From positions 108,140-172,139 of the forward strand of contig JBGQGB010000002.1 of the NCBI GenBank assembly GCA_041497195.1: a stretch of DNA of 64,000 nt, written 5' to 3'. Of this stretch, positions 1-64,000 are shown in pieces; within the stretch, counting starts at the first letter, position 1, and every line of letters begins with the position of its first letter. The translations under genes and the position numbers were made by a program. Source of the DNA: Candidatus Doudnabacteria bacterium (GTDB lineage: Bacteria > Patescibacteriota > Doudnabacteria > UBA920 > 2-01-FULL-46-14). A model generated the notes under the pieces. That model was given only the letters and a program-made list of their open reading frames with translations. It was not told the origin of the DNA and ran no database searches.

Positions 1-577
1 ACGAGTGAACCGCGAGCAGTTTGAGCAAGAATTCGAAAAACACCAGGCTCTCTCCCGGACTTCCTCTGCTGGCCGGTTCAAAGGAGGTCTGGCAGATTCT
101 TCCATGGAGACGACCAGACTTCACACTACTCATCACCTCTTGCTCAAGGCTTTGCAGGTAGTCCTGGGGCCGGATGTAAAACAGCGCGGCAGTAATATTA
201 CCGCCAAGCGCCTGCGCATTGATTTTAGTTATGCAATGAAATTGACTGATGAGCAGAAGCAAGAGATGGAGCGGATCGTGAACGAGAAAATTGGGGAAGA
301 TCTGCCTGTCATCCGAAGCATGATGCCAAAGCTGGAGGCGGAACGGCTCGGAGCTGAGCATGAGTTTGGGCAAAAATACCCAGACCAAGTTTCCGTCTAC
401 TCAATCGGGCCCAAAGGCGCGACCTTGCAGAATCCCCAATTTGAAAAAGCGTTTTCAATCGAGTTTTGCGGCGGGCCGCATGTCGAGCACACTGGCCAGA
501 TCGGCGGCAAATTTAAAATCACGAAAGAGGAAGCAGTGGCCGCCGGTATTAGGCGGATTAAGGGTATTGTTGACTGA
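1..577 (+). CDS. Alanyl-tRNA synthetase C-terminal region (editing domain) or AlaX-type editing protein; 5' end cut by the window
   Basis: HTTHHLLLKAL (HxxxH) and CGGPHV zinc/editing motifs typical of the AlaRS second additional (editing) domain. Ends GIRRIKGIVD without a C-Ala domain. The frame is open to the window edge. Confidence 0.65.
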   Translation, partial: RVNREQFEQEFEKHQALSRTSSAGRFKGGLADSSMETTRLHTTHHLLLKALQVVLGPDVKQRGSNITAKRLRIDFSYAMKLTDEQKQEMERIVNEKIGEDLPVIRSMMPKLEAERLGAEHEFGQKYPDQVSVYSIGPKGATLQNPQFEKAFSIEFCGGPHVEHTGQIGGKFKITKEEAVAAGIRRIKGIVD

Positions 578-585
578 ACAATAAT

Positions 586-1137
586 CTGAAGTCATATACT
601 TCTCCAAAAGTTAGAGTTCGTGAGAGCAAAATTGGGCAGGGGCTTTTTGCCATTGCGCAGATTAGCAAAGGAGAGCTTGTTATTGATTATCAGCGCGCGC
701 CCGGGAAATTCTTGAGCGCAAAACAGGCAGACTATTTCTATGCCCAAGGGAATGATTATATGATACAGATCGATGAAGATAAATTTTTTATAGCGACCAT
801 CGCTTCCGAGTTGGAGGAAGCCGATTTTTTGAATCATTCCTGCGACCCTTCATGCGGGATTGGCGGAAATTTGCGAATTGTTGCGATTAGAGACATCGGG
901 CCAGGTGAAGAGGTGACGATTGATTATGCGATGTCTGAAAGCTCTGAGTATGAGATGAATTGTAAATGTTCAAGTAGCAATTGCAGAGGAGTCGTGCGAG
1001 GAAAGGATTGGCGAGATAGAAAGTTGCAGATGAAATATCGTGGATTTTTTTCTGATTATTTACGCAAGAAGATTGAAATAGTAACGGCAGCCCAAAAGTC
1101 TGAGGAATTTAATTTAAGCAATTTAAAAGCCGCTTGA
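586..1137 (+). CDS. SET-domain protein (putative protein-lysine methyltransferase); start codon uncertain
   Basis: SET-domain N-terminal pattern (GQGLFA...I..GELVIDY), NHSCDPSC (NHSC pseudoknot motif), EEVTIDY, and a Cys-rich post-SET CKCSSSNCRG. The frame is open from 574 but the only canonical in-frame start is TTG at 712, inside the conserved domain. Confidence 0.65.
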   Translation: MKSYTSPKVRVRESKIGQGLFAIAQISKGELVIDYQRAPGKFLSAKQADYFYAQGNDYMIQIDEDKFFIATIASELEEADFLNHSCDPSCGIGGNLRIVAIRDIGPGEEVTIDYAMSESSEYEMNCKCSSSNCRGVVRGKDWRDRKLQMKYRGFFSDYLRKKIEIVTAAQKSEEFNLSNLKAA

Positions 1138-1149
1138 TATAATTGTTTT

Positions 1150-2064
1150 ATGAATTGGTTTTCGATAACATTAGTCATTCTCGGACTTTGTTTGTTTGAA
1201 ACTGTCTCGAGCGTGGACAACGCTATCATCAATGCCGAGGTTCTCTCCACCATGGGCGCTCGGTCGCGGCGCTGGTTTTTGAGCTGGGGAGTGCTTTTTG
1301 CAGTCTTTGCGGTCCGGGGCCTGCTGCCTTTTCTCGTGGTGTGGCTGTCGACCCCCGGCCTCAGTCCGGGTCAGGCTTTTACTGCCTCGTTTTCTTCAGA
1401 CCCGCGCGTCATTGAAGCCGTACACGTGGCTGCGCCTTTGCTTCTGATGGCGGGCGGGGTGTTTCTGATATTTTTGTTTTTGCACTGGCTGTTTTTGGAA
1501 CCCAAAAGCTATGGGCTGATCGGGGAGCGGTTTTTTCACTCCCAGGGCTTGTGGTTTTTCGCCGTGGTTTCTCTGCTTTTGAGTTTCATCGTCTGGCAGG
1601 CACTCAAGCTGAATCCCTTTTTGGCTTTTGCGGCCGTGCTCGGCTCGACCGCGTTTTTCATCACGCACGGTTTCAAAGAAAACGCCGCTATCAAGGAAAA
1701 AGAACTGATGAAAAGCGGCCTTTCCGACGTGAGCAAGATTTTCTATCTGGAAATGATCGATGCCACTTTTTCCATCGACGGAGTCTTGGGCGCGTTTGCT
1801 TTCACCCTGTCCGTGCCGCTCATCCTTCTAGGCAACAGCCTCGGCGCCATTTTGGTCCGAAATATCACGGTGAGTAACATCCAACGGATCAAAAAATATC
1901 GCTTTTTGAAAAACGGTGCCATGTATTCGATTTTGTTTTTGGGGCTCATCATGCTTTTGGATGGCTTTGGGTTACGAGTTCCGGAGTGGCTCTCGCCCGT
2001 GACGACATTTTTGACCGTGGGCTATTTCTTTTTCAAATCAAAAGCCGCCCTCAGGAGCTTCTGA
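1150..2064 (+). CDS. Integral membrane protein, TerC/DUF475-like
   Basis: Multi-pass hydrophobic protein with an ETVSSVDNAIINAEVL motif resembling TerC/DUF475 family signatures. Confidence 0.45.
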   Translation: MNWFSITLVILGLCLFETVSSVDNAIINAEVLSTMGARSRRWFLSWGVLFAVFAVRGLLPFLVVWLSTPGLSPGQAFTASFSSDPRVIEAVHVAAPLLLMAGGVFLIFLFLHWLFLEPKSYGLIGERFFHSQGLWFFAVVSLLLSFIVWQALKLNPFLAFAAVLGSTAFFITHGFKENAAIKEKELMKSGLSDVSKIFYLEMIDATFSIDGVLGAFAFTLSVPLILLGNSLGAILVRNITVSNIQRIKKYRFLKNGAMYSILFLGLIMLLDGFGLRVPEWLSPVTTFLTVGYFFFKSKAALRSF

Positions 2065-2115
2065 CGCATCTCCTGCCCTTTGTAGATTAGACTCTACAGC
2101 ATTTCCTGTTATAAT

Positions 2116-2973
2116 ATGGTCATGATAAGCCTCGAGAAGACGTCAGGGCTCCCTATCGAGATGAGGGATGATTTTTCTTTGGCTTTCGGAGCAGGAGTGG
2201 CTGCGGTCAAGGCGCAAGTCCGCGAGTTTTCGTCCATGAAAAACTATCTCAAGGACCCCCAAGCGCAGTTTGGCCGCCGCGACGTCTATCATATTTATCG
2301 CGATGTGTCCCTGGAGGCCGATGCGGAGAGGATCAGGACGGCCGGGGTGCAGTATGATTTGACTGTGATACCCCCGGGCATGATCGGCGATGAATTCGTC
2401 AAAACCATCGGACACTATCATCCTTACAAACCAGGAACAGCGGTCCGCTATCCGGAAGTATACGAGGTAATCCACGGCCAGGTGTTTTGGATCTTGCAGC
2501 GCCCAAGCGAGGATTTCGAACGGCTAGAAGAGGTGTATCTGATCCGCGGGGGTCGCGGCAGCAAACTGGTAGTGCCGCCTTCGTTCGGCCACGTCAGCGT
2601 CAATCCAACGGATGAAGTCCTGGTTCTTTCCAATTGGCAGCCGCGCGGCCTCGAGCCTCTGTATGAATCTTATGAAACTCACAATGGCGCGGCGTACTAT
2701 GTGACTCGTTCGGAAAGGCTGTCCAAAACAGGCAGCACGTCGACCAATTTTGAATTCGTGCCGAACTTGAGCTACAAATCCGTGCCGGAACTGCAGCCGG
2801 CGGAGTCGCGCGAATTGCCCCAGTATAATTTACGAAGCGCCCTGCCGATTTATTTTACGGGAACGAAAGATTTGTCCACTTTGGATTTTTTGACCAATCC
2901 GGAAAAGTATCTCGACGATTTGACTGTCAATAAACTGTTGAGTCCGCAAGTCTATGAAAAGTTTAGATATTAG
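2116..2973 (+). CDS. Cupin-type glucose-6-phosphate isomerase (archaeal cPGI family)
   Basis: TIGHYHP...YPEVYEVIHG matches the cPGI signature (TxGHxHxxxxxExY) of Pyrococcus-type cupin PGIs. Confidence 0.6.
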   Translation: MVMISLEKTSGLPIEMRDDFSLAFGAGVAAVKAQVREFSSMKNYLKDPQAQFGRRDVYHIYRDVSLEADAERIRTAGVQYDLTVIPPGMIGDEFVKTIGHYHPYKPGTAVRYPEVYEVIHGQVFWILQRPSEDFERLEEVYLIRGGRGSKLVVPPSFGHVSVNPTDEVLVLSNWQPRGLEPLYESYETHNGAAYYVTRSERLSKTGSTSTNFEFVPNLSYKSVPELQPAESRELPQYNLRSALPIYFTGTKDLSTLDFLTNPEKYLDDLTVNKLLSPQVYEKFRY

Positions 2974-4288
2974 GCCAGCCGGGAGTAGTCCGAAGCGCCC
3001 GTTTTTGAAGAAAGCGCCCATCTCTGCCCCGGAAAAAACCGAAAAATTCCCGTCGTTTCGGGTCCAGAGAGTGCCGAAGCAGGCAATGCCCAATTTGATG
3101 GGAGCCGTCGTGAGAAAAAAAATTCCAAAAACCGCGACAACGGTTGTCGGCATCGCTTTGCTGGTACTGGGGCTGATCAGTTTTTTCGTTTTGCCCGAGG
3201 CCCGGATACAAGTGACATTGAGAAGCGAGCCGGCTACTCGCGATTTTCAAATTCACGTGGATAAGAGCCAAACTCAGGTAGATGCGTCAAACCTGGCTGT
3301 CCCGGCTAAATATCTTGAACAGGAAATTTCCGGGACCAAAACTTTCATCCCGACCGGGGCTCGCAACGTGGGCAAGACCGCCTCGGGATTTGTCTATATT
3401 TACAATTTCGCCAAAACCCCGCTCATTCTCAAAGCGCAGACTACCACCCTCACGGCCAACGGGCACCAGTATTTTTTTACGCAAGACGTCGCCAACATCC
3501 GGCCGACCGCCCTGATTGGTTTGGATAATCCGGAAGTCGACCCCACGAGTCTCATCCCGCCCGTGCCAGTCGTGGCATCAGGTCCCGGCGGCGAGTACAA
3601 CTTGCCGAAAGGCTCCCGGATCGAGATCAGCAATGAAGCGTTTGGCAGCCAGCCGAAACTTCTATACGCGGTCGTGGCCGAGGACGTCGCCGGAGGCACC
3701 AACCAGCAAGTCAAAATTGTCACAGCCGGGGATGTCGCCGCTTCGTACGCGGCAGTCACCAAAGATCTCGTGGATGGGGCGCGTCAGGTCCTCGTCACCC
3801 AGAATCCTGACGCCAAACTTTTGGACAACGCCGCGACAGCGGATGTGCTGGAGCAAAAGACTTCGGTCCCGGCGGGCACGCAAGCGGATCAATTTGAAGC
3901 GACTGTAAAAATAAAATTGCGAGGCCTCGCTTATAATGACGCTGATATTCGCGACATCATAATGCAGCGGATCGAGCGGTTATTGCCTGCGAACAAAGTT
4001 TTGAAAAAAGACCAGTCCACGAGTGTTGCGTCCAATTTTACCTTTGTGAACATCGACCAGGGCCAGGGGACGCTGGCCGCACATTTTGAGGGGGAAGTAG
4101 TCTACCGGGTGGACCCGCAGGAACTAACCGAGCGGGTCAAAGGCAAAAATGCCGCCGAGATCAAGGAAATCCTGCTGTCTCGACCGGAAATCCAGAGTGC
4201 GGAAGTCCGTTTTTACCCTTTCTGGGTAAAGAAAGCGCCTACCTTCTCCAGCAAGATCTATTTCGACGTTCAGCAACCGGCCACTTGA
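2954..4288 (+). CDS. Hypothetical membrane-anchored extracytoplasmic protein
   Basis: Basic N-terminal tail, a single TM helix (TVVGIALLVLGLISFFVL), then a large T/A/G-rich domain with no recognisable motif. Confidence 0.5.
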   Translation: MKSLDIRPAGSSPKRPFLKKAPISAPEKTEKFPSFRVQRVPKQAMPNLMGAVVRKKIPKTATTVVGIALLVLGLISFFVLPEARIQVTLRSEPATRDFQIHVDKSQTQVDASNLAVPAKYLEQEISGTKTFIPTGARNVGKTASGFVYIYNFAKTPLILKAQTTTLTANGHQYFFTQDVANIRPTALIGLDNPEVDPTSLIPPVPVVASGPGGEYNLPKGSRIEISNEAFGSQPKLLYAVVAEDVAGGTNQQVKIVTAGDVAASYAAVTKDLVDGARQVLVTQNPDAKLLDNAATADVLEQKTSVPAGTQADQFEATVKIKLRGLAYNDADIRDIIMQRIERLLPANKVLKKDQSTSVASNFTFVNIDQGQGTLAAHFEGEVVYRVDPQELTERVKGKNAAEIKEILLSRPEIQSAEVRFYPFWVKKAPTFSSKIYFDVQQPAT

Positions 4289-4316
4289 CCCCCCATTATT
4301 TTAAAATAGTGGGGGG

Positions 4317-4345
4317 TTGACACCCTTGTCTTTTCCTGTTATTAT
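4317..4345 (+). promoter_or_regulatory. Sigma70-like promoter TTGACA-17-TATTAT upstream of the infA-rpmJ-rpsM... operon
   Basis: Exact TTGACA at 4317-4322, a 17-nt spacer, TATTAT at 4340-4345. Confidence 0.6.
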
Positions 4346-4372
4346 TTTTTTACTAATCAATTAGCAGATAGT

Positions 4373-4660
4373 TTGATAAACGCACCGGTTTCTCAAGACT
4401 TCGGAGAGAACAGATCCAGTTCGAATACGAAGGAAAAAATAGAAATCGAAGGCAAGGTCATCGAGGCTTTGCCGAATACTTTGTTTCGTGTGCAAATTGA
4501 CGCCGGCCCTGGTAGACCGGCCAATTCCGGGCAGGAGATTTTGGCGCACATCGCAGGACGGCTGCGCGTCAATCGAATCAGAATTTTGCCCGGGGACAGG
4601 GTTCGGGTCGAGCTGACCCCCTATGACCTCAAACGCGGCAGAATAACCAGACGATTATAA
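4373..4660 (+). CDS. infA: Translation initiation factor IF-1
   Basis: [22 protein letters not shown]...[36 protein letters not shown] matches the IF-1 S1-like fold. The N-terminal 18 aa and the start codon (TTG 4373) are uncertain. Confidence 0.8.
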
Positions 4661-4678
4661 TTTACATAAGGTGAATGA

Positions 4679-4792
4679 ATGAAAGTCCGTGCTTCAGTGA
4701 AAAAAATGTGCAAAAAATGCAAGATTATCCGGCGCAAAGGCCGCGTCTTTATCATTTGCGACAATCCCAAGCATAAACAAAGGCAGGGCTGA
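4679..4792 (+). CDS. rpmJ: 50S ribosomal protein L36
   Basis: Hand-translated 37 aa [37 protein letters not shown], a C-x2-C...C...H zinc ribbon. It is not in the supplied ORF track because it is shorter than the cutoff. Confidence 0.85.
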
Positions 4793-4831
4793 TTAAACAG
4801 TTATTTAAGGTTCCCAAAACGAGTCACGACG

Positions 4832-5227
4832 ATGGCGAGCATCCGTATTGCGGGAGTCAACCTCCCATTACAAAAACGCATTGAAGCAGCTCTCCCATAT
4901 ATTTACGGGATCGGTTTTCCGCGCGCGCGCAAGATTCTCAAAGAAGTGAAAATTGACCCGGGCAAACGCACCTCCGAGCTGAGCGAATCCGAAGTCAGCA
5001 AACTGAAAGAATTCATCGAAGGCAATTTCAAAGTCGAAGGCGCCCTGCGGCAAGAAGTCTTGCAGAACATCAAGCGCCTCAAGGAAATCGGTGCGTTTCG
5101 CGGGATCCGGCATATCCGGGGGTTGCCCGCGCGCGGTCAGCGCACCAGGACCAATTCCCGCACAGTGCGCGGCAACGTCCGCAAGACTGCTGGCTCCGGC
5201 CGCAAAGCCTCGTCTGAGAAGACATAA
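4832..5227 (+). CDS. rpsM: 30S ribosomal protein S13
   Basis: MASIRIAGVNLP...YIYGIG N-terminus and a basic C-terminus. Confidence 0.9.
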   Translation: MASIRIAGVNLPLQKRIEAALPYIYGIGFPRARKILKEVKIDPGKRTSELSESEVSKLKEFIEGNFKVEGALRQEVLQNIKRLKEIGAFRGIRHIRGLPARGQRTRTNSRTVRGNVRKTAGSGRKASSEKT

Positions 5228-5228
5228 T

Positions 5229-5262
5229 CAGGAAGTAGCTGTTAGCTTGTAGCTTGTTAGGC
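5229..5262. repeat. Tandem heptamer repeat (TAGCTGT/TAGCTTG/TAGCTTG) giving TAG stops in all three frames
   Basis: TAG at 5236, 5243, 5250 and 5258. The unit TAGCTTG recurs at 61791-61797. Confidence 0.5.
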
Positions 5263-5304
5263 GAATGTTTAAGAACCTAAATCATTAGCGAAGAACGGAG
5301 TCGA

Positions 5305-5745
5305 ATGGGCGAACAAAAAGTCAAAACAATGGAAGGCACTGGGCAAACGGACGCCAAAGCGGGGCCCAAAGCAGCCGGCGCGAAAAAAGCCAAGCATAAA
5401 GTGCCGCGCGGCCGCATTTACGTGCAATCCACTTACAACAACACCATCATCACGGTGACAGATCCGACCGGAAATGTCGTGGGATGGGGCAGCGCGGGAT
5501 TGGCCGGGTTTAAAGGCAGCAAAAAATCAACTCCCTACGCGGCTCAGCGCACCATGGAAGAACTCATGACCAAACTCAAAAACGTCGAGCTGCGGGAAGT
5601 AGATGTATTTATCAAAGGCGTCGGCTCGGGCCGGGACTCTGCGATCAGGGCTTTGCAGGGAGCCGGCATTGAGGTTTTGTCTATCAAAGACGTGACCCCG
5701 ATACGCCATGGCGGGGTGCGGCCCAAGAAAGTGAGGAGAGTATGA
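5305..5745 (+). CDS. rpsK: 30S ribosomal protein S11
   Basis: VPRGRIYVQSTYNNTIITVTD...GFKGSKKSTPYAAQ matches the S11 core. Confidence 0.9.
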   Translation: MGEQKVKTMEGTGQTDAKAGPKAAGAKKAKHKVPRGRIYVQSTYNNTIITVTDPTGNVVGWGSAGLAGFKGSKKSTPYAAQRTMEELMTKLKNVELREVDVFIKGVGSGRDSAIRALQGAGIEVLSIKDVTPIRHGGVRPKKVRRV

Positions 5746-6347
5746 GAAAAATCGGTCCGAAAACCAGACTGGCCCGGCGAATCGGGGAGCCGCTGCGGGA
5801 CAAAGACGTCAAGATTTTGACCAAGCGCAATTATCCTCCTGGCATGCATGGTCAGAGTCGGCAGCGTCGCTCCGAGTACGGGATGCAGCTTTCGGCCAAA
5901 CAGAAAGCCAAGTGGATCTATCAGCTGAGCGAGCGGCAGTTCCGTACTTATGTGGATGCCAGTGCGCGAAACCGCGCGTTGACTTCTGCCGTGCTTTTGG
6001 CCTTGCTGGAGCTGCGGCTCGACAACGTGGTTTACCGCCTCGGCATCGGCGCCTCGCGAGCGCAAGCGAGACAGCTCGTCTCCCATGGTTTCATCACAGT
6101 GAATACCAAGAAAGTCAATCTGCCGTCGTACCAGGTCAAGGTCGGGGATGAGATCGGGATCGCTCCAAACAAGAAAGCTTCGAAATACCTCCAGATCCGC
6201 GAACCGGCTTTGCGCGAATACAAGCCCCAGGAGTGGTTGTCCTTTGATGTCAAAGCTTGGACCGGCAAGGTCTTGTCCAAACCGACCCTTGACAATACCG
6301 GTTCGACCTTGCAGATTGACTCGATCATCGAACACTACAGCCGATAG
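5742..6347 (+). CDS. rpsD: 30S ribosomal protein S4
   Basis: S4 N-terminal domain plus an S4 RNA-binding motif (VVYRLGIGASRAQARQLVSHG). Start overlaps the rpsK stop (ATGA). Confidence 0.9.
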   Translation: MRKIGPKTRLARRIGEPLRDKDVKILTKRNYPPGMHGQSRQRRSEYGMQLSAKQKAKWIYQLSERQFRTYVDASARNRALTSAVLLALLELRLDNVVYRLGIGASRAQARQLVSHGFITVNTKKVNLPSYQVKVGDEIGIAPNKKASKYLQIREPALREYKPQEWLSFDVKAWTGKVLSKPTLDNTGSTLQIDSIIEHYSR

Positions 6348-6383
6348 TTTTTTTAAACAGTTAATTTTTTTGAGAGGGAAACT

Positions 6384-7340
6384 ATGGAAAATCTCATTCC
6401 GCTACCCAACAAAATTTATTTCGCGAAAGAAGAGAAATTCAAATCTCAGGTAATCATCGAGCCTCTTTATCCCGGCTACGGGATGACCATTGGTAATGCT
6501 TTGCGCCGCGTGCTTTTGTCTTCTTTGCCCGGTGCCGCGGTGACGGCCGTGAAGATCAAGGGCGTCGATCATGAGTTTTCCTCGATTCAAAACGTCACCG
6601 AAGACGTCGTCGATATCATTTTGAACCTCAAAAAGTTGCGTTTGCGCATGGATGCCCAGGAGCCAGTGAAGCTCGAGCTTCGGGCTAAGGGCCAAAAAGA
6701 AGTGTACGCCTCGGACATCAAGGTCGACTCACGAGTCGAGATCATCAACAAGGATTTGCTCATTGCCACGCTTGACGCCAAAAATACTGATTTTTTCATG
6801 GAAATCATCGTGGAGCCAGGCCGCGGCTACGTGCCGGTCGAACAGCGCGAGAGCGAAAAACTGGAAATCGGGATGATCTCGGTGGACGCCATTTTCACGC
6901 CCATGCGCAACGTCAATTTTGAGGTGGAGAACGTGCGCGTCGGCAAAATCACCAATTACGACAAATTGACCATTACTATGGAAACAGACGGAACGACTAC
7001 CGGCCGGGAAGCCATGGACCTTGCTTCTCAGATTTTGGTTGATCACTTCGCGCTTCTCAAGACTGCGGAAGCAGGCGAGGAAGTGCCGGCTCCGGTCAAG
7101 GAAGCAGCCCCGGAAGAGGCGGAACTGGTCATTGAGGAAGGCGCTGGAGTGACTGCGGGAGACGACCTCAAGGCTTTGGGCCTCTCGAACCGGGCATACA
7201 ACGCGCTCGTGAAAAACAACGCCACTCTCCAGGAGCTCAAGAAAATGACGCGCGAGGACCTGCAGAAACTCGAAGGCTTGGGCGCCAAATCAATCGATGA
7301 GATTTTAAAAGTTTTGGAAACGCATGAGGCATCGGAATAA
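6384..7340 (+). CDS. rpoA: DNA-directed RNA polymerase alpha subunit
   Basis: EPLYPGYGMTIGNALRRVLLSSLPGAAVTAVKI N-terminal domain and a C-terminal alpha-CTD helix-hairpin-helix (LKALGLSNRAYNAL). Confidence 0.9.
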   Translation: MENLIPLPNKIYFAKEEKFKSQVIIEPLYPGYGMTIGNALRRVLLSSLPGAAVTAVKIKGVDHEFSSIQNVTEDVVDIILNLKKLRLRMDAQEPVKLELRAKGQKEVYASDIKVDSRVEIINKDLLIATLDAKNTDFFMEIIVEPGRGYVPVEQRESEKLEIGMISVDAIFTPMRNVNFEVENVRVGKITNYDKLTITMETDGTTTGREAMDLASQILVDHFALLKTAEAGEEVPAPVKEAAPEEAELVIEEGAGVTAGDDLKALGLSNRAYNALVKNNATLQELKKMTREDLQKLEGLGAKSIDEILKVLETHEASE

Positions 7341-7668
7341 AAGACATTTACGCGGCAGCGCTGACAGACAACGCAAAGAGCTACGGGCCCTGGCCACTGC
7401 TCTGGTTTTGTACGAACGCATCGAGACCACCCAGGCTCGCGCCAGACTGGCGCGCACTGCCGTGGAAAAAATGATTACGCGCGGCAAGCAACCGGGGCTA
7501 GTCACTGTCCGGCATTTGCGCCGCGACCTGCCGCTGAACGCGGTCAAAAAAATCGTGGAAGTGCTGGGACCGCGCTACCTGAGCAGACCCGGCGGCTATA
7601 CGCGAATTTTACATAATGGAAAATTTAGAGACGGCGGCACGAAAGTGCTACTGGAGTTTGTAAAATAA
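7324..7668 (+). CDS. rplQ: 50S ribosomal protein L17
   Basis: Classic MRHRNKRHL... start. Overlaps the rpoA 3' end. Confidence 0.9.
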   Translation: MRHRNKRHLRGSADRQRKELRALATALVLYERIETTQARARLARTAVEKMITRGKQPGLVTVRHLRRDLPLNAVKKIVEVLGPRYLSRPGGYTRILHNGKFRDGGTKVLLEFVK

Positions 7669-7674
7669 TTTTTT

Positions 7675-8112
7675 ATGAACCCTTCCCAGACGAGCAAAAC
7701 AACTTTACCGAAAGTTTCCGAGATCAAGCGGCAGTGGCTCGAGATAGACGCCAGCAAACACTCGCTCGGGCGACTCGCCAGCCGCATCGCCACGCTTTTG
7801 CGCGGCAAGCACAAAGTCAGTTTTACGCCGCATATGGATGTGGGCGATTTTGTGGTTGTGATCAATGCCAAGCAAATCAAAGTCACCGGCCGCAAGCTCA
7901 TCCAGAAAAAATATCACCGGTTTTCCGGTTATCCGGGCGGCATTACTACCACTATTTTGCGGGACGCGTTGCTCCGGTCGCCGCGTTTCGTCATTCACGA
8001 AGCCGTGCGGCGCATGCTGCCTACAAATCGGCTGCGCACGCCGATGCTGAAACGTATGAAGGTCATAGACGAGGACAAACACACTTTCAAAATTGACAAG
8101 AAATTAGACTAA
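7675..8112 (+). CDS. rplM: 50S ribosomal protein L13
   Basis: WLEIDASKHSLGRLASRIATLLRGKHK...L13 fold. Confidence 0.9.
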   Translation: MNPSQTSKTTLPKVSEIKRQWLEIDASKHSLGRLASRIATLLRGKHKVSFTPHMDVGDFVVVINAKQIKVTGRKLIQKKYHRFSGYPGGITTTILRDALLRSPRFVIHEAVRRMLPTNRLRTPMLKRMKVIDEDKHTFKIDKKLD

Positions 8113-8113
8113 G

Positions 8114-8656
8114 ATGCCACAAAAGAAAGTTACAAAAAAACCGGCTCACCGAAAAGTGGCGGCCAAGAAAGTCGCCAAAGAGCCAAAGCACGACGTGGTT
8201 GTACCCGAAGCCGCTGCAGTGGCAGAAGTGGTTGAAGCAAAAGAAACCAAGCCAGTTATTCACAAGCAGCGCTACGTTTCCTCCATCGGGCGCCGCAAGA
8301 CCTCTCAGGCTAAGATCAAACTCTGGGCCGAAGGCACTGGAGAGTTTACCGTCAACCAGAGAACGCTTGAGCATTATTTCCCGACTCTGCAATTGCAAAA
8401 ATTTGCCACCGAACCGCTGAGTGTGATGGGACTGCTCAAGAAAGTAAATGTAGTGGTCATCACGCGGGGCGGGGGGGTCAATTCCCAGTCGCAGGCCGTG
8501 GGGCTGGGTATAGCGCGGGCACTCTTGGGGCTGGATCCGAATATGAGGGCAACCATGAGGAAGTCAGGATTTCTCACTAGGGACGCCAGGAAGAAAGAGC
8601 GGAAAAAGCCTGGATTGAAGCGAGCCCGCCGGGCGCCACAGTGGCAAAAAAGATAG
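8114..8656 (+). CDS. rpsI: 30S ribosomal protein S9 (with a Lys/Ala-rich N-terminal extension)
   Basis: C-terminal RKKERKKPGLKRARRAPQWQKR and YVSSIGRRKTSQA core. About 55 aa of basic low-complexity extension. Confidence 0.9.
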   Translation: MPQKKVTKKPAHRKVAAKKVAKEPKHDVVVPEAAAVAEVVEAKETKPVIHKQRYVSSIGRRKTSQAKIKLWAEGTGEFTVNQRTLEHYFPTLQLQKFATEPLSVMGLLKKVNVVVITRGGGVNSQSQAVGLGIARALLGLDPNMRATMRKSGFLTRDARKKERKKPGLKRARRAPQWQKR

Positions 8657-8715
8657 CAATCTTTTTTGTCCTGAGCCGGTCGAATGGGCAAAAATACTAA
8701 ATACGAATTTTGGAA

Positions 8716-8745
8716 CCAGTCCGAGTACTCGGACTGGTTTTATAA
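8716..8745 (+). terminator. Rho-independent terminator after rpsI
   Basis: Perfect 9-bp stem CCAGTCCGAG-TAC-TCGGACTGG followed by TTTTAT. Confidence 0.7.
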
Positions 8746-8750
8746 ACTTT

Positions 8751-8767
8751 GACTAGCCTAGATTAGC
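8751..8767. repeat. Short TAG-phased repeat (TAGCCTAGATTAGC) with stops in all three frames
   Basis: TAG at 8754, 8759 and 8764 (frames 0, 2, 1). Confidence 0.4.
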
Positions 8768-8815
8768 TTTTTTTGCTTTTCGCATTTATACTGCTTCATA
8801 ATCTTAAGGTATCTA

Positions 8816-8844
8816 TTGAATTGTTATCATTTTTATGCTATAAT
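8816..8844 (+). promoter_or_regulatory. Promoter TTGAAT-17-TATAAT placing the transcription start at or within 1 nt of the antitoxin ATG (leaderless)
   Basis: TTGAAT at 8816-8821, 17-nt spacer, TATAAT at 8839-8844, ATG at 8852. Confidence 0.5.
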
Positions 8845-8851
8845 GAGAATA

Positions 8852-9015
8852 TGAAAAAATTCTATGCAGCAACAATCAAGCAGGAATCTCAAGGTTCTTC
8901 TCGTACGCCCACAGTACCGCATGTACCTGAAGAAAGACGAGAGTTAATAAGAGAAGCTGTAAAAAGAACATTTGATGATTATGGTGAAGCCCTAAAAAAG
9001 TTAGGGAGTGATTAA
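8852..9015 (+). CDS. Putative antitoxin (Phd-like partner of the Doc toxin)
   Basis: 54-aa ORF MKKFYAATIKQ...GEALKKLGSD immediately upstream of, and almost abutting, the Doc-family gene. No motif recognised; the assignment is positional. Confidence 0.45.
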
Positions 9016-9017
9016 TA

Positions 9018-9437
9018 TTGGTTATTCTAGAAATTGAGGATGTAAAAAATATTTGTTATGAGATTGCAAAGGCTCATTTTACTTTCAATGAGCCTTTTCC
9101 GTCTTTTGAATCACGTTATCCAAACAAATTAGAATCTGCTCTTGAAGCTCCAAGAAGGTCGTTCGAGAATAAATTGTTGTATCCTAATATTTGGGAGCAA
9201 GCGGCCGTGCTTTTTTACGAAATTGCCAAGGGCCAGCATCCATTCGTAAATGGGAATAAAAGAATGGCTTGTATTGTAATGCTCACTTTTCTCGCTATTA
9301 ACAACAGGTGGTTACGTTTGACATGGGAGCAATTATACACCATTGCTTATAAGGCAGCCGATTCTCCTGCGAAAGAGAGTGCACTTCAAATTAAAGTTCT
9401 GCAAAGCTATATTAAGCATTATTTAATTGATTTTTGA
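9018..9437 (+). CDS. doc: Doc (death-on-curing) family toxin, Fic fold
   Basis: Diagnostic Doc motif HPFVNGNKRMA (HxFx[DN]GNKR). TTG start 2 nt after the upstream small ORF. Confidence 0.75.
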   Translation: MVILEIEDVKNICYEIAKAHFTFNEPFPSFESRYPNKLESALEAPRRSFENKLLYPNIWEQAAVLFYEIAKGQHPFVNGNKRMACIVMLTFLAINNRWLRLTWEQLYTIAYKAADSPAKESALQIKVLQSYIKHYLIDF

Positions 9438-9447
9438 GCAAGATGTC

Positions 9448-10015
9448 GTGACCAAATTCATTCTCCATGGCGGGGCGACGAGACTGCCCTTGCCTGGCAA
9501 TAAACAATTTTTCGCGGAAATAGTAAAGGGTCTTGCACAACCAGTCAAAGTTTTTGCTGGTTTATTTTGCCCGTGAGCCAGCTACTTGGCAGGAGGCATT
9601 TACTGATGACCAGGGCAATTTTGCCGCTGCTGCTCCAGGCCTGAAGATAGAGTTTGTCGTGGCTGATCCTGATCCTGCGAAATTTGCAGAGCAAGCAAAA
9701 TGGGCGGATGTGATTTACGTCCGCGGCGGCAAGACCGTGATGCTCAAAGATGTTTTGAAGAATATTCCTGATTTCAAGGGATTGATTGAGAGAAAGATTT
9801 ACGCTGGCTCGTCAGCAGGAGCAACTGTCCTGGCAAAGCATTATTATTCGACAACTGATGATGTGATCAGAGAGGGCCTCGGAATACTTCCCATCAAAGT
9901 GATGCCCCACTATAATGAGTCAAAGCAGGACAAGCTCGAAGAATTGAAAGGAACCGGTCAAGATTTGCCAATTTACACTATCCGCGAGGGAGAGTATAAA
10001 ATCATAGAAAAATAA
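9448..10015 (+). pseudogene. Peptidase S51 (dipeptidase E / cyanophycinase-like) interrupted by a +1/-1 frameshift near 9555-9575
   Basis: The N-terminal KFILHGGATRLPLPGNKQFFAEIVKGLAQPVKVF reads in one frame and stops at TGA 9574. The rest (…VIYVRGGKTVML…IYAGSSAGATVL, GxSAG nucleophile motif) continues in another frame from 9533. A T-rich run (GTTTTTGCTGGTTTATTTT) is at the junction. Confidence 0.5.
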
Positions 10016-10018
10016 CTA

Positions 10019-10849
10019 ATGAGCCGCGAATCCAGAGGTTACAATCCGGAAGAAGAGCAGGTTGGCCCAAAAGAATTTACGCCAAAACGTTTGATGGTGG
10101 CAATGCAGGCGTGGAAAAAAGGAGCGACTAGAGACGTCCAAATTTACGGCAGGGAAAATTTGCAGGAGTTGCCGCGGGAGCGAAAAATAGTGGTTGCAAC
10201 CAGTCATGGAACTGATCTTGATATCCCGTTGACTGTCTACGCCCTTGGCAAGGATCTGGATTTGGCTATCATAAACGAGTCCGTCCATCATGATTTTTTT
10301 GCAGAGCCACCGACCAATTTCGGCATGCGGCTGGCTGGCAAGGAAAATTTCATCCCGATTGACTACAAAGGCCGGGGGGCGCACAAAACGCCCCGAGCTT
10401 TCAATCCGGAAAATTTTGCTCCCATGGCAGAGGCATTGGAGAAGGGTAAGCGTGTGGTGATAGCCGCGCACAATCCCTTGCACAAAGGAGAAACAGAGCC
10501 GAAAGGTCCGGGCTATGGCGCCGCGTATTTGGCGGAGACAAGCGGGGCTGTTATCCTTCCCGTTGCAGTGAGAAAAAAATCTGCAGAAGTCTCGGCTCTC
10601 TATGAGGACGCGTTGAAAAATTTGATGCGCAGGCCTGATATGGACGTCATCATTGGCGCTCCTTTTGAGCTGCCGAAAATCCCGGGCATTGAGGAGATGC
10701 ATGTCATCATGGCCAAGCGGGCGGCAGGCGAGAAACTGGAGCCGCAGGAGCGGCAGCGCTTTTCCGACTTAACAGATCAGCTCAAGCAGCAGGCGCAAAC
10801 CGTTTTGGATAAAGTCTTGGCACTGGGCCAGGAAGGAGAAAACAAATGA
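10019..10849 (+). CDS. Lysophospholipid acyltransferase (PlsC/LPLAT)-like protein
   Basis: HxxxxD-like motif (SHGTDLD) and VILPVAV. Weak family-level call. Confidence 0.4.
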   Translation: MSRESRGYNPEEEQVGPKEFTPKRLMVAMQAWKKGATRDVQIYGRENLQELPRERKIVVATSHGTDLDIPLTVYALGKDLDLAIINESVHHDFFAEPPTNFGMRLAGKENFIPIDYKGRGAHKTPRAFNPENFAPMAEALEKGKRVVIAAHNPLHKGETEPKGPGYGAAYLAETSGAVILPVAVRKKSAEVSALYEDALKNLMRRPDMDVIIGAPFELPKIPGIEEMHVIMAKRAAGEKLEPQERQRFSDLTDQLKQQAQTVLDKVLALGQEGENK

Positions 10850-11781
10850 AAGCAGCGAGATTAGTCAAATACGGCGGGGATGACGCGGTCGAGATTCAGG
10901 AGGTAGACAAACCAGTCGTGGGGCCAGGCAAAGTCCTGGTCGAAGTGTATGCAGCCGGGGTCAATCCTTTTGATTTGACCGTAAAATCCGGCTCGGCGCG
11001 GTCTTACCTCAAGCTCGTTTTGCCGACCACGATCGGGCTTGATTTTTCGGGGGTAATAGCAGAGGTCGGCGAGGGCGTGGGCAATTACAAAGTCGGGGAT
11101 CAGGTTTTCGGCGGGGCCGGAATTTTTTCCGGAGGGTCTTTTGCAGAGTTTACGCTGGCGGATAAGGACGCGATCGCCGCAAAGCCCAAAAATTTGAGCC
11201 ATGTCGAGGCCGGTAGCCTGCCGCTCGCCGGGTCGGCTGCCTGGCAGGCAATGGTCGAACATGTCGGTCTTAGAAGCGGCAAGAAAATCCTCATCCACGG
11301 AGGGGCCGGAGGCATCGGCAGTCTTGCTATCCAGATCGCCAAGCATCTCGGTGCGTATGTCGCGACCACGGTCAGCGCGGAAGATATGGAGTATGTCAAA
11401 GCTCTTGGGGCAGACGAGCCGATTGATTACAAGAGCCAGAAGTTCGAAGACCTGATTCACGACTATGATGCGGTTTTCGATACCGTCGCAGGGGAGACGT
11501 ACAAGCGCTCCTACCAGGTCCTCAAAAAAGGCGGCATCATCGTGTCGATGATCGAGAAGCCGGATGAGGAGCTTATGAAAAAATACGGGGTCCAGGCCAT
11601 CGCACAGAAAACCAAAAGCAATTCCGCGCACCTCGAAGCAGTGGCCAAGCTGGTGGAGGAGGGCGTTCTCAAATCCCAGGTCGACAAAGTATTTCCGCTA
11701 TCAGAGACAGCCGCAGCGCTGGCGTATCTGGAAAAAAGCCATACCAGAGGCAAAGTCGTGATCAAGGTCAAAGAAGGCTAA
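10846..11781 (+). CDS. NADPH:quinone oxidoreductase / zinc-type medium-chain dehydrogenase family
   Basis: GVNPFD, an ILIHGGAGGIGSLAIQIAK Rossmann motif, and an MDR-like domain order. Confidence 0.75.
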   Translation: MKAARLVKYGGDDAVEIQEVDKPVVGPGKVLVEVYAAGVNPFDLTVKSGSARSYLKLVLPTTIGLDFSGVIAEVGEGVGNYKVGDQVFGGAGIFSGGSFAEFTLADKDAIAAKPKNLSHVEAGSLPLAGSAAWQAMVEHVGLRSGKKILIHGGAGGIGSLAIQIAKHLGAYVATTVSAEDMEYVKALGADEPIDYKSQKFEDLIHDYDAVFDTVAGETYKRSYQVLKKGGIIVSMIEKPDEELMKKYGVQAIAQKTKSNSAHLEAVAKLVEEGVLKSQVDKVFPLSETAAALAYLEKSHTRGKVVIKVKEG

Positions 11782-11811
11782 AGTTTGAGCTGGTTCGGGA
11801 TTTTTAAGCAG

Positions 11812-11842
11812 CAGCCCTTTCCGGGCGAGGCTGTTTTTTTTG
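11812..11842 (+). terminator. Putative rho-independent terminator
   Basis: CAGCC...GGCTG stem followed by T8. Confidence 0.45.
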
Positions 11843-11938
11843 CGCTCACTGCCTTGACGCGTCAGCCCAGTTATGGTATCTTTTGCTGTTACTGATTTTT
11901 GTTTGTCGGCAATATTTCTAGCCCAAAAGGAGGGCAAA

Positions 11939-12796
11939 ATGAATTGGAAGAGTTGTTTTTTGTTGTTTGTTGCAGCAGTTTCTTTGCTTTGTCCTGGCAC
12001 TACTGTGGCGCGGAGCAAACCTTCGGCAGGTAAGGATTCGAGATCCTCGACACCTGTCAGATACGTGATTGACGAAGGCGGCGGCGTTCTCATCATTTCA
12101 CTTAACGTTCCAGTATCGTTTGCTGGTACAAGGGCAATCGAATTCACTGAATCAGGTCGGTTAGACCGGACAGATTCTATGGTCGATTTGACCGGTTATG
12201 ACCTCCTAGAGACTGACCTAGGCCGTAAGTTGTCCAAGATCCGTGGCATCCGCAGTCTGTACATGTCCCTGTATCATATTACGATTGTGATCGAAGTCAG
12301 TCGCCCGGCTGACTGGTACTTTGTCAGGTCGAAAGTCTTGCAAATTCTCCTGAACTCTCTCCGGGTCCACGGATACAAGAATATCGCCCAGATTGAACCC
12401 GGCGATGACCTCGTACCATGCTCAAAAAAAGCCCCGAGAGGTTTTGTAGAAGGCGACGGCAACTCGTCTCACGAGCAGCTCGTGTGGATCGAGTGCACTA
12501 CGCTGCCCAGTCAAATGTTAATCCATACCAATTTCAATCTCCTGGATTCGGACAGGGAGCGAGTCGAAATCCACTTTAATGAGATTTATCGCGGAGGGGA
12601 TTGGTCGCGCGACGATCTGGTACATCTGGGTCGGATCCGTGGGATTGAGTGGGTTAGAGTCAGGGAAAAGGAAATAGAATTCACCAAGGGAGACGCATTT
12701 TCCTGGAGCGATGTTGGGGTTTGCGTTATAGAGGTTTTTCGGGCGCTATTTCCCAAAAGCCGCTTGGTCACAGAAGTCCCTGATTCGGCAAACTAA
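11939..12796 (+). CDS. Hypothetical secreted protein (signal peptide)
   Basis: Strong RBS AAGGAGGG 5 nt before ATG 11939. N-terminal MNWKSCFLLFVAAVSLLCPGTTVA signal-like sequence. No recognisable domain. Flanked by terminators. Confidence 0.5.
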   Translation: MNWKSCFLLFVAAVSLLCPGTTVARSKPSAGKDSRSSTPVRYVIDEGGGVLIISLNVPVSFAGTRAIEFTESGRLDRTDSMVDLTGYDLLETDLGRKLSKIRGIRSLYMSLYHITIVIEVSRPADWYFVRSKVLQILLNSLRVHGYKNIAQIEPGDDLVPCSKKAPRGFVEGDGNSSHEQLVWIECTTLPSQMLIHTNFNLLDSDRERVEIHFNEIYRGGDWSRDDLVHLGRIRGIEWVRVREKEIEFTKGDAFSWSDVGVCVIEVFRALFPKSRLVTEVPDSAN

Positions 12797-12818
12797 ACAT
12801 CAAGAGCCAGTTTTCGAA

Positions 12819-12853
12819 AGTGCAGAGGAGACGCTCTCTTCTGCACTTTTTTG
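12819..12853 (+). terminator. Rho-independent terminator
   Basis: AGTGCAGAGGAG-ACGC-TCTCTTCTGCACT stem plus TTTTTTG. Confidence 0.7.
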
Positions 12854-12910
12854 TTTGCAAAAATCGCTTATGATGCTAATATAGAGTCGTATAATTTTAG
12901 AGGGAATGAC

Positions 12911-13396
12911 ATGGAAACTGCACAGCCAAAAAAGCTCTATCGTTCGCGGACAGACCGGGTGATTGCCGGCGTGTGTGGCGGCTTGGGCGAGTATTTTGAG
13001 ATAGACCCGATTATTTTTCGCGGGGTTTTTATTTTGCTATGTTTGCCCGGGGGCTTCGGATTTTTATTTTATCTATTGCTGACAGTCATCGTGCCGCGGA
13101 GCCCTGGCGACGTGGTCGTCGAAGGGAGCCGGAAAGAGGAGTTCCGAGGCATGGCGTATGGCATGAAGGATCATTTGAATGATTTGGCGCACAAGATCAG
13201 GGAAAGTGACAATTGGTTTTCAGGTCGGCGGAACGTGGTCGGCTTGATCATCGTCATTGTCGGGCTGTTTTTGTTCGTTCAGCAGATATTTCCCTTCCGG
13301 TGGTTTCACTGGAATTTTTTCTGGCCTGTACTTTTGATAGTTTTCGGCGTGCTCATTTTGACTAAACACGAAAGGCACAATCATGGAAACCACTGA
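12911..13396 (+). CDS. PspC-domain membrane protein (envelope stress)
   Basis: KKLYRSRTDRVIAGVCGGLGEYFEIDPIIFRGVFILL is the PspC-domain signature. Extra TM helices follow. Confidence 0.7.
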   Translation: METAQPKKLYRSRTDRVIAGVCGGLGEYFEIDPIIFRGVFILLCLPGGFGFLFYLLLTVIVPRSPGDVVVEGSRKEEFRGMAYGMKDHLNDLAHKIRESDNWFSGRRNVVGLIIVIVGLFLFVQQIFPFRWFHWNFFWPVLLIVFGVLILTKHERHNHGNH

Positions 13397-14393
13397 GGGG
13401 CCAATGATGCCACCAGAGAACCAGCAGGGCTTTCACCAAGAGAGTGGGCAGCCAAAAGAAACAGTCAAAGAAATCCACCATCACCATTATGATGACGGAC
13501 GTCCGCACGGATATTTTGGCCGGTTGTTTTGGGGACTGCTCATCATCTTCATCGGCTTGCTGTTTCTGGCGCAAAATAGCGGCTGGGTGGTAGGGATTGA
13601 CCTAGGCGCGCTTTTGGCCAAGATCTGGCCGCTGTTTATAGGTTTCCTCGGATTGTCTATCTTGAGCCGCGGCGGCTGGATTGGAGGCATTATCACTGGC
13701 CTCGGCACGCTTCTGGTCTTTGGGCTGTTATTTTTTGCCATCTTCGGGTCAACTCCTACCAGCAGCGAAGTCACCACCAAAACCTTTACTGTGCCGAAAG
13801 AAGCCGGAGTGCAGGGCAGCGAGGTAAGTATCAAGGCTGGAGCAGGCAAACTCACCATCCACGGCGGCGGTAGCGACGTCGTCTCCGGGAGTCTGCAAAC
13901 CAACTTTCTGGAAATGCATACTTTCAGCAACGTCGAGTCAGGCGTGCAAAAAGTCAGACTGGAGAGCGACAATACTTTTCATTTTTTCAGCCTCCGGAAC
14001 GTCAACAATCTGGATATGGCTGTCAATAACGATTTGCCGATCAAGCTTGATATCGACGCAGGCGCCTCGGATGTGCAAATAGATCTCTCGGACGTGCCAG
14101 TGCAGCTGCTGAATCTCAACAGCGGAGCGTCCAACATCAATATCTCCCTCGGCGACAAATTTGCCGCCTCCGCTGTGGTCATCCGCGCCGGGGCTAGTGC
14201 GCTCCATATCAAAGTGCCGAAAGACGTGGGCGCGCGTTTGTCCGTGGATACGGGCTTGTCTTCCAAGAATTTTACGGATTTCAAGCAAATAGACAGCCGC
14301 ACTTACGAATCAAACAATTATGCTACCGCGGCCAAGAAGATTGACATCACAATCGACGCGGGCGCCAGCAGTCTGAACGTGGATTGGAGATAG
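13383..14393 (+). CDS. LiaF-like / DUF4097-type membrane protein with a C-terminal beta-rich domain
   Basis: His-rich N-terminus, four or so TM helices, then a repetitive beta-strand domain (…DIDAGASDVQIDL…IDAGASSLNVDW) like the LiaF/DUF4097 putative-adhesin fold. Overlaps the PspC gene by 14 nt. Confidence 0.45.
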   Translation: METTEGPMMPPENQQGFHQESGQPKETVKEIHHHHYDDGRPHGYFGRLFWGLLIIFIGLLFLAQNSGWVVGIDLGALLAKIWPLFIGFLGLSILSRGGWIGGIITGLGTLLVFGLLFFAIFGSTPTSSEVTTKTFTVPKEAGVQGSEVSIKAGAGKLTIHGGGSDVVSGSLQTNFLEMHTFSNVESGVQKVRLESDNTFHFFSLRNVNNLDMAVNNDLPIKLDIDAGASDVQIDLSDVPVQLLNLNSGASNINISLGDKFAASAVVIRAGASALHIKVPKDVGARLSVDTGLSSKNFTDFKQIDSRTYESNNYATAAKKIDITIDAGASSLNVDWR

Positions 14394-14488
14394 TCGGGTT
14401 TTGATAGAAGCATCGTGAGATTGCCATGGCTGGGTTTGTTTTTTTGTGCTACTATTGTTTCAATAGGGAAGGGAGACAATCCCAAATA

Positions 14489-14512
14489 AAAGCTGGATGC
14501 AGCTGTTTTTTA
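14489..14512 (+). terminator. Short hairpin terminator
   Basis: AGCTG-GATG-CAGCT followed by GTTTTTT. Confidence 0.4.
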
Positions 14513-14525
14513 AATATTTTTTTTA

Positions 14526-15176
14526 ATGAGCGAAGCTATTCCGGGCACCGTAGATTTGCCAGTTGCCAAAAGAATATTCGACGTCGCAGTTAGCATTGTA
14601 CTTCTGATTTTGGCGTCACCTTTTATGCTCCTTATTATCTTTTCAATGGTTGTGGAGGGGATACTTGATTCAGCAGCCAGAGGCTCCTTGTTCTACTCGG
14701 AAATCAGGATTTCACAAGGGCACCCGTTCAATCTGTATAAATTTCGGATTTTCAAAATGTCCTCTCTCAAAGCAGCTTGGTATAGAGACCATTTTATCCA
14801 CACGAAGGCGCTCGAACAAGACTCTGCCAACCTCACTCGCGTGGGACGCATACTCAAACAGAGCTATATGGACGAACTGCCTCAGCTCTTCAATGTCCTG
14901 CTCGGGGATATGACACTGGTGGGCCCTCGACCGACTAATGCAGAGAACGCTAGTAAATGGCTCCAAGAGCGCAAATATTCCAAGCAGATTTTCAAAGCCG
15001 GCCTGCCCGGATATTTTCAGTCACACAAAGGGTTAAAGCTGAAACAAAACCAGGATGAGATAGATATGCAATATATAGAGTTTTGCCAGATAGCCTCAGG
15101 CTATGAGATTTTGTGGTATGATGTGAAAATACTTTTGCTCTCTTTGCTTACGGTTTTGCGCCGAGAGGGAGTCTAA
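14526..15176 (+). CDS. Polyprenyl-phosphate sugar-1-phosphate transferase (bacterial sugar transferase, WbaP/CpsE-like C-terminal domain)
   Basis: KRIFDVAVSIVLL…YKFRIFKM…TRVGRILKQSYMDELPQLFNVLLGDMTLVGPRP is the Bac_transf signature. Confidence 0.75.
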   Translation: MSEAIPGTVDLPVAKRIFDVAVSIVLLILASPFMLLIIFSMVVEGILDSAARGSLFYSEIRISQGHPFNLYKFRIFKMSSLKAAWYRDHFIHTKALEQDSANLTRVGRILKQSYMDELPQLFNVLLGDMTLVGPRPTNAENASKWLQERKYSKQIFKAGLPGYFQSHKGLKLKQNQDEIDMQYIEFCQIASGYEILWYDVKILLLSLLTVLRREGV

Positions 15177-15200
15177 TAAATTAAAAAGCGATTGGAATAA

Positions 15201-16013
15201 ATGTCGAAACAAGAAAACATTATTGAAGTCAAAAATTTAACAAAAAAATTCGGCGGTTTCAAAGCTGTCGACAATATCTCGTTTGAGGTCAAAACAGGAG
15301 AAATTTTTGCGTTTCTGGGTCCAAATGGGGCGGGCAAGTCGACAACCATAAAAATGCTGACCACACTTTTGCACCCGAGCGGGGGAAGCATTGAGCTGAA
15401 TGGCCATAACCCCGCCCAGGACCCGAGCGCGGTCCGTCGTTCTTTCGGGATTGTGTTTCAAGATCCAAGTTTGGATGATGAACTAACGGCTTGGGAGAAT
15501 ATGGAATTCCACGGCGTGCTCTATGGCGTGGCCAAACCATTGCGCCGGCAGCGCATTGACGAGCTGTTGAAGTTCGTCGAGCTGTCAGACCGCAAGGATA
15601 GTTTGGTCAAAGAATTTTCCGGGGGCATGAAACGAAGGCTGGAAATTGCCCGTGGGCTGCTCCACCACCCCAAAGTCCTGTTTCTGGACGAACCGACCCT
15701 CGGCCTTGACCCGCAGACCAGAAATCACATGTGGGCCTATCTGCAAGATCTGAACAAATCCGAAGGTATCACTGTATTTTTCACGACCCACTATATGGAG
15801 GAAGCAAGCCGTATTGCCCAGCGGATCGCCATTATTGACCACGGAAAAATTATTTCATCCGGCACTTCGAAGGAGCTGCAAGACCAAACCCAGACTGCTT
15901 CTTTGGAAGATGCGTTTTTAAAATTAACAGGCAATGTCATCCGCGATGAGGAAGCCAACGCCGTCGACCGTCTGCGCACGTTCCGGCAATTTCGAGGCGG
16001 AGGGCGGAGATAA
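15201..16013 (+). CDS. ABC transporter ATP-binding protein (ABC-2 type)
   Basis: Walker A GPNGAGKST, signature LSGGMKRRL, Walker B LLFLDEPT. Confidence 0.85.
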   Translation: MSKQENIIEVKNLTKKFGGFKAVDNISFEVKTGEIFAFLGPNGAGKSTTIKMLTTLLHPSGGSIELNGHNPAQDPSAVRRSFGIVFQDPSLDDELTAWENMEFHGVLYGVAKPLRRQRIDELLKFVELSDRKDSLVKEFSGGMKRRLEIARGLLHHPKVLFLDEPTLGLDPQTRNHMWAYLQDLNKSEGITVFFTTHYMEEASRIAQRIAIIDHGKIISSGTSKELQDQTQTASLEDAFLKLTGNVIRDEEANAVDRLRTFRQFRGGGRR

Positions 16014-16017
16014 ATTT

Positions 16018-16764
16018 ATGAAAACCATATACATCATGTGGCTGCGGGAACTCAAGCGGTATTTCCGCTCAAAGTCCCGGATTGTCGGCTCCCTTGGCCA
16101 GCCTCTCTTGTTTTTGCTTGCCCTAGGCTATGGCTTGGGCTCGGTATTTCAAAAAGCCGGCCAGGGCAATTATATTAATTTTTTAGCACCCGGGATCATC
16201 GGCATGACCATTATCTTCACTTCCATTTTTTCTGGAATCCAAATTATCTGGGATCGCCAGTTCGGTTTCTTAAAAGAAACGATGGTCGCCCCGGTATCTC
16301 GTTTTAACATCATGATCGGCCGAACGCTCGGCGGCGCCACTATTGCTACTTTTCAGGGGATCATTGTCTTTTTACTCGCCTTGATCCCGGGTTTCAGGCC
16401 GTATAATTGGGTGTTAGTTTTGCCGGCAATCTTGGTGATGCTGCTGGTGGGGTTGTTGTTTACCGCCCTGGGTACGGCGATTGCGTCTCAGCTCGAAGAT
16501 ATGCAGGGCTTTCAACTCATCATGAATTTTCTGGTGATGCCTTTGTTTTTTCTCTCCGGCGCGCTTTTCCCATTATCCGGATTGCCGAAGGTTCTCGGAG
16601 TTATCACGAATATTGACCCACTCTCGTACGGGATTGACGCGTTCCGGATATTGTTTGTAAATTTGGGCCATTTTAGTCTGGGCTTGGACATAGCAGTTCT
16701 CGCCGGGGTGACTTTGTTATTTCTTACCTTAGGCAGCTATCTGTTTTCCAAGATCCAGATTTAG
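16018..16764 (+). CDS. ABC-2 family transporter permease
   Basis: Six-TM protein directly after the ATPase. ATG at 16018 is 5 nt after the ATPase stop. The track's start at 15934 overlaps the ATPase. Confidence 0.7.
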   Translation: MKTIYIMWLRELKRYFRSKSRIVGSLGQPLLFLLALGYGLGSVFQKAGQGNYINFLAPGIIGMTIIFTSIFSGIQIIWDRQFGFLKETMVAPVSRFNIMIGRTLGGATIATFQGIIVFLLALIPGFRPYNWVLVLPAILVMLLVGLLFTALGTAIASQLEDMQGFQLIMNFLVMPLFFLSGALFPLSGLPKVLGVITNIDPLSYGIDAFRILFVNLGHFSLGLDIAVLAGVTLLFLTLGSYLFSKIQI

Positions 16765-16836
16765 TTCTCCTCTGTCAAGGCTTCGGAAGGGCAGGCCAAA
16801 AAAACCGGGAGGTTTTTCCCAAGATAACTTTAGAAA

Positions 16837-17061
16837 ATGCGGATTACGGTCGCGGTCAAAGCTAGTTCGAAACGGGAAGAGGTGCGGCAAACTTCCCCTT
16901 TTAGTTTTGTCGTGGCTGTTAGAGAAAGGCCGCGGGAGGGTCGTGCCAACCAGGCGGTGATCGCTGCTTTGGCTGAATATTTTCACGTCGCCCCTTCGGA
17001 AATCGAACTTGTACACGGCGCGAAGGGGCCGCGGAAAATATTTGAAATTCCTAGTGGGTAG
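16837..17061 (+). CDS. DUF167 (YggU/UPF0235) family protein
   Basis: V.V.A..K….REGRANQAVIAALAEYF.V..S.I.LV.G – the typical DUF167 pattern. Confidence 0.6.
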   Translation: MRITVAVKASSKREEVRQTSPFSFVVAVRERPREGRANQAVIAALAEYFHVAPSEIELVHGAKGPRKIFEIPSG

Positions 17062-17067
17062 CTATCC

Positions 17068-17493
17068 TTGCGGAAAATGCCATATAATGGCTCCATGGAC
17101 AAAATCGAATTTGAAAATTTGGTCAAAGACGCGATTGCGGACCTGCCAGCGTTTGTTCGAGAAAAAATGGATAACGTCGCTGTAGTCGTGGATGATGCAC
17201 CCAATCCAGAGCAAATGAGCAAAGGCCGAGTGCCTCATGGGCATTTGCTTCTGGGTTTGTATGAAGGAGTGCCGCGAACAAAACGGAATAGTGGTTATAC
17301 CATGGTGTTGCCGGACAAGATTACGATTTTTCAGAATTCGATCGAAGCCGTCGCGTCGACGCCGGAGCTGATGCGCGAGCGGGTCAAAAATACGGTGTGG
17401 CATGAAGTAGCCCATCATTTTGGTTTTGATGAAAATGCAGTGCGCGATCTTGACCGCCGCAGAAAGAGCCGCCCCGAAAGGTCAAGCCCATGA
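17068..17493 (+). CDS. Zincin-like metallopeptidase, DUF1025 family
   Basis: HExxH in VWHEVAHHFGFDE and size typical of PF06262. Start may be ATG 17077 or 17095. Confidence 0.55.
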   Translation: MRKMPYNGSMDKIEFENLVKDAIADLPAFVREKMDNVAVVVDDAPNPEQMSKGRVPHGHLLLGLYEGVPRTKRNSGYTMVLPDKITIFQNSIEAVASTPELMRERVKNTVWHEVAHHFGFDENAVRDLDRRRKSRPERSSP

Positions 17494-18200
17494 CTACCGA
17501 AGACCGAATCGCCATCGCCATTCCGACGTACAACGAAAAGGAAAATATCCGGAAACTCGCGGTCACGCTGGTGGACATGTATCCGAGTGCGCGACTTTTC
17601 ATCGTGGATGACAATTCGCCGGACGGGACCGCGGAAGTGGTCCAAGAGCTGGCCTACACGTATCCGGCCATCAGATTGATTTGGCGCGAGCACAAACAGG
17701 GCGCGGCTTCCGCTTGTCTCGACGCATTCGCCAGAATTTTGCCGGACGAAACTTTTGATTATATTGTCACTATGAATGGGGATTTATCCCATAACCCAGC
17801 AGATCTAAAAATCTTGTTCGCTGCAGCCGCGACAAACGACATCGTCATTGGTTCGCGCTATATTGACGGAGGTGGCATTGAGAACCAAAGCTGGTTACGA
17901 CGCGTTTTGAGCAAATGGGGACAAGGCTATGCGCGCGTCGTCACCGGGCTGCCGATTGAGGACCTGACAAGTGGTTACGTTATATATCACCGGGATATTC
18001 TCGGACGGATCTTGATGCAGCTTGTCAGGACCGAGGGATATGCTCATCAGATCGAAATGAAGTATCTCGGCCATAAGTTTGGTGCCCGCATCAAAGAACT
18101 TCCTATCACCTTCAGGGCGCACCATGAGGGAAGCAAAGCGGATTTTCGGATGCTGTGGGAGGGCCTGAAGATGCCGCTTTATTTGCGTTTGTTTGATTAA
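17490..18200 (+). CDS. Family 2 glycosyltransferase, polyprenol/dolichol-phosphate mannose (glucose) synthase-like
   Basis: IAIPTYNEKENI, FIVDDNSPDGT, DLSHNP, GSRY – GT2 Dpm1/GtrB-like motifs. Confidence 0.75.
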   Translation: MTTEDRIAIAIPTYNEKENIRKLAVTLVDMYPSARLFIVDDNSPDGTAEVVQELAYTYPAIRLIWREHKQGAASACLDAFARILPDETFDYIVTMNGDLSHNPADLKILFAAAATNDIVIGSRYIDGGGIENQSWLRRVLSKWGQGYARVVTGLPIEDLTSGYVIYHRDILGRILMQLVRTEGYAHQIEMKYLGHKFGARIKELPITFRAHHEGSKADFRMLWEGLKMPLYLRLFD

Positions 18201-18210
18201 ATCCGCTGTA

Positions 18211-19941
18211 ATGAAAAATTCGGAGATAGCGAAAATTTTGAGACATATGGCTGTCTTTTACGAAATGCAAGATGCACCTTTTAAGCCGCGCGCTTACGAA
18301 AAAGCCGCGCAAGCAATTGCGGATTTTGACGAGCAAATGACTGACGTTTACCGCCGGGATGGGGCGGCTGGTTTTCGTAAAATTCCTGGTGTGGGGCCGG
18401 GGATTGGCGAACATCTGGATGAGCTGGTCAATACTGGACGTTTGAAAAAATATGAAGCGCTGAGAAAGAAGTTTCCGATAAATCTGGACGAACTGGGAAA
18501 CCTCCAGGGAGTCGGCCCCAAGACCTTGAAAGCTTTATACCAAAAATTGAAAGTAAAAAATCTTCGCGACTTGGGGCACGCACTGGCAAAACATCAGGTC
18601 AGCCGACTTCCCGGTTTCGGCAAATTGACTGAGGAGAAAATCTACAAAAGTTTCCAATTCCAGAAATCCCACTCCGGCCGATTTTTGCTCGGAGACGTGT
18701 ACCCGATAGTGCGGGATTTATCTCACCGTCTAGAATTTTCCGGACTCTTTACCAAAGTCATGGTCGGCGGGTCTTATCGCCGCATGCAGGAAACAGTGGG
18801 AGATATTGACATCCTAGCCGTTGCCAAAGACCCTAAAAGGGCAGGTAATTTTTTTGCCCGGCTGCCTGAGGTGGTTCGAGTGCTGGAGCATGGAGAAAGC
18901 AAGTCGGAGATTATGCTCGAACACGGTTTGCAGGTGGATTTGCGATTGGTTCAAGAAAAGAACTGGGGGGCGGCTTCGCAATATTTTACTGGGGACAAGG
19001 CTCACAACGTCAAACTTCGCAAAATCGCTATCAGTAAAGGCCTGAAACTTTCGGAGTACGGTCTGTTTCGCGGCAACAAAATGGTGGCTGGGAAGACTGA
19101 GGAAGAAGTTTATAAAAAGCTCGGAATGGCGTGGGTACCTCCGGAGTTACGCACGGACAGTGGCGAAATCGAGGCGGCGCAAAAAAATCAGTTGCCGAAA
19201 CTCCTGGAATACGGACAGCTCAGAGGCGATTTGCAAGTGCAGACCGACTGGACTGACGGAGCCAACTCAATTGCGCAAATGGCTGAGGCCGCGCAAAAAC
19301 TTGGTCGCGAGTATATCTGCATCACTGATCACACGACATCTCTGTATATGACCGGCGGCTTGAACGCGAAAAAGCTTGAGAAACAGGGTCAGGAAATCAA
19401 GAAATTGAATGCCAAATTCAAAAAACAAAACTTAAAATTTCTGATTTTGCACGGGGCCGAGGTCAATATTTTGAAAGACGGCAGCTTGGACATCTCGGAC
19501 AAGATGCTCTCAAAACTGGACGTGGTCGGCGTTTCCATCCATTCCTTATTTAATTTGACCCGTAGCGACATGACCAAGCGCATCGAGAAAGCCCTTTCTA
19601 ATCCTAATGTTGATATATTTTTCCACCCGACTACTCGCGTCATTCAAAAGCGCGACCCGATTGATTTTGATTTCGCGCGCATCTTGGCTGTCGCCAAGAA
19701 ACATAAAGTCGCCCTGGAAATTGACGCTTTGCCTGACCGGCTGGACATCCACGATACCCTGGTCCGTCAGGCGATCAATGGCGGAGTCAAGCTGACCATC
19801 GATTCGGACGCCCATAGTGTCCACCATCTCGATTTTTTGCGTTTTGGGGAGGGGCAGGCGCGGCGGGGCTGGGCGCAGGCCAAAGATGTTCTCAATACTT
19901 TGCCAGCGAACCAACTCCTGGAATATTTTCGAAAGAAGTGA
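18211..19941 (+). CDS. polX: DNA polymerase X family protein with C-terminal PHP domain
   Basis: Pol-beta-like N-terminus (HhH IPGVGPGIGEHL; GSYRRMQETVGDIDIL nucleotidyltransferase motif) and PHP domain (ITDHT…HGAEV…DSDAHS). Confidence 0.8.
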   Translation: MKNSEIAKILRHMAVFYEMQDAPFKPRAYEKAAQAIADFDEQMTDVYRRDGAAGFRKIPGVGPGIGEHLDELVNTGRLKKYEALRKKFPINLDELGNLQGVGPKTLKALYQKLKVKNLRDLGHALAKHQVSRLPGFGKLTEEKIYKSFQFQKSHSGRFLLGDVYPIVRDLSHRLEFSGLFTKVMVGGSYRRMQETVGDIDILAVAKDPKRAGNFFARLPEVVRVLEHGESKSEIMLEHGLQVDLRLVQEKNWGAASQYFTGDKAHNVKLRKIAISKGLKLSEYGLFRGNKMVAGKTEEEVYKKLGMAWVPPELRTDSGEIEAAQKNQLPKLLEYGQLRGDLQVQTDWTDGANSIAQMAEAAQKLGREYICITDHTTSLYMTGGLNAKKLEKQGQEIKKLNAKFKKQNLKFLILHGAEVNILKDGSLDISDKMLSKLDVVGVSIHSLFNLTRSDMTKRIEKALSNPNVDIFFHPTTRVIQKRDPIDFDFARILAVAKKHKVALEIDALPDRLDIHDTLVRQAINGGVKLTIDSDAHSVHHLDFLRFGEGQARRGWAQAKDVLNTLPANQLLEYFRKK

Positions 19942-19966
19942 TATATTCAAATTAGGCAAAACTCAT

Positions 19967-20704
19967 ATGGCGAAACCAACACGGAAGGACAATATTCGCG
20001 TTCCGCCCATCCCGAAGCATCAGCACGAGGAGGATTTTGGGGCGGAGACCTTTGATTACGACAACAATCCGTCTTGGCGGATTTTCCGGATTATGGCCGA
20101 GTTCGTAGATGGATTCAATTTTATTACCCAGTTTCAAAAGACGGTGACTTTTTTCGGTTCGTCGCGTTTTGACGAAAAAAACCAACACTACCGCGCCGCG
20201 CAAAAATTAGGCCGGCTGTTGGCCCGGGAAGGTTATACGATCATCACCGGCGGTGGGCCAGGCATCATGGAAGCGGCGAATAAGGGCGCGGTCGAGGGAA
20301 AAGGCCAGTCAGTGGGACTCAATATCCAGCTGCCATTTGAGCAACGCATAAATCCTTATGTAAAAAGGGCCATTGCGTTCAACTATTTTTTTACTCGGAA
20401 AGTAATGCTGGCTTATTCAGCCAAGGCATTCGTTGTTTTTCCGGGCGGGTACGGGACCTTGGACGAAACGTTTGAGCTTTTGACTTTGCGGCAGACGCAC
20501 AAAATCAATCCGCGCACCCCGATTATTTTGGTTGGCAAGGACTATTGGACCCCGTTGACTGACTGGCTGCGCGATAACGTAGTCAAACGCCACGGAACTA
20601 TTGATGCGGCAGAACTGAAACTATGGCAATTAGTTGATACGCCGGAAGAGGTTATGGAAATTATTCAAGCTACCAAGCTGAAACCTAGTCCCGGCCAAAA
20701 ATAA
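19967..20704 (+). CDS. LOG family protein (cytokinin riboside 5'-monophosphate phosphoribohydrolase-like, TIGR00730)
   Basis: GGGPGIMEAANKGA…PGGYGTLDE motifs. Confidence 0.75.
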   Translation: MAKPTRKDNIRVPPIPKHQHEEDFGAETFDYDNNPSWRIFRIMAEFVDGFNFITQFQKTVTFFGSSRFDEKNQHYRAAQKLGRLLAREGYTIITGGGPGIMEAANKGAVEGKGQSVGLNIQLPFEQRINPYVKRAIAFNYFFTRKVMLAYSAKAFVVFPGGYGTLDETFELLTLRQTHKINPRTPIILVGKDYWTPLTDWLRDNVVKRHGTIDAAELKLWQLVDTPEEVMEIIQATKLKPSPGQK

Positions 20705-20720
20705 ATCGGCTTTTGAGACA

Positions 20721-20753
20721 AAAAACCGCTCATATCTTGGAGCGGTTTTCATT
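20721..20753. terminator. Bidirectional rho-independent terminator between convergent genes
   Basis: AAAACCGCTC-loop-GAGCGGTTTT with A-run and T-run flanks. Confidence 0.65.
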
Positions 20754-21984
20754 TTGCGGCCAGAAAATACAGATAAGTCAGACTCAGTCCGGTGACGAGC
20801 ACTATGCAAGCCCACCCGGCCATGTTCCAGGCAAGAGAGTTTTTGTATTTGCCCATGATATCCTCTCGGTTCAAGAGCTTCATCAAAAAATAAAACAAGA
20901 CTGGCAGCAAAAATGTGTTCAAGGCCTGCGAAACGACGAGGATCTTGAACAGCGGAATGCCCGGGATCAAGATCAAAAGTGATGTGGAGACGATGCAGAA
21001 CAAGAAAGTCTTATAGAAAGTCGGCGCCCGCTTGAAACCTAGGTCCACCTTTCCTTCCCAGCCGAACGCTTCCGTTATCATATAAGCGGTGGAGATGGTC
21101 ACCACCCCCGCACCCAGCATGGATGCATTGTAAAGACCCCACGCAAATAGGTGCTCCGCCAGTACTCCGGCGAAAGGTTTGAGCGCGAGCGCTGCGTCGG
21201 CCGCATCCTGGATGCGGATATGCTTGGCAAAAAGAGTGGCCGTTGTTGCGATAATAATGAAGAACGCGATGAAATCAGTCCAAAACGAGCCGATGTAAAT
21301 GTCCGCCCGGGCGATTGACAGATCTTTGGGCTTGATGTTTTTTTCCGCGAAATACGACTGTATAAAAAATTGTCCCCAGATTGTCACCGTCGTTCCGACC
21401 AGAGCAACGGCCAAAAAGAGGAAATCCTTGTTTGGCTGCCAGGACGGAACCGTCGTGGCTTTGAGTGCGGCTGCCCAGTCCGGGTGTGCGAGAAATCCGG
21501 CAAAAACGTAGCCGACATAGAGAATCGAGGAAGTGAGAAATATCCGCTGCACATTCTTGAAGTTGCCGGAAATGACCACCCAGCTGATGAGCGCGGCAGA
21601 GGGTAAGACCAGCAGCCAGGCTGGAAGCGCGTAGATTTTTCCGACTGACGCGATGCCGGCGAACTCCGCGAGGATATTGGCCCAATTTGCCACAAATGCC
21701 AGGACGACCAGAAAAAATGTGGCGCGAAAATCAAAATTTTCGCGGATAAGCGCAGCCAGTCCTTTTCCTGAGACGATACCTAGGCGTCCGCCCATTTCCT
21801 GGGTGATTGCCAGCACGAAGGTCACCAAAAAGAGCACCCACAAGAGAGCGTATCCAAACTGAGCGCCGGCGATCGAATAAGTAGCCACCCCGCCGGCGTC
21901 ATTGTCCGCGGTGCCAGCTATGATGCCAGGCCCGATGATACTCATTATCAGTAGTAGCCTTCGCCAGAATTTCGATTGTTTCAT
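20749..21984 (-). CDS. mntH: NRAMP-family divalent metal cation (Mn2+/Fe2+) transporter
   Basis: GPGIIAGTADNDAGGVATYSIAGAQFGYALLWVL Nramp consensus and about 11 TM helices. Confidence 0.75.
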   Translation of the reverse strand: MKQSKFWRRLLLIMSIIGPGIIAGTADNDAGGVATYSIAGAQFGYALLWVLFLVTFVLAITQEMGGRLGIVSGKGLAALIRENFDFRATFFLVVLAFVANWANILAEFAGIASVGKIYALPAWLLVLPSAALISWVVISGNFKNVQRIFLTSSILYVGYVFAGFLAHPDWAAALKATTVPSWQPNKDFLFLAVALVGTTVTIWGQFFIQSYFAEKNIKPKDLSIARADIYIGSFWTDFIAFFIIIATTATLFAKHIRIQDAADAALALKPFAGVLAEHLFAWGLYNASMLGAGVVTISTAYMITEAFGWEGKVDLGFKRAPTFYKTFLFCIVSTSLLILIPGIPLFKILVVSQALNTFLLPVLFYFLMKLLNREDIMGKYKNSLAWNMAGWACIVLVTGLSLTYLYFLAAK

Positions 21985-21987
21985 GAT

Positions 21988-23193
21988 TTACGCGCTGGGG
22001 AATATCGCCCGCATCACATCGTCAATGGTAACGACGCCGAGCATTTTTTTTGACTTGTCGATCACAGCAATCGAATTAAGATTGTATTTGGTCATTTGAT
22101 GGGCGACTACTTTGAGTGATTGATGCGGACTGAGGACCGGCAATCCGCGCGCCGTTTTCATAATTTCTTTGATGGTCTGAGTGGGTTTTGCCACCATCAA
22201 ACGCCTGAGAGACAAAACTCCTCTGAGAGTTCCTTGCTCATCGGTCACGTACAAATAGTAAATAGAACGGAAGTTTTCGGACAGACGACGGACATCGTCG
22301 ATTGTTTGGCTGGCAGTCGAGTTGGGCCGCACCGAAATAAACTCCGTGTTCATCAGCCCTCCGGCCGCATCGTCCTGGTAATGCAGGAGGCTTTGCAAGT
22401 GTTTGGCACGACCGTTTTGAATGTAGGAAATCAGTTCTCGCGCCCGGTTGCGCGGCAGCAACTGGACCAGGTCCACGAAATCATCAATGGACATCTCTTC
22501 CCCGATTTTAGCGGCGCGCTCGGGACCGAGCCACTCGACCAGGAGTTTTTTGATTTTCGGTTCCACTTCTTGGAGGACGCGAGCAGCGGTGCTGCGGTCC
22601 AGGGATTGCATCAGCCTTCCTCCTTTTTTGATACTTAGATCCTCTATGATATTGGCCAGATCAGCCGGGTGGAGTTTGACCAGCTGCTTGGCCGCACTTT
22701 GGATTTGCACCGTTCCTTTGATAACGTAGGCGTCTTTCCAGTCGATGAGTTTTATGGGCAGCCGGTTGAAGAGGTCGAGTCGGTCCACCCCGAGGCGGCG
22801 CAAGAGCCCTTTAGTGCTGATGTCAATGCCGACCACGGACATCCCTTTGGCCGTCGCGCTGAACTGCAAATCGTTGACGCGCACGACGCGGGCGCCTTCC
22901 ACGTCTATGATCTGTTGGTCCAAAACATCCCGCCTCAGGAGATTGAAGTTTTCGTTCGGGGCGGTCCGAGGAATTCGCTCGGAGATGCCGTTGAGGTTGA
23001 CGGTGCCCTCGCCGAGGTTTTCCACGTACTGATAGGGGATCCACTCGGTTTTGCGGTTTTTATTGACAGCAAGAAATAGCAGCGGGTCGTATTCGCCCAT
23101 TTTTATTGATAGTGCGATATCCTCGAGTTTACCAAGTTTTTGGCCGGCTCTGTCTACTACTGAGGAGCCGAGCAGGGAACTGAAGAAAATCAT
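21988..23193 (-). CDS. Soluble PRC-barrel / MgtE-N / tandem-CBS domain protein (no transmembrane domain)
   Basis: N-terminal PRC-barrel-like repeats, an MgtE_N-like helical region (HPADLANIIEDLS…), and a CBS pair (…GVLSLRRLM…LGVVTIDDVMRAI). It stops 3 nt before the NRAMP start. Confidence 0.6.
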   Translation of the reverse strand: MIFFSSLLGSSVVDRAGQKLGKLEDIALSIKMGEYDPLLFLAVNKNRKTEWIPYQYVENLGEGTVNLNGISERIPRTAPNENFNLLRRDVLDQQIIDVEGARVVRVNDLQFSATAKGMSVVGIDISTKGLLRRLGVDRLDLFNRLPIKLIDWKDAYVIKGTVQIQSAAKQLVKLHPADLANIIEDLSIKKGGRLMQSLDRSTAARVLQEVEPKIKKLLVEWLGPERAAKIGEEMSIDDFVDLVQLLPRNRARELISYIQNGRAKHLQSLLHYQDDAAGGLMNTEFISVRPNSTASQTIDDVRRLSENFRSIYYLYVTDEQGTLRGVLSLRRLMVAKPTQTIKEIMKTARGLPVLSPHQSLKVVAHQMTKYNLNSIAVIDKSKKMLGVVTIDDVMRAIFPSA

Positions 23194-23235
23194 ACTTTAG
23201 TCGGTACGAAAAATTTACCGCTCAAGTTTGCCACT

Positions 23236-23274
23236 TACTAAATCAAACATCCCCGCTATCGGAGCCTGGGGATG
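23236..23274 (-). terminator. Terminator downstream of trxA (minus strand)
   Basis: CATCCCC…GGGGATG 7-bp stem with a T-run on the minus strand. Confidence 0.5.
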
Positions 23275-23282
23275 TATAAGGA

Positions 23283-23600
23283 TTATAAATGTTTTTCTAC
23301 GTGCTTGACGAGTTCAGTCTTGGGCATTGTTCCTATCAGTTCGTCCACGATTTTTCCGCTCTTGAAAATTTTGAGATTGGGGATACTGACGACATGGTAA
23401 TCGGAGGCGATTTGCGGGTGGTCGTCGACATTGAGTTTGCCGACCTTTAAGCGGCCTTTGTATTTTTCCGCTATTTCTGCCACTGCTGGGGCAATGGCGT
23501 GGCAAGGCATGCACCATTCTGCCCAAAAATCAACCAGAACGGGGATTGGGGATTCGACTACCTCTGCTTTGAAATTGTCACTATCAAGCTTTACTTCCAT
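23283..23600 (-). CDS. trxA: Thioredoxin with a variant CMPC active site
   Basis: VLVDFWAEWCMPCHAIAP…; the canonical motif is WCGPC. Confidence 0.85.
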   Translation of the reverse strand: MEVKLDSDNFKAEVVESPIPVLVDFWAEWCMPCHAIAPAVAEIAEKYKGRLKVGKLNVDDHPQIASDYHVVSIPNLKIFKSGKIVDELIGTMPKTELVKHVEKHL

Positions 23601-23658
23601 TTTTTCCTAGTCTTATTTTTTTTCAATTGTCTGGTAATTATAGATTATTTTATGCGAT

Positions 23659-23687
23659 TTGTCAATTTTGAGCTTACGAGCTATGAT
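23659..23687 (+). promoter_or_regulatory. Promoter TTGTCA-17-TATGAT for the dacA-like gene
   Basis: TTGTCA at 23659-23664, TATGAT at 23682-23687. Confidence 0.5.
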
Positions 23688-23725
23688 AAATGCTGACATG
23701 CTGGTATTAATTTCAAGCGTTTTCC

Positions 23726-24673
23726 GTGGCTGAAACAAAAAAGTATCTTATTTTTTTGCTGCTGGCAGTATTTTTGAGCATTTTTATTTTTTTCGGGCAG
23801 GCTCAAACAGCGGGGCAGGTAGGCGGCGCGTACGTGCAAGCTCAGGCGCTTCCCGGTTTTCCCCAGGTGCCGGATCGCTCAGTTGGCCGGCCGCCGGTAG
23901 AAGTCGCGCAGCCTTCAGAGCTCACACTTTCCGCCCGGGCGGTTTTGGTCAAAGACCGGAACTCGGGAGTGGTCCTGTATGAAGCCAATTCGCAAGAGGC
24001 CGTTCCGGTCGCAAGCCTCACAAAACTCATGACTGCCATAGTTGTCCACCAGCGAGCGTCACTTGACGACATAGTGGAGATAACGCCGCAAGACACAAAA
24101 ACCCCGGAGTATCGGATTGAGTTGCTGCCAGGAGAAAAAATTCGTGTCCAAGCGCTTTTGGAGGCAATGTTGGTTTCCTCAGCCAATGACGCGGCTGAGG
24201 CTTTGGCCCAGTTTGTCGGCGGGACCACGAATTTGTTTGTGCAGGAGATGAATGATGAGGCCAAGGCTTTGGGCATGAACAACACCAATTTTACAAACCC
24301 GGTCGGTTTTGACGATCCCAATCACTATGCGTCCGCTGCGGATTTGTCGATTTTAGTCGGGGAGTTTATGCGCTATCCGGATCTCCTGGAAATGGTGCGT
24401 CTCAAATCAGCCACCGTCGCTTCGGTCAATGGTCAGTATCAGCACCAGCTCGGTACGACCAACAAATTGATGCTCGCACACGAAGACGTGGTCGGACTGA
24501 AAACTGGTTATACTTCCGAGGCTAAGGGCAATCTCATACTTTTGGTGAACACGAGCGACGACATCGGGCCATCATCTGACGGTTATTATTCGATAATCTT
24601 GGGCAGCAGCAACCGTGAAGCCGAAAGCGAAAAAGTCATGAGCTGGGTCAAGGAGAATTATAAATGGAATTAA
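23726..24673 (+). CDS. dacA: D-alanyl-D-alanine carboxypeptidase (peptidase S11, PBP5-like)
   Basis: SxxK (ASLTKLMTA), SxN (SSAND) and KTG (KTGYT) motifs. Signal/TM N-terminus. Confidence 0.75.
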   Translation: MAETKKYLIFLLLAVFLSIFIFFGQAQTAGQVGGAYVQAQALPGFPQVPDRSVGRPPVEVAQPSELTLSARAVLVKDRNSGVVLYEANSQEAVPVASLTKLMTAIVVHQRASLDDIVEITPQDTKTPEYRIELLPGEKIRVQALLEAMLVSSANDAAEALAQFVGGTTNLFVQEMNDEAKALGMNNTNFTNPVGFDDPNHYASAADLSILVGEFMRYPDLLEMVRLKSATVASVNGQYQHQLGTTNKLMLAHEDVVGLKTGYTSEAKGNLILLVNTSDDIGPSSDGYYSIILGSSNREAESEKVMSWVKENYKWN

Positions 24674-25683
24674 TCAGTGCAAGTTTAATCAGAGTTTTTT
24701 CCCTGACCACGATTGGTTTTTTGGTGGCCATAATCTGGACGCCGTTTTTGGCAAGCTTTTTGTACAAATACAAGCTGGTCAAACAGTTGAGACAGAAAAG
24801 TTGGGACGGACAGCCAGCCAAACTGTTTCGGAAGCTGCATCACAAAAAGCGCGGCACCCCGACAATGGGTGGTTTGCTCATCTGGGTAACTGCGGCCATA
24901 GTGACTGTGTTTTTCAATTTGTCTCGTTCCCAGACGTGGCTCCCTGTGTTTGTTTTGGTCGCTTCCGGAGTACTGGGACTTATCGACGACTATTTGAACG
25001 TCAGGGAAATCAATCTGGTAAAAGGCTTGACGACTAAGTTGAAATTCTTATTTCAATTTTTGATCGCCGGTTTGGGGGCCTGGTGGTTTTATTATAAACT
25101 GGAGTTTTCCAATATTCGTATTCCAGCTGCGGAATTTTTACATTTGCCCGCCAGTCTGGAAATCGGGTGGTTTTATGTCCCTTTGTTTGTTTTGACCGTG
25201 GTCTTCATTTCCAATGCCGTGAACATCACGGACGGCTTGGACGGTTTGGCTGGCGGCACTTTGGCGGCAAGCTTTGCCGCGATTATGGGGATTGCTTTGG
25301 TCCAGGGGCAGGTTGGCATCGCTGCTTTCGCGGGCACCATCATCGGGGCGCTTTTGGCATTTTTGTGGTTTAATATTTTTCCGGCCCGGTTTTTTATGGG
25401 CGATACAGGTGCGTTTGCTTTGGGGGCCACTCTCGCAGTCTTGGCTTTTTTAACCAATACGGTTTTGCTATTGCCGATCATCGCATTTGTTTTTGTCATT
25501 GAAGCGTTTTCCTCCCTCCTGCAGCGTTTCAGCAAGAGATATCTCGGCCGTAAGATTTTCCTGATCGCTCCGCTGCATCACCATTTAGAGGCGGTGGGAT
25601 GGCCGGAAACAAAAGTTACCATGCGTTTTTGGGTCGTGGCAGCGGTGACCGCCACAATTGGATTTATAATTGGATTGACATGA
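24664..25683 (+). CDS. mraY: Phospho-N-acetylmuramoyl-pentapeptide transferase
   Basis: MraY conserved blocks (NAVNITDGLDGLA, FMGDTG, LIAPLHHHLE). Confidence 0.9.
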   Translation: MELISASLIRVFSLTTIGFLVAIIWTPFLASFLYKYKLVKQLRQKSWDGQPAKLFRKLHHKKRGTPTMGGLLIWVTAAIVTVFFNLSRSQTWLPVFVLVASGVLGLIDDYLNVREINLVKGLTTKLKFLFQFLIAGLGAWWFYYKLEFSNIRIPAAEFLHLPASLEIGWFYVPLFVLTVVFISNAVNITDGLDGLAGGTLAASFAAIMGIALVQGQVGIAAFAGTIIGALLAFLWFNIFPARFFMGDTGAFALGATLAVLAFLTNTVLLLPIIAFVFVIEAFSSLLQRFSKRYLGRKIFLIAPLHHHLEAVGWPETKVTMRFWVVAAVTATIGFIIGLT

Positions 25684-27254
25684 CATTTGATTTGCTAATT
25701 CGCGGGGGAACGATTTTGGACGGGGTGGCCAACGACGGTCGGCTCGCTGATATCGGCATCACTAAGGGACAAATCAAAGTCATCGGGAATTTGCGCACAG
25801 CCCAAGCGCGTGTCGTTATCGAGGCTTTGAACAAGTATGTCAGCCCCGGGTTTATTGATGTGCAGAGCCACTCGGATTCGTACCTGACCTTGTTGGATAT
25901 TCCGCTCCAGGAGAGCTTGTTGACTCAGGGGATTACTACGATTGTCGTCGGTCAATGCGGGACTTCTCTGGCCCCGCTGGCGAGCCCCGAGGCTTTAAAG
26001 TCAGTGCAAAAATGGAGCAGCCTCTCGGGTGCTAATCTCAATTGGCTGACTTTTGGCGAATATTGCGACGCGCTGGCGCGGTATCCGTTGGGGGTGAATG
26101 TTTTGAGCCTGACCGGACACTCGACCTTGCGGCGCGGACTCTTGCGCGACGAAATCCGTCCGGCCACAGGCGAAGAAGTCAACATTATGAGCAAAATGCT
26201 TTCAGACAGTCTCGATGCCGGAGCGGCCGGGATGTCGATGGGGCTCATCTACGCGCACGAGGTCGACGCCAGTTCCGAGGAGCTGCAGCAAACCGCGCGC
26301 CTGGTTGCCCAGCGAAACAAGCTTCTGAGCGTGCACCTTCGGTCTGAAGGGGCACATATTGTCGATGCCTTGAACGAAGTGGTCGGATTGGCCGAAAGAG
26401 CCGGGGCGCGGTTGAAGATTTCCCATTTCAAAATTCACGGCAAACAAAATTGGCAATTTTTTGAGCAGGCTCTTAACGTGATCGACCGTGCTTATCAGAA
26501 GGGGATTGACATATTTTTTGACGTCTATCCGTACGCCACATCTTGGACCGTTTTGTATACTTATTTGCCGAAGTGGGCGTACGAGGGTGGCCGCGCCGCG
26601 ATTTTGCAAAATCTCAAGAACCCGGGCAGTCGGGACAGGATTTTGGCCTATCTCAGAGACCAGGATTTGAATCTGGGAACCATTTTTGTCGCCACTTCCG
26701 AGAAAACCGCGTCGGCGTTTGTGGGAAAAACCTTGGCGCAAATTGCCGTGAACCAGGAAATTTCCGTTGAAGAGGCGCTTTTGAACGTTCTCTCCGCCAC
26801 CCAGACGCAGGTCATAGTTTTTGACCAGAATTTGTCGTCTGAGCTGGTAGATACGCTTCTCAAACACCCTCTGTCGGTCGTGGCCAGTGATGGCGCGGGT
26901 TATGATTTGGCCTACTCGTCAGTCCATGGTCTGGTTCACCCGCGCTGTTTCGGAACAATGCCGAAATTTTTATCGATGGTTCGCGATCGTAAACTGATGG
27001 ACTGGGCGGCGGCAATCAAAAAAATCACATCTCGCCCGGCAGAAAAGTTGGGACTCAAGGGTCTTGGCAAACTGCAGGAAGGCGCGATTGCTGACTTGGT
27101 CGTATTTGATCCCCGTGCCGTGGGGTCGCGCGCGTCTTATGAAAACCCCTACCAGCAGGCCGACGGGATTGATTGGGTCATTTTAAACGGAAAAGTCGGT
27201 TACAACGGGAGAGATTTGCGCATGTCCGCAGCAGGGCGGGTGATAAAGCTCTAA
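25680..27254 (+). CDS. N-acyl-D-amino-acid deacylase (D-aminoacylase) family amidohydrolase
   Basis: LIRGGTILDG…PGFIDVQSHSD metal-binding N-terminus and domain order typical of D-aminoacylases. The start ATG overlaps the mraY stop (ATGA). Confidence 0.65.
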   Translation: MTFDLLIRGGTILDGVANDGRLADIGITKGQIKVIGNLRTAQARVVIEALNKYVSPGFIDVQSHSDSYLTLLDIPLQESLLTQGITTIVVGQCGTSLAPLASPEALKSVQKWSSLSGANLNWLTFGEYCDALARYPLGVNVLSLTGHSTLRRGLLRDEIRPATGEEVNIMSKMLSDSLDAGAAGMSMGLIYAHEVDASSEELQQTARLVAQRNKLLSVHLRSEGAHIVDALNEVVGLAERAGARLKISHFKIHGKQNWQFFEQALNVIDRAYQKGIDIFFDVYPYATSWTVLYTYLPKWAYEGGRAAILQNLKNPGSRDRILAYLRDQDLNLGTIFVATSEKTASAFVGKTLAQIAVNQEISVEEALLNVLSATQTQVIVFDQNLSSELVDTLLKHPLSVVASDGAGYDLAYSSVHGLVHPRCFGTMPKFLSMVRDRKLMDWAAAIKKITSRPAEKLGLKGLGKLQEGAIADLVVFDPRAVGSRASYENPYQQADGIDWVILNGKVGYNGRDLRMSAAGRVIKL

Positions 27255-27276
27255 AACAAAGCCTCGCCTTCTTAGA

Positions 27277-27296
27277 AACGCCGCCAGGGCGTTTTT
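27277..27296 (+). terminator. Hairpin with T-run between the D-aminoacylase and murD
   Basis: AACGCC-GCCAG-GGCGTT then TTTTTG. Confidence 0.45.
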
Positions 27297-27362
27297 GTGG
27301 TAAAATATGAGAAAGTCCCCTCGTCTGAAAGTCGCAAAGTTTTACTCGCTTATGAGATTTTT

Positions 27363-28685
27363 TTGAAACTCCAGGATTTAAAAGAAAAAAAGGTCGCTCT
27401 CTTGGGAATGGGCGTCAATAATCGTATGCTGGCCGTATACCTCAAAAATCACGGCGTCCGCTACGAAGTTTTTGACAATTGGCAATCACCAGGTGAATTA
27501 TCGGGAAAGATTGACGCTTTTGAGGTCGTTTTTCGGACCCCAGGTTTGCCTTTTTTTTCCGCTCCCGTACAGCAGGCCAAGCAGAAAGGCACACTGATTT
27601 ACAGCCAGACGAAGCTTTTTTTTGATCTCTGCCCGTGCCAGATAGTCGGCGTCACTGGGACCAAAGGCAAAGGCACGACCAGCGCACTCTTGGCTGAGAT
27701 TTTAAAGGCGGCAGGAAAAAAGGCTTGGCTGGCGGGGAATATCGGTGCGGACCCTTTTGAGTTTCTCGATGAGCTGTCTCCCTCGGACACAGTCATTCTG
27801 GAACTCTCAAGTTTTCAGCTGCAGGATTTGCACAAAAGTCCGCATGTGGCCGTGGTGCTCAAGATTACCCCCGAACACCTTGACTATCATCAGGATGCCA
27901 ACGAATACATAAACGCAAAAAAATCAATCGTGGCGCACCAAGCTCCGCAAGATTTCGCTGTTTTGAACTATGACAACGAAATAGCGCGCAGTTTTGCGTC
28001 GTCTACACCCGGGAAGGTTTTGTGGAATTCGCTTTTGCGCGCGGTCAAGCCCGGCGTTTACGTCGGGGAAGAGAAGATAGTGGTTAATACCGGGTCCGTT
28101 CTCGTCGAGCTCTGCCCTGTCTCAGAAGTGAAAATCATAGGCCGGTTTAACTTGGAAAATATCACTGCCGCTGTTGCGGCTGGGGTCGCTTTGGGTATTG
28201 AGGATTTTGCGGCAGCCCGGCAAGCCGTCAGGGTTTTTCGCGGGTTGCCGCACCGCTTGGAACTGGTCGCGGAGGTAAAGGGCGTGAAATTTTATAACGA
28301 TTCATTTTCGACCACGCCCGAGACCGCTATGGCGGCTTTGAGCGCTTTCGAGGAGCCGATAATTTTGATTGCCGGCGGGTCCGAAAAAAAATCAAACTAT
28401 GCGCCTCTGGCAAAAGCTGTCGCTACCAGCAAAGTCAAAGCACTTTTGCCCATCGGACTGACAGGGCCGAAGATCGCCCAGTTGGCGCGCTCGGCCGGAT
28501 ATCAGGGACGGATAGTGGGTGACCCTCTGCCGGATATGGCAACGATCGTGGCCCAGGCCAACCAAGCAGCCACATCTGGCGATGTGGTCCTTCTATCTCC
28601 AGGGGCGGCAAGTTTTGATATGTTTACCAACTACAAGCACCGAGGCGAGCTCTTCACAAAATTTGTAAAGCAGCTCCAGATTTGA
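27363..28685 (+). CDS. murD: UDP-N-acetylmuramoylalanine--D-glutamate ligase
   Basis: KVALLGMGVNN Rossmann N-terminus, GVTGTKGKGTT P-loop, Mur ligase C-domain. Start uncertain (TTG 27363 preferred; the GTG 27297 of the track lies inside the terminator/-10 region). Confidence 0.75.
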   Translation: MKLQDLKEKKVALLGMGVNNRMLAVYLKNHGVRYEVFDNWQSPGELSGKIDAFEVVFRTPGLPFFSAPVQQAKQKGTLIYSQTKLFFDLCPCQIVGVTGTKGKGTTSALLAEILKAAGKKAWLAGNIGADPFEFLDELSPSDTVILELSSFQLQDLHKSPHVAVVLKITPEHLDYHQDANEYINAKKSIVAHQAPQDFAVLNYDNEIARSFASSTPGKVLWNSLLRAVKPGVYVGEEKIVVNTGSVLVELCPVSEVKIIGRFNLENITAAVAAGVALGIEDFAAARQAVRVFRGLPHRLELVAEVKGVKFYNDSFSTTPETAMAALSAFEEPIILIAGGSEKKSNYAPLAKAVATSKVKALLPIGLTGPKIAQLARSAGYQGRIVGDPLPDMATIVAQANQAATSGDVVLLSPGAASFDMFTNYKHRGELFTKFVKQLQI

Positions 28686-29810
28686 ATGACACCCAAGACA
28701 AAGCAAAAAAAATTGCAATCTTCGAAAAAAGTCGACCCTTATATTTTAGGTACTGTGTTAGTGCTGTTGGTCGCGGGCCTGATCGCGGTTTCTTCGGCAT
28801 CGGCTGTCCTGTCTTTTGAGCGATTTGGCAACAACAATTATTATTTCTTCCGGCAATTGCTTTTTGCCGGGCTGGGCCTGATCGCCATGTTTATTTTCAG
28901 CAAGATTGACTATCATTTTTGGCGGAAATGGGCTACCCCCATCATGCTGGGAGCCGTCGTTCTTTTGATAGTGGTGCTGGTGCCTAAAATAGGGGTGAGG
29001 TCAGGAACGGTTGCGAGGAGCTGGTTTTTTTTGGGAAGTTTCGGGTTTCAACCCTCGGAATTGGCCAAGCTCGCGATTATTTTTTATCTGGCGGCCTGGT
29101 TCGAACGCAAGAAAGATGCTGAGAACAATTTTTGGTTCGGGGTGTTACCACCGTTGTTTGTGGCCGGCGGTGCTCTAGCCCTCGTGGTTTTGGAGCCGGA
29201 TCTGGGCACCACGATTATTTTGGGCGCGATTATCATGATTCTTTTGTTTGCGGCCGGCACTAAACTGAGATACTTAGGCGGGTTGGTGGCTGCAGCAGGG
29301 GCGGCTTTGTGGTTTTTGATAGTGGCGGCTCCGTACCGCGCTCAGCGCATCGTCACTTTTTTCGATCCGACTCTGGATCCGCGCGGGAGCGGCTACCAAA
29401 TCAATCAAGCACTTTTGGCGATAGGTTCCGGCGGGTTTTGGGGATATGGTTTTGGCGCCAGCCGGCAAAAACACAATTATTTACCGCAGCCCATCGGCGA
29501 CTCGATTTTTGCGGTCATGGCCGAAGAACTCGGCTTCAGCCGGGTAATTTTCGTAGTTTTGATTTTTGCCTTGCTCATTTTCAGCAGTTTACGGCTCGCC
29601 AAGAAAGCGCCTGACAAGTTTGGACAATTGGTCACCATCGGCATCACTGGCTGGATTGGCGTCCAGGCCCTCATCAATATTGGCGCGATTATCGGATTGG
29701 TGCCTCTGACAGGCGTGCCCCTGCCGTTTATCAGTTACGGGGGTTCAGCATTGCTGGCGATTTGCGGGGCAGTCGGTGTTTTGTTGAATATATCCAAGCA
29801 GAGGTTATAA
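28686..29810 (+). CDS. ftsW: SEDS-family peptidoglycan polymerase FtsW/RodA
   Basis: FGFQPSELAKLAIIFYLA, a 10-TM profile, and a C-terminal …PLPFISYGGSA motif. Confidence 0.8.
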   Translation: MTPKTKQKKLQSSKKVDPYILGTVLVLLVAGLIAVSSASAVLSFERFGNNNYYFFRQLLFAGLGLIAMFIFSKIDYHFWRKWATPIMLGAVVLLIVVLVPKIGVRSGTVARSWFFLGSFGFQPSELAKLAIIFYLAAWFERKKDAENNFWFGVLPPLFVAGGALALVVLEPDLGTTIILGAIIMILLFAAGTKLRYLGGLVAAAGAALWFLIVAAPYRAQRIVTFFDPTLDPRGSGYQINQALLAIGSGGFWGYGFGASRQKHNYLPQPIGDSIFAVMAEELGFSRVIFVVLIFALLIFSSLRLAKKAPDKFGQLVTIGITGWIGVQALINIGAIIGLVPLTGVPLPFISYGGSALLAICGAVGVLLNISKQRL

Positions 29811-29820
29811 TACAGTTATT

Positions 29821-31860
29821 ATGAAAATTGACGGTCTTGGAAACAAAACGATTTGGGAACAGGCAGTATCGAAACGACTCAAATCCCTGCGGCAGCGGCT
29901 GGGCGCTCCCCGAAAAATAGAGCACAAATATTTTTCGGCTCTAAGCCAAAATTTTCTGGATTTTCTAGCTCACGTTTTGCCCCGTCAGCGCTTGCGGGGA
30001 CTTTTCATTTTTACCCTCTCCGGTTTTTTGCTTTTGTTTTTACTTCTCGGGTTGCGTGAGTTGAACGCAGGGGCACTGGCAGGCAAAAAAATCTTAGGAG
30101 CTGCCACAACTGGAGTGCAATTTTTGCAAGACGGAAAAATCGATCCCGCTTTTGTGAGTTTTCAGGAGGCGGCAAACGAAATTGCCGACTCTAACGACGC
30201 CTGGGTCAAAGTGCTAAACATCCTACCTTTAGGCGTGACTTCCTCGGACCTGCAAAAGGCGGCAGAGGATATTGTCTCGGCTTTACGCTCCGCCAGCAGT
30301 GCAATAAAAATTTTTCAGCAGGTTCGCCTGGTCTGGGATCCTTCTTCCAATTCTTCGGATCAGCAGCTCTATGACGGGCTCAAAAATACCCATACTTACT
30401 TTCAGGACAGTCTAGATCGCATCACAGCGGCCAGCGAGGCGCTAAGCCGCGTGAATTTGGCATTTTTTCCGAGCAACGTGCAGGTTCAAATCAGAGAGGC
30501 GCAGTCTCGTTTGAATCTGGCGCAGACGGGTTTGCGGGGCACAATTTCTGCGGAAGATCTGCTACTGAATCTTTTGGGAGGGCAAAAAAAGTCTTATATG
30601 TTGATTTTTCAAAACAATAACGAGGCGCGCGCTACGGGCGGTTTTATCGGCACGTACGGGCTCGCAGATTTTGATAACGGTCGCATACAGCTCTACCGTA
30701 TAGATAGTATTTACAACCCGGACGGTCAGCTCAAAGAGCTGATCGCGGCGCCCGGACCGCTTCAGCGCCAGGAGACAAGCTTCTGGGGAATGCGCGACAG
30801 CAACTGGTTCGTGGATTTTTCCGAGAGCTCCAGAAAAATTTTGAGTTTTCTCCAAAAAGAAACGGGGATTGAGGCGCAAGGAGTCATTTCATTTACCCCG
30901 GACGTGTTTGAAAAATTTTTGGCCTTGACCGGTCCGATCCCGATGCCGCAGTATGGCGTCACTTTGACTGCGGAGAATTTCCGGGAGACGGTGCAATATA
31001 AAACTTCGATTGACTATGATAAGCAGCTCAACCAGCCGAAAAAATTCCTTGCTGATTTTGCCCCTCTGCTTTTGAGCGGATTGACTGCACTTCCGTCCAA
31101 TCAGTGGCTCGGGGTTCTCGACATTCTGGCGGAGATGGTCGCAAAAAGGCAGATTTTGATGTATTCGTCAGATCCAGAGTTGGAGTCTGCGATCAGTGCT
31201 TTTCGGGCAGACGGTGCTGTCGCGAAAACGAGCGGTGACTATTTGGCTATTTTCAACAGCAATGTCGGCGGCGGAAAGACGGATCAAAATATTCAGCAAA
31301 AAGTGGAAAAGCAAATCAACGTGATCTCCGGCGGAACGGCAATCGTTGATCTGAAAATCACTCGCACCCATCAAGGGTTTGATGAGAAATATTTCCCGAA
31401 AAATGTTGATTTTATGCGCGTATTAGTCCCGCCGCAAGCGCAGCTCCTCTCGGCTTCCGGCTTTGATGATGCCGCACTTTCGTCATCTACTAGGCCTGAT
31501 GCTGCCACTGACTCTGATTTGGCGGTTTGGGATGCCTCGATCAAGAGGGATGACGTCAACAAGATGTATACGGGTCAAGAGGCTGGTCACACGTTTTTTG
31601 CGAATTGGCTCGAGCTCGATCCGGGGCAGACCAAGACAGTGGAACTGAAGTACGAAATCAGCTTTGATCCCGGGAGCGGGTTTACTGAGATGGTTCAGAA
31701 GCAGCCCGGAGCGCCGTCCTACACTTTCGTGCAGACTGTGAATTATTTACCGGGCCTTGTTAAATTTTTCTACCCGCCGAGCTTTTCTCTTTCCGGCCAA
31801 ACCTTGACCCTTTCGGAGAACATAGACGGTAGCCAATTTTATGGAGTGATTGGAGAATGA
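29821..31860 (+). CDS. DUF4012-like membrane-anchored extracytoplasmic protein
   Basis: N-terminal TM, and NNNEARATGGFIGTYG / SSDPEL motifs recalled from DUF4012 proteins found in cell-envelope loci. Confidence 0.5.
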   Translation: MKIDGLGNKTIWEQAVSKRLKSLRQRLGAPRKIEHKYFSALSQNFLDFLAHVLPRQRLRGLFIFTLSGFLLLFLLLGLRELNAGALAGKKILGAATTGVQFLQDGKIDPAFVSFQEAANEIADSNDAWVKVLNILPLGVTSSDLQKAAEDIVSALRSASSAIKIFQQVRLVWDPSSNSSDQQLYDGLKNTHTYFQDSLDRITAASEALSRVNLAFFPSNVQVQIREAQSRLNLAQTGLRGTISAEDLLLNLLGGQKKSYMLIFQNNNEARATGGFIGTYGLADFDNGRIQLYRIDSIYNPDGQLKELIAAPGPLQRQETSFWGMRDSNWFVDFSESSRKILSFLQKETGIEAQGVISFTPDVFEKFLALTGPIPMPQYGVTLTAENFRETVQYKTSIDYDKQLNQPKKFLADFAPLLLSGLTALPSNQWLGVLDILAEMVAKRQILMYSSDPELESAISAFRADGAVAKTSGDYLAIFNSNVGGGKTDQNIQQKVEKQINVISGGTAIVDLKITRTHQGFDEKYFPKNVDFMRVLVPPQAQLLSASGFDDAALSSSTRPDAATDSDLAVWDASIKRDDVNKMYTGQEAGHTFFANWLELDPGQTKTVELKYEISFDPGSGFTEMVQKQPGAPSYTFVQTVNYLPGLVKFFYPPSFSLSGQTLTLSENIDGSQFYGVIGE

Positions 31861-33458
31861 GTGCGCTCAAAGCGACCATTCTCATAGCGAGTTTCAGCAT
31901 CCTGTCGAAACTTTTGGGGGCAGTGCGCCAAGCCGTATTTGCCCATGCTTTTGGCGCTGGGGTTGAGTCTGATATTTATGTAGCCGCTTTCCGGGTGCCT
32001 GATTTGCTTTTCAATCTCTTGATTTTGGGCACGCTATCGGTCGCATTCATCCCGGTTTTCGTTGATTATTTGGCCAAAGGAAGAAAAGAGGCTTTTCAGG
32101 TCGCTTCCACTATTTTCAACTTGACGCTCATATTGATGGCTGTCGTGGCGCTGCTTGGAATGTTTTTCAGCCCGCTGCTCGTAAAAATCATTGTGCCCGG
32201 GTTTTCTCGCGATGAGCAGGCCAAAACCGCGCTGATGACGCAAATCATGCTCCTGTCTCCTTTGTTTTTCAGCCTCTCTAGCGTCCTCACGAGTGTTTTA
32301 CAGTCTTTCAAAAGATTTGTTTTGGCTGCCATCGCGCCGCTTTTTTACAACTTTTCTGTAATTATCGGGATCGTTTATCTTTACCCGCGGTTTGGTTTGA
32401 AAGGAGTGGCTTGGGGAGTGGTCCTGGGAGCGTTTTTGCATTTCGCAATTCAGTTTCCGGCCACGTTTCGTTTGGGTTTACGGCCTTTTGAGTATTTGCG
32501 TTTGTCTGATCCGGGAGTGCGCAAGATCGGCAAGCTTTTTTTCCCTAGAATATTTGGAGTCGAACTGGGCCAAATTGCCCTCCTGGTCGCCTCGGTCATC
32601 GGCAGCTTCGCCGGCGCTGGCAGTTTGGCAGTTTTTTATTTTGCATATGATTTGGAGACCGTACCTTTGGGTGTTTTCGCCATTTCTTTCGCTATCGCGG
32701 CTTTTCCAACCATGGCCGAGCTTTACGGCAGAAAAGACAAGGAAGCATTCAAAACTTTTTTTTCACAAACGGTTGTCCAAGTGTTGTTTTTGATGATCCC
32801 GATTTCCGTCCTGACCCTGTTGCTGCGCGCTCAGATTGTGAGATTGATTTTGGGCGCGGGGTCGAATACGCATTTTACATTCAGTGACACCAAATTGACG
32901 GCCCAGGCCATGGGATTTTTCGCCCTGTCTCTATTTGCGCAAAGCCTGGTCCCCCTTTTGGCGCGAGGGTTTTACGCTTTGCAGAACACGATTATTCCGG
33001 TCCTGGCCGGATTTGTCGCAGCGGTCGTAGATATAGTTCTTTCCATTATTTTTACTAGATTGTGGGGACCGACCAGCATGGCCTTGGCTTTTTCTATTGG
33101 GATCACGGTGCAGATGATTATTCTTTTTGCAATCTTGCACCGCCGCTTGCACGGTTTGCGAGACGATTTTTTGCTCCTGCGAACCATCAAAATTTGCATC
33201 GCCTCAATCGTTATGGGGATTATGACGTTTATCACTTTGTACGCAGTAGCGCCCTTCGTAAACATGAGCACTTATTTGGGGGTCGCCACACAGACAATGG
33301 CTGCCGGTTTGGTGGCCACTTTAAGTTATTTTTTGGCAGGCTTGGCGATAAAGCTGCCGGAAACCAAAGGGCTTTTGTCAATCTTGCAATCCTGGTTTGG
33401 CAAATTCTCCAAACCCGTCACCGCCGCGATAGTGAGCATGTTTACGGATTTGAAATAG
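31857..33458 (+). CDS. murJ: Lipid II flippase MurJ (MviN)
   Basis: ILSKLLGAVRQAVFAHAFGAG…DIYVAAFRVPDLLFNLL N-terminus and about 14 TM helices. Confidence 0.8.
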   Translation: MSALKATILIASFSILSKLLGAVRQAVFAHAFGAGVESDIYVAAFRVPDLLFNLLILGTLSVAFIPVFVDYLAKGRKEAFQVASTIFNLTLILMAVVALLGMFFSPLLVKIIVPGFSRDEQAKTALMTQIMLLSPLFFSLSSVLTSVLQSFKRFVLAAIAPLFYNFSVIIGIVYLYPRFGLKGVAWGVVLGAFLHFAIQFPATFRLGLRPFEYLRLSDPGVRKIGKLFFPRIFGVELGQIALLVASVIGSFAGAGSLAVFYFAYDLETVPLGVFAISFAIAAFPTMAELYGRKDKEAFKTFFSQTVVQVLFLMIPISVLTLLLRAQIVRLILGAGSNTHFTFSDTKLTAQAMGFFALSLFAQSLVPLLARGFYALQNTIIPVLAGFVAAVVDIVLSIIFTRLWGPTSMALAFSIGITVQMIILFAILHRRLHGLRDDFLLLRTIKICIASIVMGIMTFITLYAVAPFVNMSTYLGVATQTMAAGLVATLSYFLAGLAIKLPETKGLLSILQSWFGKFSKPVTAAIVSMFTDLK

Positions 33459-33486
33459 GTTTTTGCTTTCAATTTTGGAGCCTGCC

Positions 33487-33514
33487 GCCCCCCTTGACCA
33501 GGGGGCTTTTTTGT
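33487..33514 (+). terminator. Rho-independent terminator after murJ
   Basis: GCCCCCCT-TGAC-CAGGGGGC stem plus TTTTTTG. Confidence 0.7.
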
Positions 33515-33554
33515 GCTAGTCTACCACCTAAAACTTACAAGGAGAATAAACGAT

Positions 33555-34244
33555 ATGTTAGACCTAGTCTCCCTCTCAATTTTGCTAACTGTCGTTTATT
33601 CGTGGGAAGATTTGAAACACCTCGCGCGACGGGTGGCTCGTATCCTGGCCCGCAGCCGGGAACCGATTAAGATCGTGGTTTCCAATCTGGACAAGTTGGT
33701 TGGTACCTTGGTGATGCTGGGCACTTTTCCAGCAACACTTCTCTTTTTCGTCAGCAGTGGAAAAACCTTTTTTGCTAACTTAATTTATGCCGCAGCAGGG
33801 TTGCTGTTGGTGTCTGTGGTCGCGGCCGGAGTGTCAGCTGTGCTCAAACGCGCGCCCTTGGCCATGGAATACGGTGGGGCAGCCGGATTAATCCCGATTG
33901 GGTTTTCTGCCGTGACTTTGTTCTTCCCGACATTTCGAATGGCGAGCAACCTGAGTCTGCTGCCGCGCCGGACTCTCGCGCAGTTTAGCTTTCTTTTGAG
34001 CCTGCCGCTGTTGCTGGGTTTTGTGTTGGGCAAAGTCGCTGGGGTTGCCTCCGCAGGCGAGGAGTACTTACCCAATATTCAAATTCTAATTCTGGTTTTG
34101 ATCGCAGCACTTTTTATGAGAATTTCCTCTAATTTCTTAGGCAAACATTTCCGTCTGTACCAGCTGAACGGTTGGTTTAGTTATTTCCGCATAGCACTCG
34201 GCATCGTTCTGGGTACCATACTTCTGCTCGGTTTTTGGCCTTGA
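33555..34244 (+). CDS. Hypothetical polytopic membrane protein
   Basis: Six or so hydrophobic helices and no motif recognised. ATG at 33555 is preferred over the track's start, which overlaps the terminator. Confidence 0.4.
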   Translation: MLDLVSLSILLTVVYSWEDLKHLARRVARILARSREPIKIVVSNLDKLVGTLVMLGTFPATLLFFVSSGKTFFANLIYAAAGLLLVSVVAAGVSAVLKRAPLAMEYGGAAGLIPIGFSAVTLFFPTFRMASNLSLLPRRTLAQFSFLLSLPLLLGFVLGKVAGVASAGEEYLPNIQILILVLIAALFMRISSNFLGKHFRLYQLNGWFSYFRIALGIVLGTILLLGFWP

Positions 34245-34306
34245 CACAAAGTGCGAATAGGGCTAGGCTCACTAAGCCAAAAAAATCAGGGAAGGAGGGA
34301 ACCTTG

Positions 34307-34594
34307 GTCAAACATAAGGACATTTTCGCAGGAGCGCGGACTGCTGAGGAAAAAATTAAGCGAGTCTTGTTGAGCCTTCGTGATGGCACAACGACGACTA
34401 TGGCGGCGCAAGCCCAACTGCAAGCAATTGCTACTAACAGTTACCCGGGTCGTGAGATCGATTGGAAGGACGTCAAGCAAATGCTTGACCAGATCGTTAA
34501 CAGCGTGTATGAGGCACTGCCAGCGCCAGATTTGAAGAGGGTCTGTGACGTGATTTGCGGACCTGTGGAAGAAACTGGTGATGCGCGGGAGTGA
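34307..34594 (+). CDS. Hypothetical small protein
   Basis: RBS AAGGAGGGA 6 nt upstream of TTG 34307. No recognisable domain. Confidence 0.35.
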   Translation, partial: VKHKDIFAGARTAEEKIKRVLLSLRDGTTTTMAAQAQLQAIATNSYPGREIDWKDVKQMLDQIVNSVYEALPAPDLKRVCDVICGPVEETGDARE

Positions 34595-34628
34595 GATATG
34601 TTGCAAATCTCTCCCGCGCTGTTTTTAA

Positions 34629-34656
34629 TGACAGGGGAGCGGAATCCTGGTATAAT
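34629..34656 (+). promoter_or_regulatory. Promoter TGACAG-16-TATAAT for lepA
   Basis: TATAAT at 34651-34656; the ATG of lepA is at 34667. Confidence 0.45.
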
Positions 34657-34666
34657 TTTAGTTATT

Positions 34667-36445
34667 ATGGAGCAGACCAAGATCAGAAATTTTTGCATTA
34701 TCGCTCACATTGACCACGGCAAATCCACCCTCGCGGACAGGCTCCTGGAAATCACGGGTACCATCGAAAAGCGGAAGATGAAAGCGCAAATTCTCGACCA
34801 AATGGATTTGGAACGCGAACGCGGTATCACTATCAAGCTGCAGCCAGTGCGCATGCAGTACCGCGGTTTTGAGCTCAATCTCATTGACACGCCTGGGCAC
34901 GTGGATTTCAGCTATGAAGTCAGTCGGTCCCTGGCCGCCTGTGAGGGCGCGATTTTGGTGGTTGACGCGACGCAGGGGATTCAGGCGCAGACTTTGGCCA
35001 ACGTCAATCTGGCCATTGAGCACAATCTCGTGCTCGTTCCGGTCGTAAACAAAATCGATTTGCCTAATGCCGAACCGGAAAAAACCGCATTGGAAATGAA
35101 AGAAACTTTTGGTTTTGCCGATGATGATATTTTGTTCGTTTCAGCGAAGACCGGCGAGAACGTCGAGGAAATTTTACAAAAAGTCATCGCCAAAGTGCCG
35201 GCCCCGCGAGGCAACGCCGCAGCCCCTTTGCAGGCGCTGATTTTTGATTCCAAATACGACAAGCACCGAGGCGTCGTGGCTTTTATCCGCGTAGTCAGCG
35301 GCCAAATCGTCACCAATGATAGCATCCTGATGATGGTGCAGCAAGCCAACGCCCAGGCCTTGGAGGTAGGGTATTTCGCGCCGGAGCTTCGCAAAAACGA
35401 GGAGCTCACTGCCGGCGAGGTCGGCTATGTGGTTACGGGACTGCGGGATGTCGCGGCGGCAAGAGTCGGTGATACGATTACACAGAGCAAAATGCCGGCC
35501 GCCCAGCCGTTGCCTGGGTATAAAGAGATCAAACCCATGGTTTTTGCCTCGATTTTTCCCACGTCCGGAGACGATTATCATATTTTGCGCGATGCCATGG
35601 AAAAGCTCAAACTCAACGACGCTTCCCTGACTTTTGAGCCAGAAAATATTCCGTCTTTGGGATTTGGGTTTCGGACGGGTTTTTTGGGGTTGTTGCACAT
35701 AGACATTGTGCAGGAACGTTTGTCGCGGGAATTCAATCTTGATCTCGTCTTGACCGCGCCGACTGTTGCCTATGTCGTGAAAAAACACGACGGAAGCGAG
35801 CTGACGATATATACTCCGACCGAACTTCCGGATCTGTCGGCGGTCGAGAGCATCGCGGAGCCGTGGGTGGGGCTTCACGTTCTGACCCCAGAGAAATATC
35901 TCGGCAGTATCATGAGTCTGGTCACGGGCAGGCGCGGCGTGTACAAATCAACGAGCTATCTGGGGCCGGGGCGTTTGAATCTTCACTTCGAGGTTCCGCT
36001 TTCGAACATCATCAGCGATTTTTACGACAAACTGAAAAGCGTCTCGTCTGGTTATGCTTCGATGAATTATGAGGTGCTTGATTTTCGGGTGGCGGACCTG
36101 GTCAAAGTCGACATCTTGGTCGCTGGGGATCGCGCGGATGCTCTGTCTTTTATTATTCATCAGGACTTCGCTGAGGCTGAAGGCCGCCGGACTGTAGAGA
36201 AACTGAAGACCCTCATCCCGAAACAATTTTTTTCGGTCGCTCTGCAGGCTGCTATCGGGAGCAAAGTCATTGCCCGCGAGACAATCGCGGCTTTACGCAA
36301 AGACGTCACAGCCAAACTCTATGGCGGCGACGTGACTAGGAAGATGAAGCTTCTGAAGAAACAAAAAGAAGGCAAAAAGCGGATGAGACAGGTCGGGCGG
36401 GTAGAGATTCCCCAAGCCGCATTTTTGGCCCTAATGAAAAAGTAG
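34667..36445 (+). CDS. lepA: Elongation factor 4
   Basis: IRNFCIIAHIDHGKSTLADRLL G1, DTPGHVDF, NKIDL, and a LepA-specific C-terminal domain. Confidence 0.9.
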   Translation: MEQTKIRNFCIIAHIDHGKSTLADRLLEITGTIEKRKMKAQILDQMDLERERGITIKLQPVRMQYRGFELNLIDTPGHVDFSYEVSRSLAACEGAILVVDATQGIQAQTLANVNLAIEHNLVLVPVVNKIDLPNAEPEKTALEMKETFGFADDDILFVSAKTGENVEEILQKVIAKVPAPRGNAAAPLQALIFDSKYDKHRGVVAFIRVVSGQIVTNDSILMMVQQANAQALEVGYFAPELRKNEELTAGEVGYVVTGLRDVAAARVGDTITQSKMPAAQPLPGYKEIKPMVFASIFPTSGDDYHILRDAMEKLKLNDASLTFEPENIPSLGFGFRTGFLGLLHIDIVQERLSREFNLDLVLTAPTVAYVVKKHDGSELTIYTPTELPDLSAVESIAEPWVGLHVLTPEKYLGSIMSLVTGRRGVYKSTSYLGPGRLNLHFEVPLSNIISDFYDKLKSVSSGYASMNYEVLDFRVADLVKVDILVAGDRADALSFIIHQDFAEAEGRRTVEKLKTLIPKQFFSVALQAAIGSKVIARETIAALRKDVTAKLYGGDVTRKMKLLKKQKEGKKRMRQVGRVEIPQAAFLALMKK

Positions 36446-36459
36446 CAGTATAATTGGTC

Positions 36460-36573
36460 TTATAAAACGCCGCTCTGGAAAAGCGGTATCAAAGTGAACA
36501 TCACCATGGCAAGGACCATGAGGATGGCGAGAGTGAGTGCGATTTTGTCGACGATTTTGCGATTTCGAAACAT
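36460..36573 (-). CDS. Possible 37-aa hydrophobic micro-protein
   Basis: Hand-translated MFRNRKIVDKIALTLAILMVLAMVMFTLIPLFQSGVL (ATG start, one TM helix). Not in the ORF track. Could be spurious. Confidence 0.2.
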   Translation of the reverse strand: MFRNRKIVDKIALTLAILMVLAMVMFTLIPLFQSGVL

Positions 36574-36613
36574 TGCAAATTGAGTATAACATATTTAAGC
36601 CGCGACACTTCAA

Positions 36614-36994
36614 ATGAATCTGGATTTTCTCAAATCGAAATTTTTCATCGCCGTCGGCTCGACTGCCCTGATCTTGCTCCTGTATTCTCTGGCCCTGCAG
36701 CTCAATAAAAGCTATGTGATCCACAAAGAGATAAGCGATTTGCAGTCCCAGATCGACCATTTCCAGTCTCAAAACGACGAAATGCTCAAACTCATCGCTT
36801 ACCTCAAGACGCCGGAATATCAGGTGCGCCAGGCCCGGCCGCTTCTCAACCTCCAAAAGCCGGGCGAGTTTGCGGTGGCACTTCCTCCTGTTCCAGACGA
36901 CCAAACAGGAGCCACTGCCGCGTCAAAACCAGCCGCTAATCAGACTGCCTCAAACTTGCGGGCTTGGTGGGACTATATTTTTGCTCCGCATTAA
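36614..36994 (+). CDS. ftsB: Septum formation initiator (FtsB/DivIC-like)
   Basis: Single TM, a coiled coil (ISDLQSQIDHFQSQNDEMLKLIAYL), and a conserved …ARPLLNLQKPGE motif. Confidence 0.6.
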   Translation: MNLDFLKSKFFIAVGSTALILLLYSLALQLNKSYVIHKEISDLQSQIDHFQSQNDEMLKLIAYLKTPEYQVRQARPLLNLQKPGEFAVALPPVPDDQTGATAASKPAANQTASNLRAWWDYIFAPH

Positions 36995-36997
36995 TTT

Positions 36998-37918
36998 TTG
37001 ATCTACATGACTGAGCCAAAATCCGTTTCAAATTCTGTTCACCGAGGGCGCCACTTTGTCATAGTTGTTTTGTTGGGATTGCTCGCTGTTTTTTTGGCGC
37101 TCGCTCTGTTTACAGTTGGCGTTTATAGACTGGGATGGGACAATTTTTTCACTCGCGCTGTCGCGAAAACGATTCCTCTGCCTGCAGCTTTTGTGAGTGG
37201 GCATGCGATTTATCTGTCGCAGGTTTACGAGCGACTGGGGATGGCAGAAAAGCTGGCCGCAAACCCTGTTCCTACCAAACACGAGCGACAACAAGCCATC
37301 ATGAACAGTTTGATTGACGAACAGATCATCGCTGACCTTGCCCGCAAGTTGGGCATAGTCGTGACTGAAGATGACCTATCCAGGTACTACCAATATGTTT
37401 TGGCCGAAGTCAATCTGAAACCACAAGATGCTGCGGCCGAAATAAAAAAATCTTTTGGGGTGTCTGAGGCAGTATTTCAAACCCAGATCGTTCTCCCGGA
37501 TCTGCGGAGGGCAAAACTGGTCAGCGCCTTTCTCGAGGGGTCTCACGACTCAGCCGGATACCAAGCGGCTGTCGCGGCCGGGCAAGACCTATCCAGCGGG
37601 CAGGATTTTGCGGCAATTGCTGCAAAATATAGCCAGGACGAAACCAGTAAGCATATCGGCGGGGACATTGGTTTTTTGACCAGGGATGAGTTGCCGCCGT
37701 GGGTGTCTGATCAGGTGTTTGATCTCAAGGTTGGGGAAGTGAGTGGCATTGTCGTGTCGAGCGATGGCTATCATATTTATCAGGTGCGAGTGCGTGATGA
37801 CCGCAGCAATCCTGGCAGGCTGCAGCTGCGGCAGATTTTTCTGAAAGGCCCGTCATTTGACGAATTTTTGCAGAAGCAGCGCCAGAATTACCGGGTGTAT
37901 GTTTTTGATAAGATATAA
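36998..37918 (+). CDS. Membrane-anchored parvulin-type peptidyl-prolyl isomerase (PrsA/SurA-like)
   Basis: N-terminal TM, and a C-terminal parvulin domain (GGDIGFLTRDELPPWVSDQVFDLKVGEVSGIVVSSDGYHIYQV). Confidence 0.65.
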   Translation: MIYMTEPKSVSNSVHRGRHFVIVVLLGLLAVFLALALFTVGVYRLGWDNFFTRAVAKTIPLPAAFVSGHAIYLSQVYERLGMAEKLAANPVPTKHERQQAIMNSLIDEQIIADLARKLGIVVTEDDLSRYYQYVLAEVNLKPQDAAAEIKKSFGVSEAVFQTQIVLPDLRRAKLVSAFLEGSHDSAGYQAAVAAGQDLSSGQDFAAIAAKYSQDETSKHIGGDIGFLTRDELPPWVSDQVFDLKVGEVSGIVVSSDGYHIYQVRVRDDRSNPGRLQLRQIFLKGPSFDEFLQKQRQNYRVYVFDKI

Positions 37919-37969
37919 TATAATCTGTAAGGGTTCCATCATAAGAAGCGTAACCTCAAACTGCGACGT

Positions 37970-38040
37970 GCGGGTGTAGTACAATGGTAGTACGGTAGCT
38001 TCCCAAGCTATAGACGAGGGTTCGATTCCCTTCACCCGCT
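37970..38040 (+). tRNA. tRNA-Gly (anticodon CCC)
   Basis: Hand-folded cloverleaf: acceptor GCGGGTG/CACCCGC, anticodon loop TTCCCAA, T-loop TTCGATT. 71 nt. Confidence 0.8.
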
Positions 38041-38148
38041 GAGATTTTGACAGGCGGGGATTCTCGTATCACGTTCCAGAGCCCGGGGTTTAGCGGCCAA
38101 AATTACATTCCACGGTTTAACATTTCACACCGCGACTTTTAAGATTGC

Positions 38149-38775
38149 ATGAATACAATAGAAAATAAAAAATTAAATGATGCCACCTTTCCAGAATTAG
38201 CAGCTGAAGCTGACAATGGTAGGAGAGGTCAGGGTGCGGTTGTAGAAGTGATCGGGCGACTTAAATTGGCCATTGAAAATTTAGATGATTCAACAACCAG
38301 GTTGAGCCGTTGGTTGGTATTTTATACAATCGTTTTAGTTATTTTAACCGCTGTGCTAGTCACGTTTGGCTGGTATCAAATAAAAGGACTCAAAACTCAA
38401 ATAGCTGATTCAGAGAAGGCAACCTCGGAGCAGTTGACGGAAGATTTTAACCGGGACATCAGTAATGGCACCAACACAGCAATTATTTCCGCGATAGACG
38501 AAAGCAGGCCAATTCGCAAAGAAAAGGGCGGAAATTTTACTGATTTCCAGTTAGATAATTACTTAGGGGTGTACGAGATTATGGATGGGGCTTATGCAAA
38601 TAAAATAATATCTAAGGATGATTTTTGCGCGCAATTTGAGTTTTACATAAGCGGAGCAAACCAGAACCAAGAAGTTAACAATTATATCAACGAGCAAAGG
38701 AAAATTTACAAGCAGCCGGGTATATTTGGTGGTTTTAAGGATTTAGCAACGCGAGCAGAACAAGATTGTAAATAG
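38149..38775 (+). CDS. Hypothetical single-pass membrane protein (AT-rich gene)
   Basis: One TM (WLVFYTIVLVILTAVLVTFGWY). GC clearly lower than flanks. No motif. Confidence 0.45.
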   Translation: MNTIENKKLNDATFPELAAEADNGRRGQGAVVEVIGRLKLAIENLDDSTTRLSRWLVFYTIVLVILTAVLVTFGWYQIKGLKTQIADSEKATSEQLTEDFNRDISNGTNTAIISAIDESRPIRKEKGGNFTDFQLDNYLGVYEIMDGAYANKIISKDDFCAQFEFYISGANQNQEVNNYINEQRKIYKQPGIFGGFKDLATRAEQDCK

Positions 38776-38823
38776 TTTAAGAAAATAGTGAATCAAATCA
38801 GTTTTAATTTCATAAGTACTTAA

Positions 38824-39098
38824 AACAAATCGAAAAAAATAACAATACCAAAATTCGCTCCGAAGGCCGCAGGTCTATTGTAAAGGCCATCACTTATCGC
38901 ACGGTGGTCCTTTTGTCTGATGCAGTTGTGATTTATCTGTTCACGCGCCGCTATGACCTCACTATCGGCCTGATTGTTGCCACCAACCTCGCAAGTACGA
39001 TTTTGTATTTCATGCACGAGCGAGTTTGGGATCAGGTCCAGTGGGGCAGGAAACAAGTGGGGGATGGCTCGGACCACACCCCGGAATTGGGCGGTTGA
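38824..39098 (+). CDS. DUF2061-like small membrane protein; no canonical start codon
   Basis: RRSIVKAITYRTVVLLSDAVVIYLFT…YFMHERVWD matches the DUF2061 pattern. The frame opens at 38824 but the first canonical start (GTG 38904) lies inside the conserved region. Confidence 0.4.
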
Positions 39099-39125
39099 GT
39101 CTCTAATCCGCTAGAGAAAAAATCT

Positions 39126-39473
39126 ATGTTTAAATTGTTTGGAGTGCTAATCTTGGTAGCTGGCGAAGCCACGGCTATTTATGCCGAGATGATTGCGGCC
39201 AGAAATTTCGGCACAGTAGACAGGCCGTTTTTGCAGGTCTTCCTGAAAGTTTTTTTGATCATGGTTTTGGCGGCAGGGATTCTGATGACAGGCTATATGC
39301 TCAATTATCGCTCGTTCAAGAACATTTGGGTCGTCAGTGTTATATCCATCACCTCGATTCTTTTTTTGGAACCCCTTCTGGCCTATACGCTTTTTCGTCA
39401 GTTGCCCACGCGCGGAGCGCTCATCGGTCTGGTCCTGGGCGCTTTGGGCTTTATCGCGACGATATTTTTTTAG
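39126..39473 (+). CDS. Hypothetical 4-TM membrane protein
   Basis: Four hydrophobic helices; no motif. Confidence 0.4.
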   Translation: MFKLFGVLILVAGEATAIYAEMIAARNFGTVDRPFLQVFLKVFLIMVLAAGILMTGYMLNYRSFKNIWVVSVISITSILFLEPLLAYTLFRQLPTRGALIGLVLGALGFIATIFF

Positions 39474-39590
39474 AAATTTAGCAAGTTTTGGAGAAGACTT
39501 GGAAAGAGACTGTTTTTTATTTGTCGCATTGTAATTGCAATAGAGTCTTTTTTTGTTTATACTGTAATGTCGTATGCTAAAGGAGGCATC

Positions 39591-39929
39591 ATGGCGAGAA
39601 AACGGAAGCCAAATTTGCGCAAAAAACGAAAGGTCAATCTCTATGTTTACTATAACTATGACGTTGGTGGGGGAGGACTCCCTTTCGGACACCAGAGAGA
39701 ATTCAGAGTTGAGTTAGAAATAGCAAAAGTGACTCTGGTAAGGCATCGGGCGGAAGCCAGAGAATTGAAGTCGTTAGTCGAAAAGCGCGGTGCTCCGATT
39801 GGGAAAAGAAAGTCTTTCCCCCGAGACAAGGGCTATTCACCTTCGAGTTATTCGCGGCAGTACTTGCTTCCGACCAACCACACGGTTCGGTCCCTCGAAG
39901 CCCGAATTCCTTACGTGGGCGTACTCTAG
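39591..39929 (+). CDS. Hypothetical highly basic small protein
   Basis: RBS GGAGG 6 nt before ATG 39591. MARKRKPNLRKKRK… N-terminus. Confidence 0.3.
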   Translation: MARKRKPNLRKKRKVNLYVYYNYDVGGGGLPFGHQREFRVELEIAKVTLVRHRAEARELKSLVEKRGAPIGKRKSFPRDKGYSPSSYSRQYLLPTNHTVRSLEARIPYVGVL

Positions 39930-39951
39930 GCGCATCGGCAGGAGCAGCGTT

Positions 39952-39987
39952 AGAGGCGGGGCATGTCTGCACCGCCTCTTTTCATTT
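39952..39987 (+). terminator. Rho-independent terminator
   Basis: AGAGGCGG…CCGCCTCT 8-bp stem plus TTTTCATTT. Confidence 0.55.
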
Positions 39988-40183
39988 GCTGTTTGATTGT
40001 ATACTTCCGGGTAGCAAAAAACGATCTATCTCCGGGATGTTTTTTTTCCATTTACAAATCCAATTTAGTTTTCAGCTTGACAAGATAGAGCGCAAGTATA
40101 AATATAACTAGTTACCGGTTTCTATTTCTATGCTAGATTAGTTTCCAGGTTCTTTGGAAAAGTCGCAGTGGAGGGGTGATGAG

Positions 40184-41239
40184 ATGGCCAAAAAGCATGC
40201 GGTGATTTTGTGTCTGACCCTCAGCTTTCTTTTCCCTGCTCATCCTTGCGCCCAGCAGTCGGGCGGTTCGGAGAACCAGGTGATCAAGGCAGATGTCAAG
40301 TTGGTGCAAGTCCCTGTGGTGGTTTTCGGGCCGAAAGGCGAAGTAGTCATAGATCTGAAGTGTGAGAACTTTCGGCTCTATGTGGACGGAGTCGAGCAGA
40401 AGATCAGTAACTGCTTGCACGACCCGGTTCCGCTTGCCATTGCCATAGTGGTAGATTTGAGCAGCAGTATGCGGCCTTATGTGACCTTTCTCCAAGAAGC
40501 CGTCTATGAGGCATTGGATGAGCCTCAGACAGACAACCAACTCCACAGGGAAGTTTACCGGGGCGACAAATTTATGGTCATCACCTTTGCCAGCCGAGCG
40601 AGCCTCAAGATTGCGTTCACGAGCGATCGCGAGGAAGTCAAAAAACAGCTCCCGCGCGTCTTAATCGTTGACACAAAAGGAACGACTGCGCTGTATGACG
40701 CCCTATATTTGGGTGTCAAAGAGGTCCAGGCAAAAGCAGGTAACATCCGGCGTGTTGTCATAGTGGTTACGGATGGGGTGGACAATCACTCCCGGTACAA
40801 GCCCAGAGATATCAGAGCGATGTTGAAGGAGGTCAAGGACACACAGGTTTTTTCAATCACCGCGGTGTATGATTTTTTTCTCGATTTGCTCCATGCGTTC
40901 GACGGCCGTGTAAAAGTGGAGGCCGCTGAATACGAAATCAGCGAGAAGGAGCGTCAAGGCCCTAAAGTTCTCAAGAATCTCACTGAAGCGGCCGGAGGAG
41001 AAGCTTTCAATGCCTACACTCCAGGGGATATTCCGCGGATCGTGCGCAGCATTTTATATGCTGCCCGGCACGAGTATTACCTGACTTTTGTTCCAGAGGA
41101 TGAAGAATCCGGTCAGCCGGCCGACATTGACCGAACGCATAAAATCAAGGTCGTGCTAGTCCCGGAGGACAAGTATGGACGAGTCAAGGGTTATCAAGTG
41201 ATTCCAGGCAGGCGCAGTTATTATCGACCAGGCAAGTAG
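40184..41239 (+). CDS. Secreted von Willebrand factor type A (VWA) domain protein
   Basis: Signal-peptide-like N-terminus, MIDAS DxSxS (VVDLSSSM), TALYDAL, VIVVTDGVDN. Confidence 0.7.
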   Translation: MAKKHAVILCLTLSFLFPAHPCAQQSGGSENQVIKADVKLVQVPVVVFGPKGEVVIDLKCENFRLYVDGVEQKISNCLHDPVPLAIAIVVDLSSSMRPYVTFLQEAVYEALDEPQTDNQLHREVYRGDKFMVITFASRASLKIAFTSDREEVKKQLPRVLIVDTKGTTALYDALYLGVKEVQAKAGNIRRVVIVVTDGVDNHSRYKPRDIRAMLKEVKDTQVFSITAVYDFFLDLLHAFDGRVKVEAAEYEISEKERQGPKVLKNLTEAAGGEAFNAYTPGDIPRIVRSILYAARHEYYLTFVPEDEESGQPADIDRTHKIKVVLVPEDKYGRVKGYQVIPGRRSYYRPGK

Positions 41240-41311
41240 ATGACACGATTTTCAGCAGGCTGGGATGTGGGCTTTTCGCCACTCCCAGCCTATTTTAATT
41301 TTCAAATCAAA

Positions 41312-41345
41312 AAACACCCTCAGTGAGAGGGCGTTTTCCGTTTGA
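41312..41345. terminator. Bidirectional terminator between convergent genes
   Basis: CACCCTC-AGTGAG-AGGGCG with a flanking A-run and T-run. Confidence 0.5.
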
Positions 41346-41359
41346 TTGGTTCTTGGGAT

Positions 41360-42121
41360 TTAGTTTAGCTCAAAAGTGACATTTACGTCAACTATGACGT
41401 CTTGCGAGCCAGGCTGGACCGGGGAGGGCACGCTGCCCCCACCGCCGAAACCGATGGCTTTCGTATCAGCTGCGTAGGGGATGGGCCCGGGGTAGCCGGT
41501 GTTTTCGGAAAAATTAACGACTTTGCCAAGCTTAACTCCCAGGGAATTGGCGAGGTCCTGGGCTTTGGCCTTGGCTTTCTGAATAGCTTGCTCGCGGGCC
41601 TGGGCTTTGATGGCATCCGGGTCATCAATGAAATAGGAGAGTGCATCAATTTGGTTGACCCCTTTGCCGGTGAGGCCGCCGACCAGCTGCCCGGCCTGGT
41701 CGAGTTTTCTGACTTTGACCGTGACGTTTTGATTGAGGGTGTAGCCGACGATGGTTTGTTGTTCAATGCTAGTCGGTTTTGAGTAGTCGTACTGCGGGTA
41801 GAGATTGTAGTTTGAGGTCTGAATGTCTTTGGTCTCGATCCCGAAAGTCTTCAAATAGGCTATCACTGTGGCCATTTTCTGATCATTGGTTTTCTGTACC
41901 TCGGCCGCAGTTTTCCCGCTGGTCACCACTGAAAAAGACGCCGAGGCCGTATCGGGCTGGGCTGAGACCTTGCCTTCTGCCGTCATATTGATGGTGCGAA
42001 TTTTACTGATGTCCACTTGCTGAGGCCAGGTGTTGCGGATGAGCAAGCCGACAAAAGCGATTAAAAGTAGACCTAGTAGAGAGCCCAATATCGCAAGCGC
42101 GTTTTTGAGATTGTTGTTCAT
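41360..42121 (-). CDS. SIMPL-domain (DUF541, YggE-like) periplasmic protein
   Basis: N-terminal TM anchor and a size/charge pattern like the SIMPL family (…TSNYNLYPQYDY…); recalled family-level similarity. Confidence 0.6.
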   Translation of the reverse strand: MNNNLKNALAILGSLLGLLLIAFVGLLIRNTWPQQVDISKIRTINMTAEGKVSAQPDTASASFSVVTSGKTAAEVQKTNDQKMATVIAYLKTFGIETKDIQTSNYNLYPQYDYSKPTSIEQQTIVGYTLNQNVTVKVRKLDQAGQLVGGLTGKGVNQIDALSYFIDDPDAIKAQAREQAIQKAKAKAQDLANSLGVKLGKVVNFSENTGYPGPIPYAADTKAIGFGGGGSVPSPVQPGSQDVIVDVNVTFELN

Positions 42122-42315
42122 AGGTTAATCTTAATAATTCTAGGTTCATAATACCAGTCCTGTGGGAAAGGGCAAATCAAAGAGCAGTCTGAAAATGTCC
42201 TGCGACCCATATCAAATGCTTCTCTGATATTTCGTTGTTTTTCCTCACATTTGTTGGTATCATAATGCCACTTGCCGACCTAGCTCAATTGGCAGACCTG
42301 CCCGCCCTCGCCCAA

Positions 42316-42388
42316 GCCCACGTAGCTCAATTGGTAGAGCAACGGTATCGTAAACCGTAGGTTCTCGGTTCAATTCCGAGCGTGGGCT
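42316..42388 (+). tRNA. tRNA-Thr (anticodon CGT)
   Basis: Hand-folded: acceptor GCCCACG/CGTGGGC, anticodon stem ACGGT/ACCGT, loop ATCGTAA. 73 nt. Confidence 0.8.
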
Positions 42389-42607
42389 CGGGCGTAGGCA
42401 GGCGGGGCAGCACCTTTCCGCCAAAGGCGGATAAACTTCAAGCGAAGGTCGTCACGAACGTTAGTCGGGACCATCGGCTTTGAAAAAAACGAAGAGAGCA
42501 AACCCCGCAGGTTCAGGCAAAAATAGGTCCTGGTGTCAAGCCCCCAATGTCTTGACACCAAGCGCTCAAACAAGAGAAAATTCAGGTGGTATGATCCTTC
42601 AAAAGCT

Positions 42608-42635
42608 TTGCAAATAAGGCTTTTTTTGTTATAAT
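42608..42635 (+). promoter_or_regulatory. Promoter TTGCAA-16-TATAAT for the atp operon
   Basis: TTGCAA at 42608-42613, TATAAT at 42630-42635. Confidence 0.45.
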
Positions 42636-42649
42636 TAGCCTCAAGAACC

Positions 42650-42892
42650 ATGGAAGACATTCAAAAAGACGGGAAACAAAAAACAGGCCTAAATAAATCA
42701 GCTCTGGTCTCGATTGCTTTTGAGCTCGGGTTCATTATCGCGCTTCCAGTCCTGGTATTTGGGTTTTTGGGCAAGTGGCTGGACCAAAAAGCCGGCACCT
42801 ACCCGATCTTGACCCTGGTGGGGATTCTCGGAGCAATCACTATGACGAGCATTTGGATCTACCGAAAGTTTAGAGTTTATGTACAAAAATAA
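42650..42892 (+). CDS. AtpZ/AtpI-like small membrane protein at the head of the atp operon
   Basis: Two TM helices with G..G.WLD pattern (LGFIIALPVLVFGFLGKWLDQKAGTYP). Confidence 0.5.
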   Translation: MEDIQKDGKQKTGLNKSALVSIAFELGFIIALPVLVFGFLGKWLDQKAGTYPILTLVGILGAITMTSIWIYRKFRVYVQK

Positions 42893-43693
42893 ATGTTGAC
42901 TATTCCGCCCTTGGCGGCTGAGACAATTTTCAAAATCGGTTCGTTTCCGATTACCAATACCTACATCAATTCCACGATTGTGCTGGTGCTGTTTTTGATT
43001 TTGGGTTTGCTGATGCGAAAAAAGTCAGCCGAGATTCCGGGCAAGCTGCAAAATTTTATGGAAAGTATCTTCGAAGTTTGCTTGAAATATGTGGACCAGG
43101 TCACACACGATCGCAAGAAGTCTCTCCGTTTTCTCCCACTCGTCGGTTCGCTGTTTTTCTTTATCCTGCTTTCCAACTGGTTTGGCATCCTCCCAGGCGT
43201 GGGCTCCATTGGCCGGTATATCACTGAAGCGGGCCATACGGAATTTGTGCCCTTGTTTCGCCCTGCCAACACTGACCTTAATACGACACTTGCGATGGCC
43301 GCCCTGGGCGTGGTCGCGAGCCATATCTTCGGTATCATCGCCATCGGTTTTTGGAAATATGCCAACAAGTTCATCAAGCTTGGAGACATCTGGACAAGCT
43401 TTCGCCACGGCGGGGTCAGTATTTTTGTATCCTTCGTCGAGTTTGGCGTCGGGATTATCGAGATTTTTTCGGAAATCGCCAAAGTCGTATCCCTGTCGTT
43501 GCGGTTGTTCGGCAATGTTTTTGCGGGCGAGGTCCTGCTGTCGGTATTGGCGAGTCTGATTGCCTTGGTGGTGCCATTGCCGTTTATAGCACTTGAGGTT
43601 TTGATTGGGTTTATCCAAGCCCTGGTGTTTTCGATGCTGGTCTTGGTCTACCTGACAGTGGCGACCATGGAAGTGGAAGAAGCTCATCATTAG
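42893..43693 (+). CDS. atpB: F0F1 ATP synthase subunit a
   Basis: Conserved …SLSLRLFGNVFAGEVLL… Arg-containing helix. Confidence 0.9.
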   Translation: MLTIPPLAAETIFKIGSFPITNTYINSTIVLVLFLILGLLMRKKSAEIPGKLQNFMESIFEVCLKYVDQVTHDRKKSLRFLPLVGSLFFFILLSNWFGILPGVGSIGRYITEAGHTEFVPLFRPANTDLNTTLAMAALGVVASHIFGIIAIGFWKYANKFIKLGDIWTSFRHGGVSIFVSFVEFGVGIIEIFSEIAKVVSLSLRLFGNVFAGEVLLSVLASLIALVVPLPFIALEVLIGFIQALVFSMLVLVYLTVATMEVEEAHH

Positions 43694-43782
43694 TTTGATA
43701 ATTAATTATTTTAATTCTCAACCGACGCAATAAACCAAAAACCATAAAACCGTCGAGTATGAGAAAAAGAAAGGAATAAAAA

Positions 43783-44004
43783 ATGCTAGATGCACAAACG
43801 ACTGCGACTATCGTCAAAGGCATGACTATTGCCATTGGCGGAATAGCACCGGCCATCGCCATCGGCAAAACCGCCAGCAAGGCCATGGAGTCCATCGGCC
43901 GCAACCCGGAATCAGCGGACAAGATTTTTGTCCCGATGTTGCTGGGTATGGCCTTCGCGGAAGCTATCGCCATTTACGCCCTGGTCATTACGTTCATTCT
44001 CTAA
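43783..44004 (+). CDS. atpE: F0F1 ATP synthase subunit c
   Basis: Hairpin proteolipid with GRNPE loop and a carboxylate in helix 2 (…GMAFAEAIAIYALV). Confidence 0.9.
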   Translation: MLDAQTTATIVKGMTIAIGGIAPAIAIGKTASKAMESIGRNPESADKIFVPMLLGMAFAEAIAIYALVITFIL

Positions 44005-44007
44005 ACG

Positions 44008-44562
44008 ATGATTTTACACCACCTCATTGTTTTTGCCGCCGCGGAAACGGCTCAGACCGGAAGCCAGCCCAGTTTCTTGGCGACTCTCGGGATCAACTGG
44101 AAATTGTTTCTGGCCCAGCTGGTGAATTTTGCAATCGTGATTTTTGTCCTGTGGCGCTGGGTGATGAAACCAGTCGTCGGTGCTTTGGAAGCGCGGCGGC
44201 AAAAAATTGAGGATTCGGTGCGGCAAGCCCAAGAAATAGAAACAAGGATGAAAGCGTTTGAAACCGAACGCGACCAGAAGTTTCAGCTAGCGCGCGTAGA
44301 AGCGGAAGCAATCCTGAAAAAAGCGACCGCGTCGGCTGACAGCGCTCGCCAGGAAATAACTTTGCAGGCGCGCGCGGAAGCAGAACGTATTTTGGCCGCT
44401 GCCAAGGCGGCGATTGAGGCAGACAAGCAGCAGATGTTGTCGGAGATCCGCGAGGAGGTGGCGAGTTTTACGGTCATGGCGACTGAGAAAATTTTACGAG
44501 AAAAATTGGGCAGTCAAAAGGATAAAGAATTGATTCAGGAGGTTTTCAAATCGCTGAAATGA
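44008..44562 (+). CDS. atpF: F0F1 ATP synthase subunit b
   Basis: Single TM then a long charged coiled coil. True start may be downstream (TTG near 44075). Confidence 0.8.
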   Translation: MILHHLIVFAAAETAQTGSQPSFLATLGINWKLFLAQLVNFAIVIFVLWRWVMKPVVGALEARRQKIEDSVRQAQEIETRMKAFETERDQKFQLARVEAEAILKKATASADSARQEITLQARAEAERILAAAKAAIEADKQQMLSEIREEVASFTVMATEKILREKLGSQKDKELIQEVFKSLK

Positions 44563-44957
44563 AATACACTACCTCACAATACGCAATGGCGCTGCATCAG
44601 GCTATAGCGGAAACAAAACCCATTGACCAGGAGAAAGTTTTGGACAATTTCGTCTCAGTTTTGAAAAAAAACGGCGATCTCGCCAAGATTGATGAGATTG
44701 AGAGAGAATTTTTTAAATACGAGCGTGAAGCCAAAGGTATCAAGCTGGCGGAAGTGACCACCGCGAAGCGGCTTTCCGGCAGCGATGAGGAGAAACTTAT
44801 AAAAGATTTAAACGAGTATGTAAGCGGGCAGGTGGAACTGAAGACAAAGGTGGATGAAGGTCTGGTTGGTGGCATTGTCATCCGCCTCGGGGATGAGATG
44901 ATTGACGGCTCAGTCAGAAAGAGCCTGCGCGAGTTAAAAAACGAGCTTATTAAATAA
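44559..44957 (+). CDS. atpH: F0F1 ATP synthase subunit delta (short form)
   Basis: C-terminal LVGGIVIRLGDEMIDGSVRKSL is the OSCP/delta signature. 132 aa versus about 180 typical. Confidence 0.75.
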   Translation: MKYTTSQYAMALHQAIAETKPIDQEKVLDNFVSVLKKNGDLAKIDEIEREFFKYEREAKGIKLAEVTTAKRLSGSDEEKLIKDLNEYVSGQVELKTKVDEGLVGGIVIRLGDEMIDGSVRKSLRELKNELIK

Positions 44958-44984
44958 TTTTTTTTGGAAGAAAGATCTATACAG

Positions 44985-46493
44985 ATGAAAGCAGACAAAA
45001 TCATTGAAGATCTGAAAAGCCGCATTGCGGGATTTGCGCCGTCCGTTAAAGTGGAGAAGGTTGGTGAGATCCTCGACATGGGTGACGGCGTGGCGCGAGT
45101 CTCCGGCCTCACTCAGATCACAGCGCAGGAGATGGTTGAAATCGAAACCGCAGAAGGCAGGGTTTTGGGTGTAGCTTTCAACCTGCAGGACACACAGGTT
45201 GGGGTCGTCGTCTTTGGCAATCAGGAACACATTAAAGAAGGAAATTTGGTTCACGCTACGGGCCGGATTTTGTCCGTGCCTGTGGGCGAGGGGATTGTCG
45301 GACGGGTGGTGAATGCTTTGGGCGAGCCTGTGGACGGCAAAGGGGCGATCAAATCCTCCAAATTTTACCCGGTGGAAAAAATTGCGCCTGGGGTCATCAC
45401 CCGGGAGTCCGTGCGCCAGCCTGTCCAGACCGGCATAAAAGCGATTGACGCGATGATCCCGATCGGCCGCGGTCAGCGGGAACTGATCATTGGCGATCGG
45501 CAAACTGGCAAAACTGCCATAGCCATCGATGCAATCATCAATCAAAAAGGTCAGAATATGATTTGCATTTATGTGGCCATCGGGCAAAAAGAGTCGAAGA
45601 TCGCCAAGATCGTCAAAGAACTCGAAAAGCGCGGGGCCATGGAATACACGAGCGTGGTTTTGGCCGGCGCCGCGGAGCCGGCGGCCATGTCTTACATAGC
45701 GCCATATGCCGGGTGCGCCATGGGGGAATACTTTATGGATCAGGGCAAAGACGTTTTGGTGATTTACGACGATTTGTCCAAGCACGCAGTAGCTTATCGC
45801 GAGATTTCCTTGCTCTTGCGGCGGCCGCCGGGACGCGAAGCTTATCCAGGGGACGTTTTTTATCTCCATTCCAGGCTTCTGGAACGCGCGGCCAAATTGA
45901 ACAAGGATTTTGGCGGCGGTAGTCTCACGGCTTTGCCCATCATTGAGACCCAGGCCGGGGACAATTCGGCGTATATCCCGACCAATGTCATTTCTATCAC
46001 AGACGGGCAAATATATCTGGAAACCGATTTGTTTTACCAGGGCATCCGGCCAGCGCTCAACGTTGGTCTATCAGTATCGCGTGTCGGTTCGTCCGCGCAA
46101 ATCAAGGCGATGAAAAAGGTCGCCGGCAAACTGCGTCTCGACCTCGCCCAATATCGCTCGATGGAAGCGTTTGCTCAGTTTGCCTCGGATCTCGACGAAG
46201 CGACCAGACATCAGATCGAGCGCGGCCGTCGCGTCACCGAAGTCCTCAAGCAGCCCCAGTATATGCCCGTCCCTGTCGAAAATCAGGTTGCCATCATTTA
46301 TGCTGTGACCAACGGATATCTCGACGATGTGCCAGTGGAAAAAATTAGCGAATTCGAAATGCGTTTTCAGGAATATCTCAAGGCCAATGGCCGCGATTTG
46401 CTCAATCATATTCGGGTGAAAAAAGAGTTGGAAGGGGAGATGGAAGAAAAGCTCAAGCGCCTCGTCGAAGAATTCAAAAAACTTTTTAGATAA
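44985..46493 (+). CDS. atpA: F0F1 ATP synthase subunit alpha
   Basis: Walker A GDRQTGKT and alpha-specific blocks. Confidence 0.9.
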
Positions 46494-46497
46494 ATCT

Positions 46498-47403
46498 ATG
46501 CCCGCCACGAAAGATATCCGCCGCAGAATCAAGTCAATCAAATCCACCCGCCAGATTACCAAGGCCATGGAGCTTGTTTCAGCTGCCAAAATGAGAAAGG
46601 CCCAAGCGCAGGCTCTGGGCACCAGAACTTACGCGCAACTCTCACAGGAATTACTCCGAAAGCTGTCCAGCAAAATTCACCCGCAAGCCCACGCGCTCTT
46701 GCGCCGCCCGAAAGAAAGCAATACAGTCGCTGTGATAGTCATCGCGTCGAATCGCGGTCTCATCGGCGGTTTCAACAACAATGTCATCAATAATGCGCTC
46801 AATTACACCAAACAAGCGAACGCCAAAAAGTTTGAGTTCATTCCTTTGGGAAAAAAAGCTCAAAACGCTTTGTTAAAGAAAGGCCAAACTATCGCTGCGC
46901 AGTTTGAGAAAAAGGATTCAGGAATTTCCGAGATAGATGTCTTGCCTTTGGTCAAGCTAGTTACTGATGATTTTGTGGCTGGCAAGTATGATAGAGTCGT
47001 TTTGGTATATATGGATTTTGTCAGCACTTTAGTGCAGCGTCCTGTTATTCGCGAGTTGTTGCCCCTCTCCGACCAAGTTGTCGCTGCCACCGTTGCTTCA
47101 GGTCAGGATTGGGAGGATGAGGAAGGCGACTACATAAACAATACGGATTATCTTTTTGAGCCTGACCCTGATCAAGTTTTGGAAAATTTGTTGCCGAGGT
47201 TGGTGGAAATCCAGATTTATCAGGCTCTTCTGGAAACAAATGCCGCCGAGCACTCGGCTCGGATGGTAACGATGAAAAACGCTACGGATGCTGCCGGTGA
47301 TCTTGTGGATGAATTGATTTTTGAATACAACCAACTGCGGCAAGCTGCCATTACCAAAGAGATTAGCGAAATTGTTTCCGGGCAGCTGGTCCTAAGCAAA
47401 TAA
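46498..47403 (+). CDS. atpG: F0F1 ATP synthase subunit gamma
   Basis: N-terminal IKSTRQITKAMELVSAAKMRKAQ and a C-terminal helix. Confidence 0.9.
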   Translation: MPATKDIRRRIKSIKSTRQITKAMELVSAAKMRKAQAQALGTRTYAQLSQELLRKLSSKIHPQAHALLRRPKESNTVAVIVIASNRGLIGGFNNNVINNALNYTKQANAKKFEFIPLGKKAQNALLKKGQTIAAQFEKKDSGISEIDVLPLVKLVTDDFVAGKYDRVVLVYMDFVSTLVQRPVIRELLPLSDQVVAATVASGQDWEDEEGDYINNTDYLFEPDPDQVLENLLPRLVEIQIYQALLETNAAEHSARMVTMKNATDAAGDLVDELIFEYNQLRQAAITKEISEIVSGQLVLSK

Positions 47404-47440
47404 TTTAGGCAGCTGATAAAGAAAGTCTCAGATTTATTGA

Positions 47441-48874
<1,434 letters not shown>

Positions 48875-48913
48875 ATTTTTCGTCCCAGGCATTTTTTTCC
48901 AAGGCACAAACCA

Positions 48914-49348
48914 ATGGCAAAGCTAAACTTTAGGATAGCCACGCCCGAGCGCGTGGTCTACGAATCCGAGGTCGAACAGGTCACCTGCATGACGCAAATG
49001 GGCGAAGTGACGATTTTGCCAAACCATATCCCTTTGGTCGCGACCCTCGTGCCAGGAGAGCTGAAAGTTATCGAAACAGGAAGTCAGAAGTACATGTCGG
49101 TGGCCGGCGGTTTTTTGGAGGTGCGGCCAAACAACGAAGTCGTCATTTTGGCTGATGCCGCAGAGCATGCCGAGGAAATCGACCTGGCCCGTGCCGAAGA
49201 AGCCAGAAAACGGGCCAAAGAGCTCATGAAAGAGCCGGCCCAGGGCGGCGGGACCATAGCCGAGGCGCAGGCCCTGCTGGAGCGTTCTCTTGCGAGAATT
49301 AAGGTGGGAAAGCGGAGGAAATACAAAGATGTCGGGCGACGTCCTTAA
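48914..49348 (+). CDS. atpC: F0F1 ATP synthase subunit epsilon
   Basis: N-terminal beta-sandwich (ATPERVVYESEV…) plus a helical C-terminus. Confidence 0.85.
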   Translation: MAKLNFRIATPERVVYESEVEQVTCMTQMGEVTILPNHIPLVATLVPGELKVIETGSQKYMSVAGGFLEVRPNNEVVILADAAEHAEEIDLARAEEARKRAKELMKEPAQGGGTIAEAQALLERSLARIKVGKRRKYKDVGRRP

Positions 49349-50717
49349 ATACAACTGGCCGGACAAAAGTCTTTTGTCCACGTCAGCTTTTGGAATTATT
49401 GAGACTTTACGCAGGAAAGGTTATGAAGCTTTTGTGGCCGGCGGAGCAGTCCGGGATTTGCTTTTGAAACGGCCGATTCGCGAAATCGACATTGCCACGT
49501 CGGCGAAGCCCCAGGACGTGGAGAAAATTTTTCCCAAAACCATTCCAACCGGCAAAAAGCACGGCACTGTCACGGTGCGGCAAAAGGGTTTCAATTTCGA
49601 AGTCACGACTTTTCGCGTGGAAGGCCCTTACGAAAAAGCGCGCCGACCAACCAAGGTCAAATTCATCCGGTCCGCGGAAGAAGACGCCAAGAGGCGGGAC
49701 TTCACGATCAACGCCATGTTTTATGACGCGGACAAAAAGCTGGTCCTAGACTATGTCCGTGGCATTGCCGATTTGGCGCACCGTCGCATCAATTTGGTCG
49801 GCGATCCGGAAAAGCGGATCAAAGAAGATGCGCTGCGCATGCTGCGTGCCGTCAGATTTGCCGCTACTTTACGTTTTGATTTGTCCAGAGAGACGCGGCG
49901 AGCCATTCAGGTCAATGCCAAGTTGATCACCAAGATATCGGGAGAGCGTGTGAAACAAGAACTCGACCGAATCATTGTGTCCGACAGAGCGTCAATCGGT
50001 TTCGGTTTGCTCGATGTGGTCGGACTACTTCCCCATATTTTACCTGAGTTGGATAATCTGCAAGGAATAACGCAGCCGAAAAATCAGCACTCAGAAGGGG
50101 ATGTTTACGCTCATAGTCTCCTGGCTCTGGAAAATACTGACGAGACATATGATGAGGCGACGCGTTATGCGGTTTTGTTTCATGACTTGGGCAAGCCTTT
50201 GACCAAAGAGGTCAGCGCAGGCAAAACGACTTTTTACGATCATCAGGCGGTGGGGGCTGAGATTGCCCAAAAAATCTGTTCCCGGCTCAAATTCAGCAGT
50301 GCGGACACTGCGAAAATTGCGTGGTTGGTCAAAAACCACATGGTCCCTCACGATTTTGCGCAGATGAAACTTTCGACTAGGAGAAAGTGGGGCCTCAATC
50401 CTTATTTTTCCGATCTTTTAAGAGTCTATACAGCTGACGCCCGGGCTGCAATTCCAGCCTCAGGCCGCGTAAACAAAAATCCCCAGGGCTTGAAAGAGGG
50501 TTTGCAAATTTTGCAAGAGGTGAAAAACACGCCTGCCCTGAGAAAACCCCTCCTCTCGGGTAAGGATGTGATGAAAGTTTTGCAAATTGAGCCAGGACCG
50601 AGGGTTGGAAAAGTTCTGGCGTTTCTGGAGGAAAAGAAATTGGCCGGTGAGCTTGCCACGGCGGCCGCTGCTCTCACGTTTTTGAAAAAAAACAAAAAGT
50701 TTCTCAAGAACCTCTGA
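49329..50717 (+). CDS. cca: CCA-adding enzyme / tRNA nucleotidyltransferase with HD domain
   Basis: GGAVRD…EIDIAT head-domain motifs, RRDFTINA, HD domain (HD…FHDLGK). Confidence 0.8.
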   Translation: MSGDVLKYNWPDKSLLSTSAFGIIETLRRKGYEAFVAGGAVRDLLLKRPIREIDIATSAKPQDVEKIFPKTIPTGKKHGTVTVRQKGFNFEVTTFRVEGPYEKARRPTKVKFIRSAEEDAKRRDFTINAMFYDADKKLVLDYVRGIADLAHRRINLVGDPEKRIKEDALRMLRAVRFAATLRFDLSRETRRAIQVNAKLITKISGERVKQELDRIIVSDRASIGFGLLDVVGLLPHILPELDNLQGITQPKNQHSEGDVYAHSLLALENTDETYDEATRYAVLFHDLGKPLTKEVSAGKTTFYDHQAVGAEIAQKICSRLKFSSADTAKIAWLVKNHMVPHDFAQMKLSTRRKWGLNPYFSDLLRVYTADARAAIPASGRVNKNPQGLKEGLQILQEVKNTPALRKPLLSGKDVMKVLQIEPGPRVGKVLAFLEEKKLAGELATAAAALTFLKKNKKFLKNL

Positions 50718-50739
50718 GGGCCTGGTTGCCAATAAAAGA

Positions 50740-50768
50740 CCGGCCACTTGATTTTTTCGGAGTACTCT
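50740..50768 (+). promoter_or_regulatory. Promoter TTGATT-17-TAGAAT; a second extended -10 TGCTAGAAT lies at 50830-50837
   Basis: Two promoter-like elements upstream of tRNA-fMet. The tRNA 5' end is 11 nt after the second -10. Confidence 0.45.
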
Positions 50769-50848
50769 GATAGAATCTATTACACGACGCCGGGCAGAGT
50801 CGGCCATGGCCGAGCAGCTCGCAACGTGTGCTAGAATGGAAAATACAT

Positions 50849-50923
50849 CGCGGGGTAGAGCAATGGCAGCTCGCAAGGCTCATAACCTTGAGGTTGGCGG
50901 TTCGAGTCCGCCCCCCGCAACCA
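50849..50923 (+). tRNA. Initiator tRNA-Met (CAT), CCA encoded
   Basis: Hand-folded. C1·A72 mismatch at the top of the acceptor stem (initiator hallmark), anticodon loop CTCATAA, T-loop TTCGAGT. Confidence 0.75.
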
Positions 50924-50939
50924 AATATAATTCAAAAAA

Positions 50940-51881
50940 ATGAGTGACAGTTTTGTCCCGCCGAATAAGCACAGTCAGCGCAATCGGGGGATTGTTTTTT
51001 TTCTCGGGATCGGCTTGGTCCTGTCCCTGCTAGTTTCCTTTATCTGGGTCGAGCCTTTGAGCGGCGCAGATCAGACTTTCTACGTGAAATACCGCCATGA
51101 AGCCTCGCCGCCCCTGATACCGAAGCTTTTCCCGCAAACTGCGGCGAGTAACTTTTCCGCTACGAGGACCCCGGTGCTGATGTACCACTACATTCGTACA
51201 GTCGTCAATCCTGGCGGTGATCCGCTTGGGTTTAGCCTATCCGTGACGCCGCAGGATTTTGAAACGCAAATTTCGTATTTGCAGCAAAATGGTTATAACA
51301 GTATTACTCCCGACCAGCTTTTCCAAGCGCTCGCGGGGAAAGCCCTATTGCCGGCAAGGGCGGTGCTTTTGACTTTTGATGACGGCTATGAGGATTTCTA
51401 TACCACGGCCTTTCCGATTTTGAAAAAATACAACTTCAAGGCCACTGTATTTGTGGTCCCCGGTTTTGTCGGAGAGCCTGATGGGCGGTACCTGACGTGG
51501 CAGCAGGTCAAAGAGCTTGATGCGTCAGGGCTCATCACTGTAGGCGCTCACACTATGCATCACGTCAATCTCGTGACCCATCCTGACGCTCCAGCGGAGA
51601 TTTCGCAAAGCAAGGAGGTCCTGGAAAGTTTTCTAAAAAAGTCCGTTACTGCGTTTGCCTACCCGGGAGGGACGTATGATGAGCACGTGATAAATCTAGT
51701 GGCTGAGTCTGGGTATGATCTCGCTTTTACTACCAGATTCGGCATTTGGCACGATCTTTCGCAACGTTTGGCCCTCAGCCGTGTGCGTATAAGCGGCGGC
51801 CTTACAATGGAAAAATTCGTGGAGAGATTGAACGGGCAACTCAATATCCTAACGAAAGCCCAAACAGTCGCAATTCCTTGA
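50940..51881 (+). CDS. Polysaccharide deacetylase (CE4 / NodB homology domain), membrane-anchored
   Basis: N-terminal TM. TFDDGY Asp-Asp motif and HTMHH metal-binding His motif. Confidence 0.8.
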   Translation: MSDSFVPPNKHSQRNRGIVFFLGIGLVLSLLVSFIWVEPLSGADQTFYVKYRHEASPPLIPKLFPQTAASNFSATRTPVLMYHYIRTVVNPGGDPLGFSLSVTPQDFETQISYLQQNGYNSITPDQLFQALAGKALLPARAVLLTFDDGYEDFYTTAFPILKKYNFKATVFVVPGFVGEPDGRYLTWQQVKELDASGLITVGAHTMHHVNLVTHPDAPAEISQSKEVLESFLKKSVTAFAYPGGTYDEHVINLVAESGYDLAFTTRFGIWHDLSQRLALSRVRISGGLTMEKFVERLNGQLNILTKAQTVAIP

Positions 51882-51918
51882 AGTTTTTGCACTCATACTT
51901 TAAACTTATGAAGAGTCT

Positions 51919-51996
51919 GCCAGGGTAGCTCAGTTTGGTTAGAGCGAAGGACTCATAAGCCTTAGGTCGTGGGTTCGACTCCCACCCCTGGCACCA
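51919..51996 (+). tRNA. tRNA-Met elongator (or tRNA-Ile2) with CAT anticodon, CCA encoded
   Basis: Fully paired acceptor GCCAGGG/CCCTGGC, anticodon loop CTCATAA. Confidence 0.7.
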
Positions 51997-52139
51997 CGCG
52001 TGAATCTGAGTTTCGATTTTCGTAAACCGTGAAAACGGTTTTCTGCAATCTTCACTCTATTCCCGCTTTCCCCAAAAATCCGTGCTCGTCCGCGCTAGGC
52101 GGGCTGCGCTCCTGGTTTTTGGGGGGCCTCAAAATTGAT

Positions 52140-52218
52140 GCTCGCTTGGTGTAGCCTGGTCTAACACGTCTCCCTGTCACGGAGAAGATCACGGGTTCAA
52201 ATCCCGTAGCGAGCGCCA
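52140..52218 (+). tRNA. tRNA-Asp (GTC), CCA encoded
   Basis: Acceptor GCTCGCT/AGCGAGC, anticodon loop CTGTCAC. Confidence 0.8.
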
Positions 52219-52271
52219 TTTCAATACGGTTTTGAAGCAGCACTTCCTTTTTGCCAAAGCTTTTTGTCAGG

Positions 52272-52300
52272 TTGCCATTATCATTTTTCATTGCTAGACT
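52272..52300 (+). promoter_or_regulatory. Promoter TTGCCA-17-TAGACT for pyrD
   Basis: TTGCCA at 52272-52277, TAGACT at 52295-52300. RBS GAGGAGGGG before ATG 52365. Confidence 0.45.
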
Positions 52301-52364
52301 GTAGTGTTGAAGCTACGGTTTTATTGTTTGTCTGGATTGTCCGAAAAAAACTTGAGGAGGGGAT

Positions 52365-53510
52365 ATGACCTTAATAGAGCGGTACTACAAAACCCGTATC
52401 CGACCAGGGGTCTTCGCTGCGAGCGAACCCGACGCGGAATTAGCACACGAGTGGGGCATGAACAAACTCGTGAGAATTCAGAATAGTCGCTTTCTGACTG
52501 CGCTCGCCAGGCTTTTCTGCGTTTACTGCCACCCCATGCTCGAGACTGAAGTGATGGGTCTGCAGTTCCCAAATCCCTTTGGCCTCGCCGCGGGTTTTGA
52601 CAAGTATTGCGAGGTCTATTCACGCGCTATTCCCGCGTGCGGCTGGGGTTTTTGTGAAATAGGCGGAATCACCGCGTTCCAGCAGTCAGGCAATCTTCTC
52701 CGCCCACGCATGAAGCGGTCACACGCGCATCAAGCCTTGTGGAATTTCATGGGATTCAACAACCCGGGCGCTCCCATAGCCGCAGCTACAATGTCTAGGC
52801 ATCCTAAAGCGGTAGTGCCAGTGGGACTCAATGTGGGCAAGAGTAAAGCGACCCCGTTGGATGAGGCGGCCAGAGACTACTGCCACACTGTCACCGTGCT
52901 TTATCAACATGTCGATTTCGTCACAGTGAATCCCAGTTCACCTAATACGCCTGGACTGCGTGACCTCCAAAAAAAGACAGAGCTTTCAGACTTGCTTCGG
53001 GCAGTCAAAAAGACCATGGAAGCAATCGCGGATTGCAATGGCTTGCCCAGACTGCCGCTTGGCGTGAAACTGTCTCCTGATCTTTCGGATGAGGCTTTGG
53101 CTGATTGTATCGAGGTGTGCAAAGAAGTTGGCGCTGCTTTTATAACGTTAACCAATACCACGGTCGGGCGAGCCGGGCTCAATGGTTGGGATATTCCAGC
53201 GGATCGAGGCGGCGTCAGTGGGAAACCTTTGCGTGAAGCCTCGGAACGGATCCTGGCGCAAGTTTACCTCGCCCTTAATGGCCACCGGCCGAAGATAAAT
53301 CTCATCAGTGTCGGCGGTATTTCAAACGCCCAAGAGCTCTACCGGCGGATCAGGCTCGGGGCCGACCTCTGCCAGGCTTACACTGCGTGGCCTTTCGAGG
53401 GACCTGATTTTGCCAGGCGGTGTCTCAAAGAGCTGGTCAGAATGCTCAAGTCCGACGGCTTCCGGCATGTTTCCGAAGCAGTCGGATCTGAGACCTGTAT
53501 GTGTTCATGA
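52365..53510 (+). CDS. pyrD: Dihydroorotate dehydrogenase (class 2-like, with N-terminal extension)
   Basis: GLQFPNPFGLAAGFDK…VTVNPSSPNTPGLR…GGISNAQELYR blocks. Confidence 0.85.
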   Translation: MTLIERYYKTRIRPGVFAASEPDAELAHEWGMNKLVRIQNSRFLTALARLFCVYCHPMLETEVMGLQFPNPFGLAAGFDKYCEVYSRAIPACGWGFCEIGGITAFQQSGNLLRPRMKRSHAHQALWNFMGFNNPGAPIAAATMSRHPKAVVPVGLNVGKSKATPLDEAARDYCHTVTVLYQHVDFVTVNPSSPNTPGLRDLQKKTELSDLLRAVKKTMEAIADCNGLPRLPLGVKLSPDLSDEALADCIEVCKEVGAAFITLTNTTVGRAGLNGWDIPADRGGVSGKPLREASERILAQVYLALNGHRPKINLISVGGISNAQELYRRIRLGADLCQAYTAWPFEGPDFARRCLKELVRMLKSDGFRHVSEAVGSETCMCS

Positions 53511-53527
53511 GTCTGGTTTTCCTAGTT

Positions 53528-53568
53528 GGTGGTGCTGTGCTCCGGCGCGGCACCACCTTATTTTTTTG
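53528..53568 (+). terminator. Rho-independent terminator after pyrD
   Basis: GGTGGTGC…GCACCACC 8-bp stem then TTATTTTTTTG. Confidence 0.65.
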
Positions 53569-53570
53569 TC

Positions 53571-53599
53571 TTGCAGACGATCCAAACTTTTGCTAGTCT
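53571..53599 (+). promoter_or_regulatory. Promoter TTGCAG-17-TAGTCT for pyrF
   Basis: Sequence match with 17-nt spacing. Confidence 0.4.
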
Positions 53600-53661
53600 T
53601 TAGGGTCGAGGTTAATCTCACTGACCTCGTAGTTACTCGAAATCATCAAGGGGGAAAATAT

Positions 53662-54405
53662 ATGAATCCGAAACGTCTGCCGATTTATTTGGCTTTGGAT
53701 GGCATGGAGATCAGTCAGTGCCTCCAGTTGTGCGGGAAAATCGGTGACAGAATCACCGGGGTCAAAGCAAATTCCCTCTGGCGGAAACAGGGAGCGAGCA
53801 TTGCATCGCTTCTGATGCACGCCGGAGCCAATGAAGTGTTCGCTGATCTCAAGCTGCACGATATTCCCAATACCGTAGCGAATGATACCAAAGACGTAGC
53901 TGAAGCTGGGGCTGGAGTCTTGACTGTGCACGCAAGTGGCGGCTTGGAAATGATGCAGGCCGCGGTGAAGGCGTCCCCTGGACTTCGAATCCTAGCAGTC
54001 ACTGTGCTGACTTCCCTGGATGCCTTGGCAGTTGGCAAAATATACGCTGGCCCACTGTTTGGGGTGGCTCTGCGTTTGGCGCGGCTCGCACTGACAGCCG
54101 GCGTTTGGGGTTTGGTCTGCTCTCCCGAAGACCTGTTGTTCTTGCGTATGTCCTCGCATTTTGATCCGGACGGGCTCCAGTTCGTCACTCCCGGAGTGCG
54201 CCTCCCTCAAGGAAATACTCATGACCAGAAACGAGTGCGGACGCCTTTCGAAGCAATTCGTGACGGCGCTGATTATCTCGTTGCCGGTCGTGAAGTCACG
54301 ACGAGCTCGCAGCCTCTCGAAGTCCTCAAGAGATATGAGGAGGAAATCGAGCGAGGATTGGAGGAAAGGGCCCTTGCAGAAAGAATAATCTCCGGAACGA
54401 CCTGA
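53662..54405 (+). CDS. pyrF: Orotidine 5'-phosphate decarboxylase
   Basis: RBS AAGGGGG. YLALDGME…KLHDIPNTV…LTVHASGG…VTPGVR motifs. The 365-aa track ORF starting at 53308 is an upstream out-of-context extension. Confidence 0.85.
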   Translation: MNPKRLPIYLALDGMEISQCLQLCGKIGDRITGVKANSLWRKQGASIASLLMHAGANEVFADLKLHDIPNTVANDTKDVAEAGAGVLTVHASGGLEMMQAAVKASPGLRILAVTVLTSLDALAVGKIYAGPLFGVALRLARLALTAGVWGLVCSPEDLLFLRMSSHFDPDGLQFVTPGVRLPQGNTHDQKRVRTPFEAIRDGADYLVAGREVTTSSQPLEVLKRYEEEIERGLEERALAERIISGTT

Positions 54406-54489
54406 ATGCGGCCTTGTAGAGGACCGGGAAGCCGAATTTCTAGGCTAGACTAACCGCCCAGGGTTTCAATTCTGAAGAGGAGAGCGCTA

Positions 54490-55140
54490 ATGCAAAGCCA
54501 GTCTGAGTTCGATGAGAAGAGAATATCGTGTGCGCGAGCGTGGTTCAGGGCAGGTATTTTCCTGGACAAGACCAAATCACCGGGAGGGCAGGGCTTTAGG
54601 CTCAAACTGCATGAGAAGACGCCTGACGCGCCTCTATCTCCTTTTTATCTCAACTTCCGGCTCCTTCGTTCGTTCCCAACTCTCTTGCAAGAAACCGCGG
54701 AGCTGATGGAGGATATGGTGGTGGGCGATGATTTTGACCTCGTCGCCGATATCCCGACTGCGGCGACTCCACTCGTGACGCTCATCTCCCAGGACTTGCA
54801 GATTCCGATGATTACTCCTCGGGAAATGAAGACGCACTGGTCAGGTGCGGTCATTGACGGAGTCTACAAGAAAGGGCAGAAAGTGGTTGTCTTTGACGAC
54901 CTCATCACGAAGGCAGACAGCAAGATTGCGAGTGCGAAACAGCTCACCGCAGAAGGACTGCTCGTCGGGCGGTTCGTGGTTTTGGTTGATCGAGAGCAAG
55001 GAGGTCTCGCTCAGCTCAAAGCAGCCGGATACAGCTGTGAACCGGCTTGGTTCCTGCAAGACCTTCTCGGACTGTACCGGCACGAGGGGTTACTAAGCCC
55101 AGAGGTTCATGTAGAGATTGTGACTTACCTCGAAGCCTGA
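54490..55140 (+). CDS. pyrE: Orotate phosphoribosyltransferase-like (type I PRTase)
   Basis: PRPP-binding motif VVVFDDLITKADSKI, and genomic context with pyrD/pyrF. Confidence 0.65.
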   Translation: MQSQSEFDEKRISCARAWFRAGIFLDKTKSPGGQGFRLKLHEKTPDAPLSPFYLNFRLLRSFPTLLQETAELMEDMVVGDDFDLVADIPTAATPLVTLISQDLQIPMITPREMKTHWSGAVIDGVYKKGQKVVVFDDLITKADSKIASAKQLTAEGLLVGRFVVLVDREQGGLAQLKAAGYSCEPAWFLQDLLGLYRHEGLLSPEVHVEIVTYLEA

Positions 55141-55260
55141 AGGCGGACCTTTCGGATTTGTGGGGCGGCGGCACCTAGTGCTCGTCGCCCTTATTTATTT
55201 TCGAAGTCCTTCGGTAGGCCTGCTGTGGGCGGGCGAAAGAGGATGTGGTATGCTTAGAAT

Positions 55261-56247
55261 ATGAACTTTCAGGTCCTCACAATCGTATTGGTAGTAGCCG
55301 GCTTCGCGTTGGTGGTTTATTTTTTGTCGCGCCGGCCCAAAACAGATCCCGGCATGCAGGTGATGCTTGAATGGCTCAAGGAGATGCGCGGTTCTTCGGA
55401 GGTGATGCAGAAACGACTGGATGAGACCAACAAAACCATCAGTGACCGGCTCGACAATGCCGCCCGTTTCATCGGCGACCTGAAAAAAGAGCTCGGCGGC
55501 ATGTCGCAAATCGGCCCTGATATCCGCAGGCTTTCCGAAGTCTTGGCCAGCCCGAAAGCGAGAGGGAATTTCGGGGAAGAAATGCTGGAGGAACTTCTCC
55601 GCCAAGTTTTGCCCAAAACAGCATATGAATTTCAGTACAAATTTAGAAGCGGAGAAGTTGTGGACGCGATGGTCCGAGTCGGAGACCATATCTTACCCAT
55701 CGACAGCAAGTTTAGTCTGGAAAATTTTCGACTTTATAAAGAAGCGAAGACAGAGGATGCAGCAGCTGGTTTGAAAAAGGCTCTTTTGAAAGATATCAAG
55801 AAACGCGTAGACGAGATCCAGAAGAAGTATATTTTGCCGCAGGAAGGAACTTTTGATTTCGCTCTGATGTATGTGCCCAGCGAGGGTTTGTATTCTGAAG
55901 TATCAGAAGACCCCCAGATCGTTTCCTACGCGCGGGAAAAAAGAGTTTTTCTCGTCAGTCCGCAGAATCTCTATCTGCACTTGCAGGTGATTTTGCTCGG
56001 CCTCAAACGCGAACAGATCAGCGAAAAGGCCGGACAAATTTTAGCCATGATTACGGGGATTAAACAGGAGAGCGAAAAATTCGGCAGAAATTTGGAGATT
56101 TTGGCCAGTCATGTCAAAAACTCAGGAAATACTATGGGTGTTGTGCTTGGCGACTTTGCCAAGCTCAAGACAGCAATAGGCAATGCGGCAAATTTGGAAT
56201 TACAAAACCCTCCGGAAGGTCGAACCGGAGACAAACTTTTGGAATAA
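55261..56247 (+). CDS. rmuC: DNA recombination protein RmuC
   Basis: N-terminal TM, coiled coil, and RmuC nuclease-like core (ARGNFGEEMLEELL…FDFALMYVPSEGLY). Confidence 0.8.
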   Translation: MNFQVLTIVLVVAGFALVVYFLSRRPKTDPGMQVMLEWLKEMRGSSEVMQKRLDETNKTISDRLDNAARFIGDLKKELGGMSQIGPDIRRLSEVLASPKARGNFGEEMLEELLRQVLPKTAYEFQYKFRSGEVVDAMVRVGDHILPIDSKFSLENFRLYKEAKTEDAAAGLKKALLKDIKKRVDEIQKKYILPQEGTFDFALMYVPSEGLYSEVSEDPQIVSYAREKRVFLVSPQNLYLHLQVILLGLKREQISEKAGQILAMITGIKQESEKFGRNLEILASHVKNSGNTMGVVLGDFAKLKTAIGNAANLELQNPPEGRTGDKLLE

Positions 56248-56271
56248 ATTAAAAAAATAACGAAAAAAATT

Positions 56272-56808
56272 ATGGCACTAAATGATGTATTTGACGTTTT
56301 TGCAAAACATGAAGAGCAGCGCGTAGGAGTTTTTGTTGACGTACAAAATTTGTATTACTCTGCCCGGAATATTTACAATTCGAGGGTGAATTTTTCCGCG
56401 CTGCTCAAAGAAGCCGTGGGAAAAAGAAAGCTCATCCGAGCTATCGCCTATGTGATCCGCGCACAAATGCCGGAAGAGCATACTTTTTTTGAAGCACTGT
56501 CCAAGGCCGGCTACGAGGTCAAAGCCAAAGATTTGCAGGTCTTCTTCGGCGGTATGAAAAAAGGAGACTGGGACGTGGGTATCACCATGGATGTCATCCG
56601 GGTCATCAATAAGCTCGATACGGTAGTGCTGGCTTCGGGGGACGGGGATTATCTCGCTCTGGTCGAGTATTTGCAGAACTTTGGCATCAGGGTGGAAGTG
56701 ATTGCTTTTGGGAAGAGCTCGTCCAATAAATTGGTCGATGCAGTCGACGATTTTGTGGATATGGATCATGCGCCCAAAAAATTCCTGATCCCGATGAAGA
56801 ACAAATAG
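56272..56808 (+). CDS. NYN-domain (LabA-like) protein
   Basis: VGVFVDVQNLYYSAR…DVGITMDVI…LASGDGDYLALVEYLQNFGIRVEVI match PF01936 blocks. Confidence 0.75.
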   Translation: MALNDVFDVFAKHEEQRVGVFVDVQNLYYSARNIYNSRVNFSALLKEAVGKRKLIRAIAYVIRAQMPEEHTFFEALSKAGYEVKAKDLQVFFGGMKKGDWDVGITMDVIRVINKLDTVVLASGDGDYLALVEYLQNFGIRVEVIAFGKSSSNKLVDAVDDFVDMDHAPKKFLIPMKNK

Positions 56809-56811
56809 CCA

Positions 56812-57528
56812 ATGTCCGCTCCGAGACCGATAGCTATATTCGATATAGACGGCACGATTTTTCGCTCCAGCCTCAACATTCAGCTTTTTGAGCGGCTGGT
56901 GCGCGAAGGGATATTTCAGTCTGCGGTTTTGCGTCGAGTGCGGAAATCCGAGGAAAAATGGCTCAACCGCCAGGGCCACTATGACGACTACGTCCACGAA
57001 CTGGTGCGCGCTTATCAAAAAGCGATTGTGGGCAAAGACCGCAGGGATATTGTGCGAGTGAGCAAACGGGTCGTGGCTGAGCAAAAATATCGCACTTATC
57101 GCTACACCCGACATCTTCTCGAAAAAGTGCGACGCAAGTATTTTACGATTTGCATCTCTAGCTCGCCTCTGGAAGTCGTGCAGGAGTACAATAAGTTTCT
57201 CAAATTCGACAAAATTTACGGCTGGGAACTAGGCGTAAATGAACGTGGTCGCTACACTGGCGTGACCCTGCATTTGCCCGCACTTTATAAAAAGGAATTG
57301 ATTGTCCGCTATGTCCAGGGCCACCACTTGAGTCTCAAAGGTTCGCTCGGAGTGGGGGATACCGAAACGGACATTGGGTTTCTCGAGCTGGTCGAGGAGC
57401 CGATCGCGTTCAATCCCAATGTGATTTTAGCAAGGTATGCTCGCCAGCATGACTGGAGAATTGTGATCGAGCGAAAAGATTTGATTGTCGAGCTGGATCC
57501 AAGAAAAGTGAAGTTTCTCAAAGTGTAA
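56812..57528 (+). CDS. HAD-superfamily hydrolase, subfamily IB-like
   Basis: Motif I IAIFDIDGTI and motif IV GVGDTETDIGFL. Confidence 0.7.
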   Translation: MSAPRPIAIFDIDGTIFRSSLNIQLFERLVREGIFQSAVLRRVRKSEEKWLNRQGHYDDYVHELVRAYQKAIVGKDRRDIVRVSKRVVAEQKYRTYRYTRHLLEKVRRKYFTICISSSPLEVVQEYNKFLKFDKIYGWELGVNERGRYTGVTLHLPALYKKELIVRYVQGHHLSLKGSLGVGDTETDIGFLELVEEPIAFNPNVILARYARQHDWRIVIERKDLIVELDPRKVKFLKV

Positions 57529-57531
57529 CGA

Positions 57532-57608
57532 GCGCCCGTAGCTCAGTGGATTAGAGCGTCTCCCTCCGGAGGAGAAGGCCAGAGGTCCGAATCCTCTCGG
57601 GCGCACCA
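57532..57608 (+). tRNA. tRNA-Arg (CCG), CCA encoded
   Basis: Acceptor GCGCCCG/CGGGCGC, anticodon loop CTCCGGA. Confidence 0.8.
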
Positions 57609-57613
57609 AAATA

Positions 57614-58021
57614 ATGAGGCGAGTAATGGTGTTTGGCACATTTGATATTTTGCATCCTGGTCATATTTATTTTCTCAAGGAAGCGAAAAAATATGGCGAT
57701 TTTTTGATCGTGTCCATTGCGCGTGACGCCAATGTGGAACGCGTCAAAGGTCACGCAGCGCGCCACACTGAAACGGATCGCAAGAAGCTTCTCGAATCGC
57801 TTCGCTTCGTCAACAAGGTCGTTTTAGGCGCCCCAAGAGATTATATTGAGCATATCTTAAAAATGCGACCGCGGGTGATCGCTTTAGGGTATGATCAAAA
57901 AGCTTATACGCACAAACTATCGGAGAAATTGGCGGCTCGTGGGATGAGCGTTAGCGTCGTGCGTATGAAGCCGTACAAGCCGAACATTTACAAATCTAAA
58001 AAGTTAATCATTAAAAAATAA
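57614..58021 (+). CDS. ribL: Archaeal-type FAD synthetase (RibL-like nucleotidyltransferase)
   Basis: VMVFGTFDILHPGHIYFLKEAKKYGDFLIVSIARD… matches the RibL HxGH motif and layout, distinct from the TagD STDEFN pattern. Adjacent to riboflavin kinase. Confidence 0.6.
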   Translation: MRRVMVFGTFDILHPGHIYFLKEAKKYGDFLIVSIARDANVERVKGHAARHTETDRKKLLESLRFVNKVVLGAPRDYIEHILKMRPRVIALGYDQKAYTHKLSEKLAARGMSVSVVRMKPYKPNIYKSKKLIIKK

Positions 58022-58024
58022 ATT

Positions 58025-58306
58025 ATGGACCCCAGAGAACGTGCGGATGGTTCGCAGGAATTTCACGAGCAAGAAAAGGAGGTTTTATTGCTTCCGTGCT
58101 CTGGCGACAGCCAAAGGGGAAGGCCACGCAGTCATTTATATGAAGTTTGGGTGGGCACCGACTATCCAAATCAAGGGGTGTCGAAAGGTTATATGAGGAA
58201 AGAAGAAGCGTTGCGTCTCTATCCAGACGCTGTAGAGACTAACAGCGATTCTTTATGTGCCGAGTGTGCTGCCGATCTGAGGCGTCGCGCCGGACTTGCT
58301 CCTTAA
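58025..58306 (+). CDS. Hypothetical protein (weak)
   Basis: ORF only; no motif. Confidence 0.2.
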   Translation: MDPRERADGSQEFHEQEKEVLLLPCSGDSQRGRPRSHLYEVWVGTDYPNQGVSKGYMRKEEALRLYPDAVETNSDSLCAECAADLRRRAGLAP

Positions 58307-58322
58307 AGCGTAAGGGCCTTTT

Positions 58323-58649
58323 ATGGCGAAACAATACAAAATAGTAGTTTTTGTGCCTACAGCTCACGCTGACGCAATTCGCGAGGTTTTGGGCAAAGCC
58401 GGAGCCGGGAGCTCGGGCAATTACGAGTTCGCATCCTTTTCTGCGACAGGCCTGGGGAGGTTTCGCCCGCTCAAGGGCGCCAAACCAGTCATTGGAGAAG
58501 TCGGCAAGCTCGAAGCAGTGGAAGAAGAACGGATCGAGACAGTAGTTCGCGTAGAAGACCTCGCTGACGTAGTGTACAAAGTTCGGCAAGCGCATCCTTA
58601 TGAAGAGCCGGTTATAGATGTATATGAACTCACAAATAGCGATGATTAG
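58323..58649 (+). CDS. Small ferredoxin-like/PII-like protein (NIF3-insert-like, COG3323-type)
   Basis: KIVVFVPTAHADAIREVLGKAGAG…HPYEEPVIDVYEL pattern recalled from stand-alone PII/Nif3-insert-like proteins. Low-confidence family call. Confidence 0.35.
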   Translation: MAKQYKIVVFVPTAHADAIREVLGKAGAGSSGNYEFASFSATGLGRFRPLKGAKPVIGEVGKLEAVEEERIETVVRVEDLADVVYKVRQAHPYEEPVIDVYELTNSDD

Positions 58650-59010
58650 CGAGAAATTTTCTGGAACAGCTCAAAAGCATTTAGGACGAGGGACAAAACT
58701 TGGTTTTCCGACTGCTAATATGGACGTTCCTTCTCAAGCCCAGGAGGGGACCTTTTTAGGTTGGACTACTCTGGGAGGCAAAAAATGGCCTTCCCTAATT
58801 TTTATCGGGGCTCCTGAAACCTTTGGGGAAACGGACAAGCGAGCGGAAACTTATATTCTGGACTTCCGTGGCAGTTTGTACGGCAAGAGTATAGAGATAG
58901 AATTGATAGAGAAGTTGCGAGATAATAAAAAATTTGGTTCAGAGGCCGAGCTGGTGGAACAGATGAAAGCTGACGAACAGAAAGCTCGCATTTTTTTTGC
59001 AAGAAAGTAA
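58618..59010 (+). CDS. ribK: Monofunctional riboflavin kinase (flavokinase)
   Basis: GRGTKLGFPTANM…IFIGAPETFG…ETYILDF…LYGKSIEIEL match the RibF C-terminal flavokinase domain. Start may be ATG 58643. Confidence 0.65.
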   Translation: MYMNSQIAMISEKFSGTAQKHLGRGTKLGFPTANMDVPSQAQEGTFLGWTTLGGKKWPSLIFIGAPETFGETDKRAETYILDFRGSLYGKSIEIELIEKLRDNKKFGSEAELVEQMKADEQKARIFFARK

Positions 59011-59027
59011 ATTGGTTGCTATATTTA

Positions 59028-59175
59028 GCTCAGCTTTCAGGGCGGGGCGCAAGTCCCCACCGGTGGTAAACCTCAAGCCAAGTCGAGAGGTAGTCCACGA
59101 GCCCCGAGCGTAGTCGAGGGGCACGATGCCGTTTGATTCGGCAACCGACGGTCATAGTCCGGATGAAAGAGAGCT
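59028..59175 (+). promoter_or_regulatory. FMN riboswitch (RFN element) aptamer
   Basis: CAGGGCGGGGCGCAAGTCCCCACCGGTGGTAAA … GCAACCGACGGTCATAGTCCGGATGAAAGAGAG matches RFN conserved blocks (GGG-loop-CCC-ACCGG[CU]GGUA…; CCGACGGU.AUAGUCCGGAUGAAAGA). P1 is formed by CTTTC / GAAAG. Confidence 0.8.
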
Positions 59176-59185
59176 TGATTTTGAG

Positions 59186-59216
59186 TGTGCCCTGATAAGC
59201 AGGGTTTTTATTTTTA
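59186..59216 (+). terminator. Riboswitch expression-platform terminator (FMN-dependent attenuation)
   Basis: CCCTG-ATAAG-CAGGG hairpin immediately followed by TTTTTATTTTT, 12 nt before the ATG of the transporter. Confidence 0.6.
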
Positions 59217-59227
59217 AGCCAAAATTT

Positions 59228-60163
59228 ATGAATCGGTACAAAACAGGTCCGTGGCTGGTAGTCGTAGCTGCCTTGATGTGGGCGCTTGACGCGCCTTTTC
59301 GTAAATACCTGACTCTTGATTTGTCTTCAACCACGATCGTTCTGATGGAGCACCTGACCATCGCGGTTTTGGTATTTGTGTTTTTGTTCAGATATTTGTC
59401 AGAATTTCGCAAACTCGGCTGGCGCGAGTGGTTGGCCGTCGTCTTTATCGGTTTTGGTGGGTCAGCTCTGGCTACAGTTCTTTTCACGCAAAGCTTCCAT
59501 TATGTCAATCCGTCCGTGTCCATACTGCTACAAAAAGTCCAGCCAATTATTACGATACTTCTGGCAGCAGCTCTACTGAAAGAAAAGTTGACCAAAAATT
59601 TTTGGAGCTGGGCGATTGTGGGTATTTTTGGAGCTTATCTTATAACTTTCCCGGAACTTCGTATTTCGGGTCTCGAGTTTGGCGGAGGCACTTTGGGAGT
59701 CGTCTTCGCGCTTCTAGCTGCCTTTCTGTGGGGTGGCTCGACAGTATTTGGCCGGTTTGTGCTGCGCAAATTAAGCTTTCAGGCAATGACCGCAGCGCGG
59801 TTCCTGAGCGCGCTGGTTTTTCTTTTTGTTTTGGAAATTTATTACGGCCGTTTGGGCGAGTTGCGGACAGCCACTCCCAAAGACTGGTTGTATGTCCTCA
59901 TCATCGCCATACTGGCGGGTTTTGTTTCCTTGTTCATTTACTATCGCGGCTTGCAGTTTACCAAAGCTAGTATTGCGACCATTGGCGAGCTGGCCTTTCC
60001 TTTTGCAGCCGTCATTGTGAATTGGATCTTTTTGGGTGCGACTTTGACCTTAGCACAAATTTTGGGCGGGTTAATTCTGCTGTTTTCGATGGTGAAGCTG
60101 TCGTTGGAGAACGCAAAAGAGGGTGATATACTGGAACAGCAGAATGTTCACCAAAACGTTTAA
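59228..60163 (+). CDS. DMT/EamA-family transporter, ImpX/RibN-like putative riboflavin importer
   Basis: Ten-TM EamA-type duplication. Directly controlled by the FMN riboswitch. Confidence 0.65.
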   Translation: MNRYKTGPWLVVVAALMWALDAPFRKYLTLDLSSTTIVLMEHLTIAVLVFVFLFRYLSEFRKLGWREWLAVVFIGFGGSALATVLFTQSFHYVNPSVSILLQKVQPIITILLAAALLKEKLTKNFWSWAIVGIFGAYLITFPELRISGLEFGGGTLGVVFALLAAFLWGGSTVFGRFVLRKLSFQAMTAARFLSALVFLFVLEIYYGRLGELRTATPKDWLYVLIIAILAGFVSLFIYYRGLQFTKASIATIGELAFPFAAVIVNWIFLGATLTLAQILGGLILLFSMVKLSLENAKEGDILEQQNVHQNV

Positions 60164-60188
60164 AGAATTGAACAAAAGTAGGGTCAAT

Positions 60189-60536
60189 ATGAAATGGAAG
60201 TTATATTTTTGGGTTTTGTTTGGCACAAGTGCGGTGTTGTTTTTTTCACCAATCCAATTAGATGAGCATACCGGACTCGGCCTCGACAAGCTGGTGCATG
60301 CCGGACTTTTTGCCCTTTTACTCTACCTGGCCTGGCGAGGGTTTTCGAAACAACGTACAGCAGCTTTTATTCTGCTTCTGGCTTACGGAGTTGCGGTGGA
60401 ACTGATCCAGGGCCGGTATATCCCTCATCGGCATTTTGATTTGTTCGATATTTTAGCAGATTGGATTGGCCTCGGTATTCTGGGAGTTTACCTAATGCGT
60501 AAGCAGAAAAAGTTGGAGCATGAGGACCCTCACTAA
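60189..60536 (+). CDS. VanZ-like family membrane protein
   Basis: Three to four TM helices, with conserved …AYGVAVELIQGRYIPHRHFDLFDILADWIGLGILG typical of VanZ-like proteins. Confidence 0.55.
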   Translation: MKWKLYFWVLFGTSAVLFFSPIQLDEHTGLGLDKLVHAGLFALLLYLAWRGFSKQRTAAFILLLAYGVAVELIQGRYIPHRHFDLFDILADWIGLGILGVYLMRKQKKLEHEDPH

Positions 60537-61317
60537 ACAAATTTTGCGAAAGCTCAAGTTGCCAAGGCCAGACTCACACAAAGGCGAAAACGGGCAGCTT
60601 TTGATTATTGCAGGCAGCAGGCACTATCACGGTTCTCTCCTCTTTGCGGTCAGAGCAGCCAGCAGGATCGTAGACAAGATCCATGTTTTGACTAGCGTCG
60701 AAAACAAAGAAGTGGTTCAAAAGCTTCGCGTCAAGACAGCTGCCTTTATCCCAAGTTATGATTTGAAACACGCTCTCTCGCTGGTTGATTGCGTGCTTAT
60801 TGGACCCGGTATGGGGACCGAAAGGCGGACGAAAAAACTTGTTGAATCGGTCCTGAGAAGCGGCAAGCGGGTTGTCTTGGATGCAGACGCGCTCAATGTT
60901 CTAGATGCGAAGCTTCTGAAACTACTCGGCCCTCAGCATATAGTCACCCCTCACCAAGGCGAGTTTCGAAGAGCATTTGGACTAGCGCCAACATGGCAGA
61001 ATGTGAAAAAAGTAGCAGACACGTATCACTGTACTGTCGTACTGAAAGGAAAAATTGACGTGATCAGCAGTCCTCAATTTGGCATGGCTTTCAACAAAAC
61101 CGGCAATCAGGGGATGACCAAAGGCGGGACCGGAGACGTGCTCGCTGGTCTTATTGCTTCCTTTTACTGTAAAAATGGAGCTTATATTTCCGCTGCAGCC
61201 GGGATTTTTGTGAATGGGCTGGCGGGAGACGTCCTGTTTTCCAAAGGCGGGCCTTTCTATAATGCCGAAGATCTTGTGGAACAAATTCCTAAAACTTTGT
61301 GGAAAGCCATAAAATAA
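60520..61317 (+). CDS. nnrD: ADP-dependent (S)-NAD(P)H-hydrate dehydratase (YjeF C-terminal / Nnr2)
   Basis: HKGENGQLLIIAGS…GPGMG…DADAL…TPHQGEF…GNQGMTKGGTGDVLAG motifs. Confidence 0.75.
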   Translation: MRTLTKQILRKLKLPRPDSHKGENGQLLIIAGSRHYHGSLLFAVRAASRIVDKIHVLTSVENKEVVQKLRVKTAAFIPSYDLKHALSLVDCVLIGPGMGTERRTKKLVESVLRSGKRVVLDADALNVLDAKLLKLLGPQHIVTPHQGEFRRAFGLAPTWQNVKKVADTYHCTVVLKGKIDVISSPQFGMAFNKTGNQGMTKGGTGDVLAGLIASFYCKNGAYISAAAGIFVNGLAGDVLFSKGGPFYNAEDLVEQIPKTLWKAIK

Positions 61318-61334
61318 ACTTTCTGCGTTAAACC

Positions 61335-61787
61335 ATGAAAGTTGTTATTGATACCAACATTTTGATAAGCGGGGCTGATGATGAATCGTCTTATGCGCGT
61401 AGGATTATTGAGGAAGTGATTGCCGGGCGCATCCAGGCCTACGCCACTCATCAGACGGAAGGAGAGAATCGCCAGATGCTGCGGAAGTTGGTAAAAGACA
61501 GAGACTACCGCGCTCGTCTCGAGCAATATTTCGGCAAGATAAATATAGTAAAGGCCTATCAGCCCCTGCAGGTTGTTTCTGATGCAGAAGATAATAAGTT
61601 GTTTGAATCAGCAGTCGCAGCCGGGGCAGACTATTTGATTTCTCATGACCAGGAAGTTTTGGCTATCTCAGAGTACAAAAAAACCAAAGTTGTGCAGCCG
61701 GAAGAATTTTGGTTCAGGTACCAGAATGAGAGAGGTGACGACTCAGCTTGGCAGGATTGGAGCAAGATGATTATGAGCAACAACTAG
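61335..61787 (+). CDS. PIN-domain protein (putative toxin-type nuclease, PIN_3-like)
   Basis: MKVVIDTNILISG (Asp in strand 1) and a distal …GADYLISHDQ acidic motif. Confidence 0.6.
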   Translation: MKVVIDTNILISGADDESSYARRIIEEVIAGRIQAYATHQTEGENRQMLRKLVKDRDYRARLEQYFGKINIVKAYQPLQVVSDAEDNKLFESAVAAGADYLISHDQEVLAISEYKKTKVVQPEEFWFRYQNERGDDSAWQDWSKMIMSNN

Positions 61788-61816
61788 CTGGTAGCTTGTA
61801 GGTGGTAGGTGGTAGA
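61785..61816. repeat. Tandem heptamer repeat TAGCTGG/TAGCTTG/TAGGTGG/TAGGTGG/TAGAATT with phased TAG stops in all frames
   Basis: TAG at 61785, 61792, 61799, 61806 and 61813, exactly 7 nt apart. The first is the PIN gene stop codon. Confidence 0.55.
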
Positions 61817-61824
61817 ATTGGACT

Positions 61825-64000
61825 ATGAAGACTTTGCAGGCAAAGGGTACTGTCACCAAATCTGAAATTTTGGAGGGACTCAATCCCGAGCAAATCAAGG
61901 CGGTCACCCACGGGGAAGGGCCGCTTTTAATTGTGGCCGGAGCCGGGACTGGCAAAACGACCGTGATTACCAGACGCATCGGATACCTGATTGAGCAGGG
62001 CGTAAAGGCGGAAAATATTTTGGCTCTGGCTTTTGGAGACAGAGCCGCGGCGGAAATGAAAGAGCGGGTTGATCAGCTCCTCCCTTTAGGCTATTATGAT
62101 CTGCAAATTTCCACGTTTCATGCTTTCTGCGATTTAATTCTGCGCGAACAAGGCTTGGAGATTGGCTTGCCCGATTTCAAGCAGCTCGACGAGGTCGGTC
62201 AGTGGCTGCTGGTCAAAAACAATCTGGCTGAGTTTGACCTGGATTATTATCGCCCCTTGGGCAATCCGACCAGGTTCATCAAAGCGCTGATCAGGCATTT
62301 TAGTCGAGCCAAAGACGAGCTCATCACCCCCGCTCAGTACCTCGACTATGTCGAAAAAATTAAGATCAACAAAGACCAGTCAGAGGCCGGGCTTGAGGAT
62401 TTCGAGCTCGAGCACCGGCGTCTCTCCGAAGTAGGCAACGCGTATCATGTCTACCAGAAGCTGCTTTTGCAGAACAATTTTCTCGATTTCGGGGATCTGA
62501 TCAACTACTCTTTACAGCTTTTGCAGAAGCGGCCGAAGATACTAGAACTTTACCGGCAAAAATACAAATATATTTTACTTGATGAATTCCAAGATACCAA
62601 CTACGCCCAATATGAACTGATCAAGCTTTTGGCGGCACCGGTAAACAATTTGACCGTTGTAGGAGATGACGACCAGAGTATCTTCAAATTTAGAGGTGCG
62701 TCCATTTCCAATATTTTGCATTTTCAAAAAGACTATGCTGACGCCAAATTTATTTCCCTGACAAACAATTATCGGACCGGGCAAAAGATTTTGGATGCGG
62801 CTCATGGTTTTATTGAGCAAAACAACCCAGATCGTCTGGAAGTGCGCCTCGGCGTGGATAAAAAATTGAAAAACGCCGCAAATCCACGGGGGGAGCTCGA
62901 GGTTTTGTCTGCTCCTGATTATGTTTCCGAAGCACGCACCGTGGTAGACAAAATAGTCACTTTGAATACTGCGAATACTGAAAGCTCATGGAACAATTTC
63001 GCAATATTGGCCAGATCACACGATTTATTAGATCCGTTTATCTCCGCTCTCGAGGAGAGGGAAATATCGTACATATATTTCGCCAACAAAGGTTTGTATA
63101 AAAAATCCATAATTTTTGACGTTATCGCTTATTTCGAGCTGCTGGACGATTATCACGAGTCTCAAGCGCTGTACCGCGTGGCCAACTTTCCGATTTTTCA
63201 CATCGAGCACAAGGTCATCCTTGAACTCTCGCACTATGCCAAGAAAAAAACCCTTTCACTTTTCGAAGCCTTTCAAAAAGCTGGGGAGGTGGACGGCCTT
63301 AATGCCAAGAGCCTGGAGGGAATCAAGAAGCTTTTGGTTTTTTTGGACAAACACGAAAAAACATCCAAAGATAAAAGTACCGAACAATTGTATATAGAAG
63401 TGATAAACGATCTGGATTTCGCTCGATTGGCCATGAACGATTTTCAAAACGGAAAATACTTGGAGAACTTCCGTTATCGGATCCAGAGGTTTCAGGCGGA
63501 AGTGGCGGACAAGAGTCTGAAAAATTTCATGCGCGATCTGAGCTTTGAGCAGGAGGCGGGAGAGTCAGGGGAACTGGAATTTGATCCTGAGGCCGGCCCG
63601 GAAGCAGTCAAACTCATGACCGTGCACGCGGCCAAGGGCCTGGAATTTGATACGGTTTTTCTGGTCGGGCTGGTCGACAAACGCTTTCCGACTATAGAGC
63701 GCAAAGAGCCAATAGAGATACCAAAACCCCTCATCAAAGACATTCTGCCGGAGGGAGATATTCATCTCGAAGAAGAGCGCAGGCTCTTTTACGTGGCCAT
63801 GACTCGAGCGAAACAGCGGCTGGTTTTGAGTCGGGCCTTTGACTATGGCGGAAAATTGCAGAAAAAACCTTCGCGGTTCTTATTGGAACTCGGCCTCACC
63901 TCAGGGAAGGCGGCGAAACCGACGGGAAAAGTAGTTTTCAAAACTTTGGATAAAGTAAGAAAACAAATTTCGCTGCCCCTGCCGAAAAAATTTTCCTGGA
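61825..64000 (+). CDS. uvrD: ATP-dependent DNA helicase UvrD/PcrA family; 3' end cut by the window
   Basis: Hand-translated from ATG 61825. Motif I AGAGTGKT, Ia ISTFHAFC, II LLDEFQDTN, III VVGDDDQSIFKFRGA, and further UvrD blocks. No stop before the window end. Confidence 0.85.
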   Translation, partial: MKTLQAKGTVTKSEILEGLNPEQIKAVTHGEGPLLIVAGAGTGKTTVITRRIGYLIEQGVKAENILALAFGDRAAAEMKERVDQLLPLGYYDLQISTFHAFCDLILREQGLEIGLPDFKQLDEVGQWLLVKNNLAEFDLDYYRPLGNPTRFIKALIRHFSRAKDELITPAQYLDYVEKIKINKDQSEAGLEDFELEHRRLSEVGNAYHVYQKLLLQNNFLDFGDLINYSLQLLQKRPKILELYRQKYKYILLDEFQDTNYAQYELIKLLAAPVNNLTVVGDDDQSIFKFRGASISNILHFQKDYADAKFISLTNNYRTGQKILDAAHGFIEQNNPDRLEVRLGVDKKLKNAANPRGELEVLSAPDYVSEARTVVDKIVTLNTANTESSWNNFAILARSHDLLDPFISALEEREISYIYFANKGLYKKSIIFDVIAYFELLDDYHESQALYRVANFPIFHIEHKVILELSHYAKKKTLSLFEAFQKAGEVDGLNAKSLEGIKKLLVFLDKHEKTSKDKSTEQLYIEVINDLDFARLAMNDFQNGKYLENFRYRIQRFQAEVADKSLKNFMRDLSFEQEAGESGELEFDPEAGPEAVKLMTVHAAKGLEFDTVFLVGLVDKRFPTIERKEPIEIPKPLIKDILPEGDIHLEEERRLFYVAMTRAKQRLVLSRAFDYGGKLQKKPSRFLLELGLTSGKAAKPTGKVVFKTLDKVRKQISLPLPKKFSW

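What the first reader, a model, noticed from the sequence alone, without database searches (positions are those of the whole stretch)
57614..60163. Flavin salvage module: FMN riboswitch-controlled DMT transporter next to a stand-alone archaeal-type RibL FAD synthetase and a monofunctional riboflavin kinase
Most bacteria make FMN and FAD with one bifunctional RibF. Here the two activities are on separate genes: a RibL-like nucleotidyltransferase (FDILHPGH) at 57614-58021 and a roughly 120-aa flavokinase at 58618-59010, with a small PII/Nif3-insert-like protein between them. They sit directly upstream of an FMN-riboswitch-gated EamA/DMT (ImpX-like) transporter. No ribA/B/D/E/H gene is in the window. 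This is consistent with a riboflavin-auxotrophic, salvage-dependent organism using an archaeal-style RibL plus RibK route. As a contiguous unit (RibL, PII-like, RibK, riboswitch, importer) this is the most system-like element in the window. RibL in archaea is also unusual in accepting CTP and being oxygen-sensitive.
Basis: partly seen in the sequence, partly recalled or inferred. Interest (0 to 1): 0.7.

Follow-up and report, generated by a model that had tools for sequence, protein, structure and literature searches.

The report
Riboswitch-controlled flavin salvage gene cluster
A tiny-genome (CPR/Patescibacteria) bacterium carries side by side a vitamin B2 importer that an FMN-sensing RNA switches off, and two separate enzymes, one of archaeal type, that turn the vitamin into FMN and FAD; every part belongs to a known family, so this is a tidy example, not a new kind of system.

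Summary

- **RibL-like protein:** it is 40% identical over its full length to characterised M. jannaschii RibL. It scores 123 bits on a RibL profile, against 62-65 for TagD and HldE. In other CPR genomes it sits next to flavokinase, and in some next to riboflavin and lumazine synthase.
- **Transporter:** it is 32% identical (E 3e-40) to Fusobacterium ImpX. A CPR-transporter profile scores ImpX at 162 bits and E. coli EamA exporters at 16 or less.
- **Riboswitch:** it keeps all FMN-contact nucleotides and folds as an OFF switch.

Corrections: the kinase is the bacterial/eukaryotic PF01687 type, not archaeal CTP-dependent RibK. The RibL-like protein has no cysteines, so M. jannaschii RibL's air sensitivity probably does not apply. 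Auxotrophy is untested.

Databases already name these proteins "FAD synthase", so this is a new member of a known kind. It contradicts statements that Parcubacteria lack such genes and that RibL is absent from Bacteria.

The parts
57532..57608 (+). tRNA-Arg(CCG), 5 nt upstream of the RibL-like gene. It is probably the head of the same transcription unit (context, inferred).
   Evidence: ARAGORN; Rfam tRNA at 67.9 bits. A tRNA also lies directly upstream of ribK in L015, L034, L071 and L074.
57614..58021 (+). RibL-type (archaeal-type) FMN adenylyltransferase / FAD synthase, 135 aa, HxGH motif HPGH at residues 14-17, no cysteine.
   Evidence: PF01467 at 54 bits. Best PDB match is 3glv, full length, E 3e-25. 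40% identity and E 2e-32 to M. jannaschii RibL. RibL profile: 123 bits against 62 for TagD and 65 for HldE. AF2 pLDDT 87; Foldseek top hit 3glv with TM 0.80/0.88. Lies next to flavokinase in 10 other loci and near ribE/ribH in 4.
58025..58306 (+). 93-aa ORF of unknown function from a rare small-protein family with invariant P-C-x-G, H and C-x-x-C (possible metal site). Found in no other locus examined that carries the module.
58323..58649 (+). Stand-alone Nif3 (YqfO) insert-domain / PII-like protein, 108 aa. Its stop overlaps the likely ribK start (ATGATTAG). Role in the module unknown.
   Evidence: 2gx8 residues 161-263, E 2e-26. No Pfam or NCBIfam hit. 1613 homologues of 105-110 aa, all 'hypothetical'. 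Sits between ribL and ribK also in L011 and L047, but beside a Zip transporter or an MFS gene elsewhere.
58642..59010 (+). Monofunctional ATP-type riboflavin kinase (flavokinase), 122 aa. Alternative starts are 58618 and 58624.
   Evidence: PF01687 at 102 bits. Matches only the C-terminal halves of the RibF models and the RFK modules of C. ammoniagenes and T. maritima RibF. E. coli RibF residues 202-307 align to 58690-58998; there is no hit to the RibF N-terminal domain.
58997..59025 (+). Sigma-70-like promoter candidate (TTGCAA, 17 nt, TG-TATATT) ending 3 nt before the aptamer.
   Evidence: Consensus scan. Weak on its own: 4 sites found against 3.0 expected. Only its position argues for it.
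59029..59178 (+). FMN riboswitch aptamer of the canonical FMN-binding type.
   Evidence: RF00050 at 94.9 bits against a gathering score of 66.2. All ligand-contact nucleotides are invariant against the Fusobacterium impX aptamer and four CPR orthologues, and P2 shows compensatory changes (A3).
59189..59215 (+). Expression platform: terminator hairpin GCCCTG-ATAAG-CAGGGT followed by TTTTTATTTTT. Its 5' arm (59189-59199) can instead pair with aptamer bases 59036-59044 to form an anti-terminator.
   Evidence: Terminator scan. ViennaRNA folds: anti-terminator -69.9 kcal/mol against P1 plus terminator -67.4 kcal/mol. The GCCCUGA(A) box is conserved in L011, L047 and L097.
59228..60163 (+). ImpX-type DMT (two EamA domains) transporter, 311 aa; predicted riboflavin importer.
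   Evidence: PF00892 at 142 bits with two stretches. 32% identity over 286 aa and E 3e-40 to Fusobacterium ImpX. CPR-transporter profile: ImpX 162 bits against E. coli YedA 16, EamA 13, YddG 2, RhtA -4. Orthologues follow ribK in L011, L047, L095-L097, L015 and L055.

Best explanation
This is a flavin cofactor salvage unit of a CPR (Doudnabacteria-like) bacterium, and I propose it works as follows.

1. The ImpX-type DMT transporter imports riboflavin.
2. The stand-alone ATP-type flavokinase phosphorylates riboflavin to FMN.
3. The RibL-type nucleotidyltransferase adenylylates FMN to FAD. It replaces the N-terminal FMNAT domain of bacterial RibF.
4. Only the importer is feedback-controlled. Its leader carries a canonical FMN aptamer. 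With FMN bound, the P1 helix forms, the downstream hairpin and U-run terminate transcription, and the importer is not made.
5. Without FMN, aptamer bases 59036-59044 pair with the terminator's 5' arm. This anti-terminator lets the polymerase read through into the transporter gene.
6. The two enzyme genes lie upstream in a compact tRNA-Arg, ribL, orf93, PII-like, ribK string with no riboswitch in front of them, so they are presumably expressed constitutively.

Shown here: family assignments, aptamer integrity, the alternative folds, and conservation of gene order. Inferred: substrates, direction of transport, constitutive expression, and any role for orf93 or the PII-like protein. I treat those two as passengers of unknown function.
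For: - **RibL-like protein.** It is 40% identical over its full length to characterised M. jannaschii RibL (sequence identity verified). It is 41% identical with TM 0.80/0.88 to 3glv. A RibL profile separates it cleanly from TagD and HldE: 123 against 62 and 65 bits. It falls far below the NCBIfam cutoffs for HldE domain II (74 against 181) and TagD (60 against 165).
- **Gene context.** Flavokinase lies within about 1 kb of the RibL-like gene in 7 of 80 diverse CPR loci and in 3 further Doudna-type loci. In Kaiserbacteria locus L034 the order is tRNA, ribK, riboflavin synthase, lumazine synthase, ribL (Pfam). Similar arrangements occur in L033, L056 and L012.
- **Kinase.** PF01687 at 102 bits, RFK module only.
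- **Riboswitch.** 94.9 bits. FMN-contact nucleotides are invariant. Anti-terminator and terminator folds are nearly equal in energy. An orthologous riboswitch lies between ribK and the transporter in L011, L047, L095 and L097 (86-98 bits).
- **Transporter.** Clear ImpX-subfamily membership. ImpX riboflavin uptake was shown by complementation of an E. coli riboflavin auxotroph (PMC4418817). In L015 and L055 the transporter sits inside a ribK, transporter, ribL operon without any riboswitch. That is independent context evidence.
- **Demand for flavin.** An FMN-dependent dihydroorotate dehydrogenase (PF01180) is encoded at 52365-53510.
Against: - No biochemistry exists for any CPR member of these families.
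- RibL-like genes stand without a nearby flavokinase in 73 of the 80 sampled loci, so context support comes from a minority.
- The promoter call is no better than chance in number.
- The U-run ends only 12 nt before the start codon, so a translational component cannot be excluded.
- In the survey of PMC4418817, ImpX was found only in bacteria that also make riboflavin. An importer therefore does not imply auxotrophy.
- The conserved PII-like gene inside the module in this clade is unexplained.
Confidence: 0.85

Rival explanations
1. The module is not the organism's sole flavin source. The genome also encodes de novo riboflavin synthesis and/or a bifunctional RibF elsewhere, and the importer merely supplements it, as in ImpX-bearing Firmicutes and Fusobacteria.
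For: ImpX was found only in riboflavin-proficient bacteria in PMC4418817. Some CPR lineages carry ribE and ribH beside ribK/ribL (L034, L033, L056, L012). Gracilibacteria are reported to have full riboflavin/FMN/FAD pathways (PMC9166423). Only about 68 kb of this genome could be read.
Against: No rib biosynthesis gene and no RibF N-terminal domain were found in the 64-kb window or in the extra 4 kb held. None of the Doudna-type loci (L011, L047, L095-L097) shows ribE or ribH nearby. Parcubacteria were reported to lack the pathway (PMC4508563).
Confidence: 0.2
2. The RibL-like protein is a different small nucleotidyltransferase, for example a cytidylyltransferase for cell-envelope precursors or an archaeal-type PPAT. 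Its position beside ribK would then be conserved synteny without functional meaning.
For: The best NCBIfam profile hits are HldE domain II (74 bits) and TagD (60 bits). Most RibL-like loci (73 of 80) have no flavin gene nearby. The fold is shared with many nucleotidyltransferases.
Against: Those NCBIfam scores are less than half the family cutoffs. TagD aligns only to the N-terminal 70 residues, whereas RibL and 3glv align end to end. The RibL profile gives 123 bits against 62-65 for the alternatives. Linkage to ribK recurs in different gene orders in distant lineages, and to ribE/ribH as well. That pattern is not expected from inherited synteny alone.
Confidence: 0.06
3. The DMT protein exports flavins or toxic flavin breakdown products, or carries a non-flavin substrate, instead of importing riboflavin.
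For: Most characterised EamA proteins are exporters. Variant FMN-like riboswitches do control efflux pumps (PMC6298564). Direction of transport cannot be read from sequence.
Against: The aptamer has the canonical FMN-contact guanosines, not the G-to-A variant pattern. The predicted logic is OFF with ligand, which suits an importer and is the opposite of the ON logic of the efflux-linked variants. The protein is an ImpX-subfamily member, far from the E. coli exporters.
Confidence: 0.07

Closest known systems
RibL, archaeal FAD synthase of Methanocaldococcus jannaschii (MJ1179, WP_010870692; Mashhadi et al. 2010, cited in PMC5397151 and PMC11423594)
   Same: Same small nucleotidyltransferase family. 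40% identity over the whole length, with shared GTFDILHPGH and LG(Y/P)DQ motifs and a degenerate C-terminal ISST-type motif. It is a stand-alone FMNAT not fused to a kinase.
   Different: The host is a bacterium. It lacks the two cysteines (C126, C143) linked to air sensitivity, and has no cysteine at all. It is partnered with a bacterial-type ATP flavokinase instead of the archaeal CTP-dependent RibK. Nucleotide preference is unknown.
EhFADS, RibL-type FAD synthase of Entamoeba histolytica (PMC11423594)
   Same: A RibL-type enzyme outside Archaea, cysteine-free, working with a non-archaeal riboflavin kinase. This is the precedent for a hybrid pathway.
   Different: It is a eukaryotic lateral transfer of 168 aa and was shown to be ATP-specific. 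The CPR proteins are a large bacterial group: at least 599 hits in species-representative genomes, including DPANN archaea. None has been characterised.
ImpX riboflavin importer with FMN riboswitch, Fusobacterium nucleatum FN1498 (PMC4418817)
   Same: Same DMT subfamily (32% identity, E 3e-40, end-to-end alignment). Same arrangement: an FMN aptamer plus terminator directly upstream of the transporter gene, which the ImpX survey describes as a putative monocistronic unit.
   Different: Here the gene directly follows the ribK and ribL genes. In some CPR it lies inside that operon without a riboswitch (L015, L055). ImpX was previously reported only from Proteobacteria, Firmicutes and Fusobacteria, and only in riboflavin producers.
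RFK module of bifunctional RibF/FADS (C. ammoniagenes 5a88, T. maritima 1mrz) and monofunctional RFKs (human 1nb0)
   Same: Flavokinase fold PF01687, with the GRG..LGFPTAN segment and the E..ILDF..LYG segment aligned.
   Different: There is no FMNAT (FAD_syn) domain attached. At 122-130 aa, it is among the shortest forms.
Insert (PII-like) domain of Nif3/YqfO proteins (B. cereus 2gx8, S. aureus SA1388 2nyd)
   Same: The 108-aa protein aligns over its whole length with the insert domain (E 2e-26 and 2e-16).
   Different: It is a stand-alone protein without the Nif3 dimetal core. No function is known for either form.

Membership tests
RibL (archaeal-type FAD synthase, EC 2.7.7.2) | Small stand-alone nucleotidyltransferase (Rossmann-like fold) with an N-terminal (H/T)xGH motif | tested here: met
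   PF01467 at 54 bits; HPGH at residues 14-17. AF2 model pLDDT 87; Foldseek top hits are all nucleotidyltransferases.
RibL (archaeal-type FAD synthase, EC 2.7.7.2) | Closer in sequence to characterised RibL than to sister families (TagD, HldE domain II, ECT/CCT, PPAT) | tested here: met
   BLASTP to M. jannaschii RibL: 40% identity, 99 bits, full length. RibL profile: 123 bits against TagD 62 and HldE 65. phmmer: 89-100 bits to RibLs and 3glv against 53 and 41. In an NJ tree the RibL clade is separated from TagD and HldE by a long branch (no support values).
RibL (archaeal-type FAD synthase, EC 2.7.7.2) | Two cysteines (C126, C143 of MJ RibL) tied to air sensitivity | tested here: not met
   No cysteine in the 135-aa protein. 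C126 aligns with N, and C143 lies beyond the C-terminus. EhFADS also lacks them and is active, so this feature is not required for the activity.
RibL (archaeal-type FAD synthase, EC 2.7.7.2) | FMN adenylyltransferase activity | not testable with these tools
   Supported only by gene context: next to flavokinase in 10 other loci and near ribE/ribH in 4.
Flavokinase (PF01687; RFK module of RibF, eukaryotic RFK) | Pfam score above the gathering cutoff across the whole domain, including the PTAN-containing loop | tested here: met
   102 bits against 19.6; profile positions 6-123 of 124. GRGTKLGFPTAN is visible in the sequence.
Flavokinase (PF01687; RFK module of RibF, eukaryotic RFK) | Monofunctional: no FAD_syn (PF06574) domain in the same protein | tested here: met
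   122-130 aa. NCBIfam RibF models match only their C-terminal 110-120 positions. E. coli RibF residues 1-190 find nothing in the window.
Archaeal CTP-dependent riboflavin kinase RibK (PF01982) | Match to the archaeal RibK family | tested here: not met
   The Pfam scan at E<=0.01 returns only PF01687 for the kinase, and no window protein tested hits PF01982.
FMN riboswitch (RF00050) | Covariance-model score above the Rfam gathering score over the full model | tested here: met
   94.9 bits against 66.2; model positions 1-138 of 138.
FMN riboswitch (RF00050) | Canonical ligand-contact nucleotides. Positions 48, 85 and 99 contact the flavin (PMC6298564). The guanosines that contact the ribityl-phosphate are G10, G11, G32, G62 and G84 by my own knowledge of Serganov et al. 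2009. | tested here: met
   All are invariant in the alignment with the Fusobacterium impX aptamer and four CPR orthologues (A3 columns G12-14, G34-35, A50, G64, G86, A87, A101, which equal crystal numbering plus 2). It is therefore not the G-to-A 'variant' class.
FMN riboswitch (RF00050) | Expression platform that couples ligand binding to gene expression | tested here: met
   Terminator at 59189-59205 plus a U-run. A competing anti-terminator pairs 59036-59044 with 59189-59199, at -69.9 against -67.4 kcal/mol. The box is conserved in 3 of 4 orthologous leaders. This is prediction only; ligand response was not tested.
ImpX riboflavin transporter (DMT superfamily) | Ten-TMS DMT protein with two EamA domains | tested here: met
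   PF00892, two stretches, 142 bits. The TMS count was not computed.
ImpX riboflavin transporter (DMT superfamily) | Specific similarity to experimentally verified F. nucleatum-type ImpX, above other EamA families | tested here: met
   BLASTP: 32% identity over 286 aa, 130 bits, E 3e-40. Reverse search from ImpX: 138 bits to the window protein against 23 or less to E. coli EamA paralogues. CPR profile: ImpX 162 bits against 16 or less. The reference was fetched with the published primer, is preceded by RF00050, and belongs to a Fusobacterium protein cluster. RibN, the other riboswitch-linked DMT importer, could not be compared because no sequence was available.
ImpX riboflavin transporter (DMT superfamily) | FMN riboswitch upstream | tested here: met
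   Window and L011, L047, L095, L097. Absent in L096, L015 and L055.
ImpX riboflavin transporter (DMT superfamily) | Riboflavin uptake activity | not testable with these tools
   Requires complementation of a riboflavin auxotroph, as in PMC4418817.
Nif3/YqfO insert (PII-like) domain | Sequence homology to the insert domain of solved Nif3-family proteins | tested here: met
   2gx8 residues 161-263, E 2e-26; 2nyd residues 135-235, E 2e-16. The Nif3 core itself is absent (108 aa; no PF01784 hit).

The most novel reading that the evidence does not exclude
In the Doudnabacteria-like clade, the stand-alone Nif3-insert (PII-like) protein would be a genuine third component of FMN/FAD synthesis. Its gene is wedged between ribL and ribK, and its stop overlaps the likely ribK start. 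It could be, for example, a flavin- or nucleotide-binding regulator or chaperone of the kinase or adenylyltransferase. That would give the first functional handle on the enigmatic Nif3 insert domain. More broadly, CPR bacteria as a group would have replaced the RibF FMNAT domain with a RibL exchanged with DPANN archaea.
Probability: 0.15. Interest if true: 0.55.

Novelty: new member of a known kind. Interest (0 to 1): 0.35.

Why it matters
CPR/Patescibacteria have tiny genomes, and an early survey concluded that Parcubacteria lack riboflavin synthesis, ribK/ribL/ribF, riboflavin transporters and FMN riboswitches. Yet they encode FAD-dependent MurB and TrxB (PMC4508563). This locus and its relatives show a complete and regulated route from external riboflavin to FAD in at least one CPR clade. 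They also show that the archaeal-type FAD synthase is widespread in CPR genomes: at least 599 hits in species-representative genomes, shared with DPANN archaea. That conflicts with the published statement that RibL orthologues are absent from Bacteria (PMC5397151). The practical value lies in better vitamin-dependency predictions for uncultured symbionts, and in a cysteine-free RibL and an ImpX orthologue that could be tested in E. coli. It does not reveal a new mechanism.

Tried and rejected
- **Structure library.** The afdb50 library, wanted for a named ranking of RibL against TagD, was not installed. I used PDB Foldseek plus profile scoring instead.
- **Transporter against PDB.** A sequence search with the transporter found nothing at E<=1.
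- **Context of the PII-like protein.** One look-up (the Bradyrhizobium homologue P0356) was not on record. Two others showed non-flavin neighbourhoods: Zip transporter, and MFS/CAP. I therefore dropped the idea that this family is generally flavin-linked.
- **'Variant' riboswitch.** I considered that the RNA might be a non-FMN variant controlling an efflux pump (PMC6298564). I rejected this because all contact nucleotides are canonical and the logic is OFF.
- **Degenerate riboswitch.** I looked for one in L096, L015 and L055 with an nhmmer profile and found none. L096 has a type IV pilin gene inserted at that position.
- **Literature.** No paper in the library holds both 'Candidate Phyla Radiation' and 'FMN riboswitch'. 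Searches combining Patescibacteria or Saccharibacteria with riboflavin, FAD or riboswitch terms found no description of this module.
- **Source genome.** The genome-collection scan did not return the source genome itself, so the organism name rests on the names of its best homologues.

Full report
**What is there.** The stretch 57532-60163 is a string of co-directional, almost abutting features on the + strand:
- tRNA-Arg(CCG), 57532-57608
- a 135-aa cytidylyltransferase-like ORF, 57614-58021
- a 93-aa ORF, 58025-58306
- a 108-aa ORF, 58323-58649
- a flavokinase ORF ending at 59010
- an FMN riboswitch aptamer, 59029-59178
- a two-EamA-domain membrane protein ending at 60163

The mechanical ORF for the transporter begins at 59126, inside the aptamer. 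The first ATG after the leader is 59228 (MNRYKTGPW..., 311 aa), and two of the three public gene calls (L002, L003) use that start, while the JGI call keeps the 345-aa ORF. The flavokinase most likely starts at 58642, where ATG overlaps the stop of the preceding gene (ATGATTAG). Starts at 58618 and 58624 are also possible.

**Where it comes from.** Identical proteins lie on a 240-kb JGI metagenome contig and in NCBI assembly GCA_041492065.1. The nearest relatives of three of the proteins searched are all from Candidate Phyla Radiation MAGs, mostly Candidatus Doudnabacteria and Parcubacteria.

**The RibL-like protein.**
- Pfam sees only the generic PF01467 family. NCBIfam's best hits, HldE domain II (74 bits) and TagD (60 bits), are far below their cutoffs of 181 and 165.
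- The best solved structure is 3glv from Thermoplasma volcanium, aligned end to end (E 3e-25). TagD aligns only over the first 70 residues.
- I recalled the M. jannaschii RibL sequence and confirmed it by exact look-up as WP_010870692 / RIBL_METJA. BLASTP gives 40% identity over all 135 residues, E 2e-32.
- A profile built from the M. jannaschii RibL cluster plus 3glv scores the window protein at 123 bits and all 80 fetched CPR/DPANN relatives at 88-150 bits. Verified B. subtilis TagD scores 62 and E. coli HldE scores 65.
- An NJ tree puts all RibL-like sequences in one clade, on a long branch from TagD and HldE (no support values).
- An AF2 model (pLDDT 87) has 3glv as its top Foldseek hit (TM 0.80/0.88, 41% identity), ahead of TagD and HldC.
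- The protein has no cysteine, whereas M. jannaschii RibL's air sensitivity is attributed to two cysteines. In this it resembles the Entamoeba RibL-type enzyme, which is active and ATP-specific.

**Gene context for the RibL-like protein.** A scan of species-representative genomes found at least 599 relatives, in many CPR lineages and in DPANN archaea, at 42-54% identity among the 80 kept.
- Of those 80 loci, 7 have a flavokinase gene within about 1 kb, in several different orders.
- Three more Doudna-type loci, reached through transporter homologues, have ribL, ribK, then the transporter.
- In Kaiserbacteria locus L034 the order is tRNA, flavokinase, riboflavin synthase (PF00677), lumazine synthase (PF00885), RibL-like. 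ribE and ribH also lie near the RibL-like gene in L033, L056 and L012.

Recurrent linkage in different arrangements is hard to explain unless the protein acts on flavins.

**The kinase.** PF01687 scores 102 bits. The RibF models and solved RibF structures match only through their C-terminal RFK module. This is the bacterial/eukaryotic ATP-type fold, not the archaeal CTP-dependent RibK. The pathway is therefore a hybrid of a bacterial-type kinase and an archaeal-type adenylyltransferase, as already seen in Entamoeba.

**The riboswitch.**
- RF00050 scores 94.9 bits against a gathering score of 66.2 over the full model.
- I aligned it with the Fusobacterium impX aptamer and four CPR orthologues. 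The nucleotides equivalent to crystal positions G10-G12, G32, G33, A48, G62, G84, A85 and A99 are invariant, and P2 shows compensatory changes (GGGG/CCCC, AGAG/CTCT, GCCG/CGGC).
- It is therefore not one of the rare G-to-A variants that reject FMN and switch on efflux pumps.
- Downstream lies GCCCTG-ATAAG-CAGGGT followed by TTTTTATTTTT.
- The unconstrained minimum-energy fold of the leader pairs aptamer bases 59036-59044 (UUUCAGGGC) with 59189-59199, at -69.9 kcal/mol. Forcing the terminator gives an intact P1 plus hairpin at -67.4 kcal/mol.
- These two near-isoenergetic folds are the standard design of a transcriptional OFF switch. The GCCCUGA(A) box recurs in L011, L047 and L097. In L095 the start codon follows P1 directly, which suggests translational control there.
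- A promoter-like TTGCAA, 17 nt, TG-TATATT ends 3 nt before the aptamer. The scan finds no more such sites than chance.

**The transporter.** All 120 best homologues are CPR proteins named only 'DMT family transporter'. To test the ImpX label, I fetched the Fusobacterium impX locus from metagenome contigs using the primer published in PMC4418817. The gene is preceded by RF00050 (118-121 bits) and belongs to a Fusobacterium protein cluster.
- BLASTP gives 32% identity over 286 residues, E 3e-40.
- A profile of the 121 CPR transporters scores ImpX at 162 bits. E. coli YedA, EamA, YddG and RhtA score 16, 13, 2 and -4.
- The reverse search from ImpX gives 138 bits to the window protein and 23 or less to the E. 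coli paralogues.
- ImpX rescues an E. coli riboflavin auxotroph.
- In Paceibacteria-type loci L015 and L055, a 51-52% identical transporter sits between ribK and ribL with no riboswitch. This links the subfamily to flavins independently of the RNA.

**How conserved the unit is.** Eight loci have ribK followed by the transporter. The riboswitch is present in five of them: the window, L011, L047, L095 and L097. It is absent in three: L015, L055, and L096, where a type IV pilin gene is inserted.
- The PII-like gene lies between ribL and ribK in the window, L011 and L047, but not in L095-L097.
- Many close relatives appear to carry RibL-like and PII-like homologues on the same contig, judged by identical longest-contig lengths in the three hit tables.
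- Outside this clade, the PII-like family occurs in unrelated contexts.
- orf93 is found only in this genome's version.

**What is not in the window.** tblastn with E. coli RibA, RibB, RibD and RibF and with CPR RibE and RibH finds only the kinase domain. The Pfam gene tables show ribosomal, cell-wall, ATP synthase and pyrimidine genes. Among them is an FMN-dependent dihydroorotate dehydrogenase at 52365-53510, so the cell needs FMN. Absence of riboflavin synthesis from the rest of the genome could not be checked.

**Known or new.** JGI and NCBI already label these proteins 'FAD synthetase' or 'FAD synthase', so the family assignment is not new. In the searchable literature I found no description of the module in CPR.
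- One 2015 study reported that Parcubacteria lack all of its parts.
- A 2017 paper states that RibL orthologues are absent from Bacteria.
- The 2024 Entamoeba paper shows a bacterial clade in its tree without discussing it.

I therefore rate this a new member of a known kind, of moderate interest. The unexplained PII-like and Cys/His proteins are the only parts that could hold something new.

Noticed in passing
[not shown]
   Followed up: yes
window 58323-58649; L011 8471-8800; L047 3777-4097; L091/L092; L093: The stand-alone Nif3-insert (PII-like) protein is wedged between ribL and ribK in this clade, and in the window its stop overlaps the likely ribK start. The same family (1613 hits, all 'hypothetical', including a Bradyrhizobium protein) sits beside a Zip metal transporter or an MFS gene elsewhere. 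Its function is unknown.
   Followed up: partly
L034 3826-5642; L033 334-2485; L056 1-1020; L012 1-1265: Kaiserbacteria, Nomurabacteria and related CPR loci carry riboflavin synthase and lumazine synthase, the last two steps of riboflavin synthesis. In L034 and L012 these sit beside ribK. The RibL-like gene follows directly in L034 and L056, about 0.8 kb downstream in L033, and about 5.6 kb away in L012. Whether the earlier steps exist in those genomes was not checked.
   Followed up: partly
L088 1-1142 compared with L087 4672-6032: One Fusobacterium metagenome contig has impX behind the same upstream sequence but without the FMN riboswitch. There are about 140 nt between the primer site and the start codon, against about 440 nt in L087. 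This is a natural riboswitch-less allele.
   Followed up: partly
L004-L083, NJ tree: RibL-like proteins of CPR bacteria and DPANN archaea are about as similar to each other (42-54% identity to the window protein) as CPR lineages are among themselves. A DPANN group nests among CPR sequences in an unsupported NJ tree. This hints at exchange between the two ultra-small radiations. Several MAG labels (Gammaproteobacteria, Methanosarcinales, Methylomirabilota) look unreliable.
   Followed up: partly
window 57532-57608; L015 6567-6651; L034 3738-3822; L071 1118-1202; L074 7567-7651: A tRNA gene lies immediately upstream of the first flavin gene in several CPR lineages. Here it is tRNA-Arg(CCG) before ribL; elsewhere 84-85-nt tRNAs lie before ribK. 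This suggests co-transcription with a tRNA.
   Followed up: no
window 56812-57528; L040 from 8418; L067 from 1303: A HAD-IB family hydrolase lies just upstream of the tRNA and ribL here. A 40-41% identical homologue lies directly downstream of the RibL-like gene in two Saccharibacteria loci. It could be a flavin-related phosphatase, or the adjacency could be coincidence.
   Followed up: no
window 60189-61787: Downstream of the transporter, with no obvious terminator between, lie a VanZ-like membrane protein, an NAD(P)HX dehydratase (YjeF C-terminal type, TIGR00196 at 202 bits) and a PIN-domain protein. These neighbours are not conserved in L095-L097, so they are probably not part of the flavin unit.
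   Followed up: partly
L096 2892-3470: In one Doudnabacteria relative, a type IV pilin-like gene (N-terminal MKKNGFTLIELLVV...) occupies the place of the riboswitch between ribK and the transporter.
   Followed up: partly

Follow-up and report, generated by a model that had tools for sequence, protein, structure and literature searches.

The locus studied here raises the question of what controls the gene for an unnamed membrane transporter in an uncultured, ultra-small bacterium of the CPR/Patescibacteria type, and what that control says about the compound transported. The initial annotation had read the sequence in front of the gene as an FMN riboswitch, and we have analysed this element within the whole 64-kb stretch of DNA from which it comes (called the window below) together with relatives of the downstream protein. 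In our estimate, there is a probability of roughly 85% that it is a canonical FMN riboswitch, an OFF switch that works by transcription attenuation before a candidate riboflavin-uptake gene, where FMN binding and termination are deduced from sequence and predicted structure.

The whole window was searched on both strands with cmscan against 4227 Rfam families, and the only match other than tRNAs is to RF00050, the FMN riboswitch aptamer or RFN element, at positions 59029-59178 of the + strand. Its score of 94.9 bits (gathering score 66.2; E 1.3e-20) is far beyond chance, and the alignment spans model positions 1-138 of 138 and is not truncated, so the original identification is confirmed at full length. 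The two conserved RFN blocks that had been recognised by eye, GGGGCGCAAGTCCCCACCGGTGGTAAA and CCGACGGTCATAGTCCGGATGAAAGAGAG, lie at 59044-59070 and 59145-59173, respectively. The junction blocks AGGGC, ACCGG, CGAG, GAU, CCGAC and GGAUGAAAGA all agree with the upper-case consensus of the model.

The six-stem architecture expected of this aptamer is attainable, as the covariance-model alignment places all of P1-P6 with a single non-standard pair, which is at the outer end of P1. Stem P2 is formed by 59045-47/59055-57; P3 by 59063-66/59095-98, with a CCUC/GAGG extension at 59071-74/59087-90; P4 by 59101-03/59120-22, which can be extended to 5 bp; P5 by 59127-31/59139-43; and P6 by 59149-51/59159-61, all on the + strand, with the conserved J6/1 junction GAUGAAA following at 59162-68. 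RNAfold recovers P1, P3, P4 and P5 when given the isolated aptamer. An alignment of 10 loci, the window and nine relatives, contains compensatory changes in P1, P3, P5 and P6 (the columns of P2 and P4 are disrupted by insertions), and one position of P1 reads A-U, G-C, U-A and C-G among the aligned relatives.

The register of P1 is the sole point on which the initial annotation has to be corrected. The covariance model, RNAfold and the 10-locus alignment (covariation of columns 4-10 with 224-230) agree that AGCUUUC at 59032-59038 pairs with GAGAGCU at 59169-59175 on the + strand. P1 had been described as closed by CTTTC and GAAAG, and both strings are present (59034-38 and 59165-69), but their pairing is not borne out. 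Compared with the covariance-model register it loses 3 kcal/mol of stability, it would use nucleotides of the conserved J6/1 junction, and it is impossible in the relatives, which read CCTTC...GAAAGAAGG (also given as CCTTC...GGATGAAAGAAGG).

Immediately behind the aptamer, at 59189-59215 of the + strand, pattern scanning and folding agree on an intrinsic-terminator-like element composed of a hairpin and a T-run. The stem (G)CCCUG/CAGGG(U) occupies 59189-94/59200-05 around the loop AUAAG, and is followed by UUUUUAUUUUU at 59205-15. In the pattern scan the hairpin (59189-59205) has 6 pairs, 4 of them G-C, and a loop of 5; its stem is short (5-6 bp) and its energy is about -8.9 kcal/mol. The terminator proposed originally is found where it was described, with CCCTGATAAGCAGGG at 59190-59204 and TTTTTATTTTT at 59205-59215, though the end assigned to it, 59216, lies one base beyond the element.

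Folding with and without a P1 constraint identified the antiterminator, which pairs 59033-59043 with 59189-59200 of the same strand. The 5′ partner, GCUUUCAGGGC, is made up of the P1 5′ strand and the conserved J1/2 sequence CAGGGC, and the 3′ partner, GCCCUGAUAAGC, of the terminator's left arm and loop. Folded without constraint, 59029-59235 adopts a minimum-energy structure (-69.9 kcal/mol) with the antiterminator and no terminator hairpin; when P1 is enforced on the same segment the fold (-65.4 kcal/mol) consists of the aptamer and the terminator hairpin, which appears only under that enforcement. The energy of the antiterminator duplex is -21.1 kcal/mol vs -9.1 ± 2.4 kcal/mol in shuffled sequences, none of which was as good (0/300). 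For a transcript that ends at 59200, folding favours the antiterminator over the P1 state by about 10 kcal/mol, and in the full-length transcript, once the right arm has been made, the gap shrinks to about 2-3 kcal/mol, which is small enough for ligand binding to decide. The hairpin with its U-tract and the alternative pairing of the P1 strand are thus mutually exclusive, and these predicted folds agree with the FMN-dependent attenuation that had been suggested for the locus.

These folds also bear on whether the aptamer could belong to the variant FMN-like riboswitches, which would here sense riboflavin, lumichrome or another flavin product and turn ON an efflux transporter, like subtypes 1 and 2 of Clostridium difficile. 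EamA/DMT proteins such as the one encoded downstream are often exporters, and the NCBIfam near-matches of this one are YedA and YddG, far below their cut-offs. The variants too have an FMN-like fold and are typically found upstream of transporter genes (PMC6298564), as is the element in the window. However, in the known variants the conserved guanosines that touch the ribityl and phosphate groups are exchanged for adenosines; these variants reject FMN, and those of subtype 2 act as ON switches (PMC6298564). In the window aptamer, the junction nucleotides of the FMN pocket (FMN-contacting nucleotides as in the published structure summarised in PMC6298564) retain the consensus without any G-to-A replacement, the score exceeds the gathering score by a wide margin, and the platform has OFF rather than ON logic because formation of P1 releases the terminator. 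The neighbouring genes (below), which encode a riboflavin kinase and probably an FAD synthetase, fit uptake and use of a flavin, not its disposal. The retained guanosines and the OFF logic rule against assignment to subtype 1 or 2, and we consider a variant of this kind very improbable. Judged by its sequence, the aptamer is instead an unremarkable example of RF00050, its expression platform follows the textbook, and it would be expected to bind FMN.

Collections of genomes and metagenomes supplied relatives of the downstream protein (30 and 24 loci, respectively). An FMN aptamer that reaches the gathering score lies 5′ of the orthologous gene in loci L001, L002, L005, L009, L010, L015, L032, L043 and L044, where L015 is identical to L047 over the riboswitch region; the aptamer of L041 has 54.2 bits and falls under the gathering score because of large insertions. 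This makes 11 distinct riboswitch-bearing loci with the window included. Most orthologous transporter loci in the two collections have no FMN riboswitch, including several whose proteins are 63-69% identical, and in some of these the transporter gene begins about 30 nt after ribK; regulation by the riboswitch thus appears to be specific to some lineages. A motif scan for degenerate aptamers in the loci that have no Rfam match found none among the genome loci and one, that of L041, among the metagenome loci.

The arrangement of the expression platform is shared by the relatives that have the riboswitch. We compared the first 18 nt of each aptamer with the leader downstream, using 300 shuffles per locus, and in 10/10 distinct riboswitch-bearing loci computed the best duplex falls on the left arm of the hairpin that precedes the T-run. 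At most 6 of 300 shuffles were as good in 7 of these 10 loci, compared to 7 for L043 and 25 for L009, and the duplex of L015 is no better than those of shuffled sequences. By eye, L041 has the same layout of aptamer, hairpin and T-run. The left arm of the terminator contains [G/C]CCCUG in all 10 computed loci and in L041, and the right arms and loops vary from locus to locus; a constant left arm with a varying right arm is as expected of a strand that pairs with two partners.

A real aptamer might still exert its control mainly by means other than intrinsic termination, through blocked ribosome loading or through Rho or an RNase, and here the short leader has to be considered. The aptamer is separated by 49 nt from ATG 59228 of the transporter gene and the U-tract ends 12 nt before that codon; the terminator has a weak stem (about -9 kcal/mol), and in L032 the start codon immediately follows the T-rich tail of the terminator (GGGCATTTTATT, then ATG). 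Rho and RNase are reportedly involved in the action of a Corynebacterium FMN riboswitch. Against this, the hairpin and T-run are retained at 50-130 nt from the start codon in L001, L002, L009 and L015, which fits termination and not occlusion of the start site. In addition, there is no Shine-Dalgarno sequence before ATG 59228 (most other genes checked between 55 and 61 kb of the window also have none), so sequestration of such a sequence is not an obvious alternative and was rejected. Control mainly by any of these other routes therefore seems unlikely, and transcription attenuation remains our preferred reading.

A promoter-like site on the + strand at 58997-59025 matches 9 of 12 consensus positions, with a -35 hexamer TTGCAA (58997-59002), a 17-nt spacer, TG at 59017-18 and a -10 hexamer TATATT (59020-25). 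The scan that found it is weak, with 3 sites vs 1.9 expected in shuffled sequences; a -10-like hexamer can be seen by eye shortly 5′ of the aptamer in most of the relatives. If this site is used, the transcript probably starts near 59032, the first base of P1.

Attenuation would then proceed as follows. Transcription would begin at the promoter-like site, and the aptamer would be the first part of the RNA to fold. When FMN is scarce P1 would be left unlocked, and GCCCUGAUAAGC, on emerging from the polymerase, would capture GCUUUCAGGGC to make the long-range antiterminator; the terminator hairpin would be blocked and RNA polymerase would read on into the EamA gene. When FMN is abundant, the ligand would keep both strands of P1 (59032-38/59169-75) and the J1/2 nucleotides within the aptamer, 59189-94 would pair with 59200-05, and transcription would stop in the U-tract (59205-15). 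The P1 3′ strand would in this way be an anti-antiterminator that, when paired with the 5′ strand, withholds it from the left arm of the terminator. The riboflavin taken up by the transporter would be trapped as FMN by the adjacent single-domain riboflavin kinase, and the RibL-like nucleotidyltransferase would then convert FMN to FAD.

This scheme has close precedents. For the rib leaders of Bacillus subtilis and Lactococcus lactis, a long-range antiterminator has been proposed that is opposed by the P1 3′ strand in the role of anti-antiterminator (PMC8966005), and the B. subtilis ribD and L. lactis rib operon switches have the same aptamer family and the same predicted OFF scheme as the window. 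In contrast to these, which control a biosynthesis operon, the window switch precedes and would control a single transporter gene, its leader from aptamer to ATG is very short, and it comes from an uncultured host of the Patescibacteria type. A literature search found no paper that links FMN riboswitches with CPR/Patescibacteria, which is not proof that such a link is unreported.

We also note several features of the relatives' leaders. Large insertions, which affect P2 and P6, are present in aptamers of Patescibacteria loci and lengthen them to as much as 198 nt (L041 1794-1936; L001 2701-2868; L010 2725-2911; L044 2207-2404). They lower the Rfam scores to 68.8-69.2 bits, and in L041 to below the gathering score, so that insertion-bearing FMN riboswitches of Patescibacteria can be overlooked by standard annotation. 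In one subgroup, a perfect palindrome, CACTCACCAATTCGCGCGAATTGGTGAGTAG, with variants, is conserved between the terminator and the transporter start codon (L009 about 2955-2990; L015 about 2960-2992; L041 2001-2033); it is absent from the window, and might serve as a protein operator or form a second hairpin. A conserved element of the form TTCGAACG(N)AGTGAGAAA...GTT(T/C)GAG lies between aptamer and terminator in another subgroup (L005, L010, L043 and L044), in the first roughly 45 nt 3′ of the aptamer. This element, likewise absent from the window, may add a stem to the expression platform.

The gene behind the riboswitch occupies 59228-60163 of the + strand. An upstream in-frame ATG at 59126, 102 nt away, lies inside the aptamer, and the initial annotation had preferred ATG 59228; this choice is upheld by the homologues, whose alignments begin at residue 1 of the 59228 product and which are about 300-325 aa long for most of the matches listed. 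In the riboswitch-bearing relatives the product starts with MN.YK.GPW directly behind the leader. We thus take ATG 59228 to be the start of the gene. An identical protein was found in one public record (P0001; GCA_041493695.1, JBGPZJ010000056.1) as a 345-aa form that starts inside P4/P5 of the aptamer, and its 34 extra residues (59126-59227) cover P4-P6, the terminator and the U-tract.

The 311-aa product is a member of the EamA/DMT superfamily, with two Pfam EamA (PF00892) repeats (E 8.7e-42) in a protein of about 300 aa. NCBIfam gives only sub-threshold matches to generic DMT models, and the database names for the family are "DMT family transporter" or "hypothetical protein" only. By the names attached to its closest homologues, the protein belongs to a Patescibacteria host that is Doudnabacteria-like. 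The position of the riboswitch in the 5′ leader and the linkage to flavin genes make the protein a candidate riboflavin importer.

That linkage is seen first in the window itself. Directly upstream of the transporter gene and on the same strand lies a gene for a single-domain riboflavin kinase (58618-59010, +; Pfam Flavokinase, E 3.3e-29), which corresponds to the RibF C-terminal domain only; its NCBIfam matches are restricted to the C-terminal third of RibF models. About 1.2 kb upstream of the transporter gene is a gene for a 135-aa protein of the cytidylyltransferase fold (57614-58021, +; Pfam CTP_transf_like, E 2.6e-14), which has a weak FAD_syn match and 3glv as its best solved structure (E 3e-25). 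It is RibL-like and would be a candidate FMN adenylyltransferase. Together, the kinase and RibL-like genes look like a split replacement for the bifunctional RibF. A 108-aa protein (58323-58649, +) has no Pfam or NCBIfam match and matches only the insert domain of the NIF3 family (2gx8 residues 161-263, E 2.3e-26); it is conserved beside the riboflavin kinase gene in L001, L005, L010, L032, L043 and L044. Genes for an NYN (56272-56808) and a PIN (61335-61787) domain protein are also nearby, and six single + strand tRNA genes (at 37970, 42316, 50849, 51919, 52140 and 57532) lie within 37970-57605.

Among the relatives, a riboflavin kinase gene precedes the transporter gene in the same orientation in 22/30 genome and 16/24 metagenome loci, and a nucleotidyltransferase gene lies near the transporter gene, either upstream or directly downstream, in 13/30 and 8/24. 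In 8 distinct loci (L019, L023, L025, L027, L030, L033, L049/L054 and L051; for example L023 1548-4357 and L033 33-1182) ribH is directly upstream of the transporter gene. The order in L023, which has no FMN riboswitch, is RibK-RibE-RibH-EamA-nucleotidyltransferase, with genes that abut or overlap. Three independent kinds of context thus tie the EamA family to flavin metabolism.

The ribH linkage is also the best reason to ask whether the riboswitch might act as described on a protein that imports a riboflavin precursor or exports flavins. Exporters are common in the EamA family. Several relatives have the gene directly behind ribH, and L023 has it behind RibE and RibH as part of an incomplete biosynthesis cluster; since no biosynthesis steps other than the last two are represented locally there, the transporter might carry a precursor in the ribH-linked lineages. 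In the window, by contrast, there are only the kinase and the nucleotidyltransferase, with no ribH match within the 64 kb. FMN-OFF control has been reported for genes of riboflavin biosynthesis and uptake (PMC4418817), and the riboflavin transporter RibN (Rhizobium leguminosarum, Vibrio cholerae) is listed as an EamA-domain protein (PMC10557607), like the window protein, with which it was compared by description only. In alpha-proteobacteria, RibN also has FMN riboswitches in front of it (PMC4418817). We accordingly regard another substrate or direction of transport as less probable, though as the least improbable of the alternatives that we have weighed, and the window protein as most likely a riboflavin importer.

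There is precedent for assigning a function in this way. RibU, RibM, RibN and ImpX were recognised through FMN riboswitches that lie 5′ of transporter genes, and for ImpX of Fusobacterium nucleatum the riboswitch was the sole ground on which riboflavin transport was proposed, a proposal that complementation later bore out (PMC4418817). The F. nucleatum impX gene, which is monocistronic, and the window gene both encode membrane transporters behind an FMN riboswitch, a comparison made by description only. Reports of RibN are confined to Proteobacteria, those of ImpX to Proteobacteria, Firmicutes and Fusobacteria, and among these to species that have the riboflavin biosynthetic pathway (PMC4418817). 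The CPR family of the window, in contrast, occurs in clusters that include ribK and a RibL-like gene, an arrangement that we have not seen described for RibN.

The class of the riboswitch and its OFF mechanism are already known, and the element raises no new question about riboswitch mechanism; the modest novelty lies in the transporter family. We tentatively suggest, at somewhat less than even odds, that the EamA protein founds a Patescibacteria-specific family of riboflavin (or flavin-precursor) transporters distinct from RibN and ImpX, both of which were compared by description only. With the stand-alone kinase of bacterial type and the archaeal-RibL-like FMN adenylyltransferase that would replace the bifunctional RibF, such a transporter might form a flavin acquisition module of reduced genomes. 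Facilitator-type riboflavin transporters are reported to occur only in prototrophs (PMC6593275, PMC4418817); if the host lacks riboflavin biosynthesis, the transporter would be a counter-example to this rule.

For the organism, the riboswitch points to a function for an unnamed transporter of an uncultured, ultra-small bacterium, and it corrects the start of a gene whose public form begins inside the RNA element. For the family, which is widespread in Patescibacteria and annotated without a function, it supplies one that can be tested. The by-product, a conserved module in which the kinase and RibL-like genes accompany that of the transporter, is somewhat more interesting than the RNA itself, and it gives an outline of how flavins may be supplied in reduced genomes: by a transporter together with a RibL-like adenylyltransferase and a kinase that stands alone, to which some lineages add ribH and ribE.
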